Shown here: positions 1 through 64,000 of the stretch, in pieces | How the letters are laid out: each line of letters begins with the position of its first letter | How positions within the stretch are numbered: position 1 is the first letter of the stretch | From: Escherichia coli | GTDB lineage: Bacteria; Pseudomonadota; Gammaproteobacteria; Enterobacterales; Enterobacteriaceae | Strand: one strand, 5' to 3' | NCBI RefSeq assembly: GCF_024700885.2 | Contig: NZ_CP117016.1 | DNA length: 64,000 nt | Translations under genes and position numbers: made by a program | Notes under the pieces: model-generated | The model's database searches: none | Told to the model about the DNA's origin: nothing | Seen by the model: the letters and a program-made list of their open reading frames with translations, nothing else

Positions 1-215
1 AGTCAAATTTGTCCAACTTCCCTTGATTAAAAACAACGAGTTTTTTTATAGAAAAGAAAAACTTTCTCGCATAAGCTGAACTAAAATTCACAGCAGTATA
101 GGCAAGGGTCTCTTTTATAGATGCTAATAAGATAGCATTAATGTTTCTTTCAAAATATGAGAAATTTAATTTAACATCTTTGCTGAGAAACCAAACACTA
201 TCATGTAAACTAAAA

Positions 216-1547
216 TTATTTCTGCTGTCTTTTGCCTTTAATACCAAGTAATTTTCTAACATTAATGCTTTCATCTATTTCTCCTTCAATTTTATTTATG
301 ATTTCTTGATTCACTAAATCTGCCTCTTCAAAAGCTTTTAAAGTTTCTTCACTAATATAACGATTGTTATAAATCAAAGCCGTTTTGGAGTTCATTTTCC
401 ACCCCATTCTTACGCATCTGATTCTATCTAATTGGGTCAATCTATATTGATCAGTGACTCCTATGTATTTTAAACTGTAAATATAGTTCCATGTGTGCCG
501 TAGACAATGCCCTGTGAAATTTTGAAAAGATACTCCATTGAATTCAATTCTACTTATTTGCTTAATTACTTTATGATATGCACTTATTGACAGAGGAAAT
601 CCTTCCGTAGGACCAGATTTTTGAGTAATAAATAAGTAATTATGATTTAAGCTTTTCGAATAGAAAGACCTATCATTGTCTATATATGAAGAGATTTGCA
701 TAGACAATTTTTTGCTAATATTTAATTCTCGTTCAAATGTTTTAACAAGTGGTTGAAAAACTCTTGGGTCTGCTGGATCATTTATTCTTTTACAAACTTT
801 CAGATATCTTTTTTCCTTGTTAAAATCAGTAATTTTCAAGTTCAATAGCTCACCCCCTCGCATTCCAGTTTCCTGAAGAATGAGGATTATGAGTTGATTT
901 CTTTTACGGCAACTGATATCAACAAATGGATTGTATTGGCTTTCAGGTTCTATACATTGCAATAGAATGTCTAAGCTTTCTTTTTCTAATGATTTAAAAT
1001 CATTATTCAAATAGAATTGAGAGTTTAATTTTGGTTTATGTTTACGAAAAAGCAAACTAACACTTTTTGATATAATGTTTGTCTCATATATTGTAGTGCT
1101 AAAATATGATTCATAAATCCAAGAAATGTAGGAACTAATTACTGTCAATCTATAATGAAGATTTTCTTGATTGATCTTTTTATACTCTTTTATATCTATA
1201 ACTTTTTGTTTTTTATTTTTAACTCTAAGTTGTTCTGACAATGAATAGATTTCAGTAAAGCTAAGGAAGGTCTTAGATCTAATTCTTTCGATAAGATTTA
1301 TATTTGATTCTATTAGATAATTTTCAAAAGCAATCAAAGTGTAAGCATTTCTCAATACTGTATTAAATGACTTATTCTTTTGCTTATATAGCAAACTAAG
1401 ATATATATTTTGATAATACAATGGCAAACCGTTTTTTGAATCCAAAATCATACAAAATCTGCTTCCATCACTCGCCATTAACTTCTTTACTGAATATCTC
1501 CTATTCATTATCACCCCATAATTTATTTTTTTATTTATAGGTAACAT
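216..1547 (-). mobile_element. Tyrosine site-specific recombinase (phage integrase family), AT-rich foreign gene
   Basis: 443 aa ORF; recombinase motifs seen in translation: ETGMRGGELLNL (box I Arg), GHCLRHTWNY (H-x-x-R), LIYNNRY (candidate catalytic Tyr). Strongly AT-rich codon usage unlike flanking core genes. ATG at 1545-1547. Confidence 0.6.
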
Positions 1548-1626
1548 AATTTTTTAGCAAGTTACAAATTTATTTGCTATTATTTTCAATGACCTTATTA
1601 CTCGCGACTCTAATAAAGAATCGGCC

Positions 1627-1652
1627 ATATATTCACCTTAAGGTGAATATAT
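1627..1652. promoter_or_regulatory. Perfect 26-bp palindrome ATATATTCACCTTAAGGTGAATATAT just upstream of the tRNA cluster; candidate operator or recombinase site
   Basis: Read directly: 11-bp inverted arms around a TTAA centre, followed by TTGACG at 1661-1666. Function unverified. Confidence 0.3.
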
Positions 1653-1680
1653 ATTCCCTCTTGACGCTCCAAAAAACAAT

Positions 1681-1757
1681 GCGGTAGTAGTTCAGTTGGT
1701 CAGAATATTCCCCTGTCACGGGAATGGTCGTGGGTTCGAGTCCCATCTATCGCGCCA
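1681..1757 (+). tRNA. tRNA-Asp (anticodon GUC), island-borne
   Basis: Manual cloverleaf fold: acceptor GCGGTAG/CTATCGC, D arm GTTC/GAAT, anticodon stem TTCCC/GGGAA with loop CTGTCAC, T arm GTGGG-TTCGAGT-CCCAT, discriminator G, encoded CCA. Confidence 0.7.
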
Positions 1758-1761
1758 GAAA

Positions 1762-1836
1762 GGGCAATTAACTCATTGGTAGAGTGTATCTCTTACAAAG
1801 ATATGGCGGTTGGTTCGATTCCAACATTGCCCACCA
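1762..1836 (+). tRNA. tRNA-Val (anticodon UAC), island-borne
   Basis: Manual fold: acceptor GGGCAAT/ATTGCCC, D arm ACTC/GAGT, anticodon stem TATCT/AGATA with loop CTTACAA, T arm GTTGG-TTCGATT-CCAAC, encoded CCA. Differs from the chromosomal E. coli tRNA-Val sequence as recalled. Confidence 0.7.
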
Positions 1837-1847
1837 AAACATAAAAT

Positions 1848-1918
1848 GCGTCAGTATTTCAATGGTAGAATAAAACATTGCCAATGTTTAGGTGAGGGTT
1901 CGATCCCCCTATATTTAC
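1848..1918 (+). tRNA. tRNA-like element with Gly (GCC) anticodon arm; 3-prime acceptor strand not complementary, so possible pseudo-tRNA or recombination remnant
   Basis: D arm TTTC/GAAT, anticodon stem AAACA/TGTTT with loop TTGCCAA, T loop TTCGATC present. 5-prime acceptor GCGTCAG has no complementary 3-prime strand (ATATTTA) and no CCA. Confidence 0.3.
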
Positions 1919-2104
1919 TTTAGTTAGTAACTCATTGATATAAAATAAATAATAGAAAAGTGTAATTTGTTTTGTAAAGCACAAATAAGAAATTAGAAAA
2001 TATTTAAATGTACAGTGTACGAAAAATTAACCAACTATGTTAATGGCAACTATATGATGATAAAATTACTCATCTAACGATCTATATTATATGAGTAATG
2101 TTTC

Positions 2105-2680
2105 ATGGTACGAAAAATCTCTACATTTTTAAAGATAATAGGAGTTATAGGTTCTTTATGCGGGATTATTGCGACAGTATTCACAATCTATGCGTACTAC
2201 AACCCGACCTCCCCTTCTACTCAGAGATATGACAGTATTGTAGGAAGCTGGCTATCTGATTACTCTTACACCGTAAAAGGGAATACCGTTAGGGTTAATG
2301 GAAAAACGACCTTCTTCTCTAATGGAAAATACAACTTTCATGGCAGTATCTCTATTGACTCTAATGCTCCAGGTGACCATATATTAATAGATTATCTTTC
2401 TGATGGTGCTGGTGATTGGGAACTATATGATAATGAGTTAATTACATCATTAAATAGCCTAAAAACAAAACCTATGAAGCTGGCTTTAAATAACGAAGAT
2501 CTTGATCCACTGAAAATAGAGGTGATAAACAATAAAAAGTTACCAACTATTGAGGAGAATATGGCTGATGGGAAAAACCAATCCTATAAAATAATAAAAT
2601 CTTCAAAAAGCCAGTTAACATTGGAGGTTATTAACGAAATCGGAAGCAATTTCAACTTTACTATGCAAAAAACAAAATAG
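2105..2680 (+). CDS. Hypothetical membrane-anchored protein (single N-terminal TM helix), island cargo
   Basis: 191 aa ORF; hydrophobic N-terminus FLKIIGVIGSLCGIIATVFTIYAYY; AT-rich; convergent with the helicase gene and sharing a terminator with it. Confidence 0.45.
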   Translation: MVRKISTFLKIIGVIGSLCGIIATVFTIYAYYNPTSPSTQRYDSIVGSWLSDYSYTVKGNTVRVNGKTTFFSNGKYNFHGSISIDSNAPGDHILIDYLSDGAGDWELYDNELITSLNSLKTKPMKLALNNEDLDPLKIEVINNKKLPTIEENMADGKNQSYKIIKSSKSQLTLEVINEIGSNFNFTMQKTK

Positions 2681-2682
2681 AA

Positions 2683-2714
2683 ATGATGGCGATCTGAAAT
2701 CGCCATCATTTTTC
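2683..2714. terminator. Bidirectional rho-independent terminator between convergent genes
   Basis: Hairpin TGATGGCGAT-cugaa-ATCGCCATCA followed by TTTTT. Confidence 0.5.
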
Positions 2715-4560
2715 AACCTTGATAATCTTCAGCCTCGATACCACAATAAGTTATCATGTTTGTTATTAACGGTATATCATTACAATTCTGCTTGAAAGAC
2801 CTGCCATAACTATTGTTTCTTATTTTACAACGAGTCATTAATACTTCTTCAATGGCTCTTGAAAATGCCACAAAGACTGTTTTTTGATTTTCTATTTGCT
2901 CTTCTTCTTTACCAAAATAGGCACCAGGTTCAAGCCCCACAACGATGACCTTCCTGAACTCTAACCCTTTACTTTTATGGATGGTCATAAGAGGTATTGT
3001 TTTATTGCCAAGTAATAAATCAATGGCTTCTGATGTGTTTTCTTTTACATCTAACTTATCGAGGTGGCGAGAAAGTAATTCTATGCTATATTCTAAAACA
3101 TTCCCACTCATATACTGCGGAAAGTAAGACTTTATTTTATCGACACCAAATATACTTAATAATGAATATAAATAATCGACAATTTCTCCTTTAATTACCC
3201 GATGAGATTTAATAAACTGGCTAAGTTCTTTTTCTAACCGTGTAACATCACCTCTTTTACTTACTCCTCTTATATTACATAGAAGCTCCATTGTAGTGGC
3301 CCAGCTTTCTATGGATTTTCTATTACAGACAAACATTAGCATTTGTAAAAGTAACTGTACTACAGCTTCATTTAAAAGATCCTGATACTCGTTCTCAAGG
3401 CGACATTGTATTTTCAAATATTGCAATGCTGAAATGATATCGTCTGTATATTGTTTAGCCGGGTTTCTTAGCAGTATACATATATCTCTTTCATTTACTC
3501 CTTCAGCAATCCATTGCTGGATACATAATGCTATATATGCCCCTTCAATACTACTTTCGTCAAATTGTAGTAACTTAGCTGAACCTTCATTTTCAATCAA
3601 CATCATATCAGGCTTTATATCAGCATGATTCATGAAAGCTTCCATCATGCGTTGATAATTTATGAGGTTTTTTAATGACCTTCTATTGCTAACTAATTCA
3701 TTAGATTGTTCGATTCCAAAATCTTTTTTAAACACATCAAAAGCATTGTGCATTGCACCTGCCCAACCCATTATTCTTTGTTTTGTATCACCGACTGCTG
3801 TTATTTTTATTTTTTTACCCAAGAAAATGCTCTTAAAAATCTCATATTGCCTATATGTTGTGTCCTGAAACTCATCGATAAAAGCATAGTCATATGTTGA
3901 ATTTATAGCATTAGATAAATATTGATTCCTACTAATAATATAATTAGCAAGAAAATTAATCATCTTGAATGAAATCCTTGATTTTGGTTTTAATAAGTGT
4001 AACCACACAAACCGTCTTATCCTGCCATCAACAGAATGTTCTAATGCTTTATTATAAGGAGTTACTATATAATTCTCTTCAAAATTATAAGGTTGTAATT
4101 TATTTAATTCTTCAGATGTTAAACCTTCAAAGCCTACGGCCTCTCTTTTAATTTCTTCAACTAAATCATTATTATTTGGAAAGATTATTTCATAGTCATT
4201 TGATGGACGATAAGATTCCGGAATAGTGCTTTTAAAGCGATCAACAATACTTTTACAGAATGCATCAAATGTTGTTGATTCAAATTTGTGTCTATATTTT
4301 GTATCAAGCCGTGAGTTTACTCTATCTTGAAGATTTTTGGCCGCATCTTTTTTAAAGGATAATGCAATTATTTTTTTATTGCTGCATTTTCCTGTCTCAA
4401 TCAAGAAACAAGCTTTCTGAGCCAATAATTCTGTTTTACCTGCACCGGGACCAGCAAGAACGAGATTATGCCCTGTACTATTTCGAATTACCCTCATAGC
4501 CTCGTCTTCTACTTCTTGGATATCCTTTAAAACCCAATCGGCATCTTTAATAGTCGGCAT
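2713..4560 (-). CDS. UvrD/PcrA-like superfamily 1 helicase (GajB-like)
   Basis: 615 aa; SF1 helicase motifs in translation: LAGPGAGKTELL (I), IDEFQDTT (II), GDTKQRIMGW (III), VSNRRS (IV), TIHKSKGLEF (V), VAFSRA (VI). ATG overlaps the upstream stop by 1 nt (TAATG). Confidence 0.8.
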   Translation of the reverse strand: MPTIKDADWVLKDIQEVEDEAMRVIRNSTGHNLVLAGPGAGKTELLAQKACFLIETGKCSNKKIIALSFKKDAAKNLQDRVNSRLDTKYRHKFESTTFDAFCKSIVDRFKSTIPESYRPSNDYEIIFPNNNDLVEEIKREAVGFEGLTSEELNKLQPYNFEENYIVTPYNKALEHSVDGRIRRFVWLHLLKPKSRISFKMINFLANYIISRNQYLSNAINSTYDYAFIDEFQDTTYRQYEIFKSIFLGKKIKITAVGDTKQRIMGWAGAMHNAFDVFKKDFGIEQSNELVSNRRSLKNLINYQRMMEAFMNHADIKPDMMLIENEGSAKLLQFDESSIEGAYIALCIQQWIAEGVNERDICILLRNPAKQYTDDIISALQYLKIQCRLENEYQDLLNEAVVQLLLQMLMFVCNRKSIESWATTMELLCNIRGVSKRGDVTRLEKELSQFIKSHRVIKGEIVDYLYSLLSIFGVDKIKSYFPQYMSGNVLEYSIELLSRHLDKLDVKENTSEAIDLLLGNKTIPLMTIHKSKGLEFRKVIVVGLEPGAYFGKEEEQIENQKTVFVAFSRAIEEVLMTRCKIRNNSYGRSFKQNCNDIPLITNMITYCGIEAEDYQG

Positions 4561-6548
4561 TAAAGTAATCCTCTTACTGTTTCGATAATTTCATTAAGAA
4601 CTTCAGGACTATCATCTCTTAACTTATCGTCTTCCATTTTTGATAGAACATAATTGTGCGATAATGGTTTACCTCTTCCTAAAAATAGGTAACGATACCA
4701 AAAATATTTTTCATAATCATCGAACTCACTAATATCAATATCTTTCTCTTCTTTTTTCAAAACTGCAGCAATTGCCGATTTAACTTTATTATCATATTCA
4801 TGATCGTCATCTTTTGGCAATCTTGGCCCACCATTTTTGGGAACAAATGTCTTATAATCCTCAAAGAATTTATTAAGCATTAGCCAATCTAAATCGTAGG
4901 GGTAAGAAAAATAAACATTATAATCTTTTAGACAATTAATCCATGCCGATTCATTATCTTGATCCTCATCCCATGTATGCATTTTTTCAAGCTCTTCATC
5001 ACTTAAAGTTCCTGAAGTAATACTTAACAATTCATTTTTATCTGCACCTATAGATATTAATTGTTTGACTGCATATTTAATTCTTCCCCAACCACCACCT
5101 CCTCCTCTCTTGAAATCATAGTCGAGAAGAGTCACATGTGGAATTGAAAGCTCATTGAGTAACTTCCAAAAATGATTAACATATCGCCCTCCTAATGGAG
5201 CAAATGTTATCAATGAAGTGTCAAGCTCTATACCATTTACTTGAGCTATTTTAGGTATTACTATTTCTTCGCTATCACCTTCACCAAGTATTACAACTTT
5301 TGCAAAATAAATTTCTGGATATGCCTTCACTGCTTCTTTTACATAAGTGAAAGTATCAACATTGTCTCCATCGTCTTCATCTTCGCTTGGTAATAATATT
5401 GGTTTGACAACAGTATTTTTATTATCATGTAGACGAAAATACCTTATATTTTCTGGTTCTACTCTATTGAGTAATGAAGGTGCGTGTGTTGTTAAAACAA
5501 CCTGTGCTCGATCATTCTCAGATATATCTTCACATAGTTTAACTATTCTTCCTAAATATTGGGGTGAAAGATGATTTTCTGGTTCTTCGATTAATATTAT
5601 CGTTAAATTTGGAGGATCTAATGCTTCTACTGATATTGATAATTCATTTTCTCCTGAATTAATGATCTCATCTTCAATATCAAATGCAGATTTGACTAAC
5701 GAAAGATAAAACAATGACTTCATACCATCACTCAATCTTTCAGTTGGTAATGGCTGAGTCACCGGAGTAGGCATAAATACAGTATCTATATGCTTTAATA
5801 CATCTTCTATTCCATTCATTACTGGCTGAATTTTAAGCTGTTCAAAATACCCTCCGCTAAAAAGAGTTTTCCAATTTCTGCCCAATGAAGATGTTATTGT
5901 CTGAACCCCAATTTCTTCTTGGAACTGGTTTCCGATTGATTCTGCAACCTCATCAACCGTTGAACTCATCTGTTCAGACCATTCAACTGCATTTATCAAA
6001 CGGTGCATGATGGTTCCGGCTGTTTGCTTCAGTTGTTGAGCAGGATCGCGATAAGCAGGGACATAATGAACATGGATTTTTGATCTTTCATATGCTGTAA
6101 TATTTTTTTCATATTCTCCTATTTCCCATACTAAATCACTATCTATATCCCCTTCTGCAAGATTAGTTTTTGTCCATTTAGCTTTTAATTTTGCTATACA
6201 GTATGGGATCTGGTCTGCTTCATTTGAGACCAAATGCTTAAAGAAATCAGCGACTGAATCGTCCTCACCATCTTGCAGATCTGCAAATTCAAATTTTACA
6301 CGAACTGATAATTCTCTTTCATCTTGAGTATCGATTTCATCTCCAGGAGGAACATAAAAATCATCAACTTGAACAATTCTATCGGAGCTTTTGACACCAA
6401 ACATCCTTGTCAATGCGAGGAGAACAGCCGTCTTACCTGTTCCATTCCCTCCAATTAAGCTGGTGAATGAATTTATATTTATAGTTTGCCCTACATTATC
6501 AAAGCTCTTAAAACCTTTGATCTCCATTTGTGTAATTTTCATTATCAC
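4560..6548 (-). CDS. OLD-family ABC-type ATPase with C-terminal TOPRIM nuclease domain (GajA-like)
   Basis: 662 aa ORF from a GTG; likelier ATG start at 6542 with GAGGTG Shine-Dalgarno. Walker A GGNGTGKT, ILIEEPENHLSP (Walker B/D-loop typical of OLD ATPases), VLTTHAP (H-loop), TOPRIM-like VVILGEGDSEEIV and LLDYDFKRGGGGGWG. Confidence 0.8.
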   Translation of the reverse strand: MIMKITQMEIKGFKSFDNVGQTININSFTSLIGGNGTGKTAVLLALTRMFGVKSSDRIVQVDDFYVPPGDEIDTQDERELSVRVKFEFADLQDGEDDSVADFFKHLVSNEADQIPYCIAKLKAKWTKTNLAEGDIDSDLVWEIGEYEKNITAYERSKIHVHYVPAYRDPAQQLKQTAGTIMHRLINAVEWSEQMSSTVDEVAESIGNQFQEEIGVQTITSSLGRNWKTLFSGGYFEQLKIQPVMNGIEDVLKHIDTVFMPTPVTQPLPTERLSDGMKSLFYLSLVKSAFDIEDEIINSGENELSISVEALDPPNLTIILIEEPENHLSPQYLGRIVKLCEDISENDRAQVVLTTHAPSLLNRVEPENIRYFRLHDNKNTVVKPILLPSEDEDDGDNVDTFTYVKEAVKAYPEIYFAKVVILGEGDSEEIVIPKIAQVNGIELDTSLITFAPLGGRYVNHFWKLLNELSIPHVTLLDYDFKRGGGGGWGRIKYAVKQLISIGADKNELLSITSGTLSDEELEKMHTWDEDQDNESAWINCLKDYNVYFSYPYDLDWLMLNKFFEDYKTFVPKNGGPRLPKDDDHEYDNKVKSAIAAVLKKEEKDIDISEFDDYEKYFWYRYLFLGRGKPLSHNYVLSKMEDDKLRDDSPEVLNEIIETVRGLL

Positions 6549-7195
6549 CTCAATTGCTGTTTTAAAAAATTATAATCACTAATTATTTCTGCGTTTGTAA
6601 TGATTTCTTGTGAGCACAGCTTAAAACATTCTAAAAATATATTTTTATTATCGTTATGTTCCCAATGTTTTTTCAAAGCTTCTTCAATTGAAATCCAAAT
6701 AACTTGAAAATCGTTATTAGATATTTGGCTTGTTAAAACTGTTTCTTCCACACAAAGTATATGCCCTAAGATGACATCATCGTATATGTCAGTATCTGAA
6801 TCTCTAACTCCTAACCTTTTTATTTTCCTTTTTTGGATGATTTTATTTTTAACAATAAAAGGATGTTCTTCTATAAAATCGGTCAATGATGTAAAAGCCA
6901 AGCCACGAACCTGAGCACCATGCATTGAACTATTTACTTTATGGATATCTCTCCAAACTCGCAGATCACCTAATACATAGAGAACCCGCTGATTTCTCGC
7001 TTTCGTATCTTCTGCTTGGTATTGGATATAAGGTGGCCCTCCCCCATTTTGTCTATATCGGGCAAGGGTTTTGATGCTTATGCCAAGAAAGACAGAAGCA
7101 AGCTCACTATTTACAGTGGCAGAATCAGGCATTTGACCAAATAGTTTCCATACCTCTGAATACTCCCGCAAAACTTCCACCACACTCATCTTCAC
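6545..7195 (-). CDS. HTH-domain protein (excisionase/MerR-like N-terminus plus uncharacterised ~130 aa C-terminal domain), first gene of the defense operon
   Basis: 216 aa ORF (GTG at 7195 or ATG at 7189). N-terminal ELASVFLGISIKTLARYRQNGGGPPYIQY resembles excisionase-type HTH. Starts within 2 nt of the integrase stop and ends 2 nt before the GajA-like start. Confidence 0.5.
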   Translation of the reverse strand: MKMSVVEVLREYSEVWKLFGQMPDSATVNSELASVFLGISIKTLARYRQNGGGPPYIQYQAEDTKARNQRVLYVLGDLRVWRDIHKVNSSMHGAQVRGLAFTSLTDFIEEHPFIVKNKIIQKRKIKRLGVRDSDTDIYDDVILGHILCVEETVLTSQISNNDFQVIWISIEEALKKHWEHNDNKNIFLECFKLCSQEIITNAEIISDYNFLKQQLR

Positions 7196-8655
7196 TCCCT
7201 CGTTTCAGGTAATGGAGGATACTTAGCCGAAGCAAGTAACACATTGTATAATTTAGGAGCAGTCATAAGCATATGCAACTCAATCCTTTGTAATGCTTCA
7301 AAAATCCGTTCTTGATCAGGTTCTGCATACCTTTCTGTTGGATCTGTTGTATTTCTGTGATTGAGCAGTCTCTTAACGACGGCATATGAAACAAGTTCTT
7401 CAGCAACCCTACCAAATGTCCTTCGTAGATCATGCATACCAAGCTTCAGGATTCCCGCCTCTTGGCAGATATATTCCCTTAGACTTTTACTATCGGAATA
7501 GTGACCAACTTTACTTCGAGAAGAACGGGCCGGGAAAACCCACTTCTGTTTGTCCTTCTGGGTTACCGTATCGTTTACTATGTCTCTTCTATCTTCCAAA
7601 ATTCTTTTGACAGCATCACAAATCGGAAGCTCGTGATCGTTTCGATTCTTAGTGTCGTAAAAACGGATAGTTCTGTTACTCAGGTCAACATAGCTTGTCG
7701 TTTTAGCTTCTTCCTTTGTAAGAGACTCTCGCCAACACAGAGAAGCTGTTTCTTCCTTACGAGCACCTAAGAGAACGGTAAGTAGCAGATAATCGCACCC
7801 AAGCCGGTTGAAGCTTCTCTTGTTGAACAATGCAGTCAAGAACCGACCAAGTGTATCCTTTGGTGATAAGGGGTTTCTGACACCTTTTGCCCGATAACTA
7901 TCCTCAAGCTCAGAACGTGTCCTAAACTTTTTCTGTACCTTTAAGATACTGAAAGGGTTGTAAGATAGAGAAGGTTGTCGTTGCTGGGTCTGAGCATTCC
8001 CAGCTTCAATCTCTATTGCGTGTTTTACAGCAACATTCGCCCACCTAAAGGTCTGTTCCGCTGCTGTTCTGGCTCTTGAAGCAATCTCATCAAACTTCCT
8101 AAGAATTTCATTACCAGTAAGATCTTTAACTCGCAAACCAGCCCACTCAGAAAGCCTGTTTTCTGCTTTATCTAATACAGCCAAGGTGTTGGGTTTAGCT
8201 GGTTTCGCTCTACCCAGCAGATGCTGGCGGTATTGTGCAAACACTTCACTGATAGTGAGTTCAGAAGCATCGGACTCCCGTTTTATTTTGTTAGGGTTCC
8301 TTTTGGTCAACTTCATGGTTTGAACTAAATTGCGAGCAACCTCGCGGGCTTGATCGATGTTAGCGAAATCAGAGACATTGCCAATTGTAGACCTGATAAC
8401 CTCAGATGGGGATTTTCCCCCTGTCTTAGGGCGATTGCCAGGAGAAGAGACTCGTCGCTGAACGATATAGGTCTTTTTCGTTGCACTGATTTTGACACCA
8501 AAACCAACGGGTGAATCCCGGTGATTATCAGTGATAAGATACGGTTTTCGCTCTGGATTGGGTAAGTAGACTACTCTGCCTTGCGGATCAAGGCTCGGTT
8601 TCACGTCGATAGATAACTTATTGATTATAATCGACTGATTGAGTGTCATTTTCAT
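7192..8655 (-). mobile_element. int: P4-type tyrosine integrase
   Basis: ORF track 7192..8763; trimmed to internal ATG (MKMTLNQ...) at 8653-8655. N-terminal arm-binding-like region (YLITDNHRDSPVGFGVKISATKKTYIVQRR), box I ARKEE, HDLRRTF, C-terminal ERY. Near-host GC, unlike the cargo. Confidence 0.8.
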
Positions 8656-8658
8656 CGA

Positions 8659-8717
8659 TGTATACCAGTGGTTCAAGTGTGTATACCAGATAGTAGCTAG
8701 AATACTTCTGGTATACA
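8659..8717. repeat. Three copies of TGTATACCAG (two direct, one inverted) at the integrase 5-prime end; candidate integrase-binding or att-associated sites
   Basis: Exact 10-mers at 8659-8668 and 8680-8689 (direct) and 8708-8717 (inverted), between the integrase start and mutS. Confidence 0.45.
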
Positions 8718-8787
8718 AATTTATGGGTTTATGTGAGTTTAAAGGGGTATCACTTGGGGCCACATAAGTACTCAGAAGACTTTAAAA

Positions 8788-11370
8788 ATGAGTAAAATCA
8801 ATATGAAAGAGTCTGCAAGCAAGGATCTATCAGACCACACTCCTATGATGCAGCAATATCTCAAGCTGAAAGCCCAGCATCCCGAGATCCTGCTGTTTTA
8901 CCGGATGGGTGATTTTTATGAACTGTTTTATGACGACGCAAAACGCGCGTCGCAACTGCTGGATATTTCACTGACCAAACGCGGTGCTTCGGCGGGAGAG
9001 CCGATCCCGATGGCGGGGATCCCCTACCATGCGGTGGAAAACTACCTCGCCAAACTGGTGAATCAGGGCGAGTCCGTTGCCATCTGCGAACAAATTGGCG
9101 ATCCGGCGACCAGCAAAGGTCCGGTTGAGCGCAAAGTTGTGCGTATCGTTACGCCAGGCACCATCAGCGATGAAGCCCTGTTGCAGGAGCGTCAGGACAA
9201 CCTGCTGGCGGCTATCTGGCAGGACAGCAAAGGTTTCGGCTACGCGACGCTGGATATCAGTTCCGGGCGTTTTCGCCTGAGCGAACCGGCTGACCGCGAA
9301 ACGATGGCGGCAGAGCTGCAACGCACTAATCCGGCAGAGCTGTTGTATGCAGAAAATTTCGCCGAGATGTCGCTGATTGAAGGTCGTCGCGGACTGCGCC
9401 GTCGCCCGCTATGGGAGTTTGAAATCGACACCGCGCGCCAGCAGTTGAATCTGCAATTTGGCACCCGCGATCTGGTCGGTTTTGGCGTCGAGAACGCGCC
9501 GCGCGGACTTTGTGCTGCCGGTTGTCTGTTGCAGTATGCGAAAGATACCCAACGTACGACTCTGCCGCATATTCGTTCCATCACCATGGAACGTGAGCAG
9601 GACAGCATCATTATGGATGCCGCGACGCGTCGTAATCTGGAAATCACCCAGAACCTGGCGGGTGGTGCGGAAAATACGCTGGCTTCTGTGCTCGACTGCA
9701 CCGTCACGCCGATGGGCAGCCGTATGCTGAAACGCTGGCTGCATATGCCAGTGCGCGATACCCGCGTCTTGCTTGAGCGCCAGCAAACTATTGGCGCATT
9801 GCAGGATTTCACCGCCGAGCTGCAGCCGGTACTGCGTCAGGTCGGCGACCTGGAACGTATTCTGGCGCGTCTGGCTTTACGAACTGCTCGCCCACGCGAT
9901 CTGGCCCGTATGCGTCACGCTTTCCAGCAACTGCCGGAGCTGCGTGCGCTATTAGAAAATGTCGATAGCGCTCCGGTACAGGCGCTGCGTGAAAAAATGG
10001 GCGAGTTTGCCGAGCTGCGCGATCTGCTGGAGCGAGCAATCATCGACACACCGCCAGTGCTGGTACGCGACGGTGGTGTTATCGCACCGGGCTATAACGA
10101 AGAGCTGGATGAGTGGCGCGCGCTGGCTGACGGCGCGACCGATTATCTGGAGCGTCTGGAAGTCCGCGAGCGTGAACGTACTGGCCTGGACACCCTGAAA
10201 GTCGGCTTTAACGCGGTTCATGGTTATTACATTCAGATCAGCCGTGGACAAAGCCATCTGGCACCCATCAATTACATGCGTCGCCAGACGCTGAAAAACG
10301 CCGAGCGCTACATTATTCCAGAGCTAAAAGAGTACGAAGACAAAGTTCTCACTTCAAAAGGCAAAGCACTGGCACTGGAAAAACAGCTTTATGAAGAGTT
10401 GTTCGACCTGCTGTTGCCGCATCTGGAAGCGTTGCAACAGAGCGCGAGCGCGCTGGCGGAACTCGACGTGCTGGTGAACCTGGCAGAACGGGCCTATACG
10501 CTGAACTACACCTGCCCGACCTTTATTGATAAACCGGGTATTCGCATCACCGAAGGCCGCCATCCGGTGGTTGAACAGGTGCTGAATGAGCCGTTTATCG
10601 CCAACCCGCTGAACCTGTCGCCGCAGCGTCGCATGTTGATCATTACCGGTCCGAATATGGGCGGTAAAAGTACCTATATGCGCCAGACCGCACTGATTGC
10701 GCTGATGGCCTACATCGGCAGCTATGTACCGGCACAAAAAGTCGAGATTGGACCTATCGATCGCATCTTTACCCGCGTAGGGGCAGCGGATGATCTGGCA
10801 TCCGGGCGTTCAACCTTTATGGTGGAAATGACCGAAACCGCCAATATTTTACATAACGCCACCGAGTACAGTCTGGTGCTGATGGATGAGATTGGGCGCG
10901 GGACGTCCACTTACGATGGTCTGTCGCTGGCGTGGGCGTGCGCGGAAAATCTGGCGAATAAGATTAAAGCGTTGACACTGTTTGCCACCCACTATTTCGA
11001 GCTGACCCAGTTACCGGAGAAAATGGAAGGCGTCGCCAACGTGCATCTCGATGCGCTGGAGCACGGCGACACCATTGCCTTTATGCACAGCGTGCAGGAT
11101 GGCGCGGCGAGCAAAAGCTACGGCCTGGCGGTTGCAGCTCTGGCAGGCGTGCCAAAAGAGGTTATTAAGCGCGCACGGCAAAAACTGCGTGAGCTGGAAA
11201 GCATTTCGCCGAACGCCGCCGCTACGCAAGTGGATGGTACGCAAATGTCTTTGCTGTCAGTGCCAGAAGAAACGTCGCCTGCGGTCGAGGCACTGGAAAA
11301 CCTCGACCCGGATTCACTGACTCCGCGTCAGGCGCTGGAGTGGATTTATCGCTTGAAGAGTCTGGTGTAA
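8788..11370 (+). CDS. mutS: DNA mismatch repair protein MutS, with a non-K-12 N-terminus
   Basis: 860 aa; near-identical to E. coli MutS from about residue 17 (HTPMMQQYL...). First ~16 residues ([16 protein letters not shown]) differ from the K-12 N-terminus (MSAIENFDA, from memory). Confidence 0.95.
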
Positions 11371-11376
11371 TAACAA

Positions 11377-11403
11377 TTCCCGATAGTCTTTTGCTATCGG
11401 GAA
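11377..11403. terminator. Hairpin downstream of mutS
   Basis: TTCCCGATAG-tcttttg-CTATCGGGAA inverted repeat. Confidence 0.4.
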
Positions 11404-11475
11404 TATTAACGACAACTGACGAATCAAATAAAAACACCCTGTATAATAGGAAATCTTATTTTACAGGGTAAAACC

Positions 11476-12132
11476 ATGCCATCTACACGCTATCAAAAAA
11501 TTAATGCCCATCACTATCGTTATATATGGGCCGTTGGTGATATTCATGGTGACTATCAATTATTACAATCCCGCTTACATCAACTCTCTTTTTGCCCTGA
11601 AACCGACTTACTTATTTCTGTCGGCGATAATATTGATCGTGGGCCGGAGAGTCTTAACGTACTACGCCTGTTAAACCAGCCCTGGTTTACATCGGTTAAA
11701 GGCAACCATGAAGCGATGGCGCTTGATGCATTCGAAACTGGCGATGGAAATATGTGGCTTGCCAGCGGCGGCGACTGGTTCTTTGAATTAAATGAGACGG
11801 AACAACAAGAAGCAATAAATCTGTTGCTGAAATTTCATCGCCTTCCACATATTATTGAAATCACTAACGATATAATAAAATATGTCATCGCACATGCAGA
11901 TTATCCGGGGAATGAATATCTCTTTGGCAAAGAAATAGCGGAGAGAGAACTACTCTGGCCTGTTGATCGTGTGCAGAAATCGCTTAATGGCGAGTTACAA
12001 CAAATAAACGGCGCTGATTATTTTATATTTGGACATATGATGTTTGATAACATTCAGACGTTCGCAAACCAGATTTATATTGATACCGGATCGCCGAAAA
12101 GCGGGCGGCTGTCATTTTATAAAATAAAGTAG
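11476..12132 (+). CDS. pphB: Serine/threonine protein phosphatase 2
   Basis: 218 aa, metallophosphatase motifs GDIHGD, GDNIDRG, GNHE; position after mutS as in K-12. Confidence 0.9.
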   Translation: MPSTRYQKINAHHYRYIWAVGDIHGDYQLLQSRLHQLSFCPETDLLISVGDNIDRGPESLNVLRLLNQPWFTSVKGNHEAMALDAFETGDGNMWLASGGDWFFELNETEQQEAINLLLKFHRLPHIIEITNDIIKYVIAHADYPGNEYLFGKEIAERELLWPVDRVQKSLNGELQQINGADYFIFGHMMFDNIQTFANQIYIDTGSPKSGRLSFYKIK

Positions 12133-12133
12133 T

Positions 12134-12159
12134 CTCATGCTTCTTCTGTGAAGCATGAG
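12134..12159. terminator. Bidirectional hairpin between pphB and ygbI
   Basis: CTCATGCTTC-ttctgt-GAAGCATGAG perfect inverted repeat. Confidence 0.4.
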
Positions 12160-12182
12160 TAACCCGGTGTTATTGCAGGCCA

Positions 12183-12980
12183 TTATTCATTTTTCGCTAC
12201 CAGCAAAGAGAGATCCTGCTTCGCCAGCGCGCGACTGGCACTCTCCGGCAAACCGTCGTCTGTAATAATCTGATCAAACTCGCTTAATGGTAACGCCAGC
12301 CATGTCGCCACCTGACCATATTTCGTCGCATCACAGACCAAAACTCGCTGGCGGCTGGCACTGGCAATCGCCCGTTTCACCGTGACTTTATCTTCCGCTG
12401 GCGTAGAAATCCCCCGCACACTCCATGACGATGCAGAAATAAAAGCCTGATCAATCATCAGGCTGCGCAGCATGGTCGCAGCGGCTTCCCCGACACAGGA
12501 ACGGTTTTCCCGACACACTGCACCGCCAGTGTGAATAATTGTGCAATTACTGTTGTCGAGCAAGTAGTCCGCAATAACGAAATCGTTTGTGACCACAGTC
12601 AGTGACTCCATGTGAATCAGATGCTGTGCTATCGCTAGCGTGGTCGTTCCCGCATCCAGATAGATACAACTTCCCGGCTGAACAAGACTTGCCGCCAGCT
12701 TGCCAATAGCCGCTTTTTGCGTCATTGCCAGCGCAGTTTTTACCTGATGAGAAGGTTCATGCGCCACGCGTCCCGGAGACTGGACGCCTCCGGACACCAG
12801 CACAACGGCTCCCTGCTGCTCCAGTTTTTGTAAATCCCGACGAATGGTCATATGTGACACATTCATTCTGTCCGTTAGTTCAGCAATACTGACAATGCCT
12901 TTTTCAGCTACCATCTCAAGGATGATTTGGCGACGCTCTACGGGTATCAACTTTTGCTCCTTCCTTTGTCCTGCTGACAT
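12183..12980 (-). CDS. ygbI: DeoR-family transcriptional regulator
   Basis: N-terminal HTH (MNVSHMTIRRDLQKLE) plus sugar-binding domain; ORF start may be over-extended by ~10 codons. Confidence 0.85.
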   Translation of the reverse strand: MSAGQRKEQKLIPVERRQIILEMVAEKGIVSIAELTDRMNVSHMTIRRDLQKLEQQGAVVLVSGGVQSPGRVAHEPSHQVKTALAMTQKAAIGKLAASLVQPGSCIYLDAGTTTLAIAQHLIHMESLTVVTNDFVIADYLLDNSNCTIIHTGGAVCRENRSCVGEAAATMLRSLMIDQAFISASSWSVRGISTPAEDKVTVKRAIASASRQRVLVCDATKYGQVATWLALPLSEFDQIITDDGLPESASRALAKQDLSLLVAKNE

Positions 12981-13145
12981 TCTACGCTATTTGCCTGCGA
13001 AACGTGCGCGGCGCAACTAACGCTTAGTTCACATAAAATAACACACAATGTTAATTTTTGTGAATCAGCTCACCATATCGTTATCTTTCAGCGCTTATAT
13101 TCACAATATCAAACAAAATATCACTTAAATTAACAAGGAGAGCAG

Positions 13146-14054
13146 ATGAAAACGGGATCTGAGTTTCATGTCGGTATCGTTGGCTTAGGGTCAATGGGAA
13201 TGGGAGCAGCACTGTCATGTGTCCGCGCAGGTCTTTCTACCTGGGGCGCAGACCTGAACAGCAATGCCTGCGCTACGTTGAAAGAGGCAGGTGCTTGCGG
13301 GGTTTCTGATAACGCCGCGACGTTTGCCGAAAAACTGGACGCTCTGCTGGTGCTGGTGGTCAATGCGGCCCAGGTTAAACAGGTGCTGTTTGGTGAAACA
13401 GGCGTTGCACAACATCTGAAACCCGGTACGGCAGTAATGGTTTCTTCCACTATCGCTAGTGCTGATGCGCAAGAAATTGCTACCGCTCTGGCTGGATTCG
13501 ATCTGGAAATGCTGGATGCGCCAGTTTCTGGTGGTGCAGTAAAAGCCGCTAACGGTGAAATGACTGTCATGGCCTCCGGTAGCGATATTGCCTTTGAACG
13601 ACTGGCACCCGTGCTGGAAGCCGTTGCCGGAAAAGTTTATCGCATAGGTGCAGAACCGGGACTAGGTTCGACCGTAAAAATTATTCACCAGTTGTTAGCG
13701 GGCGTACATATTGCTGCCGGAGCCGAAGCGATGGCACTTGCAGCCCGTGCGGGGATCCCGCTGGATGTGATGTATGACGTCGTGACCAATGCCGCCGGAA
13801 ATTCCTGGATGTTCGAAAACCGGATGCGTCATGTGGTGGATGGCGATTACACCCCGCATTCAGCCGTCGATATTTTTGTTAAGGATCTTGGTCTGGTTGC
13901 CGATACAGCCAAAGCCCTGCACTTCCCGCTGCCATTGGCCTCAACAGCATTGAATATGTTCACCAGCGCCAGTAACGCGGGTTACGGGAAAGAAGACGAT
14001 AGCGCAGTTATCAAGATTTTCTCTGGCATCACTCTACCGGGAGCGAAATCATGA
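13146..14054 (+). CDS. ygbJ: 3-hydroxyisobutyrate dehydrogenase-family oxidoreductase (L-threonate dehydrogenase)
   Basis: 302 aa, Rossmann GLGSMG motif; synteny with ygbK. Confidence 0.85.
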   Translation: MKTGSEFHVGIVGLGSMGMGAALSCVRAGLSTWGADLNSNACATLKEAGACGVSDNAATFAEKLDALLVLVVNAAQVKQVLFGETGVAQHLKPGTAVMVSSTIASADAQEIATALAGFDLEMLDAPVSGGAVKAANGEMTVMASGSDIAFERLAPVLEAVAGKVYRIGAEPGLGSTVKIIHQLLAGVHIAAGAEAMALAARAGIPLDVMYDVVTNAAGNSWMFENRMRHVVDGDYTPHSAVDIFVKDLGLVADTAKALHFPLPLASTALNMFTSASNAGYGKEDDSAVIKIFSGITLPGAKS

Positions 14055-15313
14055 TCAAGATTGGCGTTATCGCCGATGATTTTACCGGCGCGACGGATAT
14101 CGCCAGTTTTCTGGTGGAAAACGGTCTACCAACGGTACAAATTAACGGTGTTCCAACAGGTAAAATGCCGGAAGCAATCGACGCACTGGTGATCAGCCTG
14201 AAAACGCGTTCCTGTCCGGTGGTTGAAGCCACACAGCAATCGCTGGCGGCTCTGAGCTGGTTGCAACAGCAAGGTTGCAAACAGATCTATTTCAAATACT
14301 GCTCTACTTTCGACAGTACGGCGAAAGGTAATATCGGCCCGGTTACCGATGCATTAATGGATGCTCTCGACACGCCGTTTACGGTCTTCTCTCCGGCCCT
14401 GCCGGTCAACGGACGTACGGTTTATCAGGGGTATTTGTTCGTAATGAATCAACTGCTGGCCGAATCTGGGATGCGCCATCACCCGGTAAATCCCATGACC
14501 GACAGCTATCTTCCCCGTCTGGTTGAAGCGCAATCCACAGGGCGCTGCGGCGTCGTTTCGGCACATGTTTTCGAACAAGGTGTGGATGCCGTTCGTCAAG
14601 AGCTGGCTCGCTTACAGCAAGAGGGCTACCGCTACGCGGTGCTTGATGCGCTGACCGAACACCATCTGGAAATTCAGGGAGAAGCCTTGCGCGATGCCCC
14701 ACTGGTAACGGGCGGTTCTGGTCTGGCGATTGGCCTTGCCCGGCAGTGGGCGCAAGAAAACGGTAACCAGGCTCGCAAAGCAGGGCATCCGCTCGCTGGG
14801 CGCGGCGTAGTGCTCTCCGGTTCATGCTCTCAAATGACCAACCGCCAGGTAGCACATTACCGTCAAATTGCACCAGCCCGTGAAGTTGATGTGGCACGCT
14901 GCCTCTCAATTGAAACTCTGGCCGCTTATGCACACGAACTGGCAGAGTGGGTTCTGGGCCAGGAAAGTGTACTTGCTCCACTGGTTTTTGCCACCGCCAG
15001 CACTGACGCATTGGCAGCAATTCAACAGCAATACGGTGCACAAAAAGCCAGTCAGGCAGTAGAAACACTGTTTTCTCAACTAGCGACGCGGTTAGCCGCG
15101 GAAGGCGTGACACGCTTTATTGTCGCAGGCGGTGAGACCTCCGGCGTAGTCACACAGAGCCTGGGAATAAAAGGGTTTCATATTGGCCCAACCATTTCCC
15201 CCGGCGTGCCGTGGGTAAACGCACTGGATAAGCCTGTCTCACTCGCCCTTAAATCTGGCAACTTCGGTGATGAAGCCTTTTTTTCACGAGCCCAAAGAGA
15301 GTTTTTATCATGA
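14051..15313 (+). CDS. ygbK: Four-carbon acid sugar kinase (3-oxo-tetronate kinase)
   Basis: 420 aa; 4-nt overlap with ygbJ; K-12 synteny. Confidence 0.85.
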   Translation: MIKIGVIADDFTGATDIASFLVENGLPTVQINGVPTGKMPEAIDALVISLKTRSCPVVEATQQSLAALSWLQQQGCKQIYFKYCSTFDSTAKGNIGPVTDALMDALDTPFTVFSPALPVNGRTVYQGYLFVMNQLLAESGMRHHPVNPMTDSYLPRLVEAQSTGRCGVVSAHVFEQGVDAVRQELARLQQEGYRYAVLDALTEHHLEIQGEALRDAPLVTGGSGLAIGLARQWAQENGNQARKAGHPLAGRGVVLSGSCSQMTNRQVAHYRQIAPAREVDVARCLSIETLAAYAHELAEWVLGQESVLAPLVFATASTDALAAIQQQYGAQKASQAVETLFSQLATRLAAEGVTRFIVAGGETSGVVTQSLGIKGFHIGPTISPGVPWVNALDKPVSLALKSGNFGDEAFFSRAQREFLS

Positions 15314-15948
15314 GCGATTTCGCAAAAGTAGAGCAGTCTTTGCGAGAGGAGATGACGCGGATTGCCAGTTCATTCTTTCAGCGCGGCTATGCAACCGGTT
15401 CGGCTGGCAATCTGTCGCTGCTTTTACCTGACGGGAATTTACTGGCGACACCGACAGGTTCATGCCTGGGCAATCTCGATCCGCAGCGGCTTTCCAAAGT
15501 CGCCGCGGATGGCGAATGGTTAAGTGGTGACAAACCCTCGAAAGAGGTGCTCTTTCATCTGGCGCTGTATCGCAACAATCCGCGCTGTAAAGCGGTGGTG
15601 CATTTGCACAGCACATGGTCGACGGCGCTTTCCTGCCTGCAAGGGCTGGACAGCAGCAACGTTATTCGTCCGTTCACACCATACGTGGTGATGCGGATGG
15701 GAAATATCCCGCTGGTGCCTTATTACCGACCGGGCGATAAACGCATCGCACAGGATCTGGCGGAACTGGCAGCAGACAATCAGGCTTTTTTACTGGCAAA
15801 TCATGGCCCAGTGGTTTGCGGTGAAAGCCTGCAAGAAGCCGCCAACAATATGGAAGAGCTGGAGGAAACGGCAAAGCTGATTTTTATTCTCGGTGACCGC
15901 CCGATCCGTTATCTGACCGCAGGTGAAATTGCGGAATTAAGGAGTTAA
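15310..15948 (+). CDS. ygbL: Class II aldolase/adducin-family protein (3-oxo-tetronate 4-phosphate decarboxylase)
   Basis: 212 aa; overlaps ygbK stop; K-12 synteny. Confidence 0.85.
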
Positions 15949-15952
15949 TGCA

Positions 15953-16729
15953 ATGCCTCGTTTTGCAGCTAATTTATCCATGATGTTCACCGAAGTGCCT
16001 TTTATTGAACGCTTCGCCGCAGCGCGAAAAGCCGGGTTCGATGCTGTGGAATTTCTGTTTCCCTATAACTACTCCACCCTGCAAATCCAAAAGCAACTGG
16101 AGCAAAACCATCTGACACTGGCGCTGTTCAATACCGCTCCCGGAGATATTAATGCGGGGGAATGGGGATTATCCGCCCTTCCCGGACGTGAGCACGAAGC
16201 ACACGCAGACATCGACCTGGCACTGGAATATGCATTGGCGCTCAATTGTGAACAAGTCCATGTGATGGCAGGCGTCGTGCCCGCTGGCGAAGATGCTGAA
16301 CGGTACAGGGCAGTATTTATCGATAATATCCGCTACGCTGCCGACCGCTTTGCACCACACGGCAAGCGAATATTAGTTGAAGCACTCAGCCCCGGCGTTA
16401 AGCCTCATTATCTCTTCTCCAGCCAGTATCAGGCACTGGCTATTGTTGAAGAAGTTGCGCGAGATAACGTGTTTATTCAACTAGATACTTTTCATGCGCA
16501 AAAAGTAGATGGCAACCTGACGCATTTAATCCGCGACTACGCCGGGAAATATGCGCACGTACAAATTGCCGGACTACCTGATCGACATGAACCGGACGAT
16601 GGAGAAATCAACTATCCGTGGCTGTTCCGCCTGTTCGATGAGGTGGGATATCAGGGCTGGATCGGTTGTGAATATAAACCTCGTGGCCTCACCGAAGAAG
16701 GGCTTGGCTGGTTTGACGCCTGGCGCTAA
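15953..16729 (+). CDS. ygbM: Hydroxypyruvate isomerase-like TIM-barrel protein
   Basis: 258 aa; K-12 synteny. Confidence 0.85.
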
Positions 16730-16817
16730 TTCGTTAAATCCCTAATTACAACGTACCCATACATCCCCCCATCTACGGATGGGGTAGGTTAACTATAACT
16801 TTCAGACAGGGTTTCCC

Positions 16818-18182
16818 ATGTCCACAATTACATTGTTATGCATTGCGTTAACTGGCGTAATCATGCTGTTGCTGCTGGTCATCAAGGCAAAGGTACAACC
16901 ATTCGTTGCTCTGCTCCTCGTCAGCCTGTTAGTCGCACTTGCGGCGGGTATACCAGCGGGCGAAGTGGGTAAAGTGATGATCGCCGGGATGGGCGGTGTG
17001 CTTGGTTCCGTCACTATTATTATTGGTCTGGGCGCTATGCTGGGGCGTATGATCGAACACTCTGGTGGTGCAGAGTCACTGGCTAATTATTTCAGTCGCA
17101 AGTTAGGTGACAAACGAACTATCGCTGCGCTGACTCTGGCAGCGTTCTTCCTCGGTATTCCCGTCTTCTTTGATGTCGGCTTTATTATTCTTGCGCCAAT
17201 CATTTACGGTTTTGCCAAGGTTGCCAAAATATCGCCACTCAAATTTGGCCTGCCTGTCGCTGGAATCATGCTAACTGTTCATGTGGCGGTACCGCCGCAT
17301 CCAGGCCCTGTCGCCGCAGCGGGGTTACTCCACGCAGACATCGGCTGGCTAACCATCATCGGTATTGCGATTTCTATTCCAGCAGGGATTGTTGGCTACT
17401 TTGCAGCGAAAATAATCAATAAGCGCCAATATGCGATGTCGGTGGAAGTACTGGAACAGATGCAACTGGCTCCGGCCAGTGAGGAAGGCGCGACAAAATT
17501 AAGCGATAAAATAAATCCACCGGGCGTCGCGCTGGTCACCTCGCTAATTGTTATTCCTATCGCGATTATCATGGCGGGTACGGTTTCCGCAACACTGATG
17601 CCGCCTTCGCATCCCCTGCTTGGTACGCTACAGCTGATCGGCTCACCAATGGTAGCTCTAATGATTGCGCTGGTGCTGGCATTCTGGTTATTGGCTTTAC
17701 GTCGCGGCTGGAGCTTACAACACACCAGCGACATTATGGGCTCAGCCCTTCCCACTGCGGCGGTAGTGATTTTGGTTACTGGTGCTGGAGGGGTATTTGG
17801 CAAAGTGCTGGTGGAATCGGGCGTCGGCAAAGCCCTTGCCAACATGCTACAAATGATTGACCTGCCTCTGTTACCAGCCGCATTTATTATTTCACTGGCG
17901 CTGCGTGCATCGCAGGGGTCAGCAACCGTAGCAATCCTGACAACCGGCGGGTTACTCTCAGAAGCGGTGATGGGATTGAATCCGATTCAGTGCGTATTGG
18001 TGACGCTGGCAGCCTGCTTTGGTGGGCTTGGCGCGTCACATATTAATGACTCAGGGTTCTGGATTGTGACCAAATATCTGGGGTTGTCGGTAGCAGACGG
18101 TCTGAAAACCTGGACAGTGTTAACGACCATTCTCGGTTTTACCGGATTCTTAATTACCTGGTGCGTATGGGCGGTAATTTGA
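16818..18182 (+). CDS. ygbN: GntP-family permease
   Basis: 454 aa polytopic membrane protein; K-12 synteny. Confidence 0.85.
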   Translation: MSTITLLCIALTGVIMLLLLVIKAKVQPFVALLLVSLLVALAAGIPAGEVGKVMIAGMGGVLGSVTIIIGLGAMLGRMIEHSGGAESLANYFSRKLGDKRTIAALTLAAFFLGIPVFFDVGFIILAPIIYGFAKVAKISPLKFGLPVAGIMLTVHVAVPPHPGPVAAAGLLHADIGWLTIIGIAISIPAGIVGYFAAKIINKRQYAMSVEVLEQMQLAPASEEGATKLSDKINPPGVALVTSLIVIPIAIIMAGTVSATLMPPSHPLLGTLQLIGSPMVALMIALVLAFWLLALRRGWSLQHTSDIMGSALPTAAVVILVTGAGGVFGKVLVESGVGKALANMLQMIDLPLLPAAFIISLALRASQGSATVAILTTGGLLSEAVMGLNPIQCVLVTLAACFGGLGASHINDSGFWIVTKYLGLSVADGLKTWTVLTTILGFTGFLITWCVWAVI

Positions 18183-18190
18183 CCTTAATA

Positions 18191-18220
18191 AAAAGGTCCG
18201 ATGGGCATCGGACCTTTTAT
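18191..18220. terminator. Bidirectional rho-independent terminator between ygbN and the decarboxylase operon
   Basis: AGGTCCGATG-gg-CATCGGACCT hairpin with A-tract before and T-tract after. Confidence 0.5.
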
Positions 18221-18457
18221 TTAGCGCTTACCTTCCGCCAGCAGCGGCGGGATGCTCGGCACCATCGGCGCGTCATCAATATCTTTCTGCGTCATGCGGA
18301 ACGCTTCGGGATAATGTTCGCGGCTGGTGCGGCGTAGCGGTTCGGTATCGCGCCAGGTATAGAGGCAATGCTGGCACTGATAGATCGTCCAGACATCTTT
18401 TACCGGCGATTTCGCCATCACTTCAATCTGTTCATCAGCACAACGTGGACAAATCAT
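18221..18457 (-). CDS. Small zinc-ribbon subunit of hydroxyarylic acid decarboxylase (BsdD/EcdD-like)
   Basis: 78 aa with CPRC...CQHC cysteine pairs; directly downstream of the UbiD-family gene. Confidence 0.7.
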   Translation of the reverse strand: MICPRCADEQIEVMAKSPVKDVWTIYQCQHCLYTWRDTEPLRRTSREHYPEAFRMTQKDIDDAPMVPSIPPLLAEGKR

Positions 18458-18467
18458 CTTGTTCTCC

Positions 18468-19895
18468 TTATTTACGTGCGGCCAGCATAGCGGTCAGTTT
18501 TTCAGCCCAGGCTTTGGTTTCCGGTAAATCCACCACCGGCTGGCTGTAGTGACCACGGTTGTCCGGGGCGACAGGCGTGGTGGCGTCGATAATCAGCTTG
18601 TCGGTGATACCGGCCGGGCTTGAGCCGGGGTCGAGTTCCAGCACGGACATATTCGGCAACTGCACCAAATCCCCTGCCGGGTTCACTTTCGAAGAGAGCG
18701 CCCACATCACCTGCGGCAGGTTGAACGGATCAACGTCTTCATCGACCATAATCACCATCTTCACGTAGCCCAGACCGTGTGGCGTGGTCATCGCACGCAG
18801 GCCCACCGCGCGGGCAAAGCCACCGTAGCGTTTTTTGGTGGAGATAATCGCCAGCAGGCCGTGGGTGTACATGGCGTTCACCGCCTGCACTTCCGGGAAC
18901 TCGGCTTTCAGTTGCTGATACAGCGGCACGCAGGTGGCTGGCCCCATCAGGTAGTCGATTTCTGTCCACGGCATGCCGAGGTACAGCGATTCGAAAATCG
19001 GCCTGGTGCGGTAAGAGACTTTATCGATACGCACCACGGTCATGTTACGCCCGCCGGAGTAGTGCCCGGTAAACTCACCGAACGGCCCTTCGATTTCGCG
19101 TTTACGGCTTTCGATGACCCCTTCGAGGATCACCTCCGAGCCCCACGGCACATCAAAACCGGTCAATGGCGCGGTGGCGATCGGATACGGGCTTTCGCGC
19201 AGCGCGCCTGCCATTTCATACTCAGACTGATCGTATTTCAGCGGCGTGGCCCCCATCAGGGTGATGATCGGATCGTTACCGAGCGTGATTGCAATCGGCA
19301 GATCTTCACCGCGCTCTTCTGCTTTATGCAGATGCAGGGCGATATCGTGCATCGGCACCGGTTGCAGGCCGAGCTTACGCTTGCCCTTCACTTCCATGCG
19401 GTAGATGCCGACGTTCTGCTTGCCGAAGTTATCCGGATCAAGCGGATCGCGGGAAACCACGCACGCTTTGTCGAGATAGAAACCGCCATCGCCATCGTTT
19501 AAACGAAACAGCGGCAGGATATCGAACAGGTTGATCTCGTCGCCATCGACGGTGTTCTGCGCCCAGGCTGGATTGGCGCGGCGCTCCGGGGCAATCGGGA
19601 AGTTATCCCAGCGGCGGATAAACTCATCAATCTGCTTTTTGACCGGGGTGTTTGGCGGCAGGCCGAGGGAAATCGCGTGGTTCTGCCAGGAACCGATGGT
19701 ATTCATCGCCACACGGGCATCGGTAAAGCCGCGAATATTATCAAACCACAGCGCGGGCGCGCCGTCGCCGATACGCCCGGTGGCGTTAGCTGCTGCTGCC
19801 AGATCCGGTTCCGCGTTCACCTCTTCGCTGATTTTCAGTAACTGTCCGTGGTCATCAAGCGCCTGTAAAAAGCTGCGTAAATCATCAAATGCCAT
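18468..19895 (-). CDS. UbiD-family (prenyl-FMN-dependent) aromatic acid decarboxylase subunit
   Basis: 475 aa; UbiD-like throughout; overlaps upstream UbiX-like gene by 1 nt. Confidence 0.85.
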   Translation of the reverse strand: MAFDDLRSFLQALDDHGQLLKISEEVNAEPDLAAAANATGRIGDGAPALWFDNIRGFTDARVAMNTIGSWQNHAISLGLPPNTPVKKQIDEFIRRWDNFPIAPERRANPAWAQNTVDGDEINLFDILPLFRLNDGDGGFYLDKACVVSRDPLDPDNFGKQNVGIYRMEVKGKRKLGLQPVPMHDIALHLHKAEERGEDLPIAITLGNDPIITLMGATPLKYDQSEYEMAGALRESPYPIATAPLTGFDVPWGSEVILEGVIESRKREIEGPFGEFTGHYSGGRNMTVVRIDKVSYRTRPIFESLYLGMPWTEIDYLMGPATCVPLYQQLKAEFPEVQAVNAMYTHGLLAIISTKKRYGGFARAVGLRAMTTPHGLGYVKMVIMVDEDVDPFNLPQVMWALSSKVNPAGDLVQLPNMSVLELDPGSSPAGITDKLIIDATTPVAPDNRGHYSQPVVDLPETKAWAEKLTAMLAARK

Positions 19896-20488
19896 TATTC
19901 ATTCTCCTGAGAAAAATTCCGGACCTGCGGCAATCCTTGCCAGCGCCTGGCGTGGGGATGTTCGAGGCCAAATTGATCCAGCACGCGGGCTACCACGTGG
20001 TGGACAATGTCATCTACCGTTTCGGGATGGTTATAAAAGGCAGGCATCGGCGGCACCATCGCCACGCCCATGCGTGAAAGTGCGAGCATATTTTCGAGAT
20101 GGATGGTGCTAAGCGGCATTTCACGCGGCACCAGCACTAGTTTGCGGCCTTCTTTGAGCACGACGTCCGCCGCGCGCCCTACCAGGCCATCGGCGTAACC
20201 GGCACGGATACCGGCGAGCGTTTTCATACTGCACGGAATAACGATCATGCCGTCGGTACGAAAGGAACCTGAGGAGATGGTCGCCGCCTGATCCGCCGGG
20301 TTATGACTGAAGTCTGCGAGGGCAGCAACATCGCGAGCGCTGTAAGGCGTTTCCAGTTCAATGGTGGTTTTCGCCCACTTCGACATCACCAGATGAGTCT
20401 CGACATTCGGCATCTCCCGCAGCGCTTGCAGTAATGCCACCCCAAGAGGCGCACCGGTAGCCCCTGTCATCCCGACGATCAGTCTCAT
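19895..20488 (-). CDS. UbiX/Pad1-family flavin prenyltransferase
   Basis: 197 aa, N-terminal MRLIVGMTGATGAPLG flavoprotein motif. Confidence 0.85.
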   Translation of the reverse strand: MRLIVGMTGATGAPLGVALLQALREMPNVETHLVMSKWAKTTIELETPYSARDVAALADFSHNPADQAATISSGSFRTDGMIVIPCSMKTLAGIRAGYADGLVGRAADVVLKEGRKLVLVPREMPLSTIHLENMLALSRMGVAMVPPMPAFYNHPETVDDIVHHVVARVLDQFGLEHPHARRWQGLPQVRNFSQENE

Positions 20489-20601
20489 TGTTTATTCTCT
20501 TAATTGTTCGTATACGAACGTTATTATTAAAATACGCCTCTGTTTTCATCGCGGCAAGCACTGAAAAGTAACAACATCTTCTTCGTCACTGAAAAACCGC
20601 T

Positions 20602-21042
20602 ATGATAGCCACAGATAGTTTGCCCGGAGTTTACATGGCGTTACGAAATAAAGCGTTCCATCAGTTACGACAGCTTTTTCAGCAGCACACGGCTCGCTGG
20701 CAGCACGAGTTACCTGACCTCACCAAACCACAGTACGCGGTGATGCGCGCCATTGCTGATAAGCCTGGTATCGAACAGGTGGCACTGATGGAAGCAGCAG
20801 TCAGCACCAAAGCAACGCTGGCAGAAATGCTGGCAAGAATGGAAAATCGTGGCTTAGTCAGACGAGAACATGACACCGCTGATAAGCGGCGACGCTTTGT
20901 CTGGCTGACTGCCGAAGGAGAAAAGGTACTTGCTGCGGCGATACCGATTGGTGACAGCGTGGATGAGGAATTTTTGGGGCGTTTGAGTGCAGAAGAGCAG
21001 GAGCTGTTTATGCAGCTGGTGCGCAAGATGATGAACGCATAG
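20602..21042 (+). CDS. MarR/SlyA-family transcriptional regulator
   Basis: 146 aa winged-helix; divergent from the decarboxylase operon. Confidence 0.8.
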   Translation: MIATDSLPGVYMALRNKAFHQLRQLFQQHTARWQHELPDLTKPQYAVMRAIADKPGIEQVALMEAAVSTKATLAEMLARMENRGLVRREHDTADKRRRFVWLTAEGEKVLAAAIPIGDSVDEEFLGRLSAEEQELFMQLVRKMMNA

Positions 21043-21114
21043 GGGGCAAATTTCCGGATGCGACGCTATCGCGTCTTATCCAGACTACAAATACACCGAC
21101 TCACCAACCGAAAG

Positions 21115-21146
21115 AAAAAAGGCCAGCCTCGCTTGAGACTGGCCTT
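21115..21146. terminator. rpoS terminator hairpin (shared with convergent MarR gene)
   Basis: GGCCAG...CTGGCC stem with flanking A/T tracts immediately downstream of the rpoS stop. Confidence 0.5.
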
Positions 21147-21162
21147 TCTGACAGATGCTTAC

Positions 21163-22155
21163 TTACTCGCGGAACAGCGCTTCGATATTCAGCCCCTGCG
21201 TTTGCAGGATTTCGCGCAAACGGCGCAGGCCTTCAACCTGAATCTGGCGAACACGTTCACGGGTGAGGCCAATTTCACGACCTACATCTTCCAGTGTTGC
21301 CGCTTCGTACCCCAGCAAACCGAATCGACGTGCCAGTACTTCACGCTGTTTGGCGTTCAGCTCGAACAGCCATTTGACGATGCTCTGCTTCATATCGTCA
21401 TCTTGCGTGGTATCTTCCGGACCGTTCTCTTTTTCATCGGCCAGGATGTCCAGCAACGCTTTTTCGGAATCACCACCTAGCGGGGTGTCTACCGAGGTAA
21501 TGCGCTCGTTAAGACGAAGCATACGGCTGACGTCATCAACTGGCTTATCCAGTTGCTCTGCGATCTCTTCCGCACTTGGTTCGTGGTCCAGTTTATGGGA
21601 CAACTCGCGTGCGGTTCGCAGGTAAACGTTCAGCTCCTTTACGATGTGAATCGGCAAACGAATAGTACGGGTTTGGTTCATAATCGCCCGTTCGATCGTC
21701 TGGCGAATCCACCAGGTTGCGTATGTTGAGAAGCGGAAACCACGTTCCGGGTCAAACTTCTCTACCGCGCGGATCAGCCCCAGGTTGCCCTCTTCGATCA
21801 GGTCCAGCAACGCCAGACCACGATTGCCATAACGGCGGGCAATTTTTACCACCAGACGCAAGTTACTCTCGATCATCCGGCGGCGGGAGGCAACATCTCC
21901 ACGCAGTGCGCGACGCGCAAAATAAACTTCTTCTTCGGCCGTTAACAGTGGTGAATAACCAATCTCACCAAGGTAAAGCTGAGTCGCGTCCAACACACGC
22001 TGTGTGGCTCCCTGCGATAACAGTTCCTCTTCGGCCAAATCGTTATCACTGGGTTCCTCTTCTACTAAGGCCTTTTCGTCAAAAACCTCAACTCCGTTCT
22101 CATCAAATTCCGCATCTTCATTTAAATCATGAACTTTCAGCGTATTCTGACTCAT
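21163..22155 (-). CDS. rpoS: RNA polymerase sigma factor RpoS (sigma-38)
   Basis: ORF track gives 342 aa; trimmed to [11 protein letters not shown]... (330 aa) matching RpoS. Confidence 0.95.
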
Positions 22156-22217
22156 AAGGTGGCTCCTACCCGTGATCCCTTGACGGAACATTCAAGCAAA
22201 AGCCTGGTTCCGCCGAT

Positions 22218-23357
22218 TTATCGCTGCGGCAAATAACGCAGCGGGTTTACGGATTTCCCCTTGTAACGAATTTCAAAATGCAAGCGTGTTGAACTGGTTC
22301 CGGTGCTACCCATGGTTGCTATTTTTTGCCCCGCCTTCACTTCTTGTTGTTCCCGGACCAGCATTGTGTCGTTATGGGCGTAGGCACTCAGGTAATCATC
22401 ATTATGTTTGATGATAATCAGATTACCGTAGCCGCGCAGCGCGTTACCGGCATAAACAACGCGGCCATCTGCGGTCGCGATAATTGCCTGTCCTTTGCTG
22501 CCTGCGATATCAATCCCCTTGTTGCCCCCCTCAGAAGCGCCAAAGGTTTCGATCACTTTGCCCTCAGTCGGCCAGCGCCAGGTGGAGATAGGCGTACTGG
22601 TTGATGTACTGCTGACAGTCGGCTCGGTTGTGCTTGCTGTTGGCACCGTTACAGGCGCTGTGACCGTGGTCGCAGTTGGCTTGTTGTTCGGCAACATTTT
22701 GTTAGCACTCTGTTCACCCGAAGACTCAGAATACGTAATTGTCGGTTGCGACGCAACAGCAACGGTGGAATTTTGTGCAGGCTTGATCACAACTCCTTGC
22801 TCTGCTGCGTCGGCCTGGGTAATGGCATTTCCGCCAGTGATTGGCGTACCGGAAGCATTACCCACCTGCAAGGTCTGACCAACGTTCAGCGCGTATGGTG
22901 CCTGAATATTGTTGCGCTGAGCAAGGTCACGGAAATCGTTGCCAGTAATCCAGGCGATATAGAAAAGTGTGTCGCCTTTTTTCACGGTATAGGTACTGCC
23001 GCTATAACTGCCTTTCGGAATGTTCCCATACTGACGGTTATAGACGATGCGTCCGTTTTCCATCTGTACCGGCTGCTGAGCTACTGGCTGCACCGGCTGG
23101 ATTTGCGGTTGTTGAGTGGCCTGAATTTGTGGCTGCTGTACCGGCTGAATTTGCGGTTGCTGAGCTGTAGACGTCGTTCCCATTTTCGGCGGCGGCGTAA
23201 TCAACATACCAGAATTGGTATTTGCAGGCGCATTGCCATTAACGGAGCTGACCGGTGCCGGTGGATTTGAAGTGTCAGAACAGCCTGCCAGCCATAGCGA
23301 AACCAGTGACAAAGCCGCAATGCGGCGAACGGTGAATTTTGGGCTTCCCGCGCTCAT
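22218..23357 (-). CDS. nlpD: Murein hydrolase activator lipoprotein NlpD (LysM plus M23 domains)
   Basis: 379 aa; lipobox LAGC; internal QPQIQ repeats; upstream of rpoS as in K-12. Confidence 0.9.
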
Positions 23358-23496
23358 TTATCCCCCAGGAAAAATTGGTTAATAACCAGTGACATAATTA
23401 CCGTGCAAGGCACCATACTGAACACTGGAAAAGATGTTCACGATACGCTGACCTGCGGCAAAATAACCAGGAAAAATCCAGGTATTTCCTCACGTT

Positions 23497-24858
<1,362 letters not shown>

Positions 24859-24878
<20 letters not shown>

Positions 24879-25908
24879 AATCACCTGTTGTGTTGATAAG
24901 TTCCCTGACAACGCTGGTTGCAAAACTACCCGCCGGAAGCCAGAAACGGATTTCTACGGTGACGTCATCCCACCAGTTCCAGCTTAATTGTTGCGGATAC
25001 AGCAGCATCGCTCTGCGCGCTGCTTCAACTTTTTCGCGCACCAGTAAGGCTTGTAATTCAGTTTCTTCGGCGATAGCTGCTTGTTCGAATGCCAGCGCTT
25101 CACGCTGAGTTCCCCATTCACCACTGCCCGGCAATGCGGCGGTTATCATCAGCTCTTTATCGTTGACGCGACGCTGTAATTCCGCCAGTTCTTCGGTGGT
25201 TGCAACAAACCAGCTACCACGTCCGGCTAATTGTAGCGCATCGCCGTCAACAACTTGATTAACGTCTGCTTTTTTGAGGCGCTCAGCAACAATCTGATTA
25301 AACAACGCACTGCGGGCGGCCGACAACCAAAAACTCCGTTTATTGCGATCGCGCACCGGAGTATTGGTTTGCGCCCAGCGCAGCGCGCCCTGCAAGTTGC
25401 TACCGCCAATCCCAAAACGTTGGGCACCAAAATAGTTAGGCACGCCTTTTACGCAAATATCGATCAGACGTTGTTCAACGTCATCGCGATTGCTCACTTC
25501 GCGCAGAACCAGGGTAAAGGCGTTACCTTTCAGCGCGCCTAAACGCAGCTTGCGCTTGTGCCGCGCATACTCCAGCACCTGGCAGCCTTCCAGTTGAAAG
25601 GCGCTCAGATCGGGCATTTCCTTGCCCGGCACGCGAGCGCATAACCACTGTTCCGTAACAGCATGTTTGTCTTTTTGCCCAGCGAAGCTGACTTCACGGG
25701 CATGAATTTTAAGGAATTTTGCCAGTGCATCCGCCACAAAACGGGTATTGCAGCCGTTTTTGAGGATTCTAACCAGAATATGCTCACCTTCACCATCAGG
25801 CTCAAAGCCCAAATCTTCCACCACCACAAAGTCTTCCGGATTGGCTTTCAGCAGCCCGGTGCCTTGCGGTTTACCGTGGAGGTAAGTGAGATTATCAAAC
25901 TCAATCAT
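24859..25908 (-). CDS. truD: tRNA pseudouridine(13) synthase
   Basis: 349 aa; K-12 synteny. Confidence 0.9.
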
Positions 25909-26384
25909 TTTGTTGCCTTAATGAGTAGCGCCACCGCTTCACAGGCAATCCCTTCCCCACGTCCGGTAAATCCAAGTTTTTCCGTAGTAGTGGCTTTCAC
26001 GTTAACATCATCCATATGGCAGCCGAGATCTTCGGCAATAAACACGCGCATTTGTGGAATGTGCGGCAACATCTTCGGTGCCTGAGCGATGATAGTGACA
26101 TCGACGTTGCCAAGGGTATAACCCTTCGCCTGAATACGACGCCAGGCTTCGCGTAGCAGCTCGCGGCTATCGGCACCTTTAAATGCCGGATCGGTATCCG
26201 GGAACAGTTTGCCGATATCCCCCAGCGCCGCCGCGCCAAGCAATGCATCGGTCAACGCATGGAGCGCCACGTCGCCATCAGAATGCGCCAGCAATCCTTT
26301 TTCGTAAGGAATGCGTACGCCACCAATGATAATTGGGCCTTCACCGCCAAAGGCGTGTACGTCAAAACCGTGTCCAATTCGCAT
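25905..26384 (-). CDS. ispF: 2-C-methyl-D-erythritol 2,4-cyclodiphosphate synthase
   Basis: 159 aa, [10 protein letters not shown] start. Confidence 0.9.
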
Positions 26385-27094
26385 TATGTATTCTCCTGAT
26401 GGATGGTTCGGGTGAGGTAAAACTCGGCCAGTGCCAAATCTTCCGGTCGCGTGACTTTAATGTTATCCGCGCGGCCTTCGACCAACTGCGGATGGAATCC
26501 GCAATATTCCAGCGCCGAGGCTTCGTCGGTAATGGTAGCGCCTTCATTTAGAGCGCGCGTCAGGCAGTCATGTAACAGCTCGCGAGGGAAAAATTGCGGC
26601 GTCAGCGCGTGCCATAAGCCGTTGCGATCAACGGTATGAGCAATGGCATTTTTGCCCGGTTCGGCACGTTTCATCGTATCGCGCACTGGTGCGGCGAGGA
26701 TCCCCCCCGTGCGGCTGGTTTCGCTCAACGCCAACAATCGCGCGAGGTCATCCTGATGCAGACAAGGACGAGCGGCGTCATGCACCAATACCCACTGCGC
26801 GTCGCCAGCGGCTTTCAGACCTGCCAGCACCGAATCGGCACGCTCATCACCGCCATCTACAACGGTGATTTGCGGATGATTCGCCAGAGGAAGTTGTGCA
26901 AAACGGCTATCGCCAGGACTTATGGCAATGACGACACGTTTCACCCGGGGATGCGCCAGCAGCGCATGCACCGAGTGTTCAAGAATGGTTTGATTACCGA
27001 TTGAGAGATATTGCTTAGGACATTCCGTTTGCATTCGACGGCCAAATCCGGCCGCCGGAACCACGGCGCAAACATCCAAATGAGTGGTTGCCAT
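26384..27094 (-). CDS. ispD: 2-C-methyl-D-erythritol 4-phosphate cytidylyltransferase
   Basis: 236 aa; overlaps ispF. Confidence 0.9.
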
Positions 27095-27112
27095 GTTAAT
27101 TCCCGGGCTGAT

Positions 27113-27424
27113 TTATCGATTGTTTTGCCCCGCAGACTGTGCGCGCTTCGACGCGTCAGGCACCAGACGATAAAAAGTTTCGCCCGGCCTGGTCATGCTG
27201 AGTTCATTACGCGCACGCTCTTCGAGCGCCTCCTGGCCGCCATTGAGATCGTCAATTTCGGCAAAAAGTTGATCGTTTCGCGCTTTAAGTTTCGCGTTTG
27301 TAGCTTGCTGTGCCGCCACATCATCATTGACGCGGGTATAGTCATGTATACCGTTCTTACCGAACCACAGCGAATACTGTAGCCAGACCAGAATAGCCAG
27401 CAACAGCAGCGTTAGTTTACCCAT
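27113..27424 (-). CDS. ftsB: Cell division protein FtsB
   Basis: 103 aa, N-terminal TM plus coiled coil. Confidence 0.9.
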
Positions 27425-27617
27425 CCTGCCCCCTGAAAAACGGCATCATCATCCCATGCATCCGAAGACGACTCTACATCCTCTGTTGGGGATACCGCGA
27501 CAACGCGGGCAAATGTACCACATTTGTCCATTGTTACGTATACCCAGGGCGTGCAGAACATAATCTCATTATTAGTTACGGTTTGAATTATGAACAGAGG
27601 AGACAAGAAAGTACAAA

Positions 27618-27941
27618 TTAGCCCAGTAGCCACATAAACAGTGCGCCAAACATAATGCCTACTGTCATCAGGGTGAAAACAATACTGTAGCGTAGCTTTC
27701 CGTCCATCAATGAATGCAGCGCAATCCCCACCACTACCGCGACGGGCATCAGCGCCAGAAAGAAAGGCCAGGTGTAGATAAAGAAGAACAGCGTGTTAGA
27801 GCCATAAATCAACATCGGCATCGCCAGCGCAAATAACCAGGAGATAAAACCGACCACGGCACCAGGCAGTGACCATGTGGTTTCTTCATCCTCAGTAAGG
27901 CTGTCGTTATTTGTTAGTGTAATGTTATGGCTATTACGCAT
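27618..27941 (-). CDS. ygbE: DUF3561 inner membrane protein
   Basis: 107 aa hydrophobic protein; K-12 synteny. Confidence 0.8.
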   Translation of the reverse strand: MRNSHNITLTNNDSLTEDEETTWSLPGAVVGFISWLFALAMPMLIYGSNTLFFFIYTWPFFLALMPVAVVVGIALHSLMDGKLRYSIVFTLMTVGIMFGALFMWLLG

Positions 27942-27990
27942 ATTTGATCCTGTTACTTTGACGAACCGGGCATGGAAACCCGGTGGTGTC

Positions 27991-28596
27991 TCAGGATCTG
28001 ATAATATCGTTCTGTCTCAACAGATCTAATAATTGCTGTACCAAATTTGTTACTAATTGTTCACCATTGAGATGAATTTCTGCCGATTCAGGCGCTTCGT
28101 AAACAGAATCTATTCCCGTAAAGTTACGCAGTTCACCGGCACGCGCTTTCTTATATAAGCCTTTTGGATCGCGGGCTTCGCAAATCGCCAGCGGTGTATC
28201 GACAAACACTTCGATAAAGCGCCCTTCTCCTACGCGTTCGCGAACCATCTGGCGTTCGGCGCGGTGTGGCGAGATGAATGCGGTCAGCACCACCAGTCCG
28301 GCTTCAACCATCAAATTCGCCACTTCACCGACGCGACGGATATTCTCTTTACGATCGGCATCGCTAAAACCGAGATCGCTGCATAATCCGTGGCGAACAT
28401 TGTCGCCATCCAGCAGATACGTACTGACGCCGAGTTTATGTAACGCCTCCTCCAGCGCCCCGGCGACCGTTGATTTACCGGACCCGGAGAGGCCGGTAAA
28501 CCACAGCACTACACCACGATGACCGTGGTGTAGCTCGCGTTGTTGCACAGTGACCGGATGGCTATGCCAGACGACGTTTTCGTCATGCAGCGCCAT
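27991..28596 (-). CDS. cysC: Adenylyl-sulfate kinase
   Basis: 201 aa, Walker [10 protein letters not shown]. Confidence 0.9.
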
Positions 28597-30023
28597 TATT
28601 TATCCCCCAGCAAATCGCGCGCGCCCCAGTGCGGAAAGTGGCGACGAACCAGGGCATTCAATTCCAGTTCGAATGCACTGAATTCAGATGGCGCAGCAGT
28701 TGCCTGGCTAACTGGCTCGTGCACCATACCGGCACCCACGGTCACATTGCTCAGGCGATCGATAAAAATCAGCCCACCGGTAACCGGGTTTTGCTGATAA
28801 CGATCTAACACCAGTGGCTCGTCAAAAGTGAGATCCACCAGGCCGATGCCGTTCAGCGGCAGGTTTTCAACTTCGCGTTGGGTAAGGTTATTAATATCAA
28901 CCTGATAACGAATGCCATCAACACGAGCACGCGTCTTCTTACCGGCAATTTTGATGTCGTAACTCTGGCCTGGGGAAAGCGGCTGTTCCGCCATCCATAC
29001 CACATCCACCGACGCGCTCTGCACAGCCGGTAACGCTTCGTCTGCCGCCAGCAGCAGATCGCCACGGCTGATGTCGATCTCATCCGTTAGCACCAGGGTG
29101 ATCGCTTCTTCGGCAAAGGCTTCTTCGCGATCGCCATCAAAAGTCACGATCCGCGCGACGTTTGATTCCACACCAGAGGGCAGCACTTTGACACGTTGCC
29201 CGACTTCCACTCGACCGGATGCCAGCGTTCCGGCGTAGCCACGAAAATCGAGATTCGGGCGATTAACGTACTGCACCGGGAAGCGCATTGGCTGGGCATC
29301 CACCACTCGCTGGATCTCCACGGTTTCCAGCACTTCGAGCAGTGTCGGACCGCTGTACCACGGCATACTTTCACTTTGCGAAGCCACGTTGTCGCCTTCC
29401 AGTGCAGAGAGCGGCACAAAGCGGATATCCAGATTACCCGGCAGCTGCCCGGCAAACGTCAGATAATCTTCGCGAATACGGGTGAACGTCTCTTCACTGT
29501 AACCCACCAGATCCATTTTGTTGATCGCCACGACCAGATGTTTGATCCCCAACAGTGTGGAGATAAAACTGTGACGACGGGTTTGATCGAGCACGCCTTT
29601 ACGGGCGTCGATCAGTAAGATCGCCAGTTCGCATGTCGATGCGCCGGTCGCCATATTGCGGGTGTACTGCTCGTGCCCAGGGGTGTCGGCGATAATAAAT
29701 TTGCGCTTCTCGGTAGAGAAATAACGGTAAGCCACGTCAATGGTGATGCCCTGTTCGCGCTCAGCTTGCAGGCCGTCCACCAGCAGTGCCAGATCCAGTT
29801 TTTCGCCCTGGGTGCCGTGACGTTTACTGTCGTTATGCAGCGATGAGAGCTGATCTTCGTAGATTTGGCGGGTATCGTGCAGCAGGCGACCAATCAGGGT
29901 ACTTTTGCCGTCATCGACGCTACCACAGGTCAGAAAACGCAGCAGGCTTTTATGTTGTTGCGCAATCATCCAGGCTTCGACGCCGCCTTCATTGGCGATT
30001 TGTTGTGCTAGTGCGGTGTTCAT
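28596..30023 (-). CDS. cysN: Sulfate adenylyltransferase subunit 1 (GTPase)
   Basis: 475 aa, GTP-binding GSVDDGKST. Confidence 0.9.
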
Positions 30024-30024
30024 C

Positions 30025-30933
30025 TTAAAAATACCCCTGACGTTTTTTCAGCTCCATAGACCCCGCCTGGTCGCGGTCAATCACGCGGCCCTGACGTTCA
30101 CTGGTGGTGGAAACCAGCATCTCTTCGATGATCTCCGGCAGTGTTTGTGCATTTGACTCCACCGCGCCGGTCAGCGGCCAGCAGCCCAGCGTACGGAAAC
30201 GCACCATCCGTTTTTTAATCACTTCGCCCGGTTGCAGGTCGATACGGTTGTCATCAATCATCATCAACATACCGTCGCGTTCCAGAACCGGACGTTCCGC
30301 AGCGAGATACAGCGGCACAATGTCGATATTTTCCAGCCAGATGTATTGCCAGATATCCTGCTCGGTCCAGTTAGAGAGCGGGAAGACGCGGATGCTTTCG
30401 CCTTTGTTAATTTGCCCGTTGTAGTTGTGCCACAGCTCCGGGCGCTGATTTTTCGGATCCCAGCGATGGAAGCGGTCACGGAAAGAGTAAATTCGCTCTT
30501 TAGCGCGGGATTTCTCTTCGTCACGGCGCGCACCACCGAAGGCGGCATCAAAACCGTATTTGTTCAGCGCCTGTTTCAGGCCTTCAGTTTTCATAATATC
30601 GGTATGTTTCGCGCTGCCGTGCACGAATGGATTAATCCCCATCGCCACGCCTTCCGGGTTTTTATGCACCAGCAGCTCGCAGCCGTAGGCTTTCGCCGTA
30701 CGATCGCGGAACTCATACATCTCGCGGAATTTCCAGCCGGTATCGACATGCAGCAACGGGAAAGGCAGCGTACCTGGATAAAACGCCTTGCGCGCCAGAT
30801 GCAACATGACGCTGGAATCTTTACCGATAGAGTAGAGCATCACCGGATTTGAGAATTCTGCCGCCACCTCGCGAATAATGTGGATGCTTTCCGCCTCCAG
30901 TTGCCGCAGGTGAGTAAGTCGTTTTTGATCCAT
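30025..30933 (-). CDS. cysD: Sulfate adenylyltransferase subunit 2
   Basis: 302 aa, PAPS-reductase-like fold. Confidence 0.9.
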
Positions 30934-31184
30934 AACCGTTCCTTTGCAATACCGCTATTTTCTTGCCATCAGATGTTTCGACTATAGGGAGCGTAAGAGA
31001 ACGAATGAAATTACCAATTAGAATGAGTAGTTCCTTAACGGAATAACGATTTGGCAAAGCTAATATCAAAAAGTGCTTAAGGCACCGGATTTCGGGCGTT
31101 TAGGAAGATTTGAAATTGTTTTAGCGCAGCGGCAGTTTCATACTATGGCGGTAAAAAAATTTGCATGGTATTTAAGGACTCACT

Positions 31185-32222
31185 ATGTTTTCCGCATTGC
31201 GCCACCGTACCGCTGCCCTGGCGCTCGGCGTATGCTTTATTCTCCCCGTACACGCCTCGTCACCTAAACCTGGCGATTTTGCTAATACCCAGGCACGACA
31301 TATTGCTACTTTCTTTCCGGGACGCATGACCGGAACTCCTGCAGAAATGTTATCTGCCGATTATATTCGCCAACAGTTTCAGCAAATGGGTTATCGCAGT
31401 GATATTCGGACATTTAATAGTCGGTATATTTATACCGCCCGCGATAATCGCAAGAGCTGGCATAACGTGACGGGAAGTACGGTGATTGCCGCTCATGAAG
31501 GCAAAGCGCCGCAGCAGATCATCATTATGGCGCATCTGGATACTTACGCCCCGCTGAGCGATGCTGACGCCGATGCCAATCTCGGCGGGCTGACGTTACA
31601 AGGAATGGATGATAATGCCGCAGGTTTAGGTGTCATGCTGGAACTGGCAGAACGCCTGAAAAATACGCCTACCGAGTATGGTATTCGATTTGTGGCGACC
31701 AGTGGTGAAGAGGAAGGGAAATTAGGTGCTGAGAATTTACTCAAGCGGATGAGTGACACCGAAAAGAAAAATACGCTGCTGGTGATTAATCTCGATAACT
31801 TAATTGTTGGCGATAAATTGTATTTCAACAGTGGTGTAAAAACCCCTGAAGCAGTAAGGAAATTAACGCGCGACAGGGCACTGGCAATTGCGCGTAGTCA
31901 TGGAATTGCCGCAACGACCAATCCGGGTTTGAATAAAAATTATCCGAAGGGTACTGGCTGTTGTAATGACGCCGAAGTTTTCGACAAAGCCGGTATTGCC
32001 GTACTTTCGGTAGAAGCAACAAATTGGAATCTTGGGAATAAGGATGGTTATCAGCAACGCGCAAAAACAGCAGCATTCCCTGCGGGAAATAGCTGGCATG
32101 ACGTAAGACTGGATAATCAACAACATATTGATAAGGCACTTCCAGGAAGAATAGAACGTCGCTGCCGTGATGTTATGCGGATAATGCTACCGCTGGTGAA
32201 GGAGCTGGCGAAGGCGTCTTGA
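31185..32222 (+). CDS. iap: Alkaline phosphatase isozyme conversion aminopeptidase
   Basis: 345 aa with signal peptide; divergent from cysD as in K-12. Confidence 0.85.
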   Translation: MFSALRHRTAALALGVCFILPVHASSPKPGDFANTQARHIATFFPGRMTGTPAEMLSADYIRQQFQQMGYRSDIRTFNSRYIYTARDNRKSWHNVTGSTVIAAHEGKAPQQIIIMAHLDTYAPLSDADADANLGGLTLQGMDDNAAGLGVMLELAERLKNTPTEYGIRFVATSGEEEGKLGAENLLKRMSDTEKKNTLLVINLDNLIVGDKLYFNSGVKTPEAVRKLTRDRALAIARSHGIAATTNPGLNKNYPKGTGCCNDAEVFDKAGIAVLSVEATNWNLGNKDGYQQRAKTAAFPAGNSWHDVRLDNQQHIDKALPGRIERRCRDVMRIMLPLVKELAKAS

Positions 32223-32348
32223 TGGGTTTGAAATGATTACTCCCTTGCCTGCAGGAAATCAATGCCACCAGAAACAGAGTATAAAAAAGGGGTGCAGGAG
32301 GCCAAACTTTAACAATTCAATACGCGGGGTTTTACCCCCGCGTGGTGG

Positions 32349-32501
32349 CTACTTCTTCGATTCGTAAGCGAGAACTGCCTTAAACTCCATACCACGTTCT
32401 CTGATACTCAACTCACACAACGAGTCGCCTACCATCAGCGTGAATCCCAGTACTGTACAACACAGTACGATGATTGCCACAAGGGCATATTTTGTCAGCA
32501 T
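32349..32501 (-). CDS. Hok/Gef-family type I toxin (small membrane peptide), apparently intact
   Basis: 50 aa [53 protein letters not shown] with the SLCE...AYES signature of Hok/Gef toxins; GGAGG Shine-Dalgarno 6 nt upstream. Not in the ORF track (under 60 aa). Confidence 0.6.
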
Positions 32502-32765
32502 GTCTTGCCTCCCTGCAAAGAAGAGACTAACATTCGAATTGCTTAGGTTCGAACGCTGGCCTCAGGTTGATAGAAATATCGCCTGGGGCTTTTGTCCATC
32601 TGGAACCTCGCGAATGCTTAACGCCAGACAGCCTCAAGCACCCAACTCCATTCTATACCTGTTAATTCTCCCTGCGATGTTCACCTTTAAATGCCGGAAT
32701 GCTGCTCGCAAAATAAAAACGCCCCCATCATTTCTGACAGAGGCGTTTAATTTATCCGGCAATAT

Positions 32766-33500
32766 TTACCCTTCGTGTAACCCACATTCCCTTTTTAAGC
32801 CAAAGAAACGCGTTTCTTCTTCCGCCATGCCGGGTTCCCATTTACGGGTTGTATGGGTATCGCCCACCGATAAATATCCTTCGTCCCATAATGGGTGATA
32901 TTTCAGGCCATGTTTTTGCAGGTACTGATAAATAGTTCGGTTATCCCAGTCGATAATCGGCAGCACTTTAAATACGCCACGCTGAATTGCCAGCACCGGT
33001 AAATTGGCGCGGCTGCCGGATTGTTCACGGCGCAGGCCAGCAAACCAGGTTTGCGCGTTAAGTTCTTTCAGCGCCCGGTTCATCGGTTCGACTTTGTTGA
33101 TGTCATTGTACTTTTCAATGCCTTCAACGCCCTGCTCCCACAGTTTGCCGTAGCGCGCTTCCTGCCAGGCGGCGCTTTCGGTAGCGCGGTACACTTTCAG
33201 GTTGAGCTTGAGTTTGTCCGTTAACTCGTCAATAAAGCGGTAGGTTTCCGGGAACAGATAACCCGTATCGGTCAGGATCACCGGGATATCCGGGTGAATC
33301 TGATTCACCAGATGCAGGCTCACCGCCGCCTGAATGCCGAAACTGGAAGAAAGTACATATTCACCGGGCAGATTATCCAGCGCCCAGGCAACGCGGCCTT
33401 CAGCATCCAGTTTTTCCAGTTCGGCGTTAGTTTCTGCCAGCGCCAGAATGCGATCTACCTTCGGCAGTTCGTTCAGGGCGTTTAGATCGAGTTTGGACAT
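32766..33500 (-). CDS. cysH: Phosphoadenosine phosphosulfate reductase
   Basis: ORF trimmed to [12 protein letters not shown]... (244 aa); the track extension reads through a REP element. Confidence 0.9.
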
Positions 33501-33521
33501 AGATTCCTCACTGTTTGCCTT

Positions 33522-33557
33522 GCCTGATGCGACGCTCACGCGTCTTATCAGGCCTAC
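33522..33557. repeat. REP (repetitive extragenic palindromic) element between cysI and cysH
   Basis: GCCTGATGCGACGCTCACGCGTCTTATCAGGCCTAC, the typical E. coli REP consensus shape. Confidence 0.5.
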
Positions 33558-33573
33558 AAGACCGGGCTGATGG

Positions 33574-35286
33574 TTAATCCCACAAATCGCGCGCCGGATC
33601 GAGCACCGGGCGAATGATGCCCGCACGCACCGTAAAGTCGCCGAAGCCTTCACCCGCTTCGCGCTCTTTCGCCCAGCGCCCTATCAGTTCATCAAGCGAC
33701 GCCAGGATTTCCGGCTCGGTGATGTTTTCTTTATACATCCGTGGGATACGTGTCCCAATGCGGTTGCCGCCAAGATGCAGGTTGTAGCGACCCGGCGCTT
33801 TCCCCACCAGACCCACTTCCGCCAGCATCGCGCGACCACAACCGTTCGGGCAGCCTGTTACACGCATCACGATATGCTCATCGCTGACACCATGTTTCGC
33901 CATTAAATTATCGATGTTGTCGATAAAAGACGGCAGGAAACGCTCCGCTTCCGCCATCGCCAGCGGGCAAGTCGGGAATGACACGCAGGCCATTGAGTTT
34001 TCACGTTGCGGCGTGACGGCATTCATTAACCCGCTTTCTTTGGCGATCTTATCGATCTTCGCTTTCTCGCTTTCCGGCACTCCGGCGATGATCAGATTCT
34101 GGTTCGCCGTAATGCGGAAATCACCTTTGTGGATCTTCGCGATCTCCAGCAGGCCGGTTTTCAGCGGACGCCCAGGATAATCAAGGATACGACCATTTTC
34201 GATAAACAGCGTCAGATGCCAGTTATCATCAATGCCCTTAACCCAGCCAATACGATCGCCGCGTCCGGTGAACTCATACGGGCGGATCGGTTCAAATTTG
34301 ATCCCCGCGCGACGTTCAACTTCCGCTTTAAACGTCTCAACCCCTACGCGCTCCAGCGTGTATTTGGTTTTGGCATTTTTACGATCGGTTCGGTTACCCC
34401 AGTCGCGCTGAGTCGTCACGACGGCTTCTGCCACCGCCAGCGTATGCTCCAGCGGCAGATAACCAAACTCACTCGCCGTGCGGGCATAGGTTTTCTTGTT
34501 GCCGTGCTCGATGGAAAGCCCACCGCCCACCAGCAGGTTAAAGCCCACCAGCTTGCCGTTTTCGGCGATCGCCACGAAGTTCATGTCGTTGGCGTGCAGA
34601 TCGATATCGTTCTGCGGCGGGATCACTACCGTGGTTTTGAACTTACGCGGCAGGTAGGTCTGACCAAGGATCGGCTCTTCATCAGTAGTGGCGACTTTTT
34701 CCTGATCGAGCCAGATCTCCGCATACGCGCGGGTACGTGGCAGCAGATGTTCAGAGATTTTCTTCGCCCATTCATATGCTTCCGCGTGCAACTGCGACTC
34801 GTAAGGGTTCGAAGTGCACAGCACGTTACGGTTCATATCGTTGGCGGTCGCCAGCGCATCAAGACCGACCGAGTGCAGCATCTGGTGCACCGGTTTGACG
34901 TTCTTTTTCAGAATGCCGTGGAACTGGAACGTCTGGCGGTTGGTCAGGCGAATGCTGCCATAGATGGTGTTTTCACCGGCAAATTTATCGATCGCCTGCC
35001 ACTGTTTGGTGGTAATCACCCCACCCGGCAGACGACAGCGCAACAGCATTGCATGACGTGGCTCCAGCTTCTGTTCAGCACGTTCGGCGCGGATGTCGCG
35101 GTCATCCTGCTGATACATGCCGTGGAAGCGGATCAGCAGGAAGTTATCGCCCTTAAAGCCGCCGGTCAGACCGTCGTTTAAATCTTCCGCAATGGTGCCG
35201 CGCAGGTAGTTGCTTTCAAGCTTCATGCGCTCGGCGTCTGTCAGTTTTCCTTCGACCACTAAAGGCCCTGGATGTTTTTCGCTCAT
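33574..35286 (-). CDS. cysI: Sulfite reductase hemoprotein beta subunit
   Basis: 570 aa; K-12 synteny. Confidence 0.9.
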
Positions 35287-37085
35287 TAGTAGACATCTCG
35301 CTGATAACGGCGCTCTACGCGCAGCTCACTTAAAAATTCATCCGCCGCTTCGGTGTCCATGCCACCAAATTCGGCAATCACTTCCAGAAGTGCCTGCTCA
35401 ACGTCTTTCGCCATGCGATTAGCGTCGCCGCAGACATAAATGTGGGCACCGTCATTGATCCAGCGCCACAGCTCCGCGCCCTGTTCGCGCAGTTTGTCTT
35501 GTACATAAACTTTTTCTTTTTGGTCGCGCGACCAGGCAAGATCGATGCGGCTCAATACGCCTTCTTTCACGTAGCGCTGCCACTCCACCTGGTAGAGGAA
35601 ATCTTCCGTAAAGTGCGGGTTGCCAAAGAACAGCCAGTTTTTACCTGGCGCTTCGTCAGCGGCGCGTTGCTGCATAAAGGCGCGGAACGGCGCGATGCCG
35701 GTGCCTGGGCCAATCATAATCACCGGGGTTTCCGGGTTGGCTGGCAGGCGGAAGTTATCGTTATGTTCGATAAAGACGCGGACTTCGCCCTCTTCTTCCA
35801 CGCGATCCGCGAGGAAGCTGGAGGCACCACCGGCACGGGCTCGGCCTTCCACGTCGTAACGCACCACACCAACGGTGACATGTACTTCGTTCTCGACTTC
35901 CGCCTGCGAGGAGGCGATGGAATACAGGCGCGGGGTCAGCGGGCGCAGCAGGTTAATCAGCGCTTCGGCATCCAGTTGCGCCGGAGAGAAACGCACCATG
36001 TCAACAATCGGCGTGGTCGCGGCGTAATGCTGTAACTTCGCTTTATCGCCCACCAGCGGCAGCAGCGTTTCGCTGCGGGTAAGCGTGGCGTAGTTCTCAA
36101 CAATATTCGCGGTGTTGACGGTGAGTTCAAAGTGCCACTGGAGCGCTTCGCTCAGGGTCAGCGTTTTGCCCTCAACGGTGACAGGTTCATCGCCTTTCAG
36201 CCACAGCAGTTCGACAAGTTCTTTCACCAGTGCCGGATCGTTCTGATACCAGATGCCCAGCGCGTCACCCGGCTGATAACGCAGGCCAGAGTCACCTAAG
36301 TCAATTTCGATATGGCGAACGTCTTTTTCAGAGTTACGCCCGGTAATTTTCTGGTTAACCGAAAGGCTCGCCACCAGCGGCGCGTCTTTGCTGTACGGGC
36401 TGGTGTGGATTTCATTTACCGCGCCAGTAGCGACGGATTGCGAAGGTGCCGCGACAGGCGCACGGGACTTCAGAACATCAACCACGCGGGCGCGCCACTC
36501 GCTGGCAGCAGCCTGGTATTCAACGTCGGCATCGACACGGTCGAGCAGGCGTTCACCGCCCAGTTCCGCCAGCTTGCTGTCAAAATCTTTCCCGGACTGG
36601 CAGAAAAATTCATAAGAGCTATCGCCGAGGCTAAACACGGCAAATGCAGTGTTTTCCAGCTTTGGCGCTTTTTTGGAGAACAGGAACTTATGCAGCGCGA
36701 CGGCTTCTTCCGGCGGTTCCCCTTCCCCTTGCGTTGACGTCACCACGATGAGCAGTTTTTCGCTGGCGATTTGTTTGAATTTATAGTCGCCCGCGTTCAC
36801 CAGCTTAACGTTCAGTTTTGCCGCTAATAAATCATCGCGTAATGCTTCAGCAACCCGGCGCGCATTGCCGGTTTGCGAAGCGGAGATAATAGTTATACCC
36901 GGCATTTCTGCGGCGGGCGCAGGCGTCGCTGCAAGCGCTGCAGGCTGCTGGTTGAGTACGCCCCAGAAATAGCCAGAAACCCAGGCAAGCTGGGTGGGAG
37001 TTAAATCGGTCGTGGCCGCCTGAAGGCGTGCCAGTTGCTCCGGGTTCAACGGAAGCAACGCGGAAGGTGGGACCTGTGTCGTCAT
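35286..37085 (-). CDS. cysJ: Sulfite reductase flavoprotein alpha subunit
   Basis: 599 aa, flavodoxin plus FAD/NADPH domains. Confidence 0.9.
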
Positions 37086-37400
37086 GCGTCGTTATGTTCC
37101 AGTAAGCAAAGCTGTTTCTGCGCCCTGTCAGCGCCCATAAAACAGAAGAGAAGGTAAGGTTAACGGGGTGAACGGTGTGGATTAAAGACGGGATAGCGAT
37201 AACTAATAACCAAATCGACTAACCTGTTTTAGCAATAGTCTTTAACAACAAAACAGATTAACCAACCCAATGAAAAACAAATGAAATTAGCCAATCATTA
37301 AGATAAATTAGCGATTTTGCGCAACAAAGTCGTTTTAGATAATGCGAAAAAACAGCCTTTCCGGTACTCTACGGCGGTTTTATCGTCCTGTAGAGAAATT

Positions 37401-37766
37401 ATGATGTCCACCACGTTATTTAAAGATTTCACCTTCGAAGCCGCTCACCGCTTACCACACGTCCCGGAAGGGCATAAATGTGGTCGCCTGCACGGGCATT
37501 CCTTTATGGTGCGACTGGAAATTACCGGGGAAGTCGATCCGCATACGGGCTGGATTATCGATTTCGCTGAACTGAAAGCGGCGTTTAAGCCAACTTATGA
37601 GCGCCTCGATCACCATTATCTCAATGATATTCCAGGTCTGGAAAACCCAACCAGCGAAGTTTTAGCAAAATGGATTTGGGATCAGGTTAAACCGGTTGTT
37701 CCGCTGTTAAGTGCGGTTATGGTGAAAGAAACCTGCACCGCAGGTTGCATCTATCGCGGCGAATGA
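37401..37766 (+). CDS. queD: 6-carboxy-5,6,7,8-tetrahydropterin synthase
   Basis: ORF trimmed to [10 protein letters not shown]... (121 aa). Confidence 0.85.
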
Positions 37767-37843
37767 TAAGAGTGTGTCGGCGGTCAATTTCCCTTAAGTA
37801 ACGCTATGTTAGGGTGTTGCGCTCTGGATATATGGGGCACGAC

Positions 37844-39115
37844 ATGGAAGACGACTGCGACATTATTATTATCGGTGCCGGCATTGCGGGCACCGCTTGT
37901 GCGTTACGCTGCGCGCGGGCAGGTTTATCCGTTCTGTTACTGGAACGTGCTGAAACCCCTGGCAGCAAAAATCTTTCTGGCGGGCGTTTATACACCCATG
38001 CGCTCGCGGAACTCCTCCCGCAATTTCATCTGACCGCGCCTCTTGAACGACGCATCACTCACGAAAGCCTTTCCCTGTTAACGCCGGATGGCGCAACGAC
38101 GTTTTCCAGCTTACAGCCCGGCGGAGAATCCTGGAGCGTATTACGTGCACGGTTCGATCCGTGGCTGGTTGCCGAAGCCGAAAAAGAAGGTGTCGAATGC
38201 ATCCCTGGTGCGACGGTGGATGCGCTGTATGAAGAAAACGGCAGGGTGTGTGGTGTCATTTGTGGTGACGATATTCTCCGCGCCCGTTATGTGGTGCTGG
38301 CAGAAGGTGCCAACAGCGTCCTGGCTGAGCGTCACGGGTTAGTGACTCGTCCTGCTGGCGAAGCGATGGCGTTGGGGATCAAAGAAGTGCTGGCGCTGGA
38401 AACATCCGCTATTGAAGAACGTTTTCATCTGGAGAATAACGAAGGCGCAGCGTTGCTGTTCAGCGGCGGAATCTGTGATGACTTACCCGGCGGCGCATTT
38501 CTTTATACTAATCAACAAACGCTCTCGTTAGGGATTGTTTGCCCGCTCTCTTCACTTACGCAAAGTCGTGTTCCAGCAAGCGAGCTGCTGGCTCGCTTTA
38601 AAACGCATCCGGCAGTGCACCCGCTTATCAAAAACACGGAATCACTGGAGTATGGTGCGCATCTGGTGCCAGAAGGTGGCTTGCACAGTATGCCAGTGCA
38701 ATACGCCGGTAACGGCTGGCTGCTGGTGGGCGATGCGTTGCGCAGTTGCGTCAATACCGGAATTTCCGTGCGCGGTATGGATATGGCGCTGGCTGGCGCA
38801 CAGGCGGCGGCACAAACGCTGATAAGCGCCTGCCTGCACCGCGAGCCGCAAAATCTGTTTCCGCTTTATCATCACAACGTCGAGCGCAGCCTGCTATGGG
38901 ATGTTCTACAACGTTATCAGCATGTTCCGGCGCTTTTGCAACGACCTGGCTGGTATCGGGCGTGGCCTGCGTTAATGCAGGATATTTCCCGTGATTTATG
39001 GGATCAGGGTGATAAACCTGTTCCGCCGCTGCGCCAGTTATTCTGGCGTCATTTACGTCGTCACGGCCTGTGGCATCTGGCGGGCGATGTTATCAGGAGT
39101 CTGCGATGTCTGTAG
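37844..39115 (+). CDS. ygcN: FAD-dependent oxidoreductase (ETF-QO/FixC-like)
   Basis: Trimmed to MEDDCDIIIIGAGIAG... (423 aa), Rossmann FAD motif. Confidence 0.8.
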   Translation: MEDDCDIIIIGAGIAGTACALRCARAGLSVLLLERAETPGSKNLSGGRLYTHALAELLPQFHLTAPLERRITHESLSLLTPDGATTFSSLQPGGESWSVLRARFDPWLVAEAEKEGVECIPGATVDALYEENGRVCGVICGDDILRARYVVLAEGANSVLAERHGLVTRPAGEAMALGIKEVLALETSAIEERFHLENNEGAALLFSGGICDDLPGGAFLYTNQQTLSLGIVCPLSSLTQSRVPASELLARFKTHPAVHPLIKNTESLEYGAHLVPEGGLHSMPVQYAGNGWLLVGDALRSCVNTGISVRGMDMALAGAQAAAQTLISACLHREPQNLFPLYHHNVERSLLWDVLQRYQHVPALLQRPGWYRAWPALMQDISRDLWDQGDKPVPPLRQLFWRHLRRHGLWHLAGDVIRSLRCL

Positions 39116-39366
39116 CCCGTAATCTCTGGCGCGTTGCCGATGCGCCGCACATTGTTCCGGCTGACTCCGTTGAGCGCCAGACGGTACAACGGTTGATTAA
39201 CGCTTGTCCGGCTGGTCTTTTTTCGCTCACACCGGAAGGTGATTTACGCGTTGATTATCGCGGCTGCCTGGAGTGTGGCACCTGCCGTTTGCTGTGCGAC
39301 GAATCAACACTACAACAGTGGCGCTATCCGCCTTCCGGATTCGGCATCACCTACCGTTTTGGATAA
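39106..39366 (+). CDS. ygcO: Ferredoxin-like protein (FixX-like)
   Basis: Trimmed to MSVARNLW... (86 aa); cysteine motif CLECGTCRLLC. Confidence 0.75.
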   Translation: MSVARNLWRVADAPHIVPADSVERQTVQRLINACPAGLFSLTPEGDLRVDYRGCLECGTCRLLCDESTLQQWRYPPSGFGITYRFG

Positions 39367-39382
39367 ATAATAAGGATAATTT

Positions 39383-39958
39383 ATGCCCCTCTTACACCTG
39401 CTCCGCCAGAATCCGGTGATTGCTGCCGTTAAAGATAATGCCAGCCTGCAACTGGCAATCGACTCTGAATGCCAGTTTATTTCCGTGTTGTACGGCAATA
39501 TCTGCACCATTAGTCAAATCGTTAAAAAGATTAAAAATGCCGGAAAATATGCTTTTATTCATGTTGATTTGCTGGAAGGCGCGTCAAATAAAGAAGTGGT
39601 GATTCAGTTTTTGAAACTGGTGACAGAGGCGGACGGAATTATCAGTACCAAAGCCTCAATGCTGAAAGCAGCAAGAGCGGAAGGTTTTTTCTGTATTCAT
39701 CGCCTGTTTATTGTTGATTCAATTTCGTTTCACAACATTGATAAGCAAGTTGCGCAATCGAATCCGGATTGTATTGAGATCCTGCCAGGCTGTATGCCCA
39801 AAGTGCTGGGCTGGGTGACGGAGAAAATCCGCCAACCGCTGATTGCTGGCGGGCTGGTGTGCGATGAAGAAGATGCGCGTAATGCGATTAACGCAGGTGT
39901 CGTGGCGCTTTCCACCACGAATACCGGGGTCTGGACGCTAGCGAAAAAATTGCTTTGA
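39383..39958 (+). CDS. ygcP: GlpP-family glycerol-3-phosphate-responsive antiterminator-like protein
   Basis: 191 aa; K-12 synteny. Confidence 0.8.
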   Translation: MPLLHLLRQNPVIAAVKDNASLQLAIDSECQFISVLYGNICTISQIVKKIKNAGKYAFIHVDLLEGASNKEVVIQFLKLVTEADGIISTKASMLKAARAEGFFCIHRLFIVDSISFHNIDKQVAQSNPDCIEILPGCMPKVLGWVTEKIRQPLIAGGLVCDEEDARNAINAGVVALSTTNTGVWTLAKKLL

Positions 39959-39989
39959 CGGGATAATCGTAACGAATTGAATTTGTGTG

Positions 39990-40062
39990 ATTTGTAGGCT
40001 GCACGCCACATCCGACATTCAGCGCCTGATGCGACGCTTGACGCGTCTTATCAGGCCTACAA
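39990..40062. repeat. REP/BIME palindromic element between ygcP and ygcQ
   Basis: GCCTGATGCGACGCTTGACGCGTCTTATCAGGCCTAC preceded by a second REP-like arm. Confidence 0.45.
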
Positions 40063-40104
40063 GTCCCCAGCCCAGAACCGTAGGCAGGATCATCCGGCAA
40101 CACG

Positions 40105-40965
40105 TTATTGGCAATCTGCGTGAATGTTTGTCACCAGTGCCTCCAGCACCACTTTCCAGTCATCAACCACGCCAACATCTGCCTGTGAAAATACCGCTGC
40201 GCTGGCGTCATGATTAATCGCCACCACAAACTTGCTATTGCGTACGCCCGCCATTAACGCTGCTGCGCCGGAAGCGCCAACAACAATACACACCTCAGGT
40301 GCCAGCAGATGTCCGGAAATACCAATCACTTTTTCAGCATCAACGCCACCGTTCATCACTCGCGCCCGACTGTAGCCCACTTCGGCTCCCAGCTTTTCTG
40401 CCAGCATAGCGATTTCCTGGTTATCTGCCTCTCCGCCCTGCCCCACCACCAGCACCCGTCTGGCTTCAGCTAATGGGTCGCGGGTAACATTTTTCAGGTT
40501 TTCTATGCTAACCAGCCAGTCGGGAAGCGCACCTGGGACAATGTTCAGTTGCTGCATACCAGAGGGCAACGTGGCGTTTTTATCTGCTCCCGCCTGACGT
40601 GCCAGCGAAAGGCATAGCGGGCGTTTTTCTGTTTGCAGCGTCGCCGTTAGCGCATTTCCCCAGTGGGATTTGCGCACGCTTACGGTTGGAATATCTAACG
40701 AAGTCACCTGGCAGATGCTTGCACCATGTAAACGCCAGGCCAGCCGGGTCGACAGTTCATCGCCAAACGTTCCCGGCGGAAAGAGAACAACGTCCGCTGG
40801 CGTTCGCTGCCACTGTTCCACCAGCGCATCCAGCACCTGTTCCGCCACTACGGGCTGAGGTTCAATATGCCAGTGTGCCAGGGTACAACCGCTGAAATCC
40901 TGTTCTGCCAGCCAGCTCGCTATTGCGGCATTCTCCTGATTTATTGTCACAATTGCGATATTCAT
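40105..40965 (-). CDS. ygcQ: Electron transfer flavoprotein alpha-subunit-like protein
   Basis: Trimmed to MNIAIVTINQ... (286 aa); ATGA overlap with ygcR. Confidence 0.8.
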   Translation of the reverse strand: MNIAIVTINQENAAIASWLAEQDFSGCTLAHWHIEPQPVVAEQVLDALVEQWQRTPADVVLFPPGTFGDELSTRLAWRLHGASICQVTSLDIPTVSVRKSHWGNALTATLQTEKRPLCLSLARQAGADKNATLPSGMQQLNIVPGALPDWLVSIENLKNVTRDPLAEARRVLVVGQGGEADNQEIAMLAEKLGAEVGYSRARVMNGGVDAEKVIGISGHLLAPEVCIVVGASGAAALMAGVRNSKFVVAINHDASAAVFSQADVGVVDDWKVVLEALVTNIHADCQ

Positions 40966-41741
40966 GGCTGCATCCTTTGGCGTAAATAGTCCTGCCATAG
41001 CTTTTGCGCTTTTTCTGCTACCGTTTGCCCATCAATCAGCGTCGCTCCGCGTTGTTGCTCTGCTCTTGCCAGTTGCAGACACTGCATCGCTGGCGATTCG
41101 GCAGCAACAGTTTTACGGATAATTTCTGCTTTCCCCGCCGCCATACGCTGGCGCATTCCCGGTACTGGCAAGGCCACTTCACCGCACTGACGCACGGCAA
41201 TCACCGCAGGCAAGCGAACCCGGCAACAGCGCAGCCCGTTTTCAGTACGCTGTTCGAGGGTGATAAACGGCGCGTCGAGAGTAAAACGCTCCACCTGGGT
41301 GAAGCAGGGCCAGCCCAGCATTTCCGCCAGCAAAAATGGCGTTTGCCCATTCTGCCCTTCGCTGCTTTGGCAGCCGGTAATTATCAGATCCAGCGGATTC
41401 TGACGCTGCCATTCGGCAATATGGCGAGCGACAAATTCCGGCGCAAAGCGCAGATCTGCCGCCGTCTCCAGCAATACAGCTTCCTCAAACCCAAGCGCCA
41501 TGAGATAGCGCAGCCAGTGCAACGCCCGTTCATCCCCCATGCTCAACGCGGTTAAGGACATCGACGTACCGTTTTTTCTCTGCGCCAACAGCAGCGCGGC
41601 GGCAGCCTGTTCATCAGCACCGAGTAAACTTCGCAGAAGCGAAACATCCGGTCCGCTATTACCCTGAGCCGCCGCCTGCCACTCTTTTTCCGCCAGCATT
41701 CCGGCATCCGGTTCGGCTTTAAACGCTAACAGAATGTTCAT
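40962..41741 (-). CDS. ygcR: Electron transfer flavoprotein beta-subunit-like protein
   Basis: 259 aa from MNILLAFKAEPD. Confidence 0.8.
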   Translation of the reverse strand: MNILLAFKAEPDAGMLAEKEWQAAAQGNSGPDVSLLRSLLGADEQAAAALLLAQRKNGTSMSLTALSMGDERALHWLRYLMALGFEEAVLLETAADLRFAPEFVARHIAEWQRQNPLDLIITGCQSSEGQNGQTPFLLAEMLGWPCFTQVERFTLDAPFITLEQRTENGLRCCRVRLPAVIAVRQCGEVALPVPGMRQRMAAGKAEIIRKTVAAESPAMQCLQLARAEQQRGATLIDGQTVAEKAQKLWQDYLRQRMQP

Positions 41742-43056
41742 TCGCACCTCCTACATTTCCCGCCGCCACCAGCGGGAGTGCTTTGGTTTCTGGTGCCCAT
41801 AGCCAGGTCACAACAAAACCAACCAACAACACTGCCGCCAGGAGCATTAAGGTGACTTGCATTCCCCACTGCGCCAGCACCCACGGCAGCAGGCCAGTAC
41901 TTACCGCCGCCCCCAACCGACTCATGGCGGTGGCAAAACCGACGCCCAGCGAGCGAATGTCAGTAGGAAAACTTTCCGCAGGCAAAATGCCCACCAGATT
42001 ACTGACTGCCGAAATGGTGGTGCTGAAGAGAACAAAAAGCAGCAGCGTTAATGAACTGCCGGAAGGCAAACAAGCCATCACTACCAGCGTTGCCGCCAGC
42101 AGCAAAAAACTTCCCAGCAAAAATTTGCGATGTGCCAGCAGGTGCGTCAGAACTAATCCCAGCAGCGCACCCACAATTAACAACGCATTAAGCATCAGGC
42201 TAGCGGTCAACGCATCTTCCAGACCAATAGTCTGGGCGATAGTTGGCAGCCAGGTATAAATCACAAACCATGGGATTACGAGGCAGACAAAGAAGACGCT
42301 GTTAAACGCCGTGCGCCGCCAGTAGCGCGAAGAGAACAAGGTTTTGATGTGTTTATGGGTCGCCGTTGCCACTTCATCGCCCAGTAAAACATGGGGACCA
42401 AAATAGCGATGCACGATAGCGTGAGCTTCTGCAAAACGCCCCTGCCGCAGTAGCCAGCGTGGCGATTCTGGCGTTCCCCAGCGTAATAACGTAATCAACA
42501 ATGCGGGCAGAGCTGCCGATGCCAGCAGCCAGCGCCAGGCCTCCGGGCTTTCGCTAATAAAGTGATGTCCGGCAATACTTGCCAGCACATAGCCTACGGT
42601 CCACACCACGCTGAATGCGCCCAGCAAAATACCGCGATGGCGGCGCGGAGAAAATTCAGCCAGCAAGGTGTGGCCTACTGAGTAATCGCCTCCCAGACCA
42701 ATGCCGATCAAAATGCGCAGTCCAATAAGATGCTCTGGCGTGGTGGCAAAAAATTGTAAGAACGAAGCGAGCGTAATCAGCAAAAAGCTGAAGGTGAAGA
42801 TTTTTTGCCGACCAATATGGTCGGAGATCCACCCCAAAACCAGGCTACCGATAAACAGGCCAAGTAGCGCCGAGCCGCCAATCATTCCCGCCATAAACGG
42901 CGTCAGTTGCATGGCGGGTGTAAGCTGAATAATGGCGTAACCAATGACGCCGAGAACATAACCGTCGGTCAGGTGCGCGCCGAAAGTGAGCGCAGCAATT
43001 CGACAGTGAAAACGGTTAAGCGGTAAATCATCCATTCGCACCGGTGAAGTGTTCAT
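41719..43056 (-). CDS. ygcS: MFS transporter
   Basis: Trimmed to MNTSPVRMDD... (445 aa). Confidence 0.8.
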   Translation of the reverse strand: MNTSPVRMDDLPLNRFHCRIAALTFGAHLTDGYVLGVIGYAIIQLTPAMQLTPFMAGMIGGSALLGLFIGSLVLGWISDHIGRQKIFTFSFLLITLASFLQFFATTPEHLIGLRILIGIGLGGDYSVGHTLLAEFSPRRHRGILLGAFSVVWTVGYVLASIAGHHFISESPEAWRWLLASAALPALLITLLRWGTPESPRWLLRQGRFAEAHAIVHRYFGPHVLLGDEVATATHKHIKTLFSSRYWRRTAFNSVFFVCLVIPWFVIYTWLPTIAQTIGLEDALTASLMLNALLIVGALLGLVLTHLLAHRKFLLGSFLLLAATLVVMACLPSGSSLTLLLFVLFSTTISAVSNLVGILPAESFPTDIRSLGVGFATAMSRLGAAVSTGLLPWVLAQWGMQVTLMLLAAVLLVGFVVTWLWAPETKALPLVAAGNVGGANEHSVSV

Positions 43057-43148
43057 CTTTACCCCTTCATTGTCCGGTAATAAGAACGGCTTCTCGCCTG
43101 AGAAGCCGAAAAGGCAACGCCCCTCATAGCGGAACGCTGCCTCACACA

Positions 43149-44603
43149 TTATTTTTCAATCGGATAGATAGTACCCGTATTCATAATGCCGTTAGGATCG
43201 AACTGTTTTTTCAGACCTTCCAGCAACGTCCACGCGCTGCCGTGTTCCAGTTTGCTCCAGTGAACGCGATGTTTACCAATACCGTGGTGGTGCACCATCG
43301 AACCGCCGAGGCGAATGGTTTCTTCGCAGATGATTTTGTTGAGCGGATTGTGGTACTTGTCGATTTCCTCTTCCGGCTTACAGTCGACAACGTTGTAGTC
43401 GTAAACGAAGTACATGTTGGTGCCGTTCTGGTAGCTGTGAGAGGAGTGACCGCCCAGCATGGTGATGTCGTCGGCGTGCGGGAACTCGGTACGAATACGG
43501 TTAATAACGCTTTCGTAGATTTCGTGGATGCAGCTCCAGCAGCCGGACACTTCGGTGGTAAAGCCCATGTTGCCGGTTTTGAGGATCTGCACACGTTCAG
43601 CGGCCACTTTATCCGGCCCCCAGTTCAGGTGATTAAACCAGGTTTCGATCAGCTTGCTGTCCACTCGCTGGCATTGCGGGTAACGTGCCACGATTTCCGC
43701 AATCCCTTCGCCTGTCGCCTTCGCAATGCGAGGGTTACCTTCAGCCATAAAGATCAGCACACATTTACCATCGGCAAAATGGGTGAAGTGTTGGGTGCCA
43801 TCTTCAGCGTCATACAAACGAGCGATCGACGGACGATACCCTTCCACCATGATTTCACGCAGGATGTTGAAGCCGGTTTTCATGTCTTCCAGGATATAGC
43901 CGTAGAAGAGGTTGTTTTCCGGGGTGAACTTAAAGATTTTCACAGTTACTTCAGTGATATAGCACAATGCACCTTCGTTGCCGATGATGATGTGACGAAT
44001 GTCCGGGCCTGCCGCGCGGCGTGGTACGTTTTTAATGCGTGTTACGGTGCCATCAGCCAATACTGCTTCCAGACCAACGACCATATCTTCGATTGCGCCG
44101 TAGAGTGTGGAGAACTGCCCGATACTGCGGGTTGCTACCAGGCCGCCCATCTGCGCCAGCGGCTTTGACTGCGGAGAATGCCCCGTGGTGTAACCTTTTT
44201 CACGCAACGCGTTTTCCAGCACCTCCAGCGGAACGCCACATTGCGCCGTCGCCTGCATATTCTCAATATCAATATTAATGATTTGATTCATGGCGGAGCC
44301 GTCGAGCACCACCGAGTTTTCCACAACGGTTTCCAGCCCACCTTCAGTGGCGGAAGCGCCGGTACGCGGCACACCGTTAATTTTGTGCGCATTCATAAAA
44401 TTCAGCACACGGGAGACTTGTTCTGTGGAACCGAGTTTTACGACCGCTGCCGGAATCGGCAAAGTATAAATACCATGAATATCCGGAAATTTACGAAAAC
44501 GGTCAATACTGTTTTTCTTTAATACTGTTTCATCGGTAATTACGCGATCTGCACCAACAATTTCCTTTAGCTGGTCGACAATCGCTGCGCGAGATAAAGA
44601 CAT
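43149..44603 (-). CDS. ygcU: FAD-linked oxidase (alkyl-DHAP synthase-like)
   Basis: 484 aa; K-12 synteny. Confidence 0.8.
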   Translation of the reverse strand: MSLSRAAIVDQLKEIVGADRVITDETVLKKNSIDRFRKFPDIHGIYTLPIPAAVVKLGSTEQVSRVLNFMNAHKINGVPRTGASATEGGLETVVENSVVLDGSAMNQIINIDIENMQATAQCGVPLEVLENALREKGYTTGHSPQSKPLAQMGGLVATRSIGQFSTLYGAIEDMVVGLEAVLADGTVTRIKNVPRRAAGPDIRHIIIGNEGALCYITEVTVKIFKFTPENNLFYGYILEDMKTGFNILREIMVEGYRPSIARLYDAEDGTQHFTHFADGKCVLIFMAEGNPRIAKATGEGIAEIVARYPQCQRVDSKLIETWFNHLNWGPDKVAAERVQILKTGNMGFTTEVSGCWSCIHEIYESVINRIRTEFPHADDITMLGGHSSHSYQNGTNMYFVYDYNVVDCKPEEEIDKYHNPLNKIICEETIRLGGSMVHHHGIGKHRVHWSKLEHGSAWTLLEGLKKQFDPNGIMNTGTIYPIEK

Positions 44604-44672
44604 AGTAATTCCTTCCTGATAATAAAAATGGAATAATCATTAATAAGAGAAAACAGAAACCACCGTTATGGA

Positions 44673-45458
44673 TTAGCGCACTAAATAACCGCCATCGACC
44701 ACTAATAAATGCCCGTTAACATAATTTGAAGCCGGACTTGCGAGGAATACGGCTGCGCCCATTAAATCCTGAGTATCGCCCCAACGGTTTGCCGGAATAT
44801 GATCAAGAACGCGCTGGTTAGTTTCTGGATTACTACGGGTCGCCAGAGTGATATCGGTAGCGTAATATCCCGGGGCAATACCATTCACCTGAATATTATA
44901 TTGACCTAATTCATCGCAATAGGCTTTGGTGAATCCGGCAAGAGCATGTTTAGTGGCAGAATAAGCAGGTGACCATTGTCCACCTAAGTAAGAGAACAAT
45001 GAACAGATATTAATGATTTTACCGCTTTTCTGCGGGATCATAATTTTTGCAGCTTCATAGCTTAACTCGAATGCGGCGGTCAGGTTCACATCAATCATTG
45101 GATCCCAGTCGGCACGACCGAAGTCCAGCACCTTATTCAGCTTACAAATACCGGCATTGTTAACCAGAATATCGACGGTACCGAAACGTTCGCAACAGGC
45201 GGCGATTATCTTCTGCGGCGCGCCTTTTGCGGTGATATCCACCTGCATGAAGTCTACTTCAACACCCTGTTTTTCAATCATTTCCTTTGTTTCGCCGTTA
45301 TCTTTGACGAAGCTTGGAATAAAGATATTTGCGCCTGCTTTGGCCAGCGCCATGGCAAATGCCTGGCCTAAACCGCTATTCCCGCCGGTAACAATTGCGG
45401 TTTTACCTTTCAGGGAGAAAAAATCCATTGAGAACGCATTGAGAGATTCGATTGACAT
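44673..45458 (-). CDS. ygcW: Short-chain dehydrogenase/reductase
   Basis: Trimmed to MSIESLNAF... (261 aa), GGNSGLG Rossmann motif. Confidence 0.8.
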   Translation of the reverse strand: MSIESLNAFSMDFFSLKGKTAIVTGGNSGLGQAFAMALAKAGANIFIPSFVKDNGETKEMIEKQGVEVDFMQVDITAKGAPQKIIAACCERFGTVDILVNNAGICKLNKVLDFGRADWDPMIDVNLTAAFELSYEAAKIMIPQKSGKIINICSLFSYLGGQWSPAYSATKHALAGFTKAYCDELGQYNIQVNGIAPGYYATDITLATRSNPETNQRVLDHIPANRWGDTQDLMGAAVFLASPASNYVNGHLLVVDGGYLVR

Positions 45459-45776
45459 AGTTAGCTCCAATTTCCGTAAGGCAAAAAAAAAGAAAGGTAA
45501 CTTCCCCCGCGAGAGGGAAGTTACCTTTCTCATTATCTCTGGTAACTGGAGATAATTTTTATCATAAGGGCATAATCGCTAATGTGATCGTAATCACAGT
45601 GTGATATTCGAATTGTCAAATAATTTTAAAAAGCAGAAGCGTGATTACTCTCACACAACACCACTGCTTTCCATGTTATTTCTTATTGCAATTACTAGAG
45701 ACCTGAGAAAAGTAATCCACCTGAAAGGGCGGCTTACTTTTCTCTTTTTTTTGTCTATTACAAATGGGAATACGAT

Positions 45777-47054
45777 ATGCAACACAACTCATGTCGCCGT
45801 TGGATAACCCTCGCGATAATTAGTTTTAGCGGCGGCGTTAGTTTCGACCTGGCTTATTTACGTTATATTTATCAAATTCCCATGGCGAAATTTATGGGAT
45901 TCAGCAATACCGAGATAGGTTTAATAATGAGTACCTTTGGTATTGCGGCTATTATTCTTTATGCCCCCAGCGGCGTTATTGCCGATAAATTTTCACACCG
46001 CAAAATGATTACTTCCGCGATGATCATTACCGGATTACTGGGTCTGTTAATGGCAACATATCCACCGCTGTGGGTAATGCTCTGTATTCAGGTCGCCTTT
46101 GCGATAACGACGATTTTAATGCTGTGGTCGGTGTCGATTAAAGCCGCCTCGTTGCTGGGCGATCATAGCGAGCAAGGGAAAATTATGGGCTGGATGGAAG
46201 GGCTGCGCGGCGTCGGTGTAATGTCGCTGGCGGTGTTTACCATGTGGGTCTTTTCTCGCTTTGCACCGGATGACAGCGCCAGCCTGAAAACGGTCATTAT
46301 TATCTATAGTGTGGTTTACATTCTGCTGGGCATTTTGTGTTGGTTTTTTGTTAGCGATAACAACAACCTGCGCAATACCAATAACGAAGAAAAACATTCA
46401 TTCCAGCTTAGCGACATCCTGGCCGTTTTGCGCATCAGAACCACCTGGTATTGCAGCATGGTGATTTTTGGTGTCTTCACCATCTACGCCATTCTGAGTT
46501 ACTCCACCAACTATCTGACCGAAATGTACGGCATGTCGCTGGTGGCGGCGAGCTACATGGGGATTGTGATCAACAAAATCTTCCGCGCGCTGTGCGGCCC
46601 ACTTGGTGGCATTATCACCACCTACAGCAAAGTGAAATCCCCTACCCGCGTGATCCAAATCCTTTCCGTACTCGGCTTGCTGGCGTTAACTGCCCTGCTC
46701 GTCACGAACTCTAACCCGCAATCGGTCGCGATGGGGATTGGCCTGATTTTACTGCTGGGATTCACCTGTTACGCCTCACGCGGGCTGTACTGGGCCTGCC
46801 CTGGCGAAGCGAGAACACCGTCTTACATTATGGGCACCACGGTAGGTATTTGTTCGGTGATTGGATTCCTGCCGGATGTCTTCGTTTACCCGATTATCGG
46901 CTACTGGCAAGACACCCTGCCCGCTGCAGAAGCCTACCGCAATATGTGGCTGATGGGCATGGCGGCGCTTGCCATGGTGATCGTCTTTACCTTTTTGCTG
47001 TTCCAAAAAATTCGTACTGCTGATAGCGCCCCTGCTATGGCTAGCAGCAAGTAA
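45777..47054 (+). CDS. yqcE: MFS transporter
   Basis: 425 aa; K-12 synteny. Confidence 0.8.
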   Translation: MQHNSCRRWITLAIISFSGGVSFDLAYLRYIYQIPMAKFMGFSNTEIGLIMSTFGIAAIILYAPSGVIADKFSHRKMITSAMIITGLLGLLMATYPPLWVMLCIQVAFAITTILMLWSVSIKAASLLGDHSEQGKIMGWMEGLRGVGVMSLAVFTMWVFSRFAPDDSASLKTVIIIYSVVYILLGILCWFFVSDNNNLRNTNNEEKHSFQLSDILAVLRIRTTWYCSMVIFGVFTIYAILSYSTNYLTEMYGMSLVAASYMGIVINKIFRALCGPLGGIITTYSKVKSPTRVIQILSVLGLLALTALLVTNSNPQSVAMGIGLILLLGFTCYASRGLYWACPGEARTPSYIMGTTVGICSVIGFLPDVFVYPIIGYWQDTLPAAEAYRNMWLMGMAALAMVIVFTFLLFQKIRTADSAPAMASSK

Positions 47055-47080
47055 GTCCAGAAAATTACAGGAGAAAAATC

Positions 47081-48559
47081 ATGTCGAAAAAATACATCAT
47101 AGGGATTGATGGCGGAAGTCAGAGCACAAAAGTGGTGATGTACGATCTGGAAGGTAACGTGGTTTGCGAAGGCAAAGGCTTATTACAGCCGATGCACACG
47201 CCAGATGCCGATACTGCAGAACATCCTGACGACGATTTATGGGCATCATTATGTTTTGCCGGTCACGATTTGATGAGTCAGTTTGCCGGAAATAAAGAAG
47301 ATATTGTCGGTATTGGTCTGGGATCCATCCGTTGCTGCCGTGCGTTATTGAAAGCCGATGGCACGCCAGCTGCGCCGTTGATTAGCTGGCAGGATGCTCG
47401 CGTTACACGCCCTTACGAACATACGAATCCTGACGTGGCATATGTCACCTCTTTTTCGGGTTATCTGACGCATCGCTTAACCGGCGAGTTTAAAGATAAT
47501 ATCGCCAACTATTTTGGTCAGTGGCCGGTGGATTATAAGAGCTGGGCATGGAGCGAAGAGGCTGCGGTAATGGATAAGTTTAATATCCCCCGTCATATGC
47601 TGTTTGATGTGCAAATGCCTGGCACCGTCCTCGGACATATCACACCACAAGCCGCGCTGGCGACACATTTCCCGGCTGGGCTGCCGGTTGTTTGTACCAC
47701 CAGTGATAAACCGGTAGAAGCACTGGGAGCCGGGTTACTGGATGATGAAACTACGGTAATTTCTCTTGGCACTTACATCGCGTTGATGATGAACGGCAAA
47801 GCACTGCCGAAAGATCCGGTAGCGTACTGGCCGATTATGTCTTCTATTCCGCAAACATTGCTGTATGAAGGTTACGGTATCCGCAAAGGCATGTGGACAG
47901 TGAGCTGGCTGCGCGACATGTTAGGCGAGTCGTTAATTCAGGATGCCAAAGCACAGGATCTTTCACCGGAAGATTTGCTCAACAAAAAAGCGTCTTGTGT
48001 GCCGCCTGGCTGTAATGGTCTGATGACGGTGCTGGACTGGCTGACCAATCCGTGGGAACCGTACAAACGCGGGATTATGATCGGCTTTGATTCCAGCATG
48101 GATTACGCATGGATATATCGTTCGATACTGGAAAGCGTGGCGCTGACGCTGAAGAACAATTACGACAATATGTGTAATGAAATGAATCACTTTGCAAAGC
48201 ATGTGATCATTACTGGCGGCGGTTCGAACAGCGATCTGTTTATGCAGATTTTTGCCGACGTGTTCAACCTTCCGGCACGCCGTAACGCCATTAATGGTTG
48301 TGCAAGTCTGGGGGCAGCGATTAATACGGCGGTAGGTCTGGGGCTATACCCGGATTACGCAACGGCTGTCGACAAAATGGTTCGCGTGAAAGATATCTTT
48401 ATGCCTGTTGAGAGCAACGCCAAACGCTACGACGCGATGAATAAAGGCATTTTCAAAGACCTAACCAAGCACACTGATGTGATCCTGAAAAAATCGTATG
48501 AAGTGATGCATGGTGAGCTGGGGAATGAAGATTCGATCCAGAGCTGGTCGAATGCGTAA
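47081..48559 (+). CDS. ygcE: FGGY-family carbohydrate kinase
   Basis: 492 aa; K-12 synteny. Confidence 0.8.
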   Translation: MSKKYIIGIDGGSQSTKVVMYDLEGNVVCEGKGLLQPMHTPDADTAEHPDDDLWASLCFAGHDLMSQFAGNKEDIVGIGLGSIRCCRALLKADGTPAAPLISWQDARVTRPYEHTNPDVAYVTSFSGYLTHRLTGEFKDNIANYFGQWPVDYKSWAWSEEAAVMDKFNIPRHMLFDVQMPGTVLGHITPQAALATHFPAGLPVVCTTSDKPVEALGAGLLDDETTVISLGTYIALMMNGKALPKDPVAYWPIMSSIPQTLLYEGYGIRKGMWTVSWLRDMLGESLIQDAKAQDLSPEDLLNKKASCVPPGCNGLMTVLDWLTNPWEPYKRGIMIGFDSSMDYAWIYRSILESVALTLKNNYDNMCNEMNHFAKHVIITGGGSNSDLFMQIFADVFNLPARRNAINGCASLGAAINTAVGLGLYPDYATAVDKMVRVKDIFMPVESNAKRYDAMNKGIFKDLTKHTDVILKKSYEVMHGELGNEDSIQSWSNA

Positions 48560-48605
48560 GTGAGGAAGGCCGGGCGGGAAACTGCCCGGCCTGAACATAC
48601 CTGAA

Positions 48606-48877
48606 TGGTTATCCCCGCTGACGCGGGGAACTCGCCAGTGCCTGGTCATATGTGTAACACCTATCCGGTTTATCCCCGCTCGCGCGGGGAACTCTTGCTG
48701 TATAGAGATTATCGGCGTGGGATTGTCGGTTTATCCCCGCTCGCGCGGGGAACTCGTTTGCGGCTTGCAAACATTTTAATGCGTATTCGGTTTATCCCCG
48801 CTCGCGCGGGGAACTCCCAGCCCGACACAAATAATGCAGCATTGCGCGCGGTTTATCCCCGCTCGCGCGGGGAACTC
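48606..48877 (-). CRISPR. Orphan type I-E-like CRISPR array: 4 intact 29-bp repeats plus 1 degenerate terminal repeat, four 32-bp spacers; AT-rich leader on the right (transcribed on minus strand)
   Basis: Repeats CGGTTTATCCCCGCTCGCGCGGGGAACTC at 48666-48694, 48727-48755, 48788-48816, 48849-48877; degenerate copy at 48606-48633. Spacers at 48634-48665, 48695-48726, 48756-48787, 48817-48848. Reverse complement matches the E. coli I-E repeat except one loop base. No cas genes in the window. Confidence 0.9.
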
Positions 48878-49216
48878 TCTAAACATAACCTATTATTAAT
48901 TAATGATTTTTTAAGCCAGTCACAATCTACCAACTTTACAGTATCACACAAACAACACATCTATTATGTTAAAGAGCACTTAATCCATTGATTGAAAAGG
49001 TAAATATTTAAAATAACTCTATACAAACTAAAATCTACCAAACTCCGACGTAATAATTTTCACCTCAGAGAAAAATTAACGCCACAGAATTTGTAGAGAA
49101 TGACAATGATTAGTCCGGAATGGGCAAAATGGATGAGTTTTCAGAGGCGACAAAAAATATAAATGAGTGGAAGTCTTTACAGGTTCCACCCATTTATAAC
49201 GCATATAAATGTGTAA

Positions 49217-49888
49217 TCAGGCAATATTTAAATATTTATGTGTTTGCATCGACAAACGCCAGTTACGCGCAATGCAAGTTTCAATGCACAAACGTGTGGC
49301 ATCATCCTTTTGGCTAATCGGCTGCAGTGCAATGACTCGCGGTTTATCATCGGTCAGCGTCGCAAGCAATTCATCCAGTGCTTCGATATCACGTACGCGT
49401 CCAACTGGGTGTTTGATTTCGTTAGCTCGCTCCAGGGCTTGCGACAATACTTCATAACCACCACGCATATTTAGCTTTGGCGACACGGTGACCCAGGTAT
49501 TCGACGTACAACGCACTTCATGAGTACCGCTGGTTTCTATCTGGCAACTGAAACCGTTCTTTTCGAGCAGATCAGTTAGTGGCATCAAGTCATGAATACA
49601 AGGTTCACCACCCGTAATCACCACGTGACGCGCGGTGTATCCCTGACGACCGATGACTGCGAGTAAGTCTTCACTGCTTGCTGCTCCCCACTTATCACTC
49701 TCTTTCGTTTTACCCAGAATGCTGAAAAGGGAAACTTCCCGATCCTCAAGCTTTTCCCATGTGTGTTTGGTGTCGCACCAGGCACAGCCGACCGGGCATC
49801 CCTGTAAACGAATAAAAATGGCGGGAACGCCGGTAAAGTAACCCTCACCTTGCAGGGTCTGGAACATCTCGTTAATCGGGTACTGCAT
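49217..49888 (-). CDS. queE: 7-carboxy-7-deazaguanine synthase (radical SAM)
   Basis: 223 aa, radical-SAM cysteine motif CPVGCAWCD. Confidence 0.9.
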   Translation of the reverse strand: MQYPINEMFQTLQGEGYFTGVPAIFIRLQGCPVGCAWCDTKHTWEKLEDREVSLFSILGKTKESDKWGAASSEDLLAVIGRQGYTARHVVITGGEPCIHDLMPLTDLLEKNGFSCQIETSGTHEVRCTSNTWVTVSPKLNMRGGYEVLSQALERANEIKHPVGRVRDIEALDELLATLTDDKPRVIALQPISQKDDATRLCIETCIARNWRLSMQTHKYLNIA

Positions 49889-50181
49889 AGCATTCTCTGT
49901 GAAGTGGATAATTGTTAATTATTGCAGATCCTGCCACAACAATCATGTCTTATTAACATTCTGTTACAGGCAGGTTTAAAGAAAAATGAGAAACAGATCG
50001 TTAATAATAAAAGGGAGTAACGTATTATGTCAGAAATAAATAAAGTAAAGGGATTTAATCATGTCAAAAACATTCACCAAAATTATACTTATTTTTTCTG
50101 TGTTCGTTTTTAATTATAACGAATCTCAAATTACCGATGCCGCCGTCAATTTATTTATCCAGCTTTAATGGGACATTTATA

Positions 50182-51054
50182 ATGCGCTATTTCATACCAA
50201 TATTCACATTCGTGTGTTCCTTTGTTGCAGCCCAACCAACTATTGTCCCATCATTACAGCAACAAGTTACGGATCTTACGAGTAGCTTAAACTCACAAGA
50301 AAAGAAAGAACTGACGTACAAGTTAGAATCTATTTTCAATAATACCCAAGTGCAAATTGCTGTATTAATTGTTCCCACAACCAAAGACGAGACAATTGAA
50401 AAATATGCTACACGGGTTTTTGACAATTGGCGTTTAGGAGATGCCAAACGTAATGATGGGATACTGATCATTGTTGCCTGGTCGGATCGTACTGTCCGCA
50501 TCCAGGTAGGTTATGGGCTGGAAGAAAAGGTAACCGATGCTCTGGCTGGAGATATCATCCGTAGCAACATGATACCCGCATTTAAACAACAAAAATTAGC
50601 TCAGGGATTAGAGCTAGCTATAAACGCTTTGAATAACCAACTCACTTCACAACACCAATATCCGGCTAATCCTTCAGAAATTGAATCAGCGTCTTCCAGT
50701 GATCATTATTACTTTGCTATTTTTTGGGTATTTGCAGTGATGTTCTTCCCTTTCTGGTTTTTTCATCAAGGCAGTAATTTTTGTCGCGCATGTAAAAGCA
50801 GTGTCTGTATTTCAGCAATCTATCTTTTAGATTTATTCCTGTTCTCCGATAAAACTTTTTCCATTGCTGTATTTTTCTTCTTTTTTACTTTCACCACCAT
50901 TATGGTCTTTACCTGTTTATGTGTACTTCAGAAAAAAGCATCTGGTAGAAGTTATCATTCAGACAACAGCGGTTCCGGTGGCGGCTCAAGTGGCGGCGGA
51001 TTTAGCGGCGGGGGCGGTTCTTCTGGCGGTGGCGGCGCGTCCGGTCGCTGGTAA
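50182..51054 (+). CDS. ygcG: TPM-domain membrane protein with Gly/Ser-rich C-terminal tail
   Basis: Trimmed to MRYFIPIF... (290 aa). Confidence 0.8.
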
Positions 51055-51113
51055 CTCAACCATAAAAAATGCCAGCCCGAAGGCTGGCATTTTTAAATCA
51101 GATAAAGTCAGAC

Positions 51114-52427
<1,314 letters not shown>

Positions 52428-52499
52428 TCACTAGTTAAACTGAAACTCCAGACAAACAACGCGTACCCAGGGTACGCGTTGCCGTTCTAACTTTTTTAC

Positions 52500-54152
<1,653 letters not shown>

Positions 54153-54363
54153 TTAGGTTGAAAAGACGATGGAATAACCAGGACGGGAAAGCAGTATACC
54201 CGAACATGACCTGTGCCACAAACTTTCATTATCCCTCCTCTTCGCCAGCGCACTATTGAAATCAGGAGTGAGAAAATAGCCCCTTTGGGGTAAATGTTTT
54301 TGACGCAAATCAAGCGCTTGTCATTTAAAAATGACACAAATGGCGCTTGACCGCGTAATTCCC

Positions 54364-55155
54364 TTAGAGATCAATTTCCTGCCGTTTTACCTGTTGCCAG
54401 ACTTCTTCCATTGTTTCGAGGTCAACACCTGTCATTTCCAGTCCACGCGCGGCAACAATACGCTCCACTTCGCGAAAACGACGCTCGAATTTTTCGTTCG
54501 CTTTTTGCAATGCGATTTCCGCTTTTGTCCCTAAATGACGAGCCAGATTGACTGTGGCAAACAGCAGGTCACCCATTTCCTCCTCCAGTTTAGCCTGGTC
54601 GACAACAGCCTGCCGCGCTTCGTACATCACCTCATCGATCTCTTCGTAGACTTTATCGACTACCGGGCCAAGCGTCGTCCAGTCGAAGCCAACGTTGGCG
54701 CAACGTTTCTGGATTTTTTGTGCGCGCATTAAGGCGGGTAAACTACGAGGAATATCGTCCAGCGCCGAATGCTGCGCTTTTTGCGCGCGCTCTTCGGTTT
54801 TGATCTCCTCCCAACGGGCGAGAACTTCGCGGCTGTTTCCGGCAGAACTGTCAGCAAAAACATGCGGATGGCGACGTTCTAATTTATCGCTGATCGCGGC
54901 GCAAATATCATTAAAGTCAAAGCGCCCTTCTTCCTGGGCCATTTGTGCGTAAAACACCACCTGGAACAGCAGATCGCCGAGTTCACCGCGCAGATCGTCA
55001 AAATCTTCACGGGCAATGGCGTCCAGCACTTCGTAGGTTTCTTCAAGGGTGTAAGGCGCAATGGTGGCAAATGTCTGCTCTTTATCCCACGGGCAGCCGT
55101 TTTCCGGGTCGCGCAGGCGCTGCATAATAGTGAGCAAACGGTCGATTTGATTCAT
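54364..55155 (-). CDS. mazG: Nucleoside triphosphate pyrophosphohydrolase MazG
   Basis: 263 aa; downstream of mazEF. Confidence 0.9.
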   Translation of the reverse strand: MNQIDRLLTIMQRLRDPENGCPWDKEQTFATIAPYTLEETYEVLDAIAREDFDDLRGELGDLLFQVVFYAQMAQEEGRFDFNDICAAISDKLERRHPHVFADSSAGNSREVLARWEEIKTEERAQKAQHSALDDIPRSLPALMRAQKIQKRCANVGFDWTTLGPVVDKVYEEIDEVMYEARQAVVDQAKLEEEMGDLLFATVNLARHLGTKAEIALQKANEKFERRFREVERIVAARGLEMTGVDLETMEEVWQQVKRQEIDL

Positions 55156-55225
55156 TGAATTGTCCTGAAAATTGCGGGTCTGTCAGGTGGAAACCTGTGA
55201 CCAGAATAGAAGTGAGTAAGTAACA

Positions 55226-55561
55226 CTACCCAATCAGCACGTTAATTTTGGCTTTAATGAGCTGTAATTCCTCTGGGGCAACCTTTCCTTTCTTCGTTGC
55301 TCCTCTTGCCCGCCAGGCGATACTTTTTACCTGATCAGCTAACGCTACGCCATCACGTTCCTGACCGGATAGAACAACTTCGAACGGATATCCTTTTGAT
55401 TGCGTTGTACAAGGAACACACAGACACATACCTGTTTTGTTGTTGTACATGAACGGACTCAGGACAACAGCCGGACGATGTCCGGCTTGCTCGCTACCTT
55501 TTGTCGGGTCAAAATCAACCCAAATCAGATCGCCCATATCGGGTACGTATCGGCTTACCAT
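55226..55561 (-). CDS. mazF: mRNA interferase toxin MazF
   Basis: 111 aa, [19 protein letters not shown]. Confidence 0.9.
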   Translation of the reverse strand: MVSRYVPDMGDLIWVDFDPTKGSEQAGHRPAVVLSPFMYNNKTGMCLCVPCTTQSKGYPFEVVLSGQERDGVALADQVKSIAWRARGATKKGKVAPEELQLIKAKINVLIG

Positions 55562-55809
55562 TACCAGACTTCCTTATCTTTCGGCTCTCCCCAGTCGATA
55601 TTCTCGTGGAGGTTTTCCGGCGTGATGTCGTTGACCAGTTCAGCAAGCGTAAATACGGGCTCTTTACGCACTGGCTCAATAATTAATTTGCCATCCACCA
55701 GGTCAATCTTCACTTCATCATCAATATTCAGATTGAGCGCCTGCATTAACGTAGCCGGGATCCGCACCGCTGGTGAATTTCCCCAACGCTTTACGCTACT
55801 GTGGATCAT
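55561..55809 (-). CDS. mazE: Antitoxin MazE
   Basis: 82 aa, [18 protein letters not shown]; 1-nt overlap with mazF. Confidence 0.9.
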
Positions 55810-55830
55810 AACCCTTTCCTCAAACCGCTA

Positions 55831-55880
55831 TCATATGTAGATACAGTATATATCAATCTACATTGTAGATACGAGCTAAT
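55831..55880. promoter_or_regulatory. mazEF promoter/operator region with alternating palindrome
   Basis: TGTAGATA direct and inverted copies (ATCATATGTAGATACAGTATATATCAATCTACATTGTAGATAC) between relA and mazE. Confidence 0.4.
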
Positions 55881-55886
55881 TTCGGC

Positions 55887-58121
55887 CTAACTCCCGTGCA
55901 ACCGACGCGCGTCGATAACGTCTGGCACCTGATTGAGTTTACCCAGCACGCGGCCCAGCACTTGCAGATTGTAAATCTCAATGGTCATGTCGATGGTCGC
56001 CAGTTGCTGTTTGGTGTCGCTACGGCTGGCAACGCCAAGTACGTTCACCTTCTCGTTGGCGAGAATGGTCGTGATATCACGTAACAACCCACTACGATCA
56101 TTAGCCACCACGCGGACCACCAGCGAATATCCGGCGGAGTAGCTCTCGCCCCATACCGCGTCAACAATGCGTTCTGGCGCATGGGAGCGCAGTTCCGCCA
56201 GTTGCTCACAGTCTGCACGATGCACTGAAATACCGCGTCCCTGAGTAATGAAACCAACAATTTCATCACCAGGAATCGGCTGACAGCAGCGCGCGATGTG
56301 GTGCATCAGGTTACCGACCCCTTCAACCACCACACGACCGTTATCTTTACTGCGGTTTTGCGGCGTATAGCTTTTTTGCTGAAGTTGCTTCAGCGCGGCG
56401 GCATCCTGCTCTTCGGCACTCGGCTTATTAAATTGCGATTGCAGGAAGTTCACCATCTGATTGAGACGGATATCCCCGCCACCAATTGCCGCCAGCAACT
56501 CGTCGACATCATTGAAGTTGTAACGCGGCAGCAGATGTTTTTCTGCTTCTTTCAGGCTGATCCCCAGATGTTCCAGCTCGTCGTCAAGGATTTGCCGCCC
56601 AGCCAGAATGTTTTTGTCACGGTCCTGTTTACGGAACCAGGCGTGAATTTTCGAACGCCCACGGCTGGTTGTGACGTAACCGAGGTTTGGGTTTAACCAG
56701 TCACGGCTGGGGTTCGGCTGTTTCTGGGTAATAATTTCAATCTGGTCTCCCATCTGCAGCTGGTAGGTGAACGGCACAATGCGCCCGCCTATTTTTGCCC
56801 CGATGCAGCGGTGCCCGACATCACTGTGGATGTGGTAAGCGAAGTCCAGCGGCGTTGATCCCGCAGGCAAATCAACGACGTCACCTTTCGGCGTAAAGAC
56901 GTACACCCGGTCGTCAAAGACCTGGCTGCGTACTTCGTCGAGCATTTCGCCGGAATCAGCCATCTCTTCCTGCCACGCAATCAGTTTACGCAGCCAGGCA
57001 ATTCGGTCTTCATGTCCCGAACGTGCGCCGCCAGCTGCCGCGCCCTCTTTATATTTCCAGTGCGCAGCAACACCCAACTCTGCATCTTCATGCATCTGTT
57101 TGGTGCGGATTTGGATCTCTACGGTTTTGCCACCTGGTCCCAGAACCACGGTATGAATAGACTGATAACCGTTTGGTTTCGGGTTAGCGACGTAATCGTC
57201 AAACTCATCCGGCAGGTGGCGATAGTGAGTGTGCACTATCCCCAGTGCGGCATAACAATCCTGTAAACGCTCGGCGACAATACGTACCGCACGCACATCA
57301 AACAGCTCATCGAAGGCGAGGTTCTTTTTCTGCATTTTGCGCCAGATGCTGTAGATGTGTTTCGGACGACCATACACTTCAGCTTTAACGCCTTCAGCTT
57401 TCATCTCAGCGCGCAGATGGCCGACAAACTCTTCGATATAGTGTTCGCGGTCGAGACGGCGTTCATGCAGCAGTTTTGCGATGCGTTTGTATTCGGTCGG
57501 GTGGAGATAACGGAAGCAGTAATCTTCCAGCTCCCATTTCAGTTGTCCAATCCCAAGACGGTTCGCCAACGGCGCGTAGATATTGGTGCACTCTTTTGCC
57601 GCCAGTACGCGTTCATCTTCCGGCGCGTCTTTTACTTCGCGCAGATGAGCAATACGCTCTGCCAGTTTGATGACCACGCAGCGAAAATCATCGACCATCG
57701 CCAATAACATCCGGCGAACGTTATCGACCTGTTCGGAGGAAACAGAATCGGTATGCGTCGCTTTCAGCTGGCGGATCGCCGCCATATCACGCACGCCGTG
57801 AATAAGGTTAACGACCGACTTACCGACGCACTCACGCAGCACATCTTCGCTGACTACGTTGGCATCCGCCAGAGGGAACAGCAGCGCCGCCCGCAGCGTG
57901 TCAATGTCCATACTTAATGTCGAGAGGATCTCCACCATCTCAACACCACGCCACAATAACAGACTGGCATCCGGATGCCCCTGCGTCTGTTGCAGACAAT
58001 ACGCCCAGGTTTCGGCTAAGCACTCACACGACTTCTGGCTGGTAATACCCAGACTTGCGATCCATTTTTCCGGATCAAATTCACCAGCCTTATTGATATG
58101 TGCACTTCTTACCGCAACCAT
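55887..58121 (-). CDS. relA: GTP pyrophosphokinase ((p)ppGpp synthetase I)
   Basis: 744 aa; K-12 synteny. Confidence 0.95.
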   Translation of the reverse strand: MVAVRSAHINKAGEFDPEKWIASLGITSQKSCECLAETWAYCLQQTQGHPDASLLLWRGVEMVEILSTLSMDIDTLRAALLFPLADANVVSEDVLRECVGKSVVNLIHGVRDMAAIRQLKATHTDSVSSEQVDNVRRMLLAMVDDFRCVVIKLAERIAHLREVKDAPEDERVLAAKECTNIYAPLANRLGIGQLKWELEDYCFRYLHPTEYKRIAKLLHERRLDREHYIEEFVGHLRAEMKAEGVKAEVYGRPKHIYSIWRKMQKKNLAFDELFDVRAVRIVAERLQDCYAALGIVHTHYRHLPDEFDDYVANPKPNGYQSIHTVVLGPGGKTVEIQIRTKQMHEDAELGVAAHWKYKEGAAAGGARSGHEDRIAWLRKLIAWQEEMADSGEMLDEVRSQVFDDRVYVFTPKGDVVDLPAGSTPLDFAYHIHSDVGHRCIGAKIGGRIVPFTYQLQMGDQIEIITQKQPNPSRDWLNPNLGYVTTSRGRSKIHAWFRKQDRDKNILAGRQILDDELEHLGISLKEAEKHLLPRYNFNDVDELLAAIGGGDIRLNQMVNFLQSQFNKPSAEEQDAAALKQLQQKSYTPQNRSKDNGRVVVEGVGNLMHHIARCCQPIPGDEIVGFITQGRGISVHRADCEQLAELRSHAPERIVDAVWGESYSAGYSLVVRVVANDRSGLLRDITTILANEKVNVLGVASRSDTKQQLATIDMTIEIYNLQVLGRVLGKLNQVPDVIDARRLHGS

Positions 58122-58168
58122 CGTCCTCTCCTTTAGGGACCAGACCTGCCGAAATCGGCAAATCGCAA

Positions 58169-59470
58169 CTATTTAACGCGCGAGAAAAGTACCATCGATT
58201 CCAGATGTCCCGTGTGTGGGAACATATCCAGCATCGCCAGTCGCGCAATGGTATATCCTGCTTTTAATAACGCTTCGCTATCCCGAGCCAGCGTTGCAGG
58301 GTTACAGGATACATAAACTATACGAATAGGTTCCAGTTTTATAATTTGCTGCATAACACCTGCGGCACCTGCTCGCGCCGGGTCCAGCAACACTTTATCG
58401 AAGCCGTTTTTCGCCCACGGCTGCTTTGTGACATCTTCTTCAAGATTTTCGTGATAAAACGTCACATTGTGTAAGCCATTAAGACGCGCATTCTGCTGGC
58501 CTTTTTCCACCAGCGCCGGAACACCTTCTACACCCACCACACTGGCAGCTTGTGTCGCTAATGGCAGTGTAAAGTTGCCCATACCGCAGAACAAATCCAG
58601 TACGCGATCTTCAGGTTGCACATCCAGCCATTCCAACGCACGCGCTACCATTTTTTGGTTCACACCCGCATTGACCTGAATAAAATCGCGCGGGCTAAAA
58701 GTTAAGCGCAACCCGTTTGAGTCATACCAGGGCATCTCACCAGCGACGGTTTCGAGTATCTCACTATCGGGGGCGAGATACAGATCCAGGCCTTCAGAAT
58801 GCGAAAAGCGTTCCAGTTTTTCGCGATCAGCCGAACTTAGCGGTGCGGTATGGCGCAAAATCATCAGCGTGCCGCTGGTTGCCTGTACCAGTTCAACATG
58901 ACCAAGATGGCGCATAGCTTGTAAGCTGTCCAGGCATGCCCTGACTTTGGGCAGCAATGCTTCAAGTTGGGGCACTAAAATGGGGCATTGTTTAACGTCG
59001 ACAATGTCACTGGAGCCCGCTTTGCGAAACCCCATCTGAAGTTGCTGTGTTTTCGGTAAGTAGTTCAGACTTAAACGCGCGCGACGGCGATAGCCCCAGG
59101 GAACATCGGCGATCACTTCAGAGACTTCGTGTTTCATTAATCGGGCGAGTGCCGCACTTTTGCTTCGCTGCTGTAAATCCACGCTGGCGTGTTGTTGCTG
59201 ACAGCCGCCGCATACGCCAAAATGAGGGCAGCGTGGCGTTTCGCGTTCCGGGCTATCGCTTAACCGGCGCACGACTTTAGCGCGGGCGTATTGTTTTTTA
59301 TCTTCAGTAACAGTAACTTCCGCGTTTTCCTGTGGCAATAATCCAGGAATAAATAACGCTTTGCCGTTATGTCGTGCCACGCCCTGACCAAAAGAGTCGA
59401 GGTCGTTGACTGAAACAGTTATGATCTGACGCGTCGTCGTGCGTCGTTTTGCAGAGTAGAATTGCGCCAT
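58169..59470 (-). CDS. rlmD: 23S rRNA (uracil1939-C5)-methyltransferase
   Basis: 433 aa, TRAM plus methyltransferase domains. Confidence 0.9.
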
Positions 59471-59526
59471 TGGCGAGACTTTCTCAATTTAACAGTGTGA
59501 CCTTAATTGTCCCATAACGGAACTCC

Positions 59527-62283
59527 ATGACCAACTACAGCCTGCGCGCACGCATGATGATTCTGATCCTGGCACCGACCGTCCTTATTGGTTTATTGCT
59601 GAGTATCTTTTTCGTTGTGCATCGCTATAACGACTTGCAGCGTCAACTGGAAGATGCCGGAGCCAGCATTATTGAGCCGCTTGCAGTTTCTACTGAATAT
59701 GGCATGAGCCTGCAAAATCGCGAATCTATCGGTCAGTTAATAAGCGTACTGCATCGTCGCCATTCCGATATTGTTCGCGCGATTTCGGTTTATGATGAAA
59801 ATAATCGACTCTTTGTCACCTCCAATTTTCATCTTGATCCCTCATCAATGCAGCTCGGCAGCAACGTGCCGTTTCCTCGCCAGCTCACTGTCACCCGTGA
59901 CGGCGATATTATGATCCTCCGCACGCCGATTATTTCTGAGAGTTACTCCCCCGACGAATCGCCCAGTAGCGATGCCAAAAATAGTCAAAATATGCTGGGA
60001 TATATTGCGCTGGAGCTGGATCTTAAATCGGTTCGCTTGCAGCAATATAAAGAGATCTTTATTTCCAGCGTGATGATGCTGTTTTGTATCGGTATTGCGC
60101 TTATTTTTGGCTGGCGCTTAATGCGCGATGTAACCGGTCCGATTCGCAATATGGTGAATACCGTCGACCGCATCCGTCGCGGGCAACTCGACAGCCGGGT
60201 GGAAGGATTTATGCTCGGCGAGCTGGATATGCTGAAAAACGGTATCAACTCGATGGCAATGTCGCTGGCTGCTTATCACGAAGAGATGCAGCACAATATC
60301 GACCAGGCGACGTCCGATCTGCGTGAAACGCTGGAGCAGATGGAAATTCAGAACGTTGAGTTGGATCTGGCGAAAAAGCGCGCCCAGGAAGCGGCGCGTA
60401 TTAAATCCGAGTTTCTTGCAAATATGTCACACGAGCTGCGTACACCACTGAATGGTGTTATTGGCTTTACCCGCCTGACGCTGAAAACAGAATTAACACC
60501 AACACAGCGCGATCACCTGAATACGATTGAACGTTCGGCAAATAATTTGCTGGCAATTATTAATGATGTTCTCGACTTCTCGAAACTGGAAGCAGGTAAG
60601 CTGATTCTGGAAAGTATTCCATTCCCACTACGCAGCACGCTGGATGAAGTCGTTACCCTGCTGGCACATTCTTCTCACGATAAAGGGTTGGAACTGACGC
60701 TCAATATTAAGAGCGACGTGCCCGATAACGTGATCGGCGACCCACTGCGATTACAGCAAATCATCACTAACCTGGTGGGGAATGCAATTAAATTCACCGA
60801 GAATGGCAACATTGATATTCTGGTAGAAAAACGTGCGCTGAGTAATACTAAAGTGCAGATTGAAGTGCAGATTCGGGATACCGGCATTGGTATTCCTGAA
60901 CGCGATCAATCGCGCTTATTCCAGGCCTTCCGACAGGCTGATGCCAGTATTTCCCGCCGTCATGGTGGCACCGGGCTGGGGCTGGTGATTACACAAAAAC
61001 TGGTTAATGAAATGGGCGGCGATATTTCGTTCCATAGCCAGCCGAATCGCGGTTCAACTTTCTGGTTCCACATTAATCTCGATCTGAACCCGAACATTAT
61101 TATCGAAGGGCCATCCACCCAGTGCCTAGCCGGCAAGCGCCTGGCCTATGTCGAACCAAACTCCGCAGCAGCGCAATGCACGCTGGATATTTTAAGTGAA
61201 ACGCCGCTGGAAGTGGTTTATAGCCCAACGTTCTCCGCGCTGCCTCCCGCGCATTACGACATGATGTTGTTAGGCATCGCGGTGACCTTCCGCGAGCCGT
61301 TAACAATGCAACATGAGCGATTAGCGAAAGCGGTATCGATGACCGATTTCCTGATGCTGGCACTTCCTTGCCATGCACAAGTCAATGCTGAAAAACTTAA
61401 GCAAGATGGTATCGGCGCGTGTCTGCTGAAACCATTAACACCTACGCGCCTGTTACCTGCCCTGACGGAATTTTGTCATCACAAACAAAACACGCTTTTG
61501 CCTGTAACCGATGAAAGTAAGCTGGCAATGACAGTCATGGCGGTTGATGACAACCCCGCTAACCTGAAACTTATCGGCGCATTGCTGGAAGATATGGTGC
61601 AACATGTGGAACTTTGCGATAGCGGGCATCAGGCGGTTGAACGGGCGAAACAGATGCCGTTCGATTTGATCTTAATGGATATTCAAATGCCGGACATGGA
61701 CGGCATTCGGGCCTGCGAACTCATCCACCAGCTCCCCCATCAGCAACAAACGCCAGTTATCGCGGTAACGGCGCATGCAATGGCCGGGCAAAAAGAGAAG
61801 CTGCTTGGCGCAGGGATGAGCGATTATCTGGCGAAACCGATTGAAGAAGAGCGATTGCATAATTTGTTGTTGCGCTACAAGCCTGGCAGCGGTATTTCCT
61901 CTCGCGTCGTGACGCCCGAAGTCAACGAAATTGTGGTGAACCCGAATGCGACCCTCGACTGGCAACTGGCACTACGCCAGGCAGCAGGAAAAACCGATTT
62001 AGCGCGCGATATGCTGCAAATGTTACTCGATTTCCTGCCTGAAGTTCGCAACAAAGTTGAGGAACAGCTGGTTGGAGAAAACCCGGAAGGCCTGGTTGAT
62101 TTGATTCATAAACTGCATGGCAGTTGCGGCTATAGCGGTGTGCCGCGTATGAAGAATCTCTGCCAACTGATCGAACAACAGCTACGTAGCGGTACTAAAG
62201 AAGAAGATTTGGAGCCGGAGCTGCTGGAACTGTTGGACGAGATGGATAATGTAGCGCGCGAAGCCAGCAAAATTCTCGGGTAA
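59527..62283 (+). CDS. barA: Hybrid sensor histidine kinase BarA
   Basis: 918 aa: TM, HAMP, HisKA ([12 protein letters not shown]), receiver (VDDN...DIQMPDMDG), HPt. Confidence 0.95.
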
Positions 62284-62345
62284 CGGACGTCTTGTCGAGT
62301 AGCAATCGGCTTTTTATGACGCTGGTTTCAGATTGGTGACAAAGT

Positions 62346-62391
62346 GCCTGTGTTTATTCCGGATGCGGCGTTAACGCCTTATCCGGCCTAC
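62346..62391. repeat. REP-like palindromic element downstream of barA
   Basis: GCCTGTGTTTATTCCGGATGCGGCGTTAACGCCTTATCCGGCCTAC. Confidence 0.45.
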
Positions 62392-62513
62392 AAAACCAAT
62401 TAAATTCAATGAATTAAAAAGTATGTTGGCCTGATACGTAGCGCAACAGGCAATTTTGCGTTTGGCATCAGTCTCAAACCGGCTCCTGACAGAGCCGGTT
62501 TTGGTTTTCTGTC

Positions 62514-63854
62514 TTAACGCACCATGCACGGACGCTTGTTATCGAACGTCCAGCCAGGAATCAGATACTGCATTCCCATTGCATCGTCACGCGCGCCAAG
62601 CCCGTGTTTCTGATACAGCTCGTGGGCTTTCATCACCTGATCCATATCGATTTCTACGCCCAATCCTGGTTTTTGCGGCACCTGTACCAGCCCGCCTTTG
62701 ATCTCAAACGGTTCTTTGGTCAGACGCTGATTGCCTTCCTGCCAGATCCAGTGCGTATCAATAGCAGTAATTTTACCCGGTGCAGCAGCGGCTACATGGG
62801 TAAACATCGCCAGGGAAATATCGAAGTGGTTGTTAGAGTGTGAACCCCAGGTCAGGCCAAATTCATGGCACATTTGCGCCACACGTACCGAACCTTGCAT
62901 CGTCCAGAAATGCGGATCCGCCAGCGGGATATCAACGGATTGTAACGAGAGCGTATGGCCCATCTGCCGCCAGTCGGTGGCGATCATATTGGTTGCAGTC
63001 GGCAGACCTGTCGCGCGGCGGAACTCTGCCATCACTTCACGCCCGGAAAAACCTTGCTCCGCACCACACGGATCTTCTGCATAAGCCAGCGAACCTTTCA
63101 GGTATTTACCGATTTTAATCGCTTCGTTCAGCGACCAGGCACCGTTAGGATCGAGGGTAATACGCGCCTGCGGGAAGCGTTGCGCCAGTGCCACAATAGA
63201 TTCTGCTTCTTCTTCCCCGGCCAGTACACCGCCCTTCAGTTTGAAATCGTTGAAGCCATATTTTTCATATGCCGCTTCCGCCAGGCGCACCACCGCATCC
63301 GGCGTCATCGCTTCTTCGTGACGCAGGCGATACCAGTCACATGAGTCATCCGGCTGGCTTTGATACGGCAGCGGTGTGGCTTTGCGATTACCGACGAAGA
63401 ACAGATAACCGAGCATTTCGACTTCGCTACGCTGTTGACCATCGCCCAGCAGCGATGCCACGTTAACCCCCAGATGCTGCCCCAGCAGATCCAGCATTGC
63501 CGCTTCTATCCCGGTAACCACATGAATAGTGGTCCGCAGGTCAAATGTCTGCAAACCGCGCCCGCCGGCATCACGATCGGCAAATGTATTACGCACCAGC
63601 GTCAGAACGTTTTTGTATTCACCCAGCGTTTTACCCACCACTAGCGGAATCGCATCTTCCAGCGTTTTACGGATTTTCTCGCCGCCGGGAATTTCCCCTA
63701 CGCCGGTGTGACCAGAATTATCTTTGATAATCACAATATTACGCGTGAAGAACGGTGCGTGTGCACCACTCAGATTCATCAGCATACTGTCATGGCCCGC
63801 CACCGGGATGACCTGCATTTCAGTAACAACAGGCGTCGTAAATTGAGAACTCAT
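62514..63854 (-). CDS. gudD: Glucarate dehydratase
   Basis: Trimmed to [15 protein letters not shown]... (446 aa). Confidence 0.9.
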
Positions 63855-63874
63855 ATTTATGTCCTTTTTCAAAA

Positions 63875-64000
63875 TCAATGACGGCCGAAAACGGGACGTT
63901 TACGGTCAAAGGTCCAGCCGGGGATCAGGTACTGCATCGGGCCCGCGTCGTTACGCGCACCGCCAGGCAGACGTTTATAGGCCTCATGCGCCTTTTGTAC
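63875..64000 (-). CDS. gudX: Glucarate dehydratase-related protein, 3-prime end only (runs off window)
   Basis: Minus-strand reading ends ...[20 protein letters not shown], a paralogous C-terminus to gudD. Confidence 0.75.

Follow-up and report, generated by a model that had tools for sequence, protein, structure and literature searches.

Mobile elements within mutS were described by Chu, Clarke, Timberlake, Polz, Grossman and Alm in 2017 (mBio, PMC5296598), who found that these elements target the HTPMMQQ motif and supply the gene with a new start and promoter. In that study, scar-free excision was shown experimentally for the mutS element of E. coli 536, the 2-bp scar and the hypermutator switch were confined to Vibrio splendidus 12B01, and an element of E. 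coli E24377A was listed in Table S2 (PMC5296598). The mutS/ygbA interval was also reported by Hochhauser, Millman and Sorek in 2023 as E. coli defence hotspot 8, where 27 of 1,322 genomes (about 2%) are occupied (PMC10121019). The same part of the chromosome, the fhlA-mutS interval, is the position of SPI-1 (PMC7232297).

In K-12, mutS follows ygbA after 286 bp, whereas the ygbA-mutS interval of E. coli MLI114 contains 17.8 kb of additional DNA. The window analyzed here is a stretch of 64,000 nucleotides of MLI114, and we are highly confident that its positions 1-8844 are the half of a 17.8-kb integrative mobilizable element that contains the integrase, the element being integrated at the HTPMMQQY codons of mutS. 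The whole island is 17,837 bp long; the other ~9 kb and attL are located to the left of the window (positions 11008-20000 of the MLI114 locus, L001). The GC content was 25-38% at positions 1-6750, 39-45% at 6751-8750 and at least 53% from 8751 onward. The initial annotation of the window had regarded the low-GC DNA as foreign relative to K-12 and had put its left boundary outside the window. Both points were borne out, and the left boundary was found ~8.98 kb further to the left (L001 11008-11021). The right boundary, which had been set at about 8,760, was shifted to 8844, followed by a common core at 8845-8858. The features on the mutS side are as follows.

1-8844, no strand assigned: integrative mobilizable element, right-hand 8.84 kb (locus comparison, junction alignment, low GC)
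6545-7189, minus strand: 214-aa protein, always beside the integrase (49-52% identity, same position in the loci L003, L004 and L006)
7192-8655, minus strand: mutS-specific tyrosine integrase, 487 aa (Pfam Phage_integrase PF00589, E 2.6e-10)
8656-8802, plus strand: element-borne int-mutS spacer, inferred site of a substitute mutS promoter and ribosome-binding site (conservation)
8659-8717, two on the minus and one on the plus strand: putative arm-type binding sites of the integrase, TGGTATACA, three copies (repeat scan, attR arm)
8803-11370, plus strand: hybrid intact mutS, 855 aa (identity with K-12 MutS at 840 of 852 aligned residues)
8803-8844, plus strand: element-supplied first 14 mutS codons (junction alignment, MutS comparison)
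8845-8858, plus strand: attR core ATGATGCAGCAATA, region of the strand exchange (identity with the attL core ATGATGCAGCAGTA)

In a three-way alignment with K-12, both breakpoints fell at the HTPMMQQY codons, and within these codons ATGATGCAGCA(G/A)TA was common to attL and attR. The left junction retained the K-12-type mutS promoter and codons 1-17 as an orphan: L001 10972-11021 corresponds to the K-12 mutS start (17 residues) and diverges thereafter, so that the stranded native start now encodes an orphan peptide of 34 codons, as judged by translation of the open reading frame. A crossover inside the 5' end of mutS, as suggested earlier, was thereby supported. Direct repeats and a left junction, which had been left to be sought in the full genome, were both found, the repeats at the two island ends being imperfect and attL lying in the MLI114 locus. 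Neither an ordinary allelic variant nor foreign DNA ending upstream of the mutS promoter without repeats was what these comparisons returned. The attL and attR cores have a single mismatch, G versus A, and since they differ at this position the exchange point is placed within the core and not at an exact nucleotide. By our own estimate, ~40 pairs of 11-nt repeats are expected by chance in 18.9 kb; the significance of the 11-nt repeat comes from its location exactly at both homology breakpoints and from its recurrence at either end in six independent elements.

The arms gave a second line of evidence. In addition to the three copies of the 9-mer TGGTATACA in the attR arm, a fourth was found 85 bp inside attL. 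These were the only 4 matches in 49.4 kb, all within the att arms, where 0.18 were expected, and 0 of 100 shuffled sequences reached 4. Other elements had a different repeat, AGCTACA, in both arms, so the arm repeats change in step between elements. Six independent E. coli elements, which range from 10.4 to 17.8 kb and differ in cargo, share the attL/attR structure.

From HTPMMQQY onward, MutS of MLI114 shows 99% identity to K-12 MutS and the differences are confined to the residues before this motif, in agreement with the conservation from HTPMMQQYL that had been noted in the window. The change of the 5' end also stood, but the count of about 16 new codons holds only if translation starts from the ATG at 8788. 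The ATG at 8803 gives 11 residues before the His of the motif. Since the ATG of 8788 reads ACG in relatives and PGAP calls the start at 8803, the second ATG is more likely the true mutS start. With the new start codon and codons at attR and the native start stranded, the proposal that the element supplies a replacement start was confirmed. The int-mutS spacer is conserved across the element family and across genera, and every gene in the 6 kb upstream of mutS is on the opposite strand. A sigma-70 promoter and terminator consensus scan of window positions 8450-8900 gave no match, and thus no promoter-like site in the spacer; a substitute mutS promoter there is proposed on the strength of how the genes are oriented and how well the arm is conserved.

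The integrase gene starts at 8655 and mutS at 8803, leaving a 147-bp spacer, within the 300 bp used for mutS-targeting elements. The catalytic residues R...HxxR...Y were visible as ARKEE, HDLRRT and ERY in an alignment with the integrase of E24377A, which was taken as comparator in place of the family-defining Vibrio splendidus 12B01 integrase and is 84% identical in amino acids to that of MLI114. A match to the arm-binding domain was weak (PF13356, E 0.039). Integrases beside mutS in other E. coli are 82-92% identical to the MLI114 integrase. The neighboring 214-aa protein had no significant Pfam domain, its HTH_17 match being non-significant, and from its constant position it may be an excision or regulatory factor. 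NCBIfam and PADLOC searches gave no match for the integrase, the 214-aa protein or a 191-aa protein further to the left.

The remaining island features in the window are listed below.

216-1508, minus strand: ginA-like tyrosine recombinase, 430 aa, first of a four-gene GInt-like module (NCBIfam Xer-type recombinase matches, gene order, modules of 33-35% identity in two other elements, same position)
1681-1757, plus strand: tRNA-Asp (GTC), AT-rich (ARAGORN; Rfam 66.6 bits)
1762-1836, plus strand: tRNA-Val (TAC) (ARAGORN; Rfam 67.8 bits)
1855-1910, plus strand: partial third tRNA-like sequence (Rfam tRNA 34.4 bits, model positions 8-63 only)
2105-2680, plus strand: 191-aa protein, function unassigned (45-46% identity to proteins beside the recombinase module in other elements)
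2713-4560, minus strand: GajB, UvrD-type helicase of Gabija (PADLOC GajB, E 2.6e-198, full length)
4560-6542, minus strand: GajA, ATPase/nuclease of Gabija (PADLOC GajA, E 1.8e-240, full length)

The adjacent gajA and gajB were confirmed, at the level of profile matches, as a predicted Gabija anti-phage system. The tRNA-Asp gene belongs to a 250-bp indel missing in close relatives, and we take it to differ from the chromosomal tRNA-Asp of E. coli. The third tRNA-like sequence has by eye a GCC anticodon loop and is probably degenerate. For the 191-aa protein, PHROGs likewise gave no match, and PHROGs and PADLOC searches with eight left-end genes returned nothing useful. A relaxase was annotated by PGAP at L001 14269-15450, and it is conserved in the element family together with a small upstream protein, whereas no type IV secretion genes were annotated in the island. 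An integrase and a relaxase without a conjugative apparatus define an integrative mobilizable element, and the island was classified as such. Its annotation also contains no type III secretion genes. Hence, the parallel with SPI-1 that was drawn at first applies to the fhlA-mutS interval, the only thing in common, and not to the gene content.

The GInt-like module encodes proteins of 430, 456, 548 and 127 aa in overlapping open reading frames, genes 2-4 being to the left of the window. Proteins 1 and 2 match recombinase models in NCBIfam, and the 548-aa third protein has no significant Pfam domain. The ginABCD operon consists of two RHRY recombinases, a recombinase-fold protein without catalytic residues and a small protein. 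The MLI114 module fits it in gene order and sizes, and it is by these that the two are likened; the gene order of SE elements does not match. A weak NCBIfam match to GmtY, the recombinase of the gamma-mobile trio (26.8 bits versus a cut-off of 340), was rejected as a sign of membership.

Integrase homologues were found in 133 of 5,426 complete E. coli genomes (2.5%), all of them chromosomal, and each related locus examined was at the mutS site. Near-identical copies of the MLI114 island (99.8-100% over 9.4 kb) were present in three strains. Since nucleotide alignment between elements covers only the integrase and relaxase regions, proteins were compared instead. The surrogate MutS N-terminus is similar to mutS starts found elsewhere in the Enterobacterales, and in many species truncated integrases, or the arm alone, were found beside a surrogate mutS start. 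The counts from our contig pattern scan for the family are lower bounds, as the scan was non-exhaustive and missed S. enterica subsp. enterica despite an exact match in the locus L105.

On this basis we propose that the tyrosine integrase recombines the attP of the element with attB, the mutS codons for HTPMMQQY. The attP would carry substitutes for the promoter region and for the first codons, the latter ending with the ATGATGCAGCA(G)TA core. Because attP brings a promoter and codons that end in the same core, integration would leave mutS intact as a hybrid, and the native promoter and first 17 codons would be stranded 17.8 kb from mutS. Precise excision would put native mutS back in frame, and the MLI114 element can presumably excise at present. 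Anti-phage cargo, Gabija in the window, occupies variable slots, with the GInt-like three-recombinase module and two tRNA genes in addition. The element encodes a relaxase and lacks a conjugation apparatus, so it is probably carried along when a conjugative element transfers; its mobilization, like an effect on mutS expression or mutation rate, is to be regarded as a prediction.

Three other explanations were weighed against this model. The mutS 5' end might be an ordinary allele acquired by homologous recombination, with the island inserted separately upstream. The mutS gene is a known E. coli hotspot of phylogenetic incongruence (PMC2617782), and the likeness of the surrogate N-terminus to other Enterobacterales would fit an import; however, the native promoter and first 17 codons persist at the other island end and stop at the same 14-nt core, and the new start always accompanies integrase and arm, in six E. 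coli elements and many genera, which makes a separate import very improbable. A composite origin is a more serious matter: window positions 1 to ~1650 could belong to a second element, a GInt with its own cargo inserted into the mutS-targeting element. The two tyrosine recombinases, large domainless protein and small protein in overlapping frames follow the GInt order and not that of SE, the recombinase module is missing from the family members L004, L005 and L009, and defence-carrying GInts have been reported in E. coli. The modules of L001, L003 and L006 are also only 26-37% identical, versus 82-92% for the mutS integrases. These same modules nevertheless occupy one backbone position in three divergent elements, GInt termini and a target duplication were not found in the island, and elements that lack the module also have the relaxase block, the would-be GInt cargo. 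We consider a composite quite possible, though short of probable.

Lastly, the MLI114 island could be a fixed relic that no longer excises, as seems to be the case in other lineages. Decayed integrases or bare arms beside a surrogate start occur in many species, Salmonella enterica included, and one short element showed no excision in Chu et al. (PMC5296598). In MLI114, by contrast, the integrase is full length with its catalytic residues, the att sites at both ends and the four arm repeats are undamaged, and the nearly identical copies in three strains also argue against fixation. We therefore find a relic unlikely and retain the model of a mutS-targeting integrative mobilizable element.

A separate observation concerns Salmonella. 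The mutS start of S. enterica, with its upstream arm and integrase stub, resembles a fossil of the element family, lying where the SPI-1 locus meets mutS. We think it rather probable that in S. enterica subsp. enterica the mutS start (MNESFDKDFSNHTPMMQQ), the ~125 bp arm and the 133-codon integrase stub are a fossil attR, and that the family permanently rewired mutS in whole lineages; no statement of this reading was found in the literature searched. If it is true, the 5-kb mutS-proximal end of SPI-1 (TacAT, a pphB-like gene and the STM2908 region) would be decayed element cargo, and Salmonella mutS would long have been expressed from an element-derived promoter. The mutS att site of typical S. 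enterica appears to be occupied by a decayed relative of the element and not by SPI-1. The alternative that all of SPI-1 lies between attL and attR of such an element was rejected. No orphan mutS start was found at the Salmonella ygbA-sitA boundary or in the 10 kb upstream of mutS, and one Salmonella genome whose mutS start is of the native type has inv genes of SPI-1 immediately before that start, from which it follows that the SPI-1 core is not element cargo. Element decay, as these data suggest, makes the rewiring of mutS permanent, apparently including Salmonella enterica, and this bears on mutS expression and mutation rate in the affected lineages and on the origin of the mutS boundary of the SPI-1 locus. 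In E. coli, element-supplied control of a key mutation-avoidance gene would concern ~2.5% of genomes. As a clean and well-preserved example, the MLI114 island helps in annotating the mutS start, att sites and arm repeats, as well as a mobilizable island that carries Gabija.

Since mutS-targeting elements were published in 2017, the MLI114 island is a new example of a known phenomenon. It shares with the elements of Chu et al. the HTPMMQQ target, an integrase directly upstream of mutS, a host start orphaned on the opposite side, a start supplied by the element together with a promoter that is putative in MLI114, variable length and cargo, and E. coli hosts. Its combination of Gabija, a GInt-like module, a tRNA pair and a relaxase is not individually described there, and that study analyzed neither cargo as defence systems nor arm repeats (PMC5296598). 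Hotspot 8 is the same interval with defence-carrying mobile islands, at ~2% versus 2.5% in the present count. It was defined by flanking genes only; "mutS" is absent from the main text and insertion in the coding sequence is not discussed there (PMC10121019). The E. coli 536 element has the same target motif, with its orphan start likewise at attL and its surrogate start at attR, but differs in a direct repeat of ~32 bp and in a surrogate N-terminus changed by two residues only. It was rejected as a carrier of the same integrase, the adjacent recombinase being a 249-aa DUF4102 protein for which no similarity to the MLI114 integrase was detected. Hochhut and Waldor in 1999 reportedly located SXT/R391 elements at the 5' end of prfC, and Farrugia et al. 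in 2015 are said to have described islands with DusA-specific integrases at the 5' end of dusA. In both, a tyrosine integrase has its target at the 5' end of a conserved housekeeping gene, whose promoter and N-terminal codons are then replaced by those of the element; the target genes and integrase families differ from those of the MLI114 element. The SpyCI islands of Streptococcus pyogenes, at the 5' end of mutL, are also mobile islands at a mismatch-repair gene, and repair can depend on whether they are integrated; their integration is described as leading to a mutator state and their excision to the wild type (PMC3430984). By contrast, integration of the MLI114 element keeps mutS intact.

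The DNA left of mutS in E. coli MLI114 was initially annotated as low-GC and absent from K-12, and both properties held. Window 1-9400 is 100% identical to the chromosome of this strain (NZ_CP117013.1). The GC content is 25-38% in window 1-6750 and 39-45% across the integrase region, rising to at least 53% from 8751 on. The ygbA-mutS gap is 286 bp in K-12, while MLI114 carries 17.8 kb of extra DNA between the same genes. The junctions were mapped by aligning three sequences, the ygbA-mutS region of K-12 and the two MLI114 junctions. At the left junction (attL, the ygbA side, outside the window), the K-12-type intergenic region is whole and is followed by mutS codons 1-17, with divergence immediately past ATGATGCAGCAGTA. 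At the right junction (attR, the mutS side), no similarity to K-12 was observed until window 8844, and the sequence is K-12-like starting at ATGATGCAGCAATA (window 8845-8858). The foreign DNA therefore ends at 8844/8845, not at about 8760 as first proposed. Since the K-12 match extends up to the core on the left and from the core on the right, an imperfect direct repeat is common to both element ends (CCATACGCCCATGATGCAGCAGTA vs CCACACTCCTATGATGCAGCAATA). The alignment with K-12 that the initial annotation had suggested thus shows both ends breaking at the HTPMMQQY codons of mutS, and the left junction and direct repeats that it proposed to look for were both found, the repeat being imperfect.

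MLI114 MutS is identical to K-12 MutS at 840 of 852 residues and, as had been noticed from the sequence alone, the only replaced residues are those preceding HTPMMQQY. The stranded native start (17 mutS codons) now reads into 17 foreign codons and then a stop, giving an orphan ORF of 34 codons left of the window (10972-11076 in L001, the MLI114 locus including DNA left of the window). This K-12-type start at the left junction bears out the proposal that the crossover lies inside the mutS 5' end and that the element supplies the start. The proposed new start, with an N-terminus unlike that of K-12, was upheld, but not its position: the start codon is likely the second ATG (8803) rather than the first (8788), because the first ATG reads ACG in relatives and the PGAP start call is 8803. 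The observation is confirmed, and its interpretation as replacement of the mutS 5' end by the element is supported. The native mutS promoter and orphan start face the cargo genes of the left end, all of which lie on the same strand in MLI114, and the old promoter might drive their expression.

Features of the MLI114 element, from left to right (window coordinates)
Left of the window: small genes, a relaxase with a conserved small partner, and five unassigned ORFs
Last gene ending at 1508: recombinase module of four overlapping genes (two tyrosine recombinases, a 548-aa and a 127-aa protein)
1681-1910: tRNA-Asp, tRNA-Val and a tRNA-like fragment
2105-2680: 191-aa protein, without a match in family searches
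2713-6542: GajA and GajB (Gabija; PADLOC E 1.8e-240 and 2.6e-198)
6545-7189: conserved 214-aa protein, sole match HTH_17 (non-significant)
7192-8655, minus strand: tyrosine integrase, 487 aa (Pfam PF00589, E 2.6e-10; R, HxxR and Y residues visible)

A GInt-like four-gene module is nested in the island (window 216-1508 and L001 16895-21508). Its gene order is that of ginABCD of GInts, unlike the intA-tfp-intB-srap order of SE elements, and a domain search of its 548-aa protein returned no recognisable domain. Two other E. coli mutS elements (L003 and L006) have a counterpart of the module at this position of the backbone, with only 26-37% identity. Flanked by the recombinase module on one side and the 191-aa gene on the other, the AT-rich tRNA block contains tRNA-Asp(GTC), tRNA-Val(TAC) and a third, degenerate tRNA-like sequence. 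MLI114 and strain 4/4 have this 250-bp indel, and the close relatives L010 and L012 lack it.

Of 5,426 complete E. coli genomes, 133 gave a homologue in a search with the integrase gene, in every case on the chromosome. Five more elements from E. coli were compared closely: H9, YP3, 504838, N17 and E24377A (chromosome CP000800). In all five, the integrase adjoins mutS, the same core lies at either end, the native mutS start is orphaned beside ygbA, and the surrogate start has the form M(K/Q/N)E..(D/S)KD(L/F)S.HTPMMQQ. The elements are 10.4-17.8 kb long and have a common backbone of integrase (82-92% identity), its ~200-aa neighbour (49-52%), and relaxase plus partner. The cargo is variable, including Gabija, Drt3, a retron, an ABC three-component system, a NERD nuclease and a DUF4209 protein. 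Among relatives close to the MLI114 element, differences concern the left-end cargo, the presence of the 250-bp tRNA block and a ToxN/AbiQ gene inserted beside the integrase. In one of them, L012, a ToxN/AbiQ-type toxin gene (18306-18812) separates the 214-aa gene from the integrase, which suggests a third variable cargo slot.

Integrase-mediated recombination explains these structures best and is well supported at the sequence level. On this reading the HTPMMQQY codons of mutS serve as attB, and the integrase recombines them with an attP bearing the surrogate mutS 5' end; mutS stays intact after integration, and excision would bring native mutS back in frame. The 9-mer TGGTATACA occurs in 4 copies in 49.4 kb (0.18 expected; at least 4 in 0 of 100 shuffles), of which three lie 128-186 bp to the left of the attR core and the fourth 85 bp to the right of the attL core. 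Related elements carry another repeat, AGCTACA, in both arms. Such a pattern is what arm-type integrase binding sites, the putative role of these repeats, would show. Because a relaxase is present and transfer genes are absent, the element would probably be mobilized by a helper conjugative element.

We infer that the element also carries a substitute mutS promoter, since every gene in the 6 kb upstream of mutS is on the opposite strand, the native promoter is now 17.8 kb from the hybrid mutS, and the ~125-bp arm preceding the start is kept across genera, even beside decayed integrase. A sigma-70 consensus scan of the int-mutS region gave no site, which counts against such a promoter. Beyond mutS, the mutS-rpoS interval (window 12183-22155; L001 32183-42155) holds ygbI-ygbN, a hydroxyarylic acid decarboxylase cluster and a MarR-family gene. 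Its content differs in the other strains compared, consistent with a polymorphic region.

The surrogate N-terminus is reminiscent of Salmonella MutS. Species-representative genomes were scanned for the surrogate N-terminal codon pattern beginning K-D-(L/F), and the loci were grouped according to the integrase sequence found upstream. The pattern was found at at least 92 loci, a lower bound like the class counts, as S. enterica subsp. enterica is unlisted though L105 (a Salmonella enterica locus, GCA_014857425.1, JACXYE010000001.1) matches it exactly.

Integrase content upstream of the surrogate motif
Full-length integrase homologue 164-188 bp upstream: at least 12 loci
Integrase truncated although upstream sequence ample: at least 12 loci
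Arm homology alone: at least 3 loci

The full-length class includes Citrobacter, Dickeya, Erwinia, Rahnella, Pseudocitrobacter, Yokenella and S. enterica subsp. diarizonae. Element decay seems to have repeatedly fixed the substitute mutS start. In Pectobacterium, Serratia and some others, the likeness is limited to a ~25-nt leader GAGTAAAATCAATATG plus the N-terminal codons. The element may have acquired its surrogate 5' end from a host of this sort, or these lineages may hold very old element fossils.

In L105, mutS begins MNESFDKDFSNHTPMMQQ. Over 147 nt, the DNA upstream matches the element arm at 79% identity, and next to it the first 133 codons of the integrase remain as a stub (57% identity, E 3e-43). 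The same N-terminus is found in proteins labelled with the serovars Typhi, Enteritidis, Infantis, Montevideo and Mbandaka. In the SPI-1-bearing Salmonella CP065419.1, mutS begins MTDIKNLDSHTPMMQQ, the stub is absent and inv genes are immediately upstream. Alignment of the two showed 5,074 bp in L105 where CP065419.1 has 224 bp. This segment contains two small domain-of-unknown-function genes, TacA/TacT, a pphB-like phosphatase gene, the integrase stub and the arm, and its right edge is 9 nt before ATGATGCAGCA. At L105 4960-10042, arm and stub precede the element-type N-terminus MNESFDKDFSNH, and the 5-kb segment runs up to the HTPMMQQ codons; the 224 bp replaced hold the different, native-looking start of CP065419.1. 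In typical S. enterica, the end of the SPI-1 locus next to mutS looks like a decayed element of this family. That the SPI-1 core itself is element cargo was rejected: an orphan mutS start was found neither at the Salmonella ygbA-sitA boundary nor within 10 kb upstream of mutS, and the native-type start of CP065419.1 adjoins inv genes. Lerminiaux et al. (2020) gave STM2908 as unknown (PMC7232297). This reading of a probable Salmonella fossil was found neither in Chu et al. or Lerminiaux et al. nor by a targeted literature search, and may nonetheless have been published.

Chu et al. (2017) described mutS elements at the HTPMMQQ motif in hundreds of Beta- and Gammaproteobacteria; the elements supply a promoter and start of their own, and the host start is left orphaned (PMC5296598). 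The MLI114 element has exactly this arrangement. Their Table S2 lists a 12,690-bp element at CP000800.1:3020284 on the 'E. coli F11' row (PMC5296598); the E24377A element found here has exactly that length, and its integrase and the window integrase share 84% identity. The locus is also known as a hotspot, fhlA-mutS for island gain (Lerminiaux et al. 2020; PMC7232297) and mutS/ygbA as defence-island hotspot 8, filled in 27 of 1,322 genomes (Hochhauser et al. 2023; PMC10121019). Given the arrangement of Chu et al. and hotspot 8, the MLI114 island belongs to an already published kind. Excision was demonstrated experimentally in E. coli 536, where it is scar-free, and in Vibrio splendidus 12B01 it leaves a 2-bp scar that results in hypermutation (PMC5296598). 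The E. coli 536 element (L008 9845-24990) likewise sits at the mutS HTPMMQQ motif, with a direct repeat of ~32 bp, but its adjacent 249-aa DUF4102 recombinase is unrelated to the window integrase. Therefore, at least two integrase lineages target the mutS site in E. coli.

Follow-up and report, generated by a model that had tools for sequence, protein, structure and literature searches.

The locus considered here raises a question of a general nature: what is the role of a highly AT-rich tyrosine recombinase in an island that already carries an integrase of its own? The window, that is, the whole stretch of 64,000 nucleotides of Escherichia coli DNA that was analysed (GCF_024700885.2, NZ_CP117016.1), had first been read as containing two recombinases, an AT-rich protein of 443 residues at the left edge of an island and a P4-type integrase at its right end. 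In this original prediction the pair was thought to reflect a nested or tandem composite element, or else an invertase/resolvase-like accessory. We think it likely that the AT-rich protein is GinA, encoded by the head of a GInt-type ginABCD operon, that this operon lies inside a single integrative mobilizable element (IME) placed by the other integrase, and that the Gin proteins would make up a second recombination machine.

The reading frame itself is real. It runs uninterrupted for 443 aa on the minus strand in the open reading frame call on the window (216..1547), and its product matches the Pfam Phage_integrase family (E = 1.5e-13). The protein probably has 430 residues, because the ATG at 1508 is preceded by a ribosome-binding site, GGGGTGA, is the start given in RefSeq and is the place where the homologues begin. 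The part of the operon present in the window is as follows.

1..274, minus strand: ginB, first 91 codons of 456 aa, cut by the start of the window
216..1508, minus strand: ginA-like tyrosine recombinase, 430 aa (longest open reading frame to 1547, 443 aa)
860-858, 743-741, 509-498, 401-399 and 371-369, minus strand: catalytic codons of ginA for R, K, HxxR, W and Y, respectively

The R...H-x-x-R...Y signature that had been noticed belongs to a complete R-K-H-x-x-R-W-Y set: R217, K256, H334-x-x-R337, W370 and Y380 (in the 443-aa numbering, shifted by +13, R230, K269, H347-x-x-R350, W383 and Y393) show no variation in two alignments, one of 21 homologues and one of 73. A profile of the GinA family was needed to relate the protein to known structures, its box I and box II aligning to solved XerC-like and XerA recombinases (4a8e, 1.6e-10; 5hxy), as a single-sequence phmmer comparison of GinA with the PDB gave a marginal XerH match only. 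The G+C content of the ginA frame is 28.5%, against 43.4% for the integrase gene at 7192-8655 and 56% for mutS, and the two recombinases do differ in composition, as had been proposed, and also in family. On sequence criteria, the ginA product is a genuine, catalytically complete tyrosine recombinase.

This gene is the first of four overlapping and co-directional genes, ginA (430 aa), ginB (456 aa), ginC (548 aa, product annotated as 'hypothetical') and ginD (127 aa). The left part of the region was followed in CFSAN061761 (locus L001), which is identical over the region compared and in which a window position is the L001 position minus 20,000. The window begins inside ginB, which overlaps the 3′ end of ginA by 59 nt and is complete at L001 18904-20274. 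Its product is a Pfam-positive tyrosine recombinase (4.7e-13) with R198, K225, R329-x-x-R332, H355 and Y364, where an arginine replaces the first histidine. The count of two recombinases in the region has to be revised: the island holds four genes with a tyrosine recombinase fold, and positions 1-274 are the 5′ part of one of them. What had been seen as a lone second recombinase is the head of an operon, although the idea that the island carries two separate recombination modules stands. A profile of the 548-aa GinC, used to scan 100,044 species genomes, retrieved 80 loci, where gene order was read with home-made profiles, one for each gin gene. The order is A-B-C-D wherever a locus holds all four genes, and the loci extend over gamma-, beta-, alpha- and deltaproteobacteria (Enterobacterales, Pseudomonas, Aeromonas, Betaproteobacteria, Alphaproteobacteria and Desulfobacterium). 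In the strain of the window ginC is split at codon 441 by an IS1, with a 9-bp target duplication, ATCAGAGAG; because the insertion takes away the part of GinC that carries W448 and Y460, the Gin module is most likely inactive there. Neither ginC nor the rest of the operon is disrupted in NCTC8623, isolate 538 or Salmonella.

Operons of this kind have been studied experimentally in Pseudomonas, where the island is excised as a circle and integrates site-specifically only if all four ginABCD genes are present (Bardaji 2017, PMC5385486). The operon at mutS has the same four genes, overlapping and in the same order, with one-to-one homology: each of GinA to GinD matches its counterpart in operons of Stutzerimonas, Pseudomonas and Aeromonas (24-45% identity, E 1e-17 to 1e-68, BLASTP), and the Stutzerimonas operon comes directly after ssb, the published GInt site (PMC5385486). 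As in GInts, GinA and GinB have the catalytic motif of tyrosine recombinases. GinB is matched by the NCBIfam model that recognizes canonical GinB, NF041502, at 221 bits, below the cut-off of 350, while canonical GinB of Stutzerimonas reaches 598 bits. Variable DNA begins at the ginD stop codon, again as in GInts, and the cargo consists of anti-phage defence genes, as it does in GInts of E. coli (Hochhauser 2023, PMC10121019). [quoted passage not shown] Gene identity, operon structure and homology to GInts can, we believe, be taken as established by these comparisons.

Other families of multi-recombinase elements had to be considered. SEs, with the order intA-tfp-intB-srap (Idola 2023, PMC10214605), share with the present system a four-gene recombination operon, an occurrence in Gammaproteobacteria, a large atypical protein with a recombinase fold and a small TnpC-like protein. 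Yet in SEs, which form a separate sequence cluster, the non-canonical protein is the second one; membership in this family was rejected, since the second gene here encodes a Pfam-positive recombinase and the L003 homologues are found only in the ginC/ginD table. RIT elements also have adjacent tyrosine recombinases, and the catalytic tyrosine is kept in all three proteins here as it is there, but their recombinases are of 315-410 aa, a fourth gene is absent and terminal inverted repeats of about 34 bp are present; with proteins of 430, 456 and 548 aa, a conserved fourth gene and no convincing flanking inverted repeats, this identity was discarded as well. Tn554 has only two recombinases, GinD being reported to resemble its TnpC. 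Finally, the gamma-mobile-trio family (GmtY, NF040693) was set aside at 27 bits for a cut-off of 340, the canonical GinA of L073 also scoring 27.

The case of GinC deserves some attention, as this protein has been described as devoid of the first arginine (Bardaji 2017, PMC5385486) or of the RHRY motif (Idola 2023, PMC10214605). The absence of part of RHRY, retained as a feature for membership in the family, is not what we observe. Across 77-80 homologues, those of canonical GInt loci among them, R209, K241, H425, R428, W448 and Y460 never vary and are canonically spaced. GinC looks catalytically complete, because the hexad is invariant and because its residues land on the expected secondary-structure elements. 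Rather than the present operon being an outlier, it is the published feature itself that seems doubtful, and the conserved hexad calls into question a published statement about the family.

Where does this operon stand within the island? It had been placed at the left edge; however, the window cuts the island, which in CFSAN061761 continues 9,756 bp leftward (about 9.8 kb) up to ygbA. In the K-12 reference, 286 bp separate ygbA from mutS. A direct repeat made of mutS codons bounds the island, with a core, ATGATGCAGCAGTA, exact over 14 bp and 21 matches in 24 bp, and because the flanking repeat consists of mutS codons the island sits in the 5′ end of mutS, giving this gene a new start that differs from that of K-12. 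The features of the right-hand end, with the left repeat, are these.

7192..8655, minus strand: outer tyrosine integrase, 487 aa (longest open reading frame to 8763)
8660..8716: three copies of TGGTATAC, candidate arm-type sites, at 8660-8667 (minus), 8681-8688 (minus) and 8709-8716 (plus)
8788..11370, plus strand: mutS, its first ~16 codons and its upstream region coming from the island
8835..8858, plus strand: right flanking repeat (L001 28835-28858), exact core 8845-8858, within mutS codons
L001 10221-10244, outside the window: left flanking repeat

A mobile island in such a position, at the start of a gene for mismatch repair, has a precedent in SpyCIM1 of Streptococcus pyogenes, which is integrated at the 5′ end of mutL and controls the expression of mismatch repair. 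The present case differs in that the start and upstream region of mutS are replaced by those of the island, the open reading frame being left intact.

We infer that the outer 487-aa integrase targets mutS. This protein is found, 76-98% identical, in eight genera, where it always adjoins mutS. The four copies of TGGTATAC that the 42-kb locus contains are all at the ends of the island, one at the left and three at the right, against 0.79 expected by chance; they stand about 70-185 bp from the mutS repeats, in flanking sequence that is conserved between islands, and are candidate arm-type binding sites for this integrase. Since mutS repeats and candidate arm sites are present at both ends, the 18.6 kb form one element bounded by the integrase. 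The description of the latter as P4-type finds no support, because the product of 7192-8655 has the C-terminal Phage_integrase domain only, with neither Arm-DNA-bind_3 nor Phage_int_M and with no NCBIfam match, and because BLASTP detected no similarity to the Arm-DNA-bind_3-containing P4-like integrases of L008 and L015. A MOB relaxase (PF03432, 5e-27) lies further along the island, the order being integrase, Gabija cargo, ginABCD, relaxase and further cargo. No gene for a type IV secretion system is annotated within the 18.6 kb. With an integrase, a relaxase, mutS direct repeats and candidate arm sites, the whole island has the make-up of an IME; a search of the literature for an IME targeting mutS returned nothing. 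Between the gin operon and the integrase stands variable cargo, which in sister islands is Qat or DRT3 in place of Gabija.

2105..7195: variable cargo, Gabija defence system
2105-2680, plus strand: 191-aa open reading frame
2713-4560, minus strand: gajB (GajB, 659 bits)
4560-6548, minus strand: gajA (GajA, 798 bits)
6545-7195, minus strand: 216-aa open reading frame

This layout is the main point on which the system departs from canonical GInts. In these the operon forms the 5′ boundary, attL being located a few hundred bp ahead of ginA. Here the operon is internal: the right end of the island is 7.3 kb away from the start of ginA and the left end 11.3 kb away, and the Gabija cargo as well as another integrase come between ginA and the island junction. 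GInts are described as non-mobilizable and without mobilization genes, whereas a MOB relaxase is present here; they have no other integrase, whereas an extra, conventional one has its attachment repeats at the borders of this island. Canonical GInts are flanked by imperfect direct repeats of 10-17 nt made by the Gin system; here the one repeat that flanks the island is the mutS core, which islands without gin genes share and which the candidate arm motif accompanies, and no repeats were found at the candidate internal borders. GinC, with a full R-K-H-R-W-Y set in this operon and in 77-80 homologues, does not agree with published descriptions. In the strain of the window the operon is, moreover, interrupted by IS1. 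From these features, we may describe the system as a defence island at mutS that is bounded by an integrase, carries a relaxase and has a GInt module within it.

Is this one element or two? Salmonella Telelkebir has, at mutS, the identical order of genes: integrase, 214-aa gene, GajA, GajB, 191-aa gene, ginABCD and relaxase. The same integrase (76-98%) and a gin operon adjoin mutS in Dickeya, Citrobacter, Rahnella, Erwinia, Pantoea and Klebsiella. The occurrence of the same composite at mutS in Salmonella and in six other genera indicates that the 18.6-kb composite moves as one unit. It might nevertheless be argued that the gin module is a GInt in its own right, nested within a small integrase element or placed in tandem with one, and that it has its own ends and is excised separately. 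In keeping with this modularity, the integrase can be 89% identical between islands while GinC is about 35% identical, and GinA to GinD of L002 have 30-36% identity with those of L007/L008, against 88-92% for the 141-aa gene next to them; the cargo borders fall exactly at the ginD stop and at the integrase stop; in six Enterobacterales loci and in the E. coli locus L007, the gin genes and the relaxase form a unit that has no outer integrase in the neighbouring 7 kb or so; and in both L007 and L048 homology with relatives that do have the integrase breaks off at one position, between the integrase and DUF6387. Such gin-relaxase units without a nearby outer integrase exist in L007, L029, L048 and others. 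Conversely, islands without gin genes (L006, L012) have the same integrase, relaxase and mutS repeats, because of which the gin module is dispensable for residence at mutS.

The boundaries required by an independent GInt are what is lacking. A third copy of the mutS core (at most 3 mismatches in 14 bp) was absent from the gin/cargo junction in four islands, and insertion in tandem through such a core was rejected for this reason. Direct repeats that the inner left end might share with the border at the integrase stop or with the one upstream of gin came down to sporadic 9-mers, inconsistent between islands, and terminal inverted repeats around the gin module to AT-rich matches of 70-86%. The left end of the island is not the 3′ end of a GInt, because it carries the candidate arm motif of the outer integrase; there is a single relaxase; and E. 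coli and Salmonella share the full composite at the same site. Altogether, we find an independent GInt improbable. Of the nested or tandem composite that had been suggested, the two separate modules remain, but not the separate gin boundaries, one pair of mutS repeats bounding the whole, and the search for flanking direct or inverted repeats of the gin module revealed none. A role as invertase or resolvase was discarded, because no inverted sites bracket a segment and because the homologous operons are machines for excision and integration. It may be observed that, once on a circle, an integrase/attP cassette in a mobilizable GInt and a GInt in a minimal integrase element have the same topology.

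About 440 bp of sequence upstream of ginA are conserved along with the gin module, interrupted by a block of tRNA genes.

1509..1652, no strand assigned: conserved upstream region of ginA, with motif GTTACAAATTTATTTG and the palindrome
1561-1576: motif GTTACAAATTTATTTG
1627-1652: perfect 26-bp palindrome, ATATATTCACCTTAAGGTGAATATAT
1653..1902, plus strand: tRNA block, 250 bp, an insertion relative to sister islands
1681-1757, plus strand: tRNA-Asp(GTC)
1762-1836, plus strand: tRNA-Val(TAC)
1855-1910, plus strand: tRNA-Gly(GCC)-like, 3′-truncated
1903..1985, no strand assigned: second conserved part of the gin upstream region, from CCCCCTATATTTAC to TTTTGTAAAG

A promoter-like site, TTTACA-18-TATTAT, is found at 1978-1949 on the minus strand, which is that of the gin genes, and conservation with sister islands stops near 1985. 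The core of the palindrome, TTCACCTTAAGGTGAA, is kept upstream of gin operons in which GinA is 35-66% identical (E. coli, Yersinia, Pectobacterium, Dickeya and Citrobacter); it is absent in the L007/L008 gin clade and in canonical GInts. With 10-bp arms around a 6-bp centre, the palindrome can be read as a core site for a recombinase, and equally as an operator. The motif TTTACAAATTTATTTG was rejected as a terminal repeat: it is present only upstream of ginA, and a weak match near the right end belongs to the arm region of the integrase. The 250-bp tRNA block lies exactly at the right edge of the palindrome in four E. coli genomes, including that of the window, and ends inside the T-arm of its third tRNA. 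This insertion looks like site-specific capture, in a single case; a search of phage DNA for its origin gave generic tRNA-Asp similarity of 74-80% only, with no donor.

This brings us to another way of understanding the gin genes, in which the Gin proteins would exchange or capture cargo at the palindrome, in the manner of integrons, or would act as an accessory or regulatory partner of the outer integrase. That Gin integrases might acquire foreign DNA has been the subject of speculation before (Bardaji 2017, PMC5385486), and a variable defence cargo that abuts the conserved gin upstream region, a palindrome more conserved than the Gin proteins themselves and a tRNA block placed exactly beside it, ending in a T-arm, a classic target of recombinases, are all consistent with it. 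However, the cargo border is some 95 bp away from the palindrome, where a single insertion event is seen, repeated att-like sites are absent between the cargo genes, and the palindrome is absent from the L007/L008 clade and from canonical GInts. We hold this interpretation to be unlikely.

A more radical view takes the operon for what is left of an ancestral GInt, in decay and without present function, everything being done by the outer integrase. The IS1 in ginC in the strain of the window, the islands devoid of gin genes (L006, L012) or deleted by an IS3 (L005, L011) and a pseudogenised copy in Pectobacterium (L093) would be understandable under this assumption. They are to be set against the ratio of non-synonymous to synonymous substitutions (dN/dS) in ginA to ginD of three copies integrated at mutS, which is 0.10-0.26 in 11 of the 12 comparisons, the lone exception, 0.54, being the short ginD between L002 and L096. 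They are also to be set against intact operons linked to the same integrase across eight genera and against the catalytic residues, invariant in all three recombinases. The gin genes are thus under purifying selection, and the low dN/dS, together with the catalytic residues kept in GinA, GinB and GinC, argues for a function wherever the operon is intact. We regard a mere relic as very improbable. Because they are under purifying selection, the gin genes probably make a second recombination machine.

The picture that we propose would be the following. The outer 487-aa integrase would have put the 18.6-kb IME in the 5′ end of mutS; the Gin module, descended from a GInt ancestor, would be a second, self-contained machine for excision and integration or for transposition, opening to the element another way of moving, to other replicons for instance; and the conserved palindrome would be either a Gin operator or an intact attachment site. 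Several observations go against this explanation: the operon does not delimit the end of the island and attachment repeats of the Gin type were not found, islands without gin genes reside at mutS all the same (L006, L012), and the palindrome could be a mere transcriptional operator.

The arrangement is not specific to mutS. In Enterobacterales loci a conserved 141-aa gene comes after the gin operon, along with a relaxase of the MobA/VirD2 type and its MobC-like partner. On the other side, a separate integrase lies at most about 7 kb upstream in 17 of the 23 loci whose sequence extends far enough. This integrase is of the mutS type or P4-like, the P4-like ones adjoining tRNA-Leu, tRNA-Gly, tRNA-Arg or tRNA-Thr. 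Integrase, relaxase and 141-aa gene are all missing from every one of the approximately 45 loci outside Enterobacterales. The gin operon studied here belongs to an Enterobacterales sub-lineage, in which the 141-aa gene and the relaxase with its MobC partner always come after it, usually with a separate integrase a few kb upstream. The relaxase backbone is present in 468 of 5,426 complete E. coli genomes. This count agrees with the reported presence of GInts in 7.5% of Escherichia replicons.

The ygbA/mutS interval is hotspot #8 in a survey of E. coli defence islands, occupied in 27 of 1322 genomes (Hochhauser 2023, PMC10121019). In the part of this survey considered here, a mixed 'IME__GInt' class is recorded at other hotspots, while the examples given for hotspot #8, among those listed, are labelled 'IME' or 'None' (PMC10121019). 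The island resembles that class in combining a GInt cassette with the features of a relaxase-bearing IME, and lies at the same chromosomal hotspot as the survey's examples. The survey, in that part, deals with classes of gene content, and not with the mutS attachment site, arm sites, the internal position of the gin genes or selection (PMC10121019). Both the kind of operon, that of GInts, and the E. coli defence hotspot are known already, and the finding is mostly one of correct annotation. The literature that we searched contained no description of how or why one mobile island keeps two recombination systems.

Several consequences may be drawn. The island rewrites the start and the upstream region of mutS, a mismatch-repair gene, and this could affect mutation rates. 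A gin module inside an element already equipped with an integrase and a relaxase is met repeatedly in Enterobacterales, where the outer integration specificities number at least five, and the presence of two recombination systems in one island bears on the shuffling of defence systems between strains. Its interest would grow if the two systems gave the element two routes of mobility. We may go further, speculatively and with considerable doubt, and see here a widespread family of dual-system mobile defence islands of Enterobacterales, which would combine a GInt-derived module (three catalytically complete tyrosine recombinases and GinD) with a conventional integrase and a relaxase. The integrase would park the element at mutS or at tRNA-Leu, tRNA-Gly, tRNA-Arg or tRNA-Thr, while the Gin module, using the palindrome as its intact attachment site, would provide a second route, which could be transposition onto conjugative plasmids or a trade in cargo by capture or exchange, the tRNA block being an example. 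If this were true, it would follow that GinC is an active recombinase and not the dead scaffold of current descriptions.

In GinC, the 548-residue product of the third gene of the GInt-type ginABCD operon that lies within the island, the residue set R-K-H-x-x-R-W-Y is invariant among 77-80 homologues from four proteobacterial classes, and the predicted structure displays the full two-domain fold of tyrosine recombinases. Judged from sequence conservation and modelling, these features contradict the published claim that catalytic residues are missing from the protein, described as lacking the first arginine or the RHRY motif (Bardaji 2017, PMC5385486; Idola 2023, PMC10214605). The features of the island are listed here together with those of its relatives.

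Features of the island in the window, in L001 (the matching locus of the identical genome CFSAN061761) and in L002 (a sister-island locus where ginC is unsplit)
Window 1627-1652: perfect 26-bp palindrome ATATATTCACCTTAAGGTGAATATAT, upstream of ginA
Window 1653-1902: tRNA block, its tRNA-like copy extending to 1910
Window 2713-6548: Gabija system (PADLOC), between the mutS-site integrase and the gin operon
Window 7192-8655: mutS-site integrase, 487 aa
Window 8660-8716 and L001 10315-10322: copies of TGGTATAC
Window 8656-8858 and L001 10195-10244: island/mutS junction regions
L002 16367-16792: 141-aa protein with no assigned function, with homologues in all Enterobacterales gin loci
L002 17271-18917: ginC, split by IS1 in the L001 copy (16824-17591)
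L001 16824-17591, outside the window: IS1A in ginC, with a 9-bp target duplication ATCAGAGAG

The related islands of E24377A and strain 504838 have lost the whole gin operon, along with the greater part of the relaxase, next to IS3-family elements. In Enterobacterales the gene for the 141-aa protein constantly follows ginD, and the protein itself shows 88-92% identity when elements with Gin proteins about 33% identical are compared; a homologue (approximately 43% identity) is also encoded by the mutS islands that are devoid of gin genes.

The core of the palindrome is retained across gin operons despite protein identity of only about 35%, and we may see in it either an operator or an attachment site. 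It is precisely between this palindrome and the conserved CCCCCTATATTTAC that the tRNA block is placed, bringing into the AT-rich island tRNA-Asp(GTC), tRNA-Val(TAC) and a 3′-truncated copy resembling tRNA-Gly(GCC) (Rfam scores of 66.6, 67.8 and 34.4 bits, respectively). These genes are present in just 4 of 5,426 E. coli genomes, and at the DNA level the block comes closest to tRNA-Asp genes of phages (74-80%). The Gabija genes (GajA, 798 bits; GajB, 659 bits) are flanked on either side by unannotated ORFs of 216 and 191 aa; the equivalent position in sister islands houses Qat, DRT3 or other genes, and the other cargo site there holds retron Ec48, TIR or ABC-three-component systems.

The mutS-site integrase matches Phage_integrase at its C-terminus only, with no recognized N-terminal domain and no NCBIfam family matched, and BLASTP finds it unrelated to the P4-like integrases that accompany gin operons at tRNA genes. 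Within the 42-kb locus TGGTATAC occurs four times, always at one of the two island ends, for a chance expectation of 0.79 copies, and these copies are candidate arm-type sites for this mutS-specific enzyme.

The island is inserted within the mutS coding sequence itself, an arrangement common to eight genera. It substitutes 16 new codons for the first eight or so of mutS and supplants the native upstream region; the former promoter is left behind beside ygbA, together with the initial 50 nt of the gene. This replacement of the start and upstream region of mutS may possibly affect mismatch-repair expression or the mutation rate.

Follow-up and report, generated by a model that had tools for sequence, protein, structure and literature searches.

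The 64-kb window analysed here (the whole stretch of DNA under study, whose position 1 is L001 position 10602) opens inside an 18.6-kb mobilizable defence island that occupies the 5' end of mutS. Imperfect direct repeats of 24 bp, both within that part of the gene, bracket the whole element, and alignment with the empty K-12 site places the island boundary at the right copy, an att site of repeat family D14 (8835-8858, + strand). At this mutS end lies the gene for a fourth tyrosine integrase (7192-8655, - strand; 487 aa, PF00589), which probably mediates the chromosomal integration of the island. The cargo includes a Gabija system of full-length, neighbouring genes for the GajA ATPase-TOPRIM nuclease (4560-6542, -; PADLOC GajA 798.1 bits) and the GajB UvrD-like helicase (2713-4560, -; PADLOC GajB 658.8 bits). 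Next to these, a conserved backbone gene, a 191-aa ORF with no family hits (2105-2680, +), adjoins the site that is the subject of this study. The island has 30% GC against about 52% for the host, which confirms that the tRNA genes it carries lie in foreign DNA, as a preliminary description of the locus had proposed.

Two of these tRNA genes are intact and encode CCA, tRNA-Asp(GUC) at 1681-1757 and tRNA-Val(UAC) at 1762-1836, both on the + strand. ARAGORN calls both (gtc and tac), its coordinates leaving 4 nt, GAAA, between them, and the Rfam model RF00005 covers each over model positions 1-71 at 66.6 bits for tRNA-Asp and 67.8 bits for tRNA-Val, far over its gathering score of 29 bits. On inspection both cloverleaves are canonical and have the expected discriminators, G73 in tRNA-Asp and A73 in tRNA-Val. 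In a sensitive blastn search of 5,426 complete E. coli genomes we found only four copies, all of them in islands, and no match to chromosomal E. coli tRNA genes. The preliminary reading of a real, well formed tRNA pair that is island-borne and non-chromosomal thus stands; its links to a palindrome, a TTGACG hexamer and codon compensation do not.

The palindrome itself, ATATATTCACCTT|AAGGTGAATATAT at 1627-1652, is perfect over 26 bp as described. It is the longest in the 64-kb window, a length reached by only 2 of 200 composition-preserving block shuffles, and its hairpin has a z-score of -4.9. However, it is not an element associated with the tRNAs, since relatives devoid of tRNAs have its 16-bp core TTCACCTTAAGGTGAA, unchanged, ahead of the first recombinase gene. 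The TTGACG hexamer is also present upstream of the tRNAs, at 1661-1666, but it proved to be part of the acceptor 3' strand of a split tRNA-Gly and is absent from every promoter prediction. As a -35 box it was rejected: GTAGTA, 17 nt downstream, matches TATAAT at 0 positions by eye and the scanner was silent. Promoter-like sites in the region are no commoner than in shuffles.

The split tRNA-Gly(GCC) gene is found in two pieces on the + strand, one on each side of the intact pair. The 5' part (1848-1904) contains the acceptor 5' strand, the D arm, the anticodon arm, the T-stem 5' strand and the T-loop to position 59, while the 3' fragment (1655-1671) contains the T-stem 3' strand TCCCTC, the acceptor 3' strand TTGACGC, U73 and CCA. 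As it stands, the gene scores 34.4 bits with Rfam over model positions 8-63 only, and ARAGORN makes no call. When 1848-1904 is joined to 1655-1671, ARAGORN reports a perfect 74-nt tRNA-Gly(gcc) with 7 of 7 acceptor pairs, 5 of 5 T-stem pairs, U73 and CCA. The two pieces are the ends of a 250-bp block (1655-1904, +), a circularly permuted Gly-Asp-Val unit of a foreign tRNA array, so that the two ends of the block are the halves of one tRNA-Gly(GCC) gene, broken in the T-loop and destroyed by the split. The three captured tRNA genes have 43-55% GC, and the block contains no open reading frame.

This block is a precise indel relative to at least nine related islands, with boundaries that are ambiguous by 2 nt because of a shared AT. 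Precisely these 250 bp are missing from islands that are otherwise near-identical, and most members of the island family, one of them 99.9% identical, are without them. Over 9 kb to each side of the site, the window island shares 99.2-100% identity with the NCTC8623 island, which has no tRNAs, but in the Gabija region it shares only 72-89% with the island of strain 4/4, which does have them. A near-identical island without the block and a diverged one with it together imply precise gain or loss within one island haplotype. The direction of the change is addressed by the tRNA-less islands, which all have a single identical junction, among them E. coli lineages at 84% nucleotide identity and relatives in other genera at 57-42% protein identity. 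If the block were ancestral, the tRNA-less islands would be slippage or microhomology deletions between TCCC motifs, and the edges do have a short similarity (ATTCCCT vs ATCCCCC). However, these deletions would all have had to yield the one identical junction, and one that forms a symmetric arm-central-arm site. It would also be left unexplained why the ends of the block are halves of one tRNA gene and why its un-permuted order occurs at 99% identity in an unrelated replicon. We regard this already disfavoured explanation as extremely improbable.

The symmetric site is a recombinase site made of three 12-nt arms with the consensus AAGGT[G/A]AA[T/A]ATA. Arms a (1627-1639) and b (1640-1651/2) abut to give the 26-bp palindrome, and arm c is inverted relative to arm b across an 8-bp central region, TATCCCCC, so that the empty site in relatives reads AAGGTGAATATA-TATCCCCC-TATATTTACYTT. 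The captured block sits exactly inside this 8-bp central (crossover) region, and the result is two hybrid junctions on the + strand. The left one (1640-1659) consists of arm b AAGGTGAATATA (1640-1651) and the central region TATTCCCT (1652-1659), in which TAT comes from the island site and TCCCT from tRNA-Gly. The right one (1890-1921) consists of tRNA-Gly AGGTGAGGGTTC, the central region GATCCCCC (1902-1909) and arm c TATATTTACTTT (1910-1921). The order is then arm b-TATTCCCT-Gly 3' end on the left and Gly 5' part-GATCCCCC-arm c on the right. Arm c TATATTTACTTT, an inverted copy of arm b, is kept in all relatives. The arms, an 8-bp central region and the 16-bp core are all kept upstream of the ginA-like gene in relatives from E. 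coli, Salmonella, Yersinia ruckeri, Pectobacterium and one metagenome contig, which span protein identities from 96% to 42% and none of which has the tRNAs. The site is present in its joint form, with both arms adjacent, 7.2 kb inside the island, and no second copy of the palindrome or of the arms was found in the island. A tandem or nested origin of this internal site from two elements was considered and rejected, as the mutS repeat occurs only twice and the island is a single clean insertion relative to K-12.

The recombinase genes next to the site begin with a ginA-like tyrosine recombinase gene (216-1508, -; 430 aa, CDS L001 10817-12109, Pfam Phage_integrase E=7e-13), which is transcribed away from the palindrome and has homologues only in Enterobacterales. 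The second, ginB-like gene (456 aa, -, CDS L001 9505-10875) is cut by the window start, its 5' part occupying 1-274; it scores 221 bits against NCBIfam integrase_1, with PF00589 in relatives. They belong to four co-oriented, overlapping genes of 430, 456, 548 and 127 aa, found in the same order in 8 relatives. Of the trio, only the first two proteins have PF00589; the third (548 aa) has no Pfam, NCBIfam or PDB sequence match, and its ginC-like gene is broken by IS1 in the window strain. This gene is intact in strains 4/4 and Ecol_542 and carries the IS1 interruption in CFSAN061761/MLI114. From domain hits, two PF00589 proteins are followed by a larger protein with no catalytic-domain hit and then by a small protein, which is the gene layout of a GInt, a genomic island with three integrases encoded by ginABCD (Bardaji et al. 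2017, PMC5385486; survey by Nonaka et al. 2023, PMC10214605). Relatedness to GinC and GinD, for which the reference GInt is that of P. stutzeri DSM 4166, comes from a published listing: WP_078207318/WP_078207319 and WP_001547657/WP_001547656 are in Additional file 10, the GInt ginC-ginD synteny table (PMC10214605). The first of these pairs belongs to a genome that carries the tRNAs, NZ_CP018970.1. The survey table includes the ginC/ginD-like pair of Ecol_542, which is among the four genomes with the tRNA block (PMC10214605). Judged by sequence, the trio is a GInt by published criteria. GInts are widespread, with a reported occurrence in 7.5% of Escherichia replicons (PMC10214605).

One GInt feature is not seen here, namely a gin operon at the 5' end of the island with attL directly before ginA and attR at the opposite end. 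A Salmonella relative at 37% identity (L029) does have this canonical end-of-element position, adjoining host fimbrial genes. Other three-recombinase or capture systems fit less well. The gene order is not the intA-tfp-intB-srap of SE elements, as the non-catalytic protein is third, and the proteins are listed under GInt rather than in the Tfp/Srap cluster. A RIT is not indicated, since the third protein, at 548 aa, has no recombinase domain hit and there are no flanking terminal inverted repeats. The NCBIfam gamma-mobile-trio model (GmtY) gives 26.8 bits against a curated cut-off of 340. The best integron-integrase/XerA score is 45 bits against a cut-off of 220, and no attC-like element is found in the block.

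The likely source of the block was found in metagenome contigs of an uncultured replicon of about 25% GC, which is represented in the assemblies ERZ808232, ERZ22666027 and ERZ27263652. Un-permuted, the block is identical at 253 of 255 positions to contig L025 and 99.2% identical to contig L035, whose tRNA-Val is the same as the window copy. Both contigs have a contiguous Asp-GAAA-Val-spacer-intact Gly-spacer-Asp arrangement. The same array is present in three independent assemblies, with an intact tRNA-Gly in L025, L035 and L037, and comprises 12 AT-rich tRNA genes with many paralogues and one pseudo-tRNA. In both sampled arrays tRNA-Gly is followed by Asp2, which is 86% identical to Asp1, and not by a further Asp1-Val-Gly, so either the immediate donor variant is unsampled or a crossover took place in the 8-nt identity AATGCGGT. 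The neighbours of the array are nucleotide-metabolism and RNA-repair genes. Beside it lies the gene for a PNK/phosphatase/RNA-ligase tRNA-repair-type enzyme, a fusion about 30% identical to phage and plasmid versions, and the NrdD of the replicon is 70-76% identical to Enterobacterales/Orbales proteins.

Searches for the block or its donor elsewhere gave little. BLAST of the block against phages and plasmids returned only generic tRNA-level similarity of at most 80%, and megablast against plasmids returned nothing. The non-tRNA part of the donor contig matched no plasmid; its one match in E. coli was to a type IV pilin gene (107 nt, 72%). The ORFans of the contig had no NCBIfam hits. The anticodon-arm 19-mer of tRNA-Val gave 8 hits in 100,044 species-representative genomes, with 0 in tRNA genes, which we attribute to chance. 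Viral contigs scanned for tRNA-Val and tRNA-Gly patterns yielded no match. Four giant-virus tRNA-Gly(UCC) genes found with the intact T-arm/acceptor pattern were rejected as donors, having 53-56 of 75 positions in common, A73 and no encoded CCA.

We consider it likely that the tRNA cluster is no purpose-built tRNA module but a 250-bp scar left when the GInt-type site underwent site-specific recombination with the T-loop of a foreign tRNA-Gly gene. In an earlier host, the island site would have recombined with the T-loop/T-stem sequence GATTCCCT (positions 57-64) of a tRNA-Gly(GCC) gene in a repetitive Asp/Val/Gly array on a very AT-rich uncultured replicon, the GInt recombinases presumably being the catalysts. 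The element could then have excised out of register by way of the neighbouring tRNA-Gly of a tandemly duplicated unit, or a cointegrate could have been trimmed between tRNA-Asp paralogues. Either route would leave one array unit (Gly 3' end, Asp, Val, Gly 5' part) in the central region with a hybrid site on each side, and the block may still be excisable. The flanks of tRNA-Gly match the site arms at only 3 of 12 and 2 of 12 positions, and the central region at 5 of 8. Given this poor resemblance, tRNA-Gly would be a secondary, illegitimate target, and in no relative did we find the site of this clade serving as a genuine chromosomal junction within tRNA-Gly.

The same poor match speaks for a reading with the roles reversed, in which an integrase of the donor replicon, with its att site in its own tRNA-Gly like those of many phages and islands that target tRNA genes, used the island sequence as a secondary target. 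The 3' region of the tRNA T-loop and T-stem is a classic target of P4-type integrases. However, it would then be a coincidence that the crossover fell exactly between the conserved inverted arms of the island's own site. In L035, L036 and L037, the 10 kb or so to each side of the array contain no called integrase gene. Additionally, the gain or loss took place within one E. coli island haplotype, where only the island recombinases are known to be present. We therefore think it very unlikely that a donor integrase was responsible.

Recombination at the island's own site would account for the presence of the tRNAs, and it leaves room for the separate matter of what they do; an adaptive function concerns use rather than origin and could coexist with capture. 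The preliminary description proposed that such tRNAs offset a codon-usage mismatch, but the island-versus-host comparison does not bear this out. The codons that the island over-uses are AGG (13.6x), AGA (12.1x) and AUA (9.6x), with GAU at 1.31x, GAC at 0.53x and GUA at 1.37x, so that Asp codons overall are at the host rate, and the captured tRNAs do not read codons over-used by the element and rare in its host. Asp(GUC) and Val(UAC) are abundant, multi-copy tRNAs in E. coli. A supplement that aids translation of AT-rich genes, or that replaces tRNAs cut by anticodon nucleases or colicins (colicin E5 cuts tRNA-Asp), would be in keeping with two canonical tRNAs with encoded CCA and correct discriminators. 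The window tRNA-Asp also has a T27-A43 pair in place of the C27-A43 mismatch seen in the donor and in strain 4/4. The donor array and its tRNA-repair-type enzyme suggest a tRNA-centred conflict in the donor, and outward transcription from GInt ends has been reported (PMC5385486). Against this, the block is as rare as described above, present in 4 of 5,426 genomes and missing even from a 99.9%-identical island, one of its three tRNAs is destroyed, and promoter signals are not above chance. With the donor still 99% identical, there has been too little time for intactness to signal selection. We consider an adaptive supplement unlikely, and no adaptive role of the island tRNAs is indicated. Escape from tRNA-targeting defences, which had also been proposed, may apply to the donor replicon, with its 12-tRNA array and tRNA-repair-type enzyme, rather than to the island. 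On the scar reading tRNA-Asp and tRNA-Val, both structurally intact, would be passengers that could be expressed by read-through.

The sites of GInts and their choice of target are poorly defined, and this locus provides a natural record, at base-pair resolution, of a GInt-type site meeting a tRNA T-loop, with the crossover mapped to a defined 8-bp central region between conserved arms. It also supplies substrate pairs that can be tested, either the three-arm site with the donor tRNA-Gly or the two hybrid junctions. More generally, tRNA genes on islands can arrive as by-products of recombination, which calls for caution before reading all of them as codon-usage or anti-defence adaptations. A bolder suggestion, which we hold to be doubtful, is that the GInt module of these Enterobacterales defence islands is a docking or capture platform rather than machinery for chromosomal integration. 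If this were true, the intact three-arm site would find its recombination partners in T-loop-like sequences of other replicons, such as pilus-encoding conjugative elements or tRNA-array phages, giving cointegrates that let the island hitchhike. Small DNA units such as the 250-bp tRNA cassette could be held and released in an integron-like manner.

The closest known systems are the GInts, which this module resembles in its four overlapping co-oriented genes, with two PF00589 proteins, a protein of about 550 aa with no detectable catalytic domain and one of about 125 aa, and in its AT-rich DNA with variable cargo (here defence systems). In GInts and SEs alike, the joint site consists of imperfect inverted repeats with a short spacer between them, and non-identical overlaps do not prevent recombination (PMC5385486, PMC10214605); GInts keep either parental overlap at the junctions. 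In described GInts, however, the integrated island has the gin operon at its end, and a joint site is found only in the circular, excised form. Here an intact joint site lies in the interior, and integration was elsewhere (the mutS 5' end, or a tRNA gene in Pectobacterium), beside a separate fourth integrase. An intact GInt joint site inside islands probably integrated by a separate integrase is an unreported architecture, and raises the question of the trio's role. The perfect 26-bp palindrome, the three-arm layout and capture in the central region are not mentioned in PMC5385486 or PMC10214605 either.

SE (intA-tfp-intB-srap) and Tn554 are similar in having imperfect inverted repeats around a short spacer and a small auxiliary protein, and in carrying short sequences from site to site; with arms of 12 nt, the central region here comes to 8 bp. 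The protein with the non-catalytic fold is second in SE and third here, and published clustering separates SE from GInt and places these proteins under GInt (PMC10214605). Phage and other mobile-element tRNA arrays are of the same type as the donor array, but the island has only a 250-bp fragment with one gene broken, and the captured species do not fit its codon needs. The nearest parallels for the event itself are the lambda gal/bio transducing phages, formed by aberrant excision, and capture at integron attI. In each a tyrosine-recombinase site carries adjacent foreign DNA between hybrid sites, from which the insert could in principle be excised again as a small circle. The present case differs in having neither an attC-type site nor an IntI-type integrase, in the capture of no open reading frame, and in that both captured ends lie in one gene, that of tRNA-Gly, so that exactly one repeat unit was taken.

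ARAGORN calls tRNA-Asp(gtc) at 1681-1757 and tRNA-Val(tac) at 1762-1836 as the sole two tRNA genes of the 64-kb window. Rfam scores them at 66.6 and 67.8 bits, far over the gathering score of 29, and each forms a canonical cloverleaf with CCA encoded in the gene and the discriminator base expected for it. The preliminary description had placed this pair inside foreign DNA, apart from the chromosomal tRNA genes and downstream of a palindrome and a TTGACG hexamer. These features are there as described, but the interpretation given to them holds only partly. The perfect 26-bp palindrome at 1627-1652, ATATATTCACCTT/AAGGTGAATATAT, is the longest within the window, and its length was attained in only 2 of 200 composition-preserving shuffles. 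TTGACG lies at 1661-1666, and the 250-bp block that holds the tRNAs (about 1655-1904) matches nothing else in E. coli.

Rfam also detects a partial third tRNA at 1855-1910 (34.4 bits, model positions 8-63) with anticodon GCC (Gly), in which the acceptor 5' strand has no pairing partner. The absent 3' end is found at the left edge of the block, where 1655-1671 reads TCCCTC-TTGACGC-T-CCA: the 3' strands of the T-stem and of the acceptor stem come first, followed by U73 and the CCA end. When 1655-1671 is appended to 1848-1904, ARAGORN recognises a perfect tRNA-Gly(gcc) of 74 nt; it calls no tRNA-Gly in the unjoined island sequence. The block is a circularly permuted unit carrying a split tRNA-Gly. 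Since TTGACG lies in the 3' fragment of this tRNA, it is acceptor-stem sequence and not a -35 hexamer; promoter-like sites show no enrichment (4 found against 4.5 expected) and none of them takes in TTGACG.

The polymorphism of the block is precise. The tRNAs occur in only 4 of 5,426 complete E. coli genomes, and in at least 9 others both flanks match with exactly 250 bp absent, leaving the empty-site sequence ...AAGGTGAATATA TATCCCCC TATATTTACYTT... The island of NCTC8623, without the tRNAs, is 99.2-100% identical to that of the window over 9 kb on both sides and has the window's flanking alleles as far as the block edges, whereas the tRNA-bearing island of strain 4/4 is only 72-89% identical across the Gabija genes. 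The presence of the block is thus independent of island phylogeny, and one haplotype underwent its precise gain or loss.

The block sits in a site upstream of the first of a trio of ginA-, ginB- and ginC-like recombinase genes. The layout of this site is shared by relatives in E. coli, Salmonella, Y. ruckeri (57% protein identity) and Pectobacterium (49%) and by a metagenome relative (42%), which have no tRNAs at the site. Arms a and b abut to form a core, TTCACCTTAAGGTGAA, that is invariant in the relatives; arm c is an inverted copy of b (11/12 matches), and the 8-bp central region reads TATCCCCC, TAATCCTC, TAACCTCC or AAACCCCT in window orientation. Tyrosine recombinase core sites standardly have two inverted arms around a 6-8-bp central region. 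The published criterion by which SE/GInt joint sites are recognised is likewise a pair of inverted arms with a short central region (PMC10214605). Judged from this layout, the palindrome is part of the conserved recombinase site, with the block in its crossover region. The block junctions, b-TAT/TCCCT-Gly3' and Gly5'-GAT/CCCCC-c, place the switch after position 3 of the central region, whose counterpart in tRNA-Gly is GATTCCCT at positions 57-64.

Between the palindrome and the ginA-like start codon, AGCAAGTTACAAATTTATTT (1554-1600) is strongly conserved in alignments across genera and overlaps the sole plus-strand promoter-like match, TTAGCA-18-TATTAT. Its possible roles are those of a promoter, an operator or an additional binding site for a protein. 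In a Salmonella relative with 37% protein identity (L029, about 1760-1800), the corresponding place upstream of the first trio gene holds a different perfect palindrome of 22 bp, AATATCCCTCTAGAGGGATATT, which directly adjoins fimbrial genes of the host. GInts of this branch may generally carry a perfect palindrome at their ginA-proximal end.

The search for a donor used a pattern spanning the break point, GGTGAGGGTTCGATYCCCTCTTGACGCTCCA, which is non-contiguous in the island. It matched one metagenome contig, L025, in which the order is the natural one, Asp-GAAA-Val-spacer-intact Gly(GCC)-spacer-Asp, and the un-permuted block is identical at 253/255 positions. Through the pilin-like ORF of this contig, two longer contigs, L035 and L037, were reached in other assemblies. 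Both have the same array, made up of 12 tRNA genes (Met, 3 Val, 5 Asp, 2 Gly and one pseudo-tRNA), which the block matches at 99.2%; the donor stretches concerned are L035 613-1600 and 5446-7830 and L037 421-1407. The donor replicon, uncultured and of about 24-25% GC, is present in three independent assemblies. It encodes NrdD/NrdG (NrdD 70-76% identical to Enterobacterales/Orbales proteins), PTS-like proteins, a type IVb pilin-like gene, numerous ORFans and a 794-aa PNK/phosphatase/RNA-ligase fusion (phrog_8238, 533 bits). The combination of the tRNA array with its five tRNA-Asp paralogues and pseudo-tRNA, the RNA-repair fusion, NrdDG and the pilin-like gene hints at a large mobile element, or a phage, that is armed against defences which cleave tRNA. 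Phage and plasmid records offer no close match to the block, and a 19-mer of its tRNA-Val occurs in no tRNA gene of 100,044 species-representative genomes.

We propose that the GInt recombinases recombined their own site with the T-loop of tRNA-Gly on the donor replicon. The tRNA-Gly flanks resemble the site arms poorly (3/12 and 2/12 matches), which makes tRNA-Gly a secondary target. One array unit would then have been kept, either by excision via an adjacent Gly copy in a tandemly duplicated unit or by trimming of a cointegrate between tRNA-Asp paralogues. The number of tRNA-Asp copies differs between the two sampled donor arrays, so unit duplication is ongoing there. Both sampled donors have Asp2 (86% identical to Asp1), not Asp1, directly after the Gly spacer; hence either the immediate donor variant is unsampled or a crossover fell within the shared AATGCGGT. 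In the window strain an IS1 at 7480-8177 of L001, the longer stretch in which window position 1 is 10602, interrupts the ginC-like gene upstream of the window, leaving 468 aa of the product against 548. This insertion probably inactivated the recombination module, in which case the block is now probably fixed in this strain.

As to function, the tRNAs had been proposed to offset a codon-usage mismatch, and codon usage argues against this. GAU, GAC and GUA are used at 1.31x, 0.53x and 1.37x the host level in the island, and the highest enrichments are those of AGG (13.6x), AGA (12.1x) and AUA (9.6x). The block is rare, it is missing from a near-identical island and its third tRNA is destroyed, all of which is consistent with passenger DNA. 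Read-through could still express the two intact tRNAs, with a possible benefit.

Window positions 1 to about 8,800 belong to an island of 18.6 kb, located between ygbA and mutS, and make up its right part; the island has about 30% GC and the remainder of the window about 52%. Aligned to the empty K-12 site, the island is a single clean insertion within codon ~17 of mutS; imperfect direct repeats of 24 bp flank it, and it supplies the replacement mutS 5' end. The island carries a relaxase, an overlapping run of four genes (430, 456, 548 and 127 aa, with Phage_integrase domains in the first two), a 191-aa ORF, a complete Gabija system (gajB and gajA, 2713-6542, minus strand; GajA 798 bits, GajB 659 bits) and a fourth tyrosine integrase adjoining mutS. 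Other E. coli strains have the same backbone at the same site with different defence cargo: one carries Qat and retron Ec48, another a HerA-type system. ThsB-TIR is a further cargo among related islands at this mutS site, so the backbone acts as a defence-cargo carrier. Cargo of the Y. ruckeri relative includes Lamassu LmuB and DUF4238. At the mutS start (window 8803-8858 and L001 796-845) the island gives a new promoter-proximal region and a MutS N-terminus altered relative to K-12, and the original start is orphaned at the far (ygbA) end. Elsewhere in the window are the sok antitoxin RNA from a toxin-antitoxin locus of hok/sok type (32486-32643, minus strand; Rfam RF01794, 111.7 bits) and a short CRISPR array (48666-48875, minus strand) with at least four type I-E-like repeats, GTTCCCCGCGCGAGCGGGGATAAACCG, at a period of 61 bp.

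At this locus a GInt-type module, whose joint site is intact and internal to the island, has captured a single unit of a tRNA array of foreign origin. The value of the locus lies not in the tRNAs themselves but in a natural record of the recombination site at base-pair resolution and in a substrate that can be tested directly. SE and RIT were considered as families for the trio, but its gene order and domain pattern fit GInt (ginABCD) instead, and a published GInt survey table (PMC10214605) lists the ginC/ginD-like pair from Ecol_542, which is among the four genomes with the tRNAs. GInts are reported to recombine even when the overlaps are not identical, half of the products retaining the partner's 6-nt overhang (PMC5385486), and this tolerance matches the junction pattern of the block. 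GInts as described have their operon at the end of the integrated island, a defining feature that the more distant relative L029 shows and that the island of the window does not share. The E. coli and Salmonella islands are integrated at mutS, and that of Pectobacterium lies beside a P4-type integrase adjoining tRNA-Gly(CCC); in the window, the joint (circular-form) site is inside an island integrated elsewhere, beside a separate integrase.

Follow-up and report, generated by a model that had tools for sequence, protein, structure and literature searches.

The closest described counterparts of the locus studied here are the GInts. [quoted passage not shown] More broadly, the tRNA T-loop is a known crossover sublocation of tyrosine integrases (PMC1762012), and integrative elements have been reported to insert in mutS (PMC7192596).

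Here we describe a truncated tRNA-Gly element in a 64,000-nt stretch of an Escherichia coli contig (NZ_CP117016.1), hereafter the window. A tRNA piece at a recombination junction is ordinary in kind, but the double-junction configuration found here is unusual in that the element contains both junctions, with a permuted tRNA-array unit between them, and in that the GInt-type core is itself nested in an island in mutS. Coordinates of the features discussed are listed in Table 1.

Table 1. Features of the mutS island around the split tRNA-Gly gene (window coordinates)
Feature	Start	End	Strand	Evidence
Second tandem recombinase (ginB-like), start only, at window edge	1	274	-	PF00589; annotation in L001/L002
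First tandem tyrosine recombinase, ginA-like, 430 aa	216	1508	-	PF00589, 51 bits; annotation
Perfect 26-bp palindrome	1627	1652	.	Read from sequence; conserved in relatives
Inserted 250-bp block, circularly permuted tRNA-array unit	1653	1902	+	Absent in NCTC8623; identical junctions in carriers
3' fragment (A58-A76) of tRNA-Gly	1653	1671	+	ARAGORN on joined pieces; unique position; identity to L012/L094
tRNA-Asp(GTC), intact, CCA encoded	1681	1757	+	ARAGORN; Rfam, 66.6 bits over full model
tRNA-Val(TAC), intact, CCA encoded	1762	1836	+	ARAGORN; Rfam, 67.8 bits over full model
5' fragment (G1-G57) of tRNA-Gly(GCC)	1848	1902	+	Rfam local match; identity to L012/L094; indel boundary vs NCTC8623
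6-bp central (crossover) region ATCCCC of inferred attachment site	1903	1908	.	Junctions map here
AT-rich non-coding stretch, read as the element's 3'-end arm (P')	1903	2104	.	Conserved patches
Right arm CTATATTTACTTTAG	1909	1923	.	Inverted copy of TTAAGGTGAATATAT
Second, separate integrase, 487 aa, at island right end adjoining mutS	7192	8655	-	PF00589, 45 bits; annotation
attR, right-hand direct repeat of island, core ATGATGCAGCA	8835	8858	+	L013 vs L001, 24-bp overlap

A tRNA-Gly gene split in two

The 5' fragment is 55 nt long and comprises the 5' strand of the acceptor stem, the D arm, the anticodon arm, the 5' strand of the T stem and the first 4 nt of the T-loop. Its anticodon arm (AAACA/TTGCCAA/TGTTT, anticodon GCC) is intact. 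The earlier note on this DNA, which was made from the letters alone, had described just such an intact Gly-GCC anticodon arm next to an acceptor stem that cannot pair and lacks CCA, and both descriptions hold. With the native downstream sequence, ATCCCCCTATATTTAC, the acceptor stem forms 2 of 7 pairs and the T stem 4 of 5, and the same pairing check found no CCA 3' of the fragment. A complete cloverleaf with a paired 7-bp acceptor stem is not formed. The Rfam tRNA model (RF00005) matches over model positions 8-63 only (window 1855-1910), with 34.4 bits, which exceeds the gathering score of 29 bits as a local, partial match; the covariance-model search that had been proposed as a check thus returned this local match and no valid cloverleaf. 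ARAGORN made no call at 1848-1918, and the native sequence, when run alongside the rejoined pieces, was likewise uncalled.

The extent first assigned to the element, 1848-1918, was right at its start and too long at its 3' limit. The tRNA-derived part stops at 1902 (1904 if an ambiguous AT is counted), and from 1903 the sequence is island backbone. The right junction therefore falls inside the Gly T-loop, where ...GAGGGTTCG is followed by ATCCCCCTATATTTAC. All 55 nt are identical (100%) to the 5' part of an intact tRNA-Gly(GCC) gene on two contigs, L012 and L094, so the resemblance to a tRNA is not due to chance. We conclude that a tRNA-Gly(GCC) gene was split and that the fragment, one of its halves, is non-functional as a tRNA.

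The other half is present on the same strand, 195 nt upstream, where a search for the missing 3' segment, also suggested at the outset, located it. This 19-base tail supplies the remainder of the T-loop (ATT), the 3' strands of the T stem (CCCTC) and the acceptor stem (TTGACGC), U73 and CCA. Joining 1848-1902 to 1653-1671 gives a 74-nt tRNA-Gly(GCC) in which every stem is paired and which ARAGORN calls. Across both strands of the window, all 12 stem pairs can be formed at 3 of 127,962 positions, and CCA is found in addition at 1653 alone. In L012 and L094, the intact gene ends in this same tail and is followed by the same spacer, AAAAACAAT. As in a scar that splits a gene, the left junction, at which the palindrome ATATATTCACCTTAAGGTGAATATAT runs directly into ATTCCCTCTTGACGCTCCA, holds the part that completes the cloverleaf.

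The two Gly pieces are separated by 176 nt that contain two complete tRNA genes and their spacers. From left to right the block consists of the Gly 3' piece (19), a spacer (9), tRNA-Asp (77), a spacer (4), tRNA-Val (75), a spacer (11) and the Gly 5' piece (55), for a total of 250 bp. A scan of 1400-2300 for promoters and terminators found no excess of sites over shuffled sequence.

Distribution of the block among islands

Megablast with the 701 bases that surround the element gave matches in 16 complete E. coli chromosomes: four over the whole region, nine in two pieces that lack about 250 bases, and three in the left part alone. Alignment to NCTC8623 showed that this strain lacks precisely window 1653-1902 (250 bp), with a 2-base (AT) ambiguity at the junction. 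In all, the block is present in 4 of the 16 E. coli islands, and the site is uninterrupted in the other 12 and in a Dickeya island. Islands with an uninterrupted site include some with other cargo (DRT3, Qat) and with left flanks that are only about 73-95% identical, and the Photorhabdus and Citrobacter relatives also have an uninterrupted inverted-arm site. Because 12 islands and the Dickeya island are uninterrupted, diverged ones among them, the empty site is the ancestral form and the block an insertion.

The four filled islands have identical junctions though their right flanks are 83% identical, and a single base distinguishes the block of one filled lineage from that of the other. Conversely, NCTC8623 lacks exactly the block although its flanks are 99.85% (left) and 99.98% (right) identical to those of a filled island. 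Removal of exactly 250 bp turns the filled site into the empty one, with no backbone base gained or lost, and both junctions fall at the same point in the tRNA (T-loop, G57/T59) and at the same point in the island backbone. The zero gain or loss of backbone, together with the coincidence of both junctions at one tRNA point, implies a reciprocal, conservative exchange. This is not the pattern that transposition leaves, as there is no target duplication, nor that of two independent illegitimate joints. All block-bearing islands belong to the group with an ATCCCC spacer, and four of the six islands of the ATCCCC clade carry the block. Its history may involve one gain followed by loss, or two gains.

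Origin of the block in a foreign tRNA array

A scan of metagenome contigs for the Gly core returned two records. One (L011) is a copy of the same island with the block and identical junctions. The other is the 1,350-bp contig L012, on which the array reads Asp, GAAA, Val, AAACATAAAAT, intact tRNA-Gly(GCC), and then the same 9-base spacer as in the block; its Gly gene matches the reconstruction base for base and reaches 64.5 bits across the full RF00005 model. The longer contig L094, reached via a pilin-like ORF that adjoins the array, contains a 12-tRNA array. Intact tRNA-Gly(GCC) genes were thus found in L012 and L094, within Asp/Val/Gly arrays, as expected of a split-gene scar with a donor elsewhere, so that the comparison with intact homologues proposed in the earlier note came out in its favour. 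With the tail and the intact homologues located, the view put forward there, that the tRNA 3' end was replaced in a past integration event, gains support, and the suggested internal recombination scar can be refined to two junctions that bracket a 250-bp unit of a foreign tRNA array.

The donor array is repetitive, with near-identical tRNA-Asp genes on both sides of Val-Gly, and the content of the unit differs between L012 and L094. We refer to the tRNA-Asp just upstream of Val-Gly as Asp(b) and to that just downstream of Gly as Asp(c). The Asp gene of the window equals Asp(b) of L094 save for one base, and the Val gene is identical to that of L094. Compared with the block of E. coli strain 4/4, L094 is identical over 231 aligned bases, the upstream spacer excepted. 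L094 also encodes NrdD/NrdG, PTS components and a kinase-phosphatase-RNA ligase fusion, and its NrdD is 76% identical to that of Serratia and about 71% identical to that of Morganella. Given this gene content and these NrdD identities, the array apparently comes from the chromosome of an AT-rich Enterobacterales bacterium that has not been cultured.

None of the donor contigs found shows the units in exactly the order Gly-AAAAACAAT-Asp(b); in L012 and L094 a diverged Asp(c) follows Gly. Species-representative genomes contained no exact match to the Gly core, and the donor was seen in metagenomes only. No island copy was found integrated in a tRNA-Gly gene. Among phages and plasmids, megablast gave no close match to the block region, and sensitive mode gave generic tRNA similarity alone. 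The exact 5'-core pattern was not found in viral contigs. Four giant-virus contigs match the predicted T-arm/acceptor junction and were considered as donors, but they carry tRNA-Gly(TCC) and share the last 24 nt alone.

Host island in mutS

Relative to an empty E. coli locus (L013), the island adds 18.6 kb within the 5' end of mutS. An imperfect 24-bp direct repeat borders the island, which supplies a new N-terminus for MutS; the attR copy in the window differs from that of L001 by one base. On the simplest reading, a circular GInt-type element entered mutS via the second integrase, and its own site stayed intact and internal in most copies. The GInt attachment site would be internal because entry into mutS used that second integrase. 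Also encoded on the island are a relaxase and a Gabija defence pair.

A three-recombinase module of probable GInt type

Three overlapping recombinase genes of the island lie on the minus strand. The third gene and a small fourth ORF fall outside the window and were seen in L001 and L002, in both of which a 127-aa ORF overlaps the end of the third gene. As a single sequence, the third protein of the trio has no match in Pfam, NCBIfam, PHROGs, PADLOC or PDB. Its family (713 representatives), on the other hand, keeps the pattern R...K...HxxRH...W...Y, and 13 of 45 homologues match PF00589. The family alignment pattern and the PF00589 homologues lead us to read the third protein as a tyrosine recombinase. 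Three consecutive tyrosine recombinase genes, the third identified by family alignment, are therefore present, as in GInts.

In distant relatives across Proteobacteria, the trio comes directly after chromosomal uvrA-MFS-ssb. The order in L066 and L089 is uvrA, MFS, ssb, trio, and in many loci the ssb DDDIPF codons and the stop codon are preserved. Relatives are thus inserted at the ssb end without a change to the protein, as described for GInts. Short imperfect direct repeats are present as well, in the form of ATTCCC and ATCCCC in the inverted-arm site, and a 6-nt staggered exchange may be read from them. We infer that the trio is a GInt-type gin operon and that the arms and spacer described below are its attachment site (attI). 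This link to GInts is suggested by the architecture, the shared ssb target, and the relatives in Pseudomonas/Stutzerimonas.

We also considered whether the trio family habitually sits beside tRNA genes. None of 80 relatives has an adjacent tRNA gene; in 10 of the 80 a tRNA gene lies about 3-5 kb away, and in these 10 relatives it is probably the target of a second integrase. Assignment to the Gamma-Mobile-Trio systems was rejected: against the NCBIfam models, the first gene scores 26.8 bits versus a GmtY cut-off of 340, and GmtZ and GmtX were unmatched at E<=0.01.

The putative attachment-site core

The right half of the palindrome, 1638-1652 (TTAAGGTGAATATAT), forms the left arm of the inferred attachment-site core. 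The palindrome is kept in 16 of 16 E. coli islands and in the Dickeya, Photorhabdus and Citrobacter relatives, in which the first recombinase is 35-65% identical. The empty site reads TTAAGGTGAATATAT ATCCCC CTATATTTACCTTAG, so that two 15-bp arms flank a 6-bp spacer; the site restored by loss of the block is GAATATATATCCCCCTATA. The arms are complementary at 12 of 15 positions for the CTATATTTACCTTAG form, which occurs in most relatives, and at 11 of 15 in the window, which has T for one C. Among relatives the spacer varies (ATCCCC, AACCCC, ACCCCC, AGCCCC, AGTCCC) and the arms are conserved. The arrangement AGGTGAATA-N12-TATTTACCT is kept even in Photorhabdus and Citrobacter (first recombinase about 35% identical).

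The site is about 145 bp upstream of the first tandem tyrosine recombinase gene. On its other side, patches of the AT-rich stretch are common to relatives with DRT3 or Qat cargo and to Dickeya, Citrobacter and Photorhabdus. The tRNA counterpart of the spacer, ATTCCC at 1653-1658, is identical to ATCCCC at 5 of 6 positions. Beyond these 6 bp, the tRNA and the island site are weakly similar: an AGGTGA motif is offset by 1 nt and the right arm is unmatched.

Relatives of the ssb type carry a TYACCT...KGTRAA motif pair, with the junction at the ssb stop 2-5 nt away. The same motifs form the palindrome of the window, 5 nt from the crossover. The placement of this motif pair near the junction in both settings supports the view that the block sits in what appears, from sequence, to be the canonical attachment-site core. 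Two other interpretations of these features were discarded. GC-rich hairpins upstream of the first gene in distant relatives were considered as homologues of the palindrome, but they are terminators after ssb, and the better counterpart in those relatives is the TYACCT...KGTRAA pair adjoining the ssb stop codon. Position 1653 was also considered as the left boundary of the variable defence cargo; however, in the DRT3 and Qat variants conservation runs about 100 bp further rightward.

One island, in 19KM2415N, is a mosaic that is NCTC8623-like on the left and Dickeya-like on the right, with the switch in a 13-bp interval just right of the variable bases of the spacer. This breakpoint is compatible with recombination at the site, and also with homologous exchange in a conserved patch of about 53 bp.

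Proposed mechanism and alternatives

The best explanation overall, and one that we regard as probable, is a gin-type exchange with the T-loop of a tRNA-Gly gene in an earlier host, with capture of an array unit on exit. The earlier host would have been the uncultured AT-rich member of the Enterobacterales with its repetitive Asp/Val/Gly array. There, the element may have integrated into the tRNA-Gly T-loop (ATTCCC) by conservative tyrosine-recombinase exchange. The tRNA-Gly gene was not restored because the island site has no tRNA 3' end, and integration into it looks like the use of a secondary site. Exit could have involved homologous recombination between the flanking repeated tRNA genes, or the use of a neighbouring Gly copy as a second site, and the exiting element would have carried one array unit flanked by two hybrid sites. 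Alternatively, the same product would result if a 250-bp circle had been captured. Were the two hybrid sites to recombine, exactly the block would be lost, which fits NCTC8623, a near-identical island without the block. Finally, attI would have been left intact and internal when the circular element entered E. coli via its second, cargo-borne integrase that targets mutS. That the exchange was made by the gin-like recombinases is suggested by position and by analogy.

Potentially competing with this explanation is microhomology-mediated illegitimate recombination, or template switching, at a fragile palindrome, with the T-arm hairpin of the tRNA as a chance partner. The left junction does abut a perfect 26-bp palindrome, the homology at the junctions amounts to AT plus CCC, and the similarity of the arms to the tRNA is poor. 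However, the event was reciprocal and conservative on both partners, at the same phosphodiester position and without an indel; its junctions are identical in diverged islands, and the block is precisely absent from a near-identical strain. Moreover, the point is central between conserved inverted arms and lies beside recombinases of a family with documented 6-nt staggered cuts. We therefore consider illegitimate joining unlikely.

Catalysis by another tyrosine recombinase (the mutS-targeting integrase, host XerCD, or an integrase of the donor genome) seems more improbable still, even though the island encodes four enzymes of this class. For the mutS integrase the core, ATGATGCAGCA, is unrelated, and the position of the site relative to the first gene of the trio is kept down to 35% protein identity. 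The site is also unlike the E. coli dif sequence.

It could also be proposed that the block is ancestral, that the empty islands arose by short-repeat deletions, and that the tRNA-Gly gene was truncated by an earlier, unrelated event. Within the ATCCCC clade, with its four filled islands of six, a single gain followed by loss is indeed possible. Nevertheless, the outgroups, including Dickeya, Photorhabdus and Citrobacter, are all uninterrupted, a permuted order with a native Gly-spacer-Asp joint could not be produced by truncation, and the block is identical to a foreign chromosomal array. This proposal is largely refuted, and we assign it very little probability.

Least credible of all, to the point of being negligible, is the idea that the locus works as a permuted or split gene, its two RNA pieces joining or annealing into a functional tRNA-Gly: the 3' piece does lie upstream of the 5' piece on the same strand, 12 base pairs are possible, and the pieces carry the bacterial Gly identity elements (G1-C72, C2-G71, G3-C70, U73), but two complete tRNAs lie between them, the donor organism has an ordinary intact gene, and most sister islands lack the block.

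Implications

The scar itself is inert and makes no difference to translation; its value is that of a natural footprint. It maps the crossover point to within 2 nt and reveals an inverted-arm site with a 6-bp spacer for a GInt-type module of E. coli that has not been studied experimentally. It also indicates that a three-integrase module can sit, with its own site intact, in an island placed in mutS by a second integrase, and that host DNA (two intact tRNA genes) was captured at that site from an identifiable donor lineage. The strains CFSAN061761, MLI114 and NCTC8623 make it possible to test which recombinases act, whether the block can be excised, and whether cargo is picked up in this way.

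More speculatively, and with considerable doubt on our part, the hybrid sites may still be substrates of the trio, such that the block is an excisable mini-cassette, precise in both its gain and its loss among near-identical strains, and the locus a snapshot of how GInt-type elements acquire host DNA. If true, such elements would acquire host DNA by entering one copy of a repeated, hairpin-like target, in this case a tRNA T arm, and leaving via a neighbouring copy, and the internal site of islands parked by a second integrase would be a standing capture site.

Comparison with known systems

To our knowledge, permuted tRNA genes occur only in some algae and archaea, and bacteria, as far as we know, lack the splicing endonuclease that such genes need. 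In Cyanidioschyzon merolae (Soma et al. 2007) they are reportedly single transcription units, processed by way of a circular RNA and the splicing endonuclease. The locus described here shares with them the encoding of the tRNA 3' part upstream of the 5' part. Unlike those genes, it is a product of DNA recombination and has two other tRNAs in between; a functional permuted tRNA would be a single pre-tRNA with the 3' half followed by the 5' half, whereas the pieces here are 176 nt apart.

Class II T-loop elements (Williams 2002; mycobacteriophage Ms6, PMC1762012) are similar in that the crossover is in the 7-nt T-loop, next to a symmetric T stem, and here too the break falls in that loop, between G57 and T59. 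In classical T-loop elements, attP holds the tRNA 3' end and the gene is restored. In contrast, the island site shares 5 of 6 bases and the gene was destroyed; there is no identity block of the attP type, as the backbone past the crossover, ATCCCCCTATATTTAC, cannot pair with the 5' strand.

The Gamma-Mobile-Trio islands (bioRxiv 10.1101/2023.03.28.534373) also have a gene trio at their border, defence-rich cargo and a circular intermediate, and their targets contain inverted repeats and a critical spacer. GmtX, however, is not presented as a recombinase; it is described as functionally uncharacterised, with a predicted DNA-binding region (bioRxiv 10.1101/2023.03.28.534373).

As far as the accessible text of their description goes, GInts (Bardaji et al. 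2017, PMC5385486) have much in common with this element: three tandem tyrosine recombinase genes that overlap, with a small ORF after them; cargo as well as an AT-rich 3' stretch; junctions marked by short, imperfect direct repeats; exchange over 6 bp; an attachment core that varies between copies; and relatives at the ssb end. The tRNA T-loop is not among the GInt targets described in that text (PMC5385486). Unlike the GInts presented there, the element here did not use its own site for integration: it is circularly permuted inside an island integrated in mutS, with a second integrase and a relaxase aboard, and 250 bp of captured host tRNA genes interrupt the site that belongs to it.

Lambda gal/bio transducing phages and F-prime formation via flanking repeats offer a parallel for the capture itself, in that an element exits with adjacent host DNA via sites other than its own att pair. 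Unlike those cases, both hybrid junctions were kept inside the element, and the captured DNA is exactly one unit of a tandem-like array, with one of its genes circularly permuted.

The mutS island and its cargo

The window begins within an 18.6-kb integrative island. This island has an imperfect 24-bp direct repeat at both ends, provides a replacement MutS N-terminus, and is probably mobilizable because it carries a relaxase gene. The slot taken here by a complete Gabija pair is occupied by DRT3 or Qat systems in sister islands, and is therefore an exchangeable position for defence cargo. IS1 insertions into the island are independent events. IS1 truncates the third of the three tandem recombinase genes in CFSAN061761, and another IS1 lies in the 191-aa ORF region of the strain 23AR0998 island; annotation of the SCU-308 copy is heavily fragmented. 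Well beyond the island, the window also contains a full-length sok antitoxin RNA, which implies that a hok/sok locus is present on the chromosome.

Features identified in the window, related island loci (L001, whole island; L098), donor-array metagenome contigs (L012, L094) and ten relatives of the recombinase trio (handles in the last row)
Feature	Location	Strand	Details
Integrative island, 18.6 kb	window ~1-8858, left part beyond window (L001 8746-27335)		inserted within 5' end of mutS
Gabija pair, complete	window 2713-6542	-	PADLOC: GajB 659 bits, GajA 798 bits
sok antitoxin RNA, full-length	window 32486-32643	-	Rfam RF01794, 111.7 bits
TGTACGAAAAATTAACCAACTATGTTAATG motif copies, relaxase side	L001 10333-10362, 11192-11217, 11228-11253
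IS1 copies	L001 15380-16077; L098 3603-4300
tRNA-like gene of donor array	L012 1111-1188; L094 1111-1188		Rfam 52.4 bits
tRNA gene near trio	about 2.9-5.2 kb upstream of first recombinase gene		L018, L028, L037, L038, L040-L043, L060, L072

The probable attachment site and the captured and donor tRNA genes

The AT-rich stretch to the right of the attachment site contains a motif of 26-30 nt, TGTACGAAAAATTAACCAACTATGTTAATG (window 2016-2045), which occurs three more times on the side of the island that carries the relaxase gene. The related GTACGAAAAAT occurs at about window 2108, and both motifs may be protein-binding repeats.

At position 27 (window 1709) the captured tRNA-Asp carries T in place of the C present in the donor arrays and in strain 4/4, another E. 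coli with the tRNA block; the T makes the top pair of the anticodon stem U-A instead of a C-A mismatch. In the donor array, two tRNA-Asp copies flank a tRNA-like gene that has an odd anticodon loop and received no ARAGORN assignment. On L094, a gene a few kb from the tRNA array encodes a kinase-phosphatase-RNA ligase fusion (AAA_33 + Metallophos + RNA_lig_T4_1).

Comparison with giant viruses and trio relatives

Giant-virus tRNA-Gly(TCC) genes from metagenome bins (L007-L010) are identical to the reconstructed bacterial tRNA-Gly(GCC) over the last 24 nt (GAGGGTTCGATTCCCTCTTGACGC), but differ from it outside this segment. Among relatives of the recombinase trio from other Enterobacterales, ten have a tRNA-Leu, tRNA-Thr or tRNA-Arg gene on the attachment-site side, separated from the trio by ~3-5 kb. 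This arrangement suggests that the three-integrase module is recurrently paired with another integrase, whose target is a tRNA gene or mutS.

What the first reader, a model, noticed from the sequence alone, without database searches (positions are those of the whole stretch)
2105..2680. Small membrane-anchored protein convergent with the defense operon
191-aa AT-rich ORF with one N-terminal transmembrane helix and no recognisable family, sharing a bidirectional terminator with the helicase gene. It could be unrelated cargo or an accessory (for example Abi-like) membrane factor.
Basis: inference. Interest (0 to 1): 0.35.

Follow-up and report, generated by a model that had tools for sequence, protein, structure and literature searches.

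The report
Orphan ToxS-like membrane protein beside Gabija
The small gene next to the Gabija defence operon is real and encodes a membrane-anchored protein whose periplasmic part resembles the Vibrio bile sensors ToxS and VtrC; it belongs to the mobile island itself rather than to Gabija, and its function is untested.

Summary
Window 2105-2680 (+) is a 191-aa, 34% GC gene with one N-terminal transmembrane helix. It runs convergent to gajB and is separated from it by a strong hairpin at 2681-2711.

The gene sits in a ~17.8 kb integrative mobilizable element inserted in the 5' end of E. coli mutS. Homologues at 40-46% identity hold the same position in related elements that carry NACHT, DUF2971, Hachiman or unknown cargo. 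A DRT3-carrying variant lacks the gene. More distant relatives lie in ICEs, a T4SS locus and other defence islands, and never next to a ToxR-like gene.

It is therefore an independent accessory gene of the mobile element, not a Gabija component or an Abi effector. The most likely mechanism is periplasmic binding of a ligand or partner, possibly an exclusion function. That is inference only.

The parts
2105..2680 (+). Coding sequence of the 191-aa orphan ToxS/VtrC-like protein (RefSeq WP_032230123.1)
   Evidence: ORF listing and RefSeq annotation. 43 close homologues. dN/dS 0.15-0.30.
2126..2200 (+). N-terminal signal-anchor transmembrane helix (about residues 8-32). The preceding MVRKIST segment is the only cytoplasmic part.
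   Evidence: Hydropathy peak at residues 8-26, score 2.2. AlphaFold helix 2-32. There is no lipobox, and the single Cys is not conserved in the 40% clade.
2237..2677 (+). Periplasmic eight-stranded lipocalin-like barrel with an inserted helix (residues ~45-191). It carries the invariant G47-x-W49, the Y/F-F-S-N-G-K-Y-N motif and G103-x-W105.
2062..2102 (+). 16-nt inverted repeat (AAAATTACTCATCTAA / TTATATGAGTAATGTT) ending 2 nt before the start codon. It could be an operator or a hairpin that covers the ribosome-binding region.
   Evidence: Repeat search. The repeat is conserved in the Dickeya and MAG islands. Its function was not tested.
1905..2104 (+). Conserved upstream (promoter) region of the gene. 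Its first ~110 bp survive even in the DRT3 element, which lacks the gene.
   Evidence: blastn joints and alignment A3. The consensus scan called no sigma-70 site on the + strand here.
2681..2711 (.). Hairpin terminator shared with the convergent gajB
   Evidence: Perfect 13-bp arms. Fold energy -19.6 / -21.3 kcal/mol, z -6.6 / -5.5. Terminator scan.
2713..6548 (-). Context, not part of the gene unit: Gabija operon, gajB 2713-4560 and gajA 4560-6548
   Evidence: PADLOC GajB E 2.6e-198, GajA E 1.9e-240. Pfam UvrD, AAA_15 and OLD-like TOPRIM.
6545..8763 (-). Context: element backbone. The 216-aa HTH_17-like protein lies at 6545-7195 and the mutS-targeting tyrosine integrase at 7192-8763.
   Evidence: Pfam. 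Backbone protein alignment. The integrase family occurs in 133 of 5426 E. coli genomes.
8835..8858 (+). Context: att direct repeat inside the 5' end of mutS. It marks the right end of the ~17.8 kb element that contains the gene.
   Evidence: 24-nt imperfect direct repeat with the ygbA-side end. It is a unique match in the window. The same att flanks the 10.4 kb relative L026.
216..1547 (-). Context: first gene of a ginABCD-like operon (two tyrosine recombinases, a 548-aa protein and a 127-aa protein) that diverges from the ORF
   Evidence: Pfam Phage_integrase. Annotation. GInt definition from PMC5385486.

Best explanation
The ORF is a real gene. It encodes a bitopic inner-membrane protein with about 7 cytoplasmic residues, one signal-anchor helix and a ~150-residue periplasmic domain. 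That domain is an eight-stranded lipocalin-like barrel with an inserted helix. It is a remote homologue of ToxS and VtrC, the barrels that bind bile salts and the periplasmic domain of the membrane-bound regulators ToxR and VtrA.

Unlike ToxS and VtrC, it is an orphan with no ToxR/VtrA-type gene beside it. It is carried as an independently transcribed accessory gene at a fixed position in a family of integrative, mostly mobilizable, elements that insert into the 5' end of mutS in Enterobacterales. That position is the edge of the variable defence-cargo slot.

It is not a component of Gabija.

Inferred mechanism: it acts in the periplasm by binding a hydrophobic ligand, a periplasmic segment of another membrane protein, or both. 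Given that every genomic context seen is a mobile element or defence island, the most likely benefit is an envelope-level exclusion or protection function, such as blocking DNA entry by a phage or a competing conjugative element.

Shown here: gene reality, topology, fold, remote ToxS/VtrC relationship, orphan status, and independence from Gabija. Inferred only: ligand or partner binding, and the exclusion role.
For: Gene reality:
- ORF and annotation agree.
- 43 close homologues of constant length with 34 invariant positions.
- 172 cluster representatives at E <= 1e-3.
- dN/dS 0.15-0.30.

Topology and fold:
- Single hydrophobic segment.
- AlphaFold pLDDT 93.7, pTM 0.78; helix 2-32, then eight main strands and helix 135-142.

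ToxS/VtrC relationship:
- All 8 Foldseek PDB hits with E <= 1e-3 are ToxS or VtrC; the next hit is at 8.5e-3.
- The wide family profile hits ToxS chains at E 2.4e-4 and 7.2e-4 over the Y-x-x-N-G-x-Y ... G-x-W region.
- hhalign gives 84% probability, E 7.7e-6.
- Two family members weakly hit Pfam ToxS.

Orphan status:
- No wHTH+TM protein exists anywhere in the island.
- No such protein appears in any of about 11 distinct contexts.

Independence from Gabija:
- Convergent orientation and a strong hairpin.
- No PADLOC hit.
- Homologues in the same slot sit with NACHT, DUF2971, Hachiman or unknown cargo, or with no cargo.
- An IS1 insertion interrupts the gene in one E. coli island.

Mobile-element association of distant relatives:
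- Downstream of virB8-11.
- At ICE edges with RAQPRD, DUF3262 and DtrJ-like genes.
- Convergent with a DarT/DarG-like/UvrD operon.
- In an IS/toxin-antitoxin/DruA island.

Known biology of the relatives: PMC9214523, PMC10624426 and bioRxiv 10.64898/2026.01.06.697910.
Against: - No function was tested.
- The exclusion role rests only on context and topology.
- The protein matches no known exclusion, Abi or defence family in PADLOC, PHROGs or BFVD.
- The close family is absent from the phage and plasmid collections and from IMG/VR. That is unusual for superinfection or entry exclusion genes.
- The element has a relaxase but no T4SS of its own, so classical entry exclusion is not obviously needed.
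- The sequence link to ToxS is weak. The narrow profile A1 misses it and ORF191 itself does not hit Pfam ToxS.
- ToxS and VtrC barrels are reported to be unstable without their partner. An orphan barrel may therefore still need an unidentified partner.
- Within E. coli the high-identity clade co-occurs 13 of 13 with one Gabija lineage. A lineage-specific functional tie is therefore not strictly excluded.
Confidence: 0.6

Rival explanations
1. It is a ToxS-like co-component that works with a partner encoded elsewhere. The barrel would bind the periplasmic domain of a host or helper-element membrane-bound regulator or other bitopic protein. It would stabilise or modulate that partner in response to a hydrophobic signal such as bile salts. 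The island would thereby rewire host signalling rather than exclude invaders.
For: - The only characterised relatives, ToxS and VtrC, work exactly this way, and their barrels need a partner strand.
- The fold and motif match is best to these proteins.
- Distant family members fuse the domain to a cytoplasmic Ser/Thr kinase or a zinc ribbon through a TM segment, as expected of a sensor domain.
- The hosts are enteric bacteria exposed to bile.
Against: - The defining two-gene cassette is absent here and in all ~11 contexts examined.
- No wHTH+TM protein exists in the island.
- A partner encoded in trans would have to be conserved across Escherichia, Klebsiella, Serratia, Rahnella, Dickeya and Pantoea, while the barrel itself diverges to 40% identity.
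Confidence: 0.2
2. It is a general fitness cargo gene: a periplasmic stress chaperone or lipid-binding protein in the manner of HslJ or Blc. It would improve envelope robustness, for example tolerance of bile or fatty acids, and would be unrelated to phage or plasmid conflict.
For: - The ToxS fold has been described as related to stress-responsive periplasmic chaperones.
- The hosts are gut and plant-associated Enterobacterales.
Against: - All contexts seen are mobile elements or defence islands, never envelope-stress or metabolic operons.
- The gene is rare, found by blastn in about 31 of 5426 E. coli genomes.
- It evolves fast while keeping its position, which fits a conflict gene better than a housekeeping-type chaperone.
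Confidence: 0.12
3. It is a lineage-specific accessory of this Gabija variant. For example, it could act as a membrane factor that tunes or complements GajAB.
For: - The high-identity clade (>= 78%) is always next to Gabija: 13 of 13 E. coli genomes, Dickeya, an Erwinia MAG and another MAG contig.
- In the comparison with the DRT3 element, the gene lies inside the swapped segment, window 2014-6875.
Against: - The gene is convergent and separately terminated.
- It has no cytoplasmic domain through which to contact GajA or GajB.
- Homologues occupy the same slot with four other cargo types, or with none.
- In L007 GajB is only 71% identical while the ORF stays at 91% and GajA at 93%, so the block is a mosaic rather than co-evolving.
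- The gene is interrupted by IS1 in one island.
- Established knowledge (PADLOC and the literature) defines Gabija as a two-gene system.
Confidence: 0.05
4. It is a decaying passenger with no current function, kept only by linkage to the element.
For: - It is absent from some related elements (L002, L037).
- It is disrupted in one or two E. coli islands.
- No promoter was called by the consensus scan.
Against: - The frame is intact at constant length across genera down to 40% identity.
- 34 positions are invariant.
- dN/dS is 0.15-0.30.
- The fold is predicted with high confidence.
Confidence: 0.03

Closest known systems
ToxS (Vibrio ToxR/ToxS; Pfam PF17323; PDB 8ALO, 8U2F)
   Different: There is no adjacent toxR-like gene. 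ORF191 itself does not reach any Pfam ToxS score. It is carried on a mobile element rather than in the core genome. Ligand and partner are unknown.
VtrC (Vibrio parahaemolyticus VtrA/VtrC bile-salt receptor; PDB 5KEV, 5KEW, 8DML) and the co-component superfamily of Kinch et al. 2022 (YqeJ, FidL, PsaF, BprQ, TcpH)
   Different: The defining tandem or overlapping cassette with a VtrA-like wHTH-TM-periplasmic regulator is missing. The FidL/YqeJ-type disulfide is absent, because the one Cys lies in the TM helix. No sequence-level link to VtrC was found.
Small membrane-anchored superinfection or entry exclusion proteins of mobile elements (for example P22 SieA, T5 Llp, conjugative Eex/TrbK-type proteins; from my own knowledge and the titles listed)
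   Same: It is a single small gene on a mobile element. The product is exposed to the periplasm, diverges fast and is transcribed on its own. One distant relative lies just downstream of virB8-virB11 genes, a position I recall exclusion genes occupying in some conjugative T4SS operons; this was not checked here.
   Different: There is no sequence or fold match to any of them. The close family is absent from the phage and plasmid collections. The function is untested.
Gabija (GajA/GajB)
   Same: It is the physical neighbour and shares a terminator hairpin with gajB. It is co-inherited with one Gabija lineage.
   Different: It matches no Gabija model, sits on the opposite strand and has no cytoplasmic domain. 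Its homologues accompany other systems.

Membership tests
ToxS/VtrC co-component superfamily (Kinch et al. 2022, PMC9214523) | N-terminal TM helix or signal peptide followed by a periplasmic domain | tested here: met
   Hydropathy peak at residues 8-26. AlphaFold helix 2-32 followed by a beta domain. Positive charges (MVRK) lie on the N-terminal side.
ToxS/VtrC co-component superfamily (Kinch et al. 2022, PMC9214523) | Eight-stranded lipocalin-like (VtrC-like) barrel fold | tested here: met
ToxS/VtrC co-component superfamily (Kinch et al. 2022, PMC9214523) | Encoded directly downstream of, or overlapping, a ToxR/VtrA-like gene (N-terminal wHTH, TM helix, periplasmic alpha/beta domain) | tested here: not met
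   The nearest upstream features are tRNA genes and a divergent recombinase. No protein in the island combines an HTH with a TM helix. No Trans_reg_C/TM neighbour appears in ~11 contexts of relatives.
ToxS/VtrC co-component superfamily (Kinch et al. 2022, PMC9214523) | Detectable sequence relationship to a member family (ToxS, PF17323) | tested here: inconclusive
   The wide profile A2 hits ToxS chains at E 2.4e-4 and 7.2e-4. hhalign gives 84% probability over 60 columns. Two members hit PF17323 at 0.003 and 0.024. However, ORF191 alone and the narrow profile A1 do not.
ToxS/VtrC co-component superfamily (Kinch et al. 2022, PMC9214523) | Binds bile salts or another hydrophobic ligand and forms an obligate heterodimer with its regulator | not testable with these tools
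   This needs purified protein (ITC, DSF, crystallography) or interaction assays.
Gabija defence system | Matches a GajA or GajB model, or is a recognised system gene | tested here: not met
   ORF191 has 0 PADLOC families, while both neighbours score E < 1e-190.
Gabija defence system | Co-transcribed with gajA and gajB | tested here: not met
   It lies on the opposite strand, convergent, with a -20 kcal/mol hairpin in the 32-bp gap.
Gabija defence system | Co-occurs with Gabija across related islands and not with other cargo | tested here: not met
   The high-identity clade is with Gabija. The 40-46% clade in the same slot is with NACHT, DUF2971, Hachiman, unknown genes or nothing.
Abortive-infection type membrane effectors | A cytoplasmic sensing or activation surface, or several TM helices able to form a pore | tested here: not met
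   There is one TM segment and about 7 cytoplasmic residues; the rest is a soluble-type periplasmic barrel. No PADLOC hit.
Known superinfection or entry exclusion proteins | Homology to a described exclusion protein, or carriage by phages or conjugative plasmids | tested here: not met
   No PHROG, PADLOC or BFVD match. No tblastn match in 50,697 phage or 72,556 plasmid records. None in IMG/VR. The function itself is not testable here.
Bacterial lipoproteins (one homologue is named 'Lipoprotein' by UniRef) | Lipobox [LVI][ASTVI][GAS]C at the end of a signal peptide | tested here: not met
   The sequence around the only Cys is G-S-L-C-G, and hydrophobic residues continue after it. The Cys is not conserved in the 40% clade.

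The most novel reading that the evidence does not exclude
Orphan ToxS/VtrC-like barrels may form a previously undescribed class of single-gene, envelope-acting conflict factors of mobile elements. They would sit in the inner membrane, face the periplasm, and block entry of phage or conjugative DNA, or sense it, without any cytoplasmic partner. That would explain why they recur at the edge of defence-cargo slots in IMEs, ICEs and defence islands.
Probability: 0.2. Interest if true: 0.65.

Novelty: new variant of a known kind. Interest (0 to 1): 0.4.

Why it matters
ToxS and VtrC are known only as obligate partners of membrane-bound virulence regulators. This work indicates a sizeable relative family, with 172 cluster representatives at 50% identity, that has the same architecture but no adjacent partner gene and lives on mobile elements and defence islands. 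If these orphans act on their own, the fold has a second role outside virulence signalling. They would then be candidates for a cheap single-gene envelope defence or exclusion function.

For annotating this window the practical point is simpler. The gene should not be counted as part of Gabija. It marks the edge of the cargo slot in a mutS-targeting integrative element.

Tried and rejected
- Curated family searches on ORF191 (Pfam, PADLOC, NCBIfam, PHROGs) gave nothing except two sub-threshold Pfam hits (DUF6556, DUF4064). Both cover only the TM helix, residues 6-44, so I treat them as spurious.
- tblastn of ORF191 and of a distant relative (P0057) against the plasmid collection, and of ORF191 against the phage collection, found no match.
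- The IMG/VR scan found no relatives.
- The afdb50 fold library was unavailable. The BFVD viral fold search had no hit at E <= 1e-3.
- The narrow family profile A1 against PDB sequences missed ToxS. Only the wide profile A2 reaches it.
- I looked for a ToxR-like partner among all island proteins by Pfam and hydropathy and found none.
- I searched the window for an internal copy of the mutS att repeat near the ORF, which would have made it a terminal gene of a smaller element. None was found (a search of L001 with the ygbA-side copy of the repeat also found nothing).
- The sigma-70 consensus scan called no + strand promoter between 1837 and 2105. The region is too AT-rich for this to be informative.
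- The lipoprotein reading was rejected because there is no lipobox and the Cys is not conserved.
- The literature search for entry exclusion plus lipocalin found nothing relevant. The E. coli defence-island survey does not mention mutS in its main text.
- The genome-collection hit labelled as a Bacteroidales MAG (L007) is about 87% identical in DNA to the E. coli island. I treat it as misbinned enterobacterial DNA, not as evidence of wide host range.

Full report
**1. The observation**

The window carries an ORF at 2105..2680 on the + strand, with an ATG start and 191 codons. RefSeq annotates the same coordinates as a hypothetical protein, WP_032230123.1, in E. coli MLI114, whose chromosome matches window 1-9000 over 100% of its length at 100.0% identity.

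- GC content is 34.2%, like the rest of the island (34.5%) and unlike the flanking chromosome (51.6%).
- Hydropathy finds one transmembrane-type segment at residues 8-26. AlphaFold models a helix over residues 2-32.
- The stop codon is 32 bp from the stop of the convergent gene at 2713..4560.
- That gap is filled by a perfect 13-bp inverted repeat, 2681-2693 / 2699-2711.
- The repeat folds at -19.6 kcal/mol on the + strand and -21.3 on the - strand, with z-scores of -6.6 and -5.5. T-runs flank it on both sides.
- The convergent gene is GajB (PADLOC E 2.6e-198) and the gene upstream of it is GajA (E 1.9e-240).

**2. It is a real gene**

- A word-indexed search found 43 homologues in Enterobacterales at 40-94% identity. 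Most are full length, 183-199 aa.
- An alignment of 23 of them has 34 invariant positions. These include G47-x-W49, the block F71-S-N-G-K-Y-N77, and G103-x-W105.
- An exhaustive profile search of 1.84 billion cluster representatives found 172 proteins at E <= 1e-3 and 87 at E <= 1e-10. Most have the same length and the same N-terminal hydrophobic segment.
- Nei-Gojobori estimates give dN/dS of 0.15-0.30 wherever dS is not saturated.

**3. What the protein is**

No curated library places it. Pfam gives only two sub-threshold hits over the TM helix, and PADLOC, NCBIfam and PHROGs give nothing.

*Structure.* With the 23-sequence alignment the model had pLDDT of about 80 in the soluble domain. With the 84-sequence alignment it reached mean pLDDT 93.7 and pTM 0.78 with the same topology. 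That topology is a helix at 2-32, a short linker, five long strands, a short strand (131-133) and a helix at 135-142, then three more strands.

*Fold searches:*

| Search | Result |
|---|---|
| Foldseek, whole PDB | Exactly eight hits at E <= 1e-3, all ToxS or VtrC chains; next hit at 8.5e-3 |
| Wide family profile vs PDB sequences | Two ToxS sequences at E 2.4e-4 and 7.2e-4, aligning the Y-F-x-N-G-x-Y motif with ToxS Y-L-P-N-G-x-Y and the G-x-W...L motif with G-x-W...L |
| hhalign on the same ToxS fragment | 84% probability, E 7.7e-6 over 60 columns |

Two family members touch Pfam ToxS weakly. The narrow profile does not reach ToxS. The sequence link is therefore remote, and the structural link carries most of the weight.

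ToxS and VtrC are bitopic inner-membrane proteins. Their periplasmic lipocalin-like barrels bind bile salts and form obligate heterodimers with the periplasmic domains of the membrane-bound transcription factors ToxR and VtrA (PMC9214523; PMC10624426; bioRxiv 10.64898/2026.01.06.697910).

**4. It is an orphan**

The co-component family is defined by a two-gene cassette. A ToxR/VtrA-like gene (wHTH, TM, periplasmic domain) lies immediately upstream of, often overlapping, the barrel gene.

Here the features upstream of the ORF are two tRNA genes and a divergently transcribed recombinase. No protein in the whole island combines a DNA-binding domain with a TM helix. None of the roughly eleven distinct genomic contexts I retrieved for relatives shows such a neighbour. 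The FidL/YqeJ-type disulfide is also absent, because the only Cys lies in the TM helix.

**5. Where it sits**

The island lies between ygbA and mutS. It is flanked by a 24-nt imperfect direct repeat. One copy lies in the first codons of mutS, at window 8835-8858, so the ~17.8 kb element is inserted in the 5' end of mutS.

From mutS inwards the element carries:
- a 523-aa tyrosine integrase;
- a 216-aa HTH_17-like protein;
- GajA and GajB;
- the ORF;
- beyond the window's left edge, a four-gene operon of two tyrosine recombinases, a 548-aa protein and a 127-aa protein;
- small envelope proteins and a relaxase.

The four-gene operon looks like the ginABCD operon of GInt islands. The whole is thus an integrative mobilizable element.

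**6. Is it tied to Gabija?**

Within E. coli, the high-identity form of the ORF occurs in 13 of 5426 complete genomes. All are in this island, and they are the same 13 genomes that carry this gajA lineage. Dickeya undicola, an Erwinia MAG and a misbinned MAG contig show the same block. That is linkage, not proof of function. Other evidence argues against a functional tie.

*The same slot in related elements holds other cargo* (synteny by tblastn):

| Locus | Host | Cargo next to the ORF homologue (40-46% identity) |
|---|---|---|
| L003/L004, L026-L033 | metagenomic and NCBI contigs | NACHT protein |
| L006 | Serratia marcescens | DUF2971/PDC-S31-like gene |
| L011 | Citrobacter | DUF2971 gene, with Hachiman beyond the backbone gene |
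| L012 | Rahnella | Nothing between it and the backbone gene; Hachiman on the other side |
| L010, L034-L036 | Klebsiella and three inspected E. coli | Unknown 184-aa gene, plus a 224-aa gene in L010 and L035 |

*The gene is dispensable.*
- An E. coli element with a 96% identical recombinase carries DRT3 and has no family member at all.
- Another mutS element (L037) also lacks it.
- In one E. coli island the ORF is split by IS1.

*The block is a mosaic.* In L007 GajA is 93% identical, the ORF 91%, but GajB only 71%.

*The geometry is wrong for a partner.* The gene is convergent and separately terminated, and its product has about seven cytoplasmic residues with which to meet GajA or GajB.

In E. 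coli the integrase family is present in 133 genomes. The ORF family is detectable by blastn in 13 + 18 of them.

**7. The wider family**

Relatives at E 1e-42 to 1e-26 are all found in mobile or defence contexts:
- next to HNH and PLD-like genes;
- convergent with a DarT/DarG-like/UvrD operon, beside an integrase and an ImmA/HTH pair;
- a few genes downstream of virB8-virB11 on a contig with a TrwC relaxase;
- beside ICE genes (Plasmid_RAQPRD, DUF3262, DtrJ-like) in two genomes;
- in an IS/toxin-antitoxin/DruA/methylase island.

Some distant members fuse the domain, through a TM segment, to a cytoplasmic Ser/Thr kinase or a zinc ribbon, or to an FGE-sulfatase domain. This fits an extracytoplasmic binding or sensing module.

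The close family is not found in phage genomes, PLSDB plasmids or IMG/VR. No viral structure matches.

**8. How it most likely works**

*Shown.* It is a bitopic membrane protein whose bulk is a periplasmic ToxS/VtrC-like barrel. It is encoded as an independent unit at a conserved position in mutS-targeting integrative elements. It is under purifying selection but diverges fast.

*Inferred.* It binds something hydrophobic, or a periplasmic stretch of another membrane protein. Because it can only act outside the cytoplasm and is always carried by mobile elements beside defence cargo, the most economical role is envelope-level exclusion or protection. I give about 0.3 to that specific role. I give 0.6 to the overall statement: an orphan ToxS-like periplasmic binding module, independent element cargo, not part of Gabija.

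*Rivals:*
- a ToxS-like co-component with a partner encoded in trans (0.2);
- a periplasmic stress or lipid chaperone as fitness cargo (0.12);
- a lineage-specific Gabija accessory (0.05);
- a functionless passenger (0.03).

**9. Novelty and score**

The fold and its closest relatives are known. An orphan branch of the ToxS/VtrC kind that is borne on mobile elements and has no curated family appears not to be described in the literature I could search. I rate it a new variant of a known kind.

Interest is moderate at 0.4. It corrects the annotation (not a Gabija gene, not Abi-like) and offers a testable single-gene candidate, but no function has been shown.

Noticed in passing
window 1654-1904: This is a 251-bp insertion carrying tRNA-Asp(GTC) at 1681-1757, tRNA-Val(TAC) at 1762-1836, and a truncated tRNA-like piece at 1855-1910 (Rfam 34.4 bits). 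It is present in only 4 of the 13 E. coli Gabija-type islands and absent from the Dickeya and DRT3 relatives. It has no other blastn match in 5426 E. coli genomes, so these are not copies of host tRNA genes. The nearest matches are ~78% identical tRNA-Asp genes of jumbo phages. It sits exactly at the conserved CCCCTATATTTAC joint.
   Followed up: partly
window 8788-8858 and L025 647-670 / 18484-18507: The island is inserted in the 5' end of mutS and is flanked by a 24-nt imperfect direct repeat that encodes HTPMMQQY. The element appears to supply a new MutS N-terminus, and presumably a promoter: the longest ORF here is 860 aa, RefSeq annotates an 855-aa MutS, and island-free MutS is 853 aa from my own knowledge. 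A 10.4 kb relative (L026) is flanked by the same att.
   Followed up: partly
window 216-1547 and leftwards (L025 7997-12610): A four-gene operon of two tyrosine recombinases, a 548-aa protein with no Pfam hit, and a 127-aa protein resembles the ginABCD operon that defines GInt islands. It is nested inside the mutS element. Identity to the Dickeya island changes from 73% to 91% at window ~1658-1906, just upstream of its first gene.
   Followed up: partly
window 6545-7195 (-): The 216-aa backbone protein has an N-terminal half (HTH_17-like) that is 67-75% identical across all related elements outside the Gabija block. Its C-terminal half is only 22-27% identical in those elements. The right boundary of the variable cargo region falls in the middle of this gene, at about window 6876, in every comparison.
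   Followed up: partly
window 2062-2102: A 16-nt inverted repeat ends 2 nt before the ORF's start codon and is conserved in L007 and L008. It could be an operator or a hairpin that sequesters the ribosome-binding region.
   Followed up: no
L010 9703-9718, L012 9687-9704, L026 ~5070-5090; window 1905-1918 (half site): Palindromes of the type TCCCCCTA/TAGGGGGA lie between the gin-like operon (or a truncated relaxase region in L026) and the ORF homologue. The window has only a half site, next to the tRNA insertion. This is a possible recombination site.
   Followed up: no
L007 (whole locus) versus window 1906-7977: Within the Gabija block, GajA is 93% identical and the ORF 91%, but GajB only 71%. 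This suggests a recombination exchange inside the Gabija operon. The contig is labelled as a Bacteroidales MAG but is ~87% identical in DNA to the E. coli island, so it is probably misbinned.
   Followed up: no
L002, L011, L012, L003/L004, L026-L033: The same mutS-targeting element family carries DRT3, Hachiman (HamA/HamB, E down to 1e-297), NACHT proteins, DUF2971/PDC-S31-like genes and unknown genes in two cargo slots. One slot lies on each side of the 200-aa backbone gene.
   Followed up: partly
L025 13191-13802 (-), left of the window: Next to the relaxase the island encodes a 104-aa lipoprotein (lipobox LTAC) and a 92-aa zinc-ribbon protein with one TM helix. These are further small envelope proteins of unknown role.
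   Followed up: no
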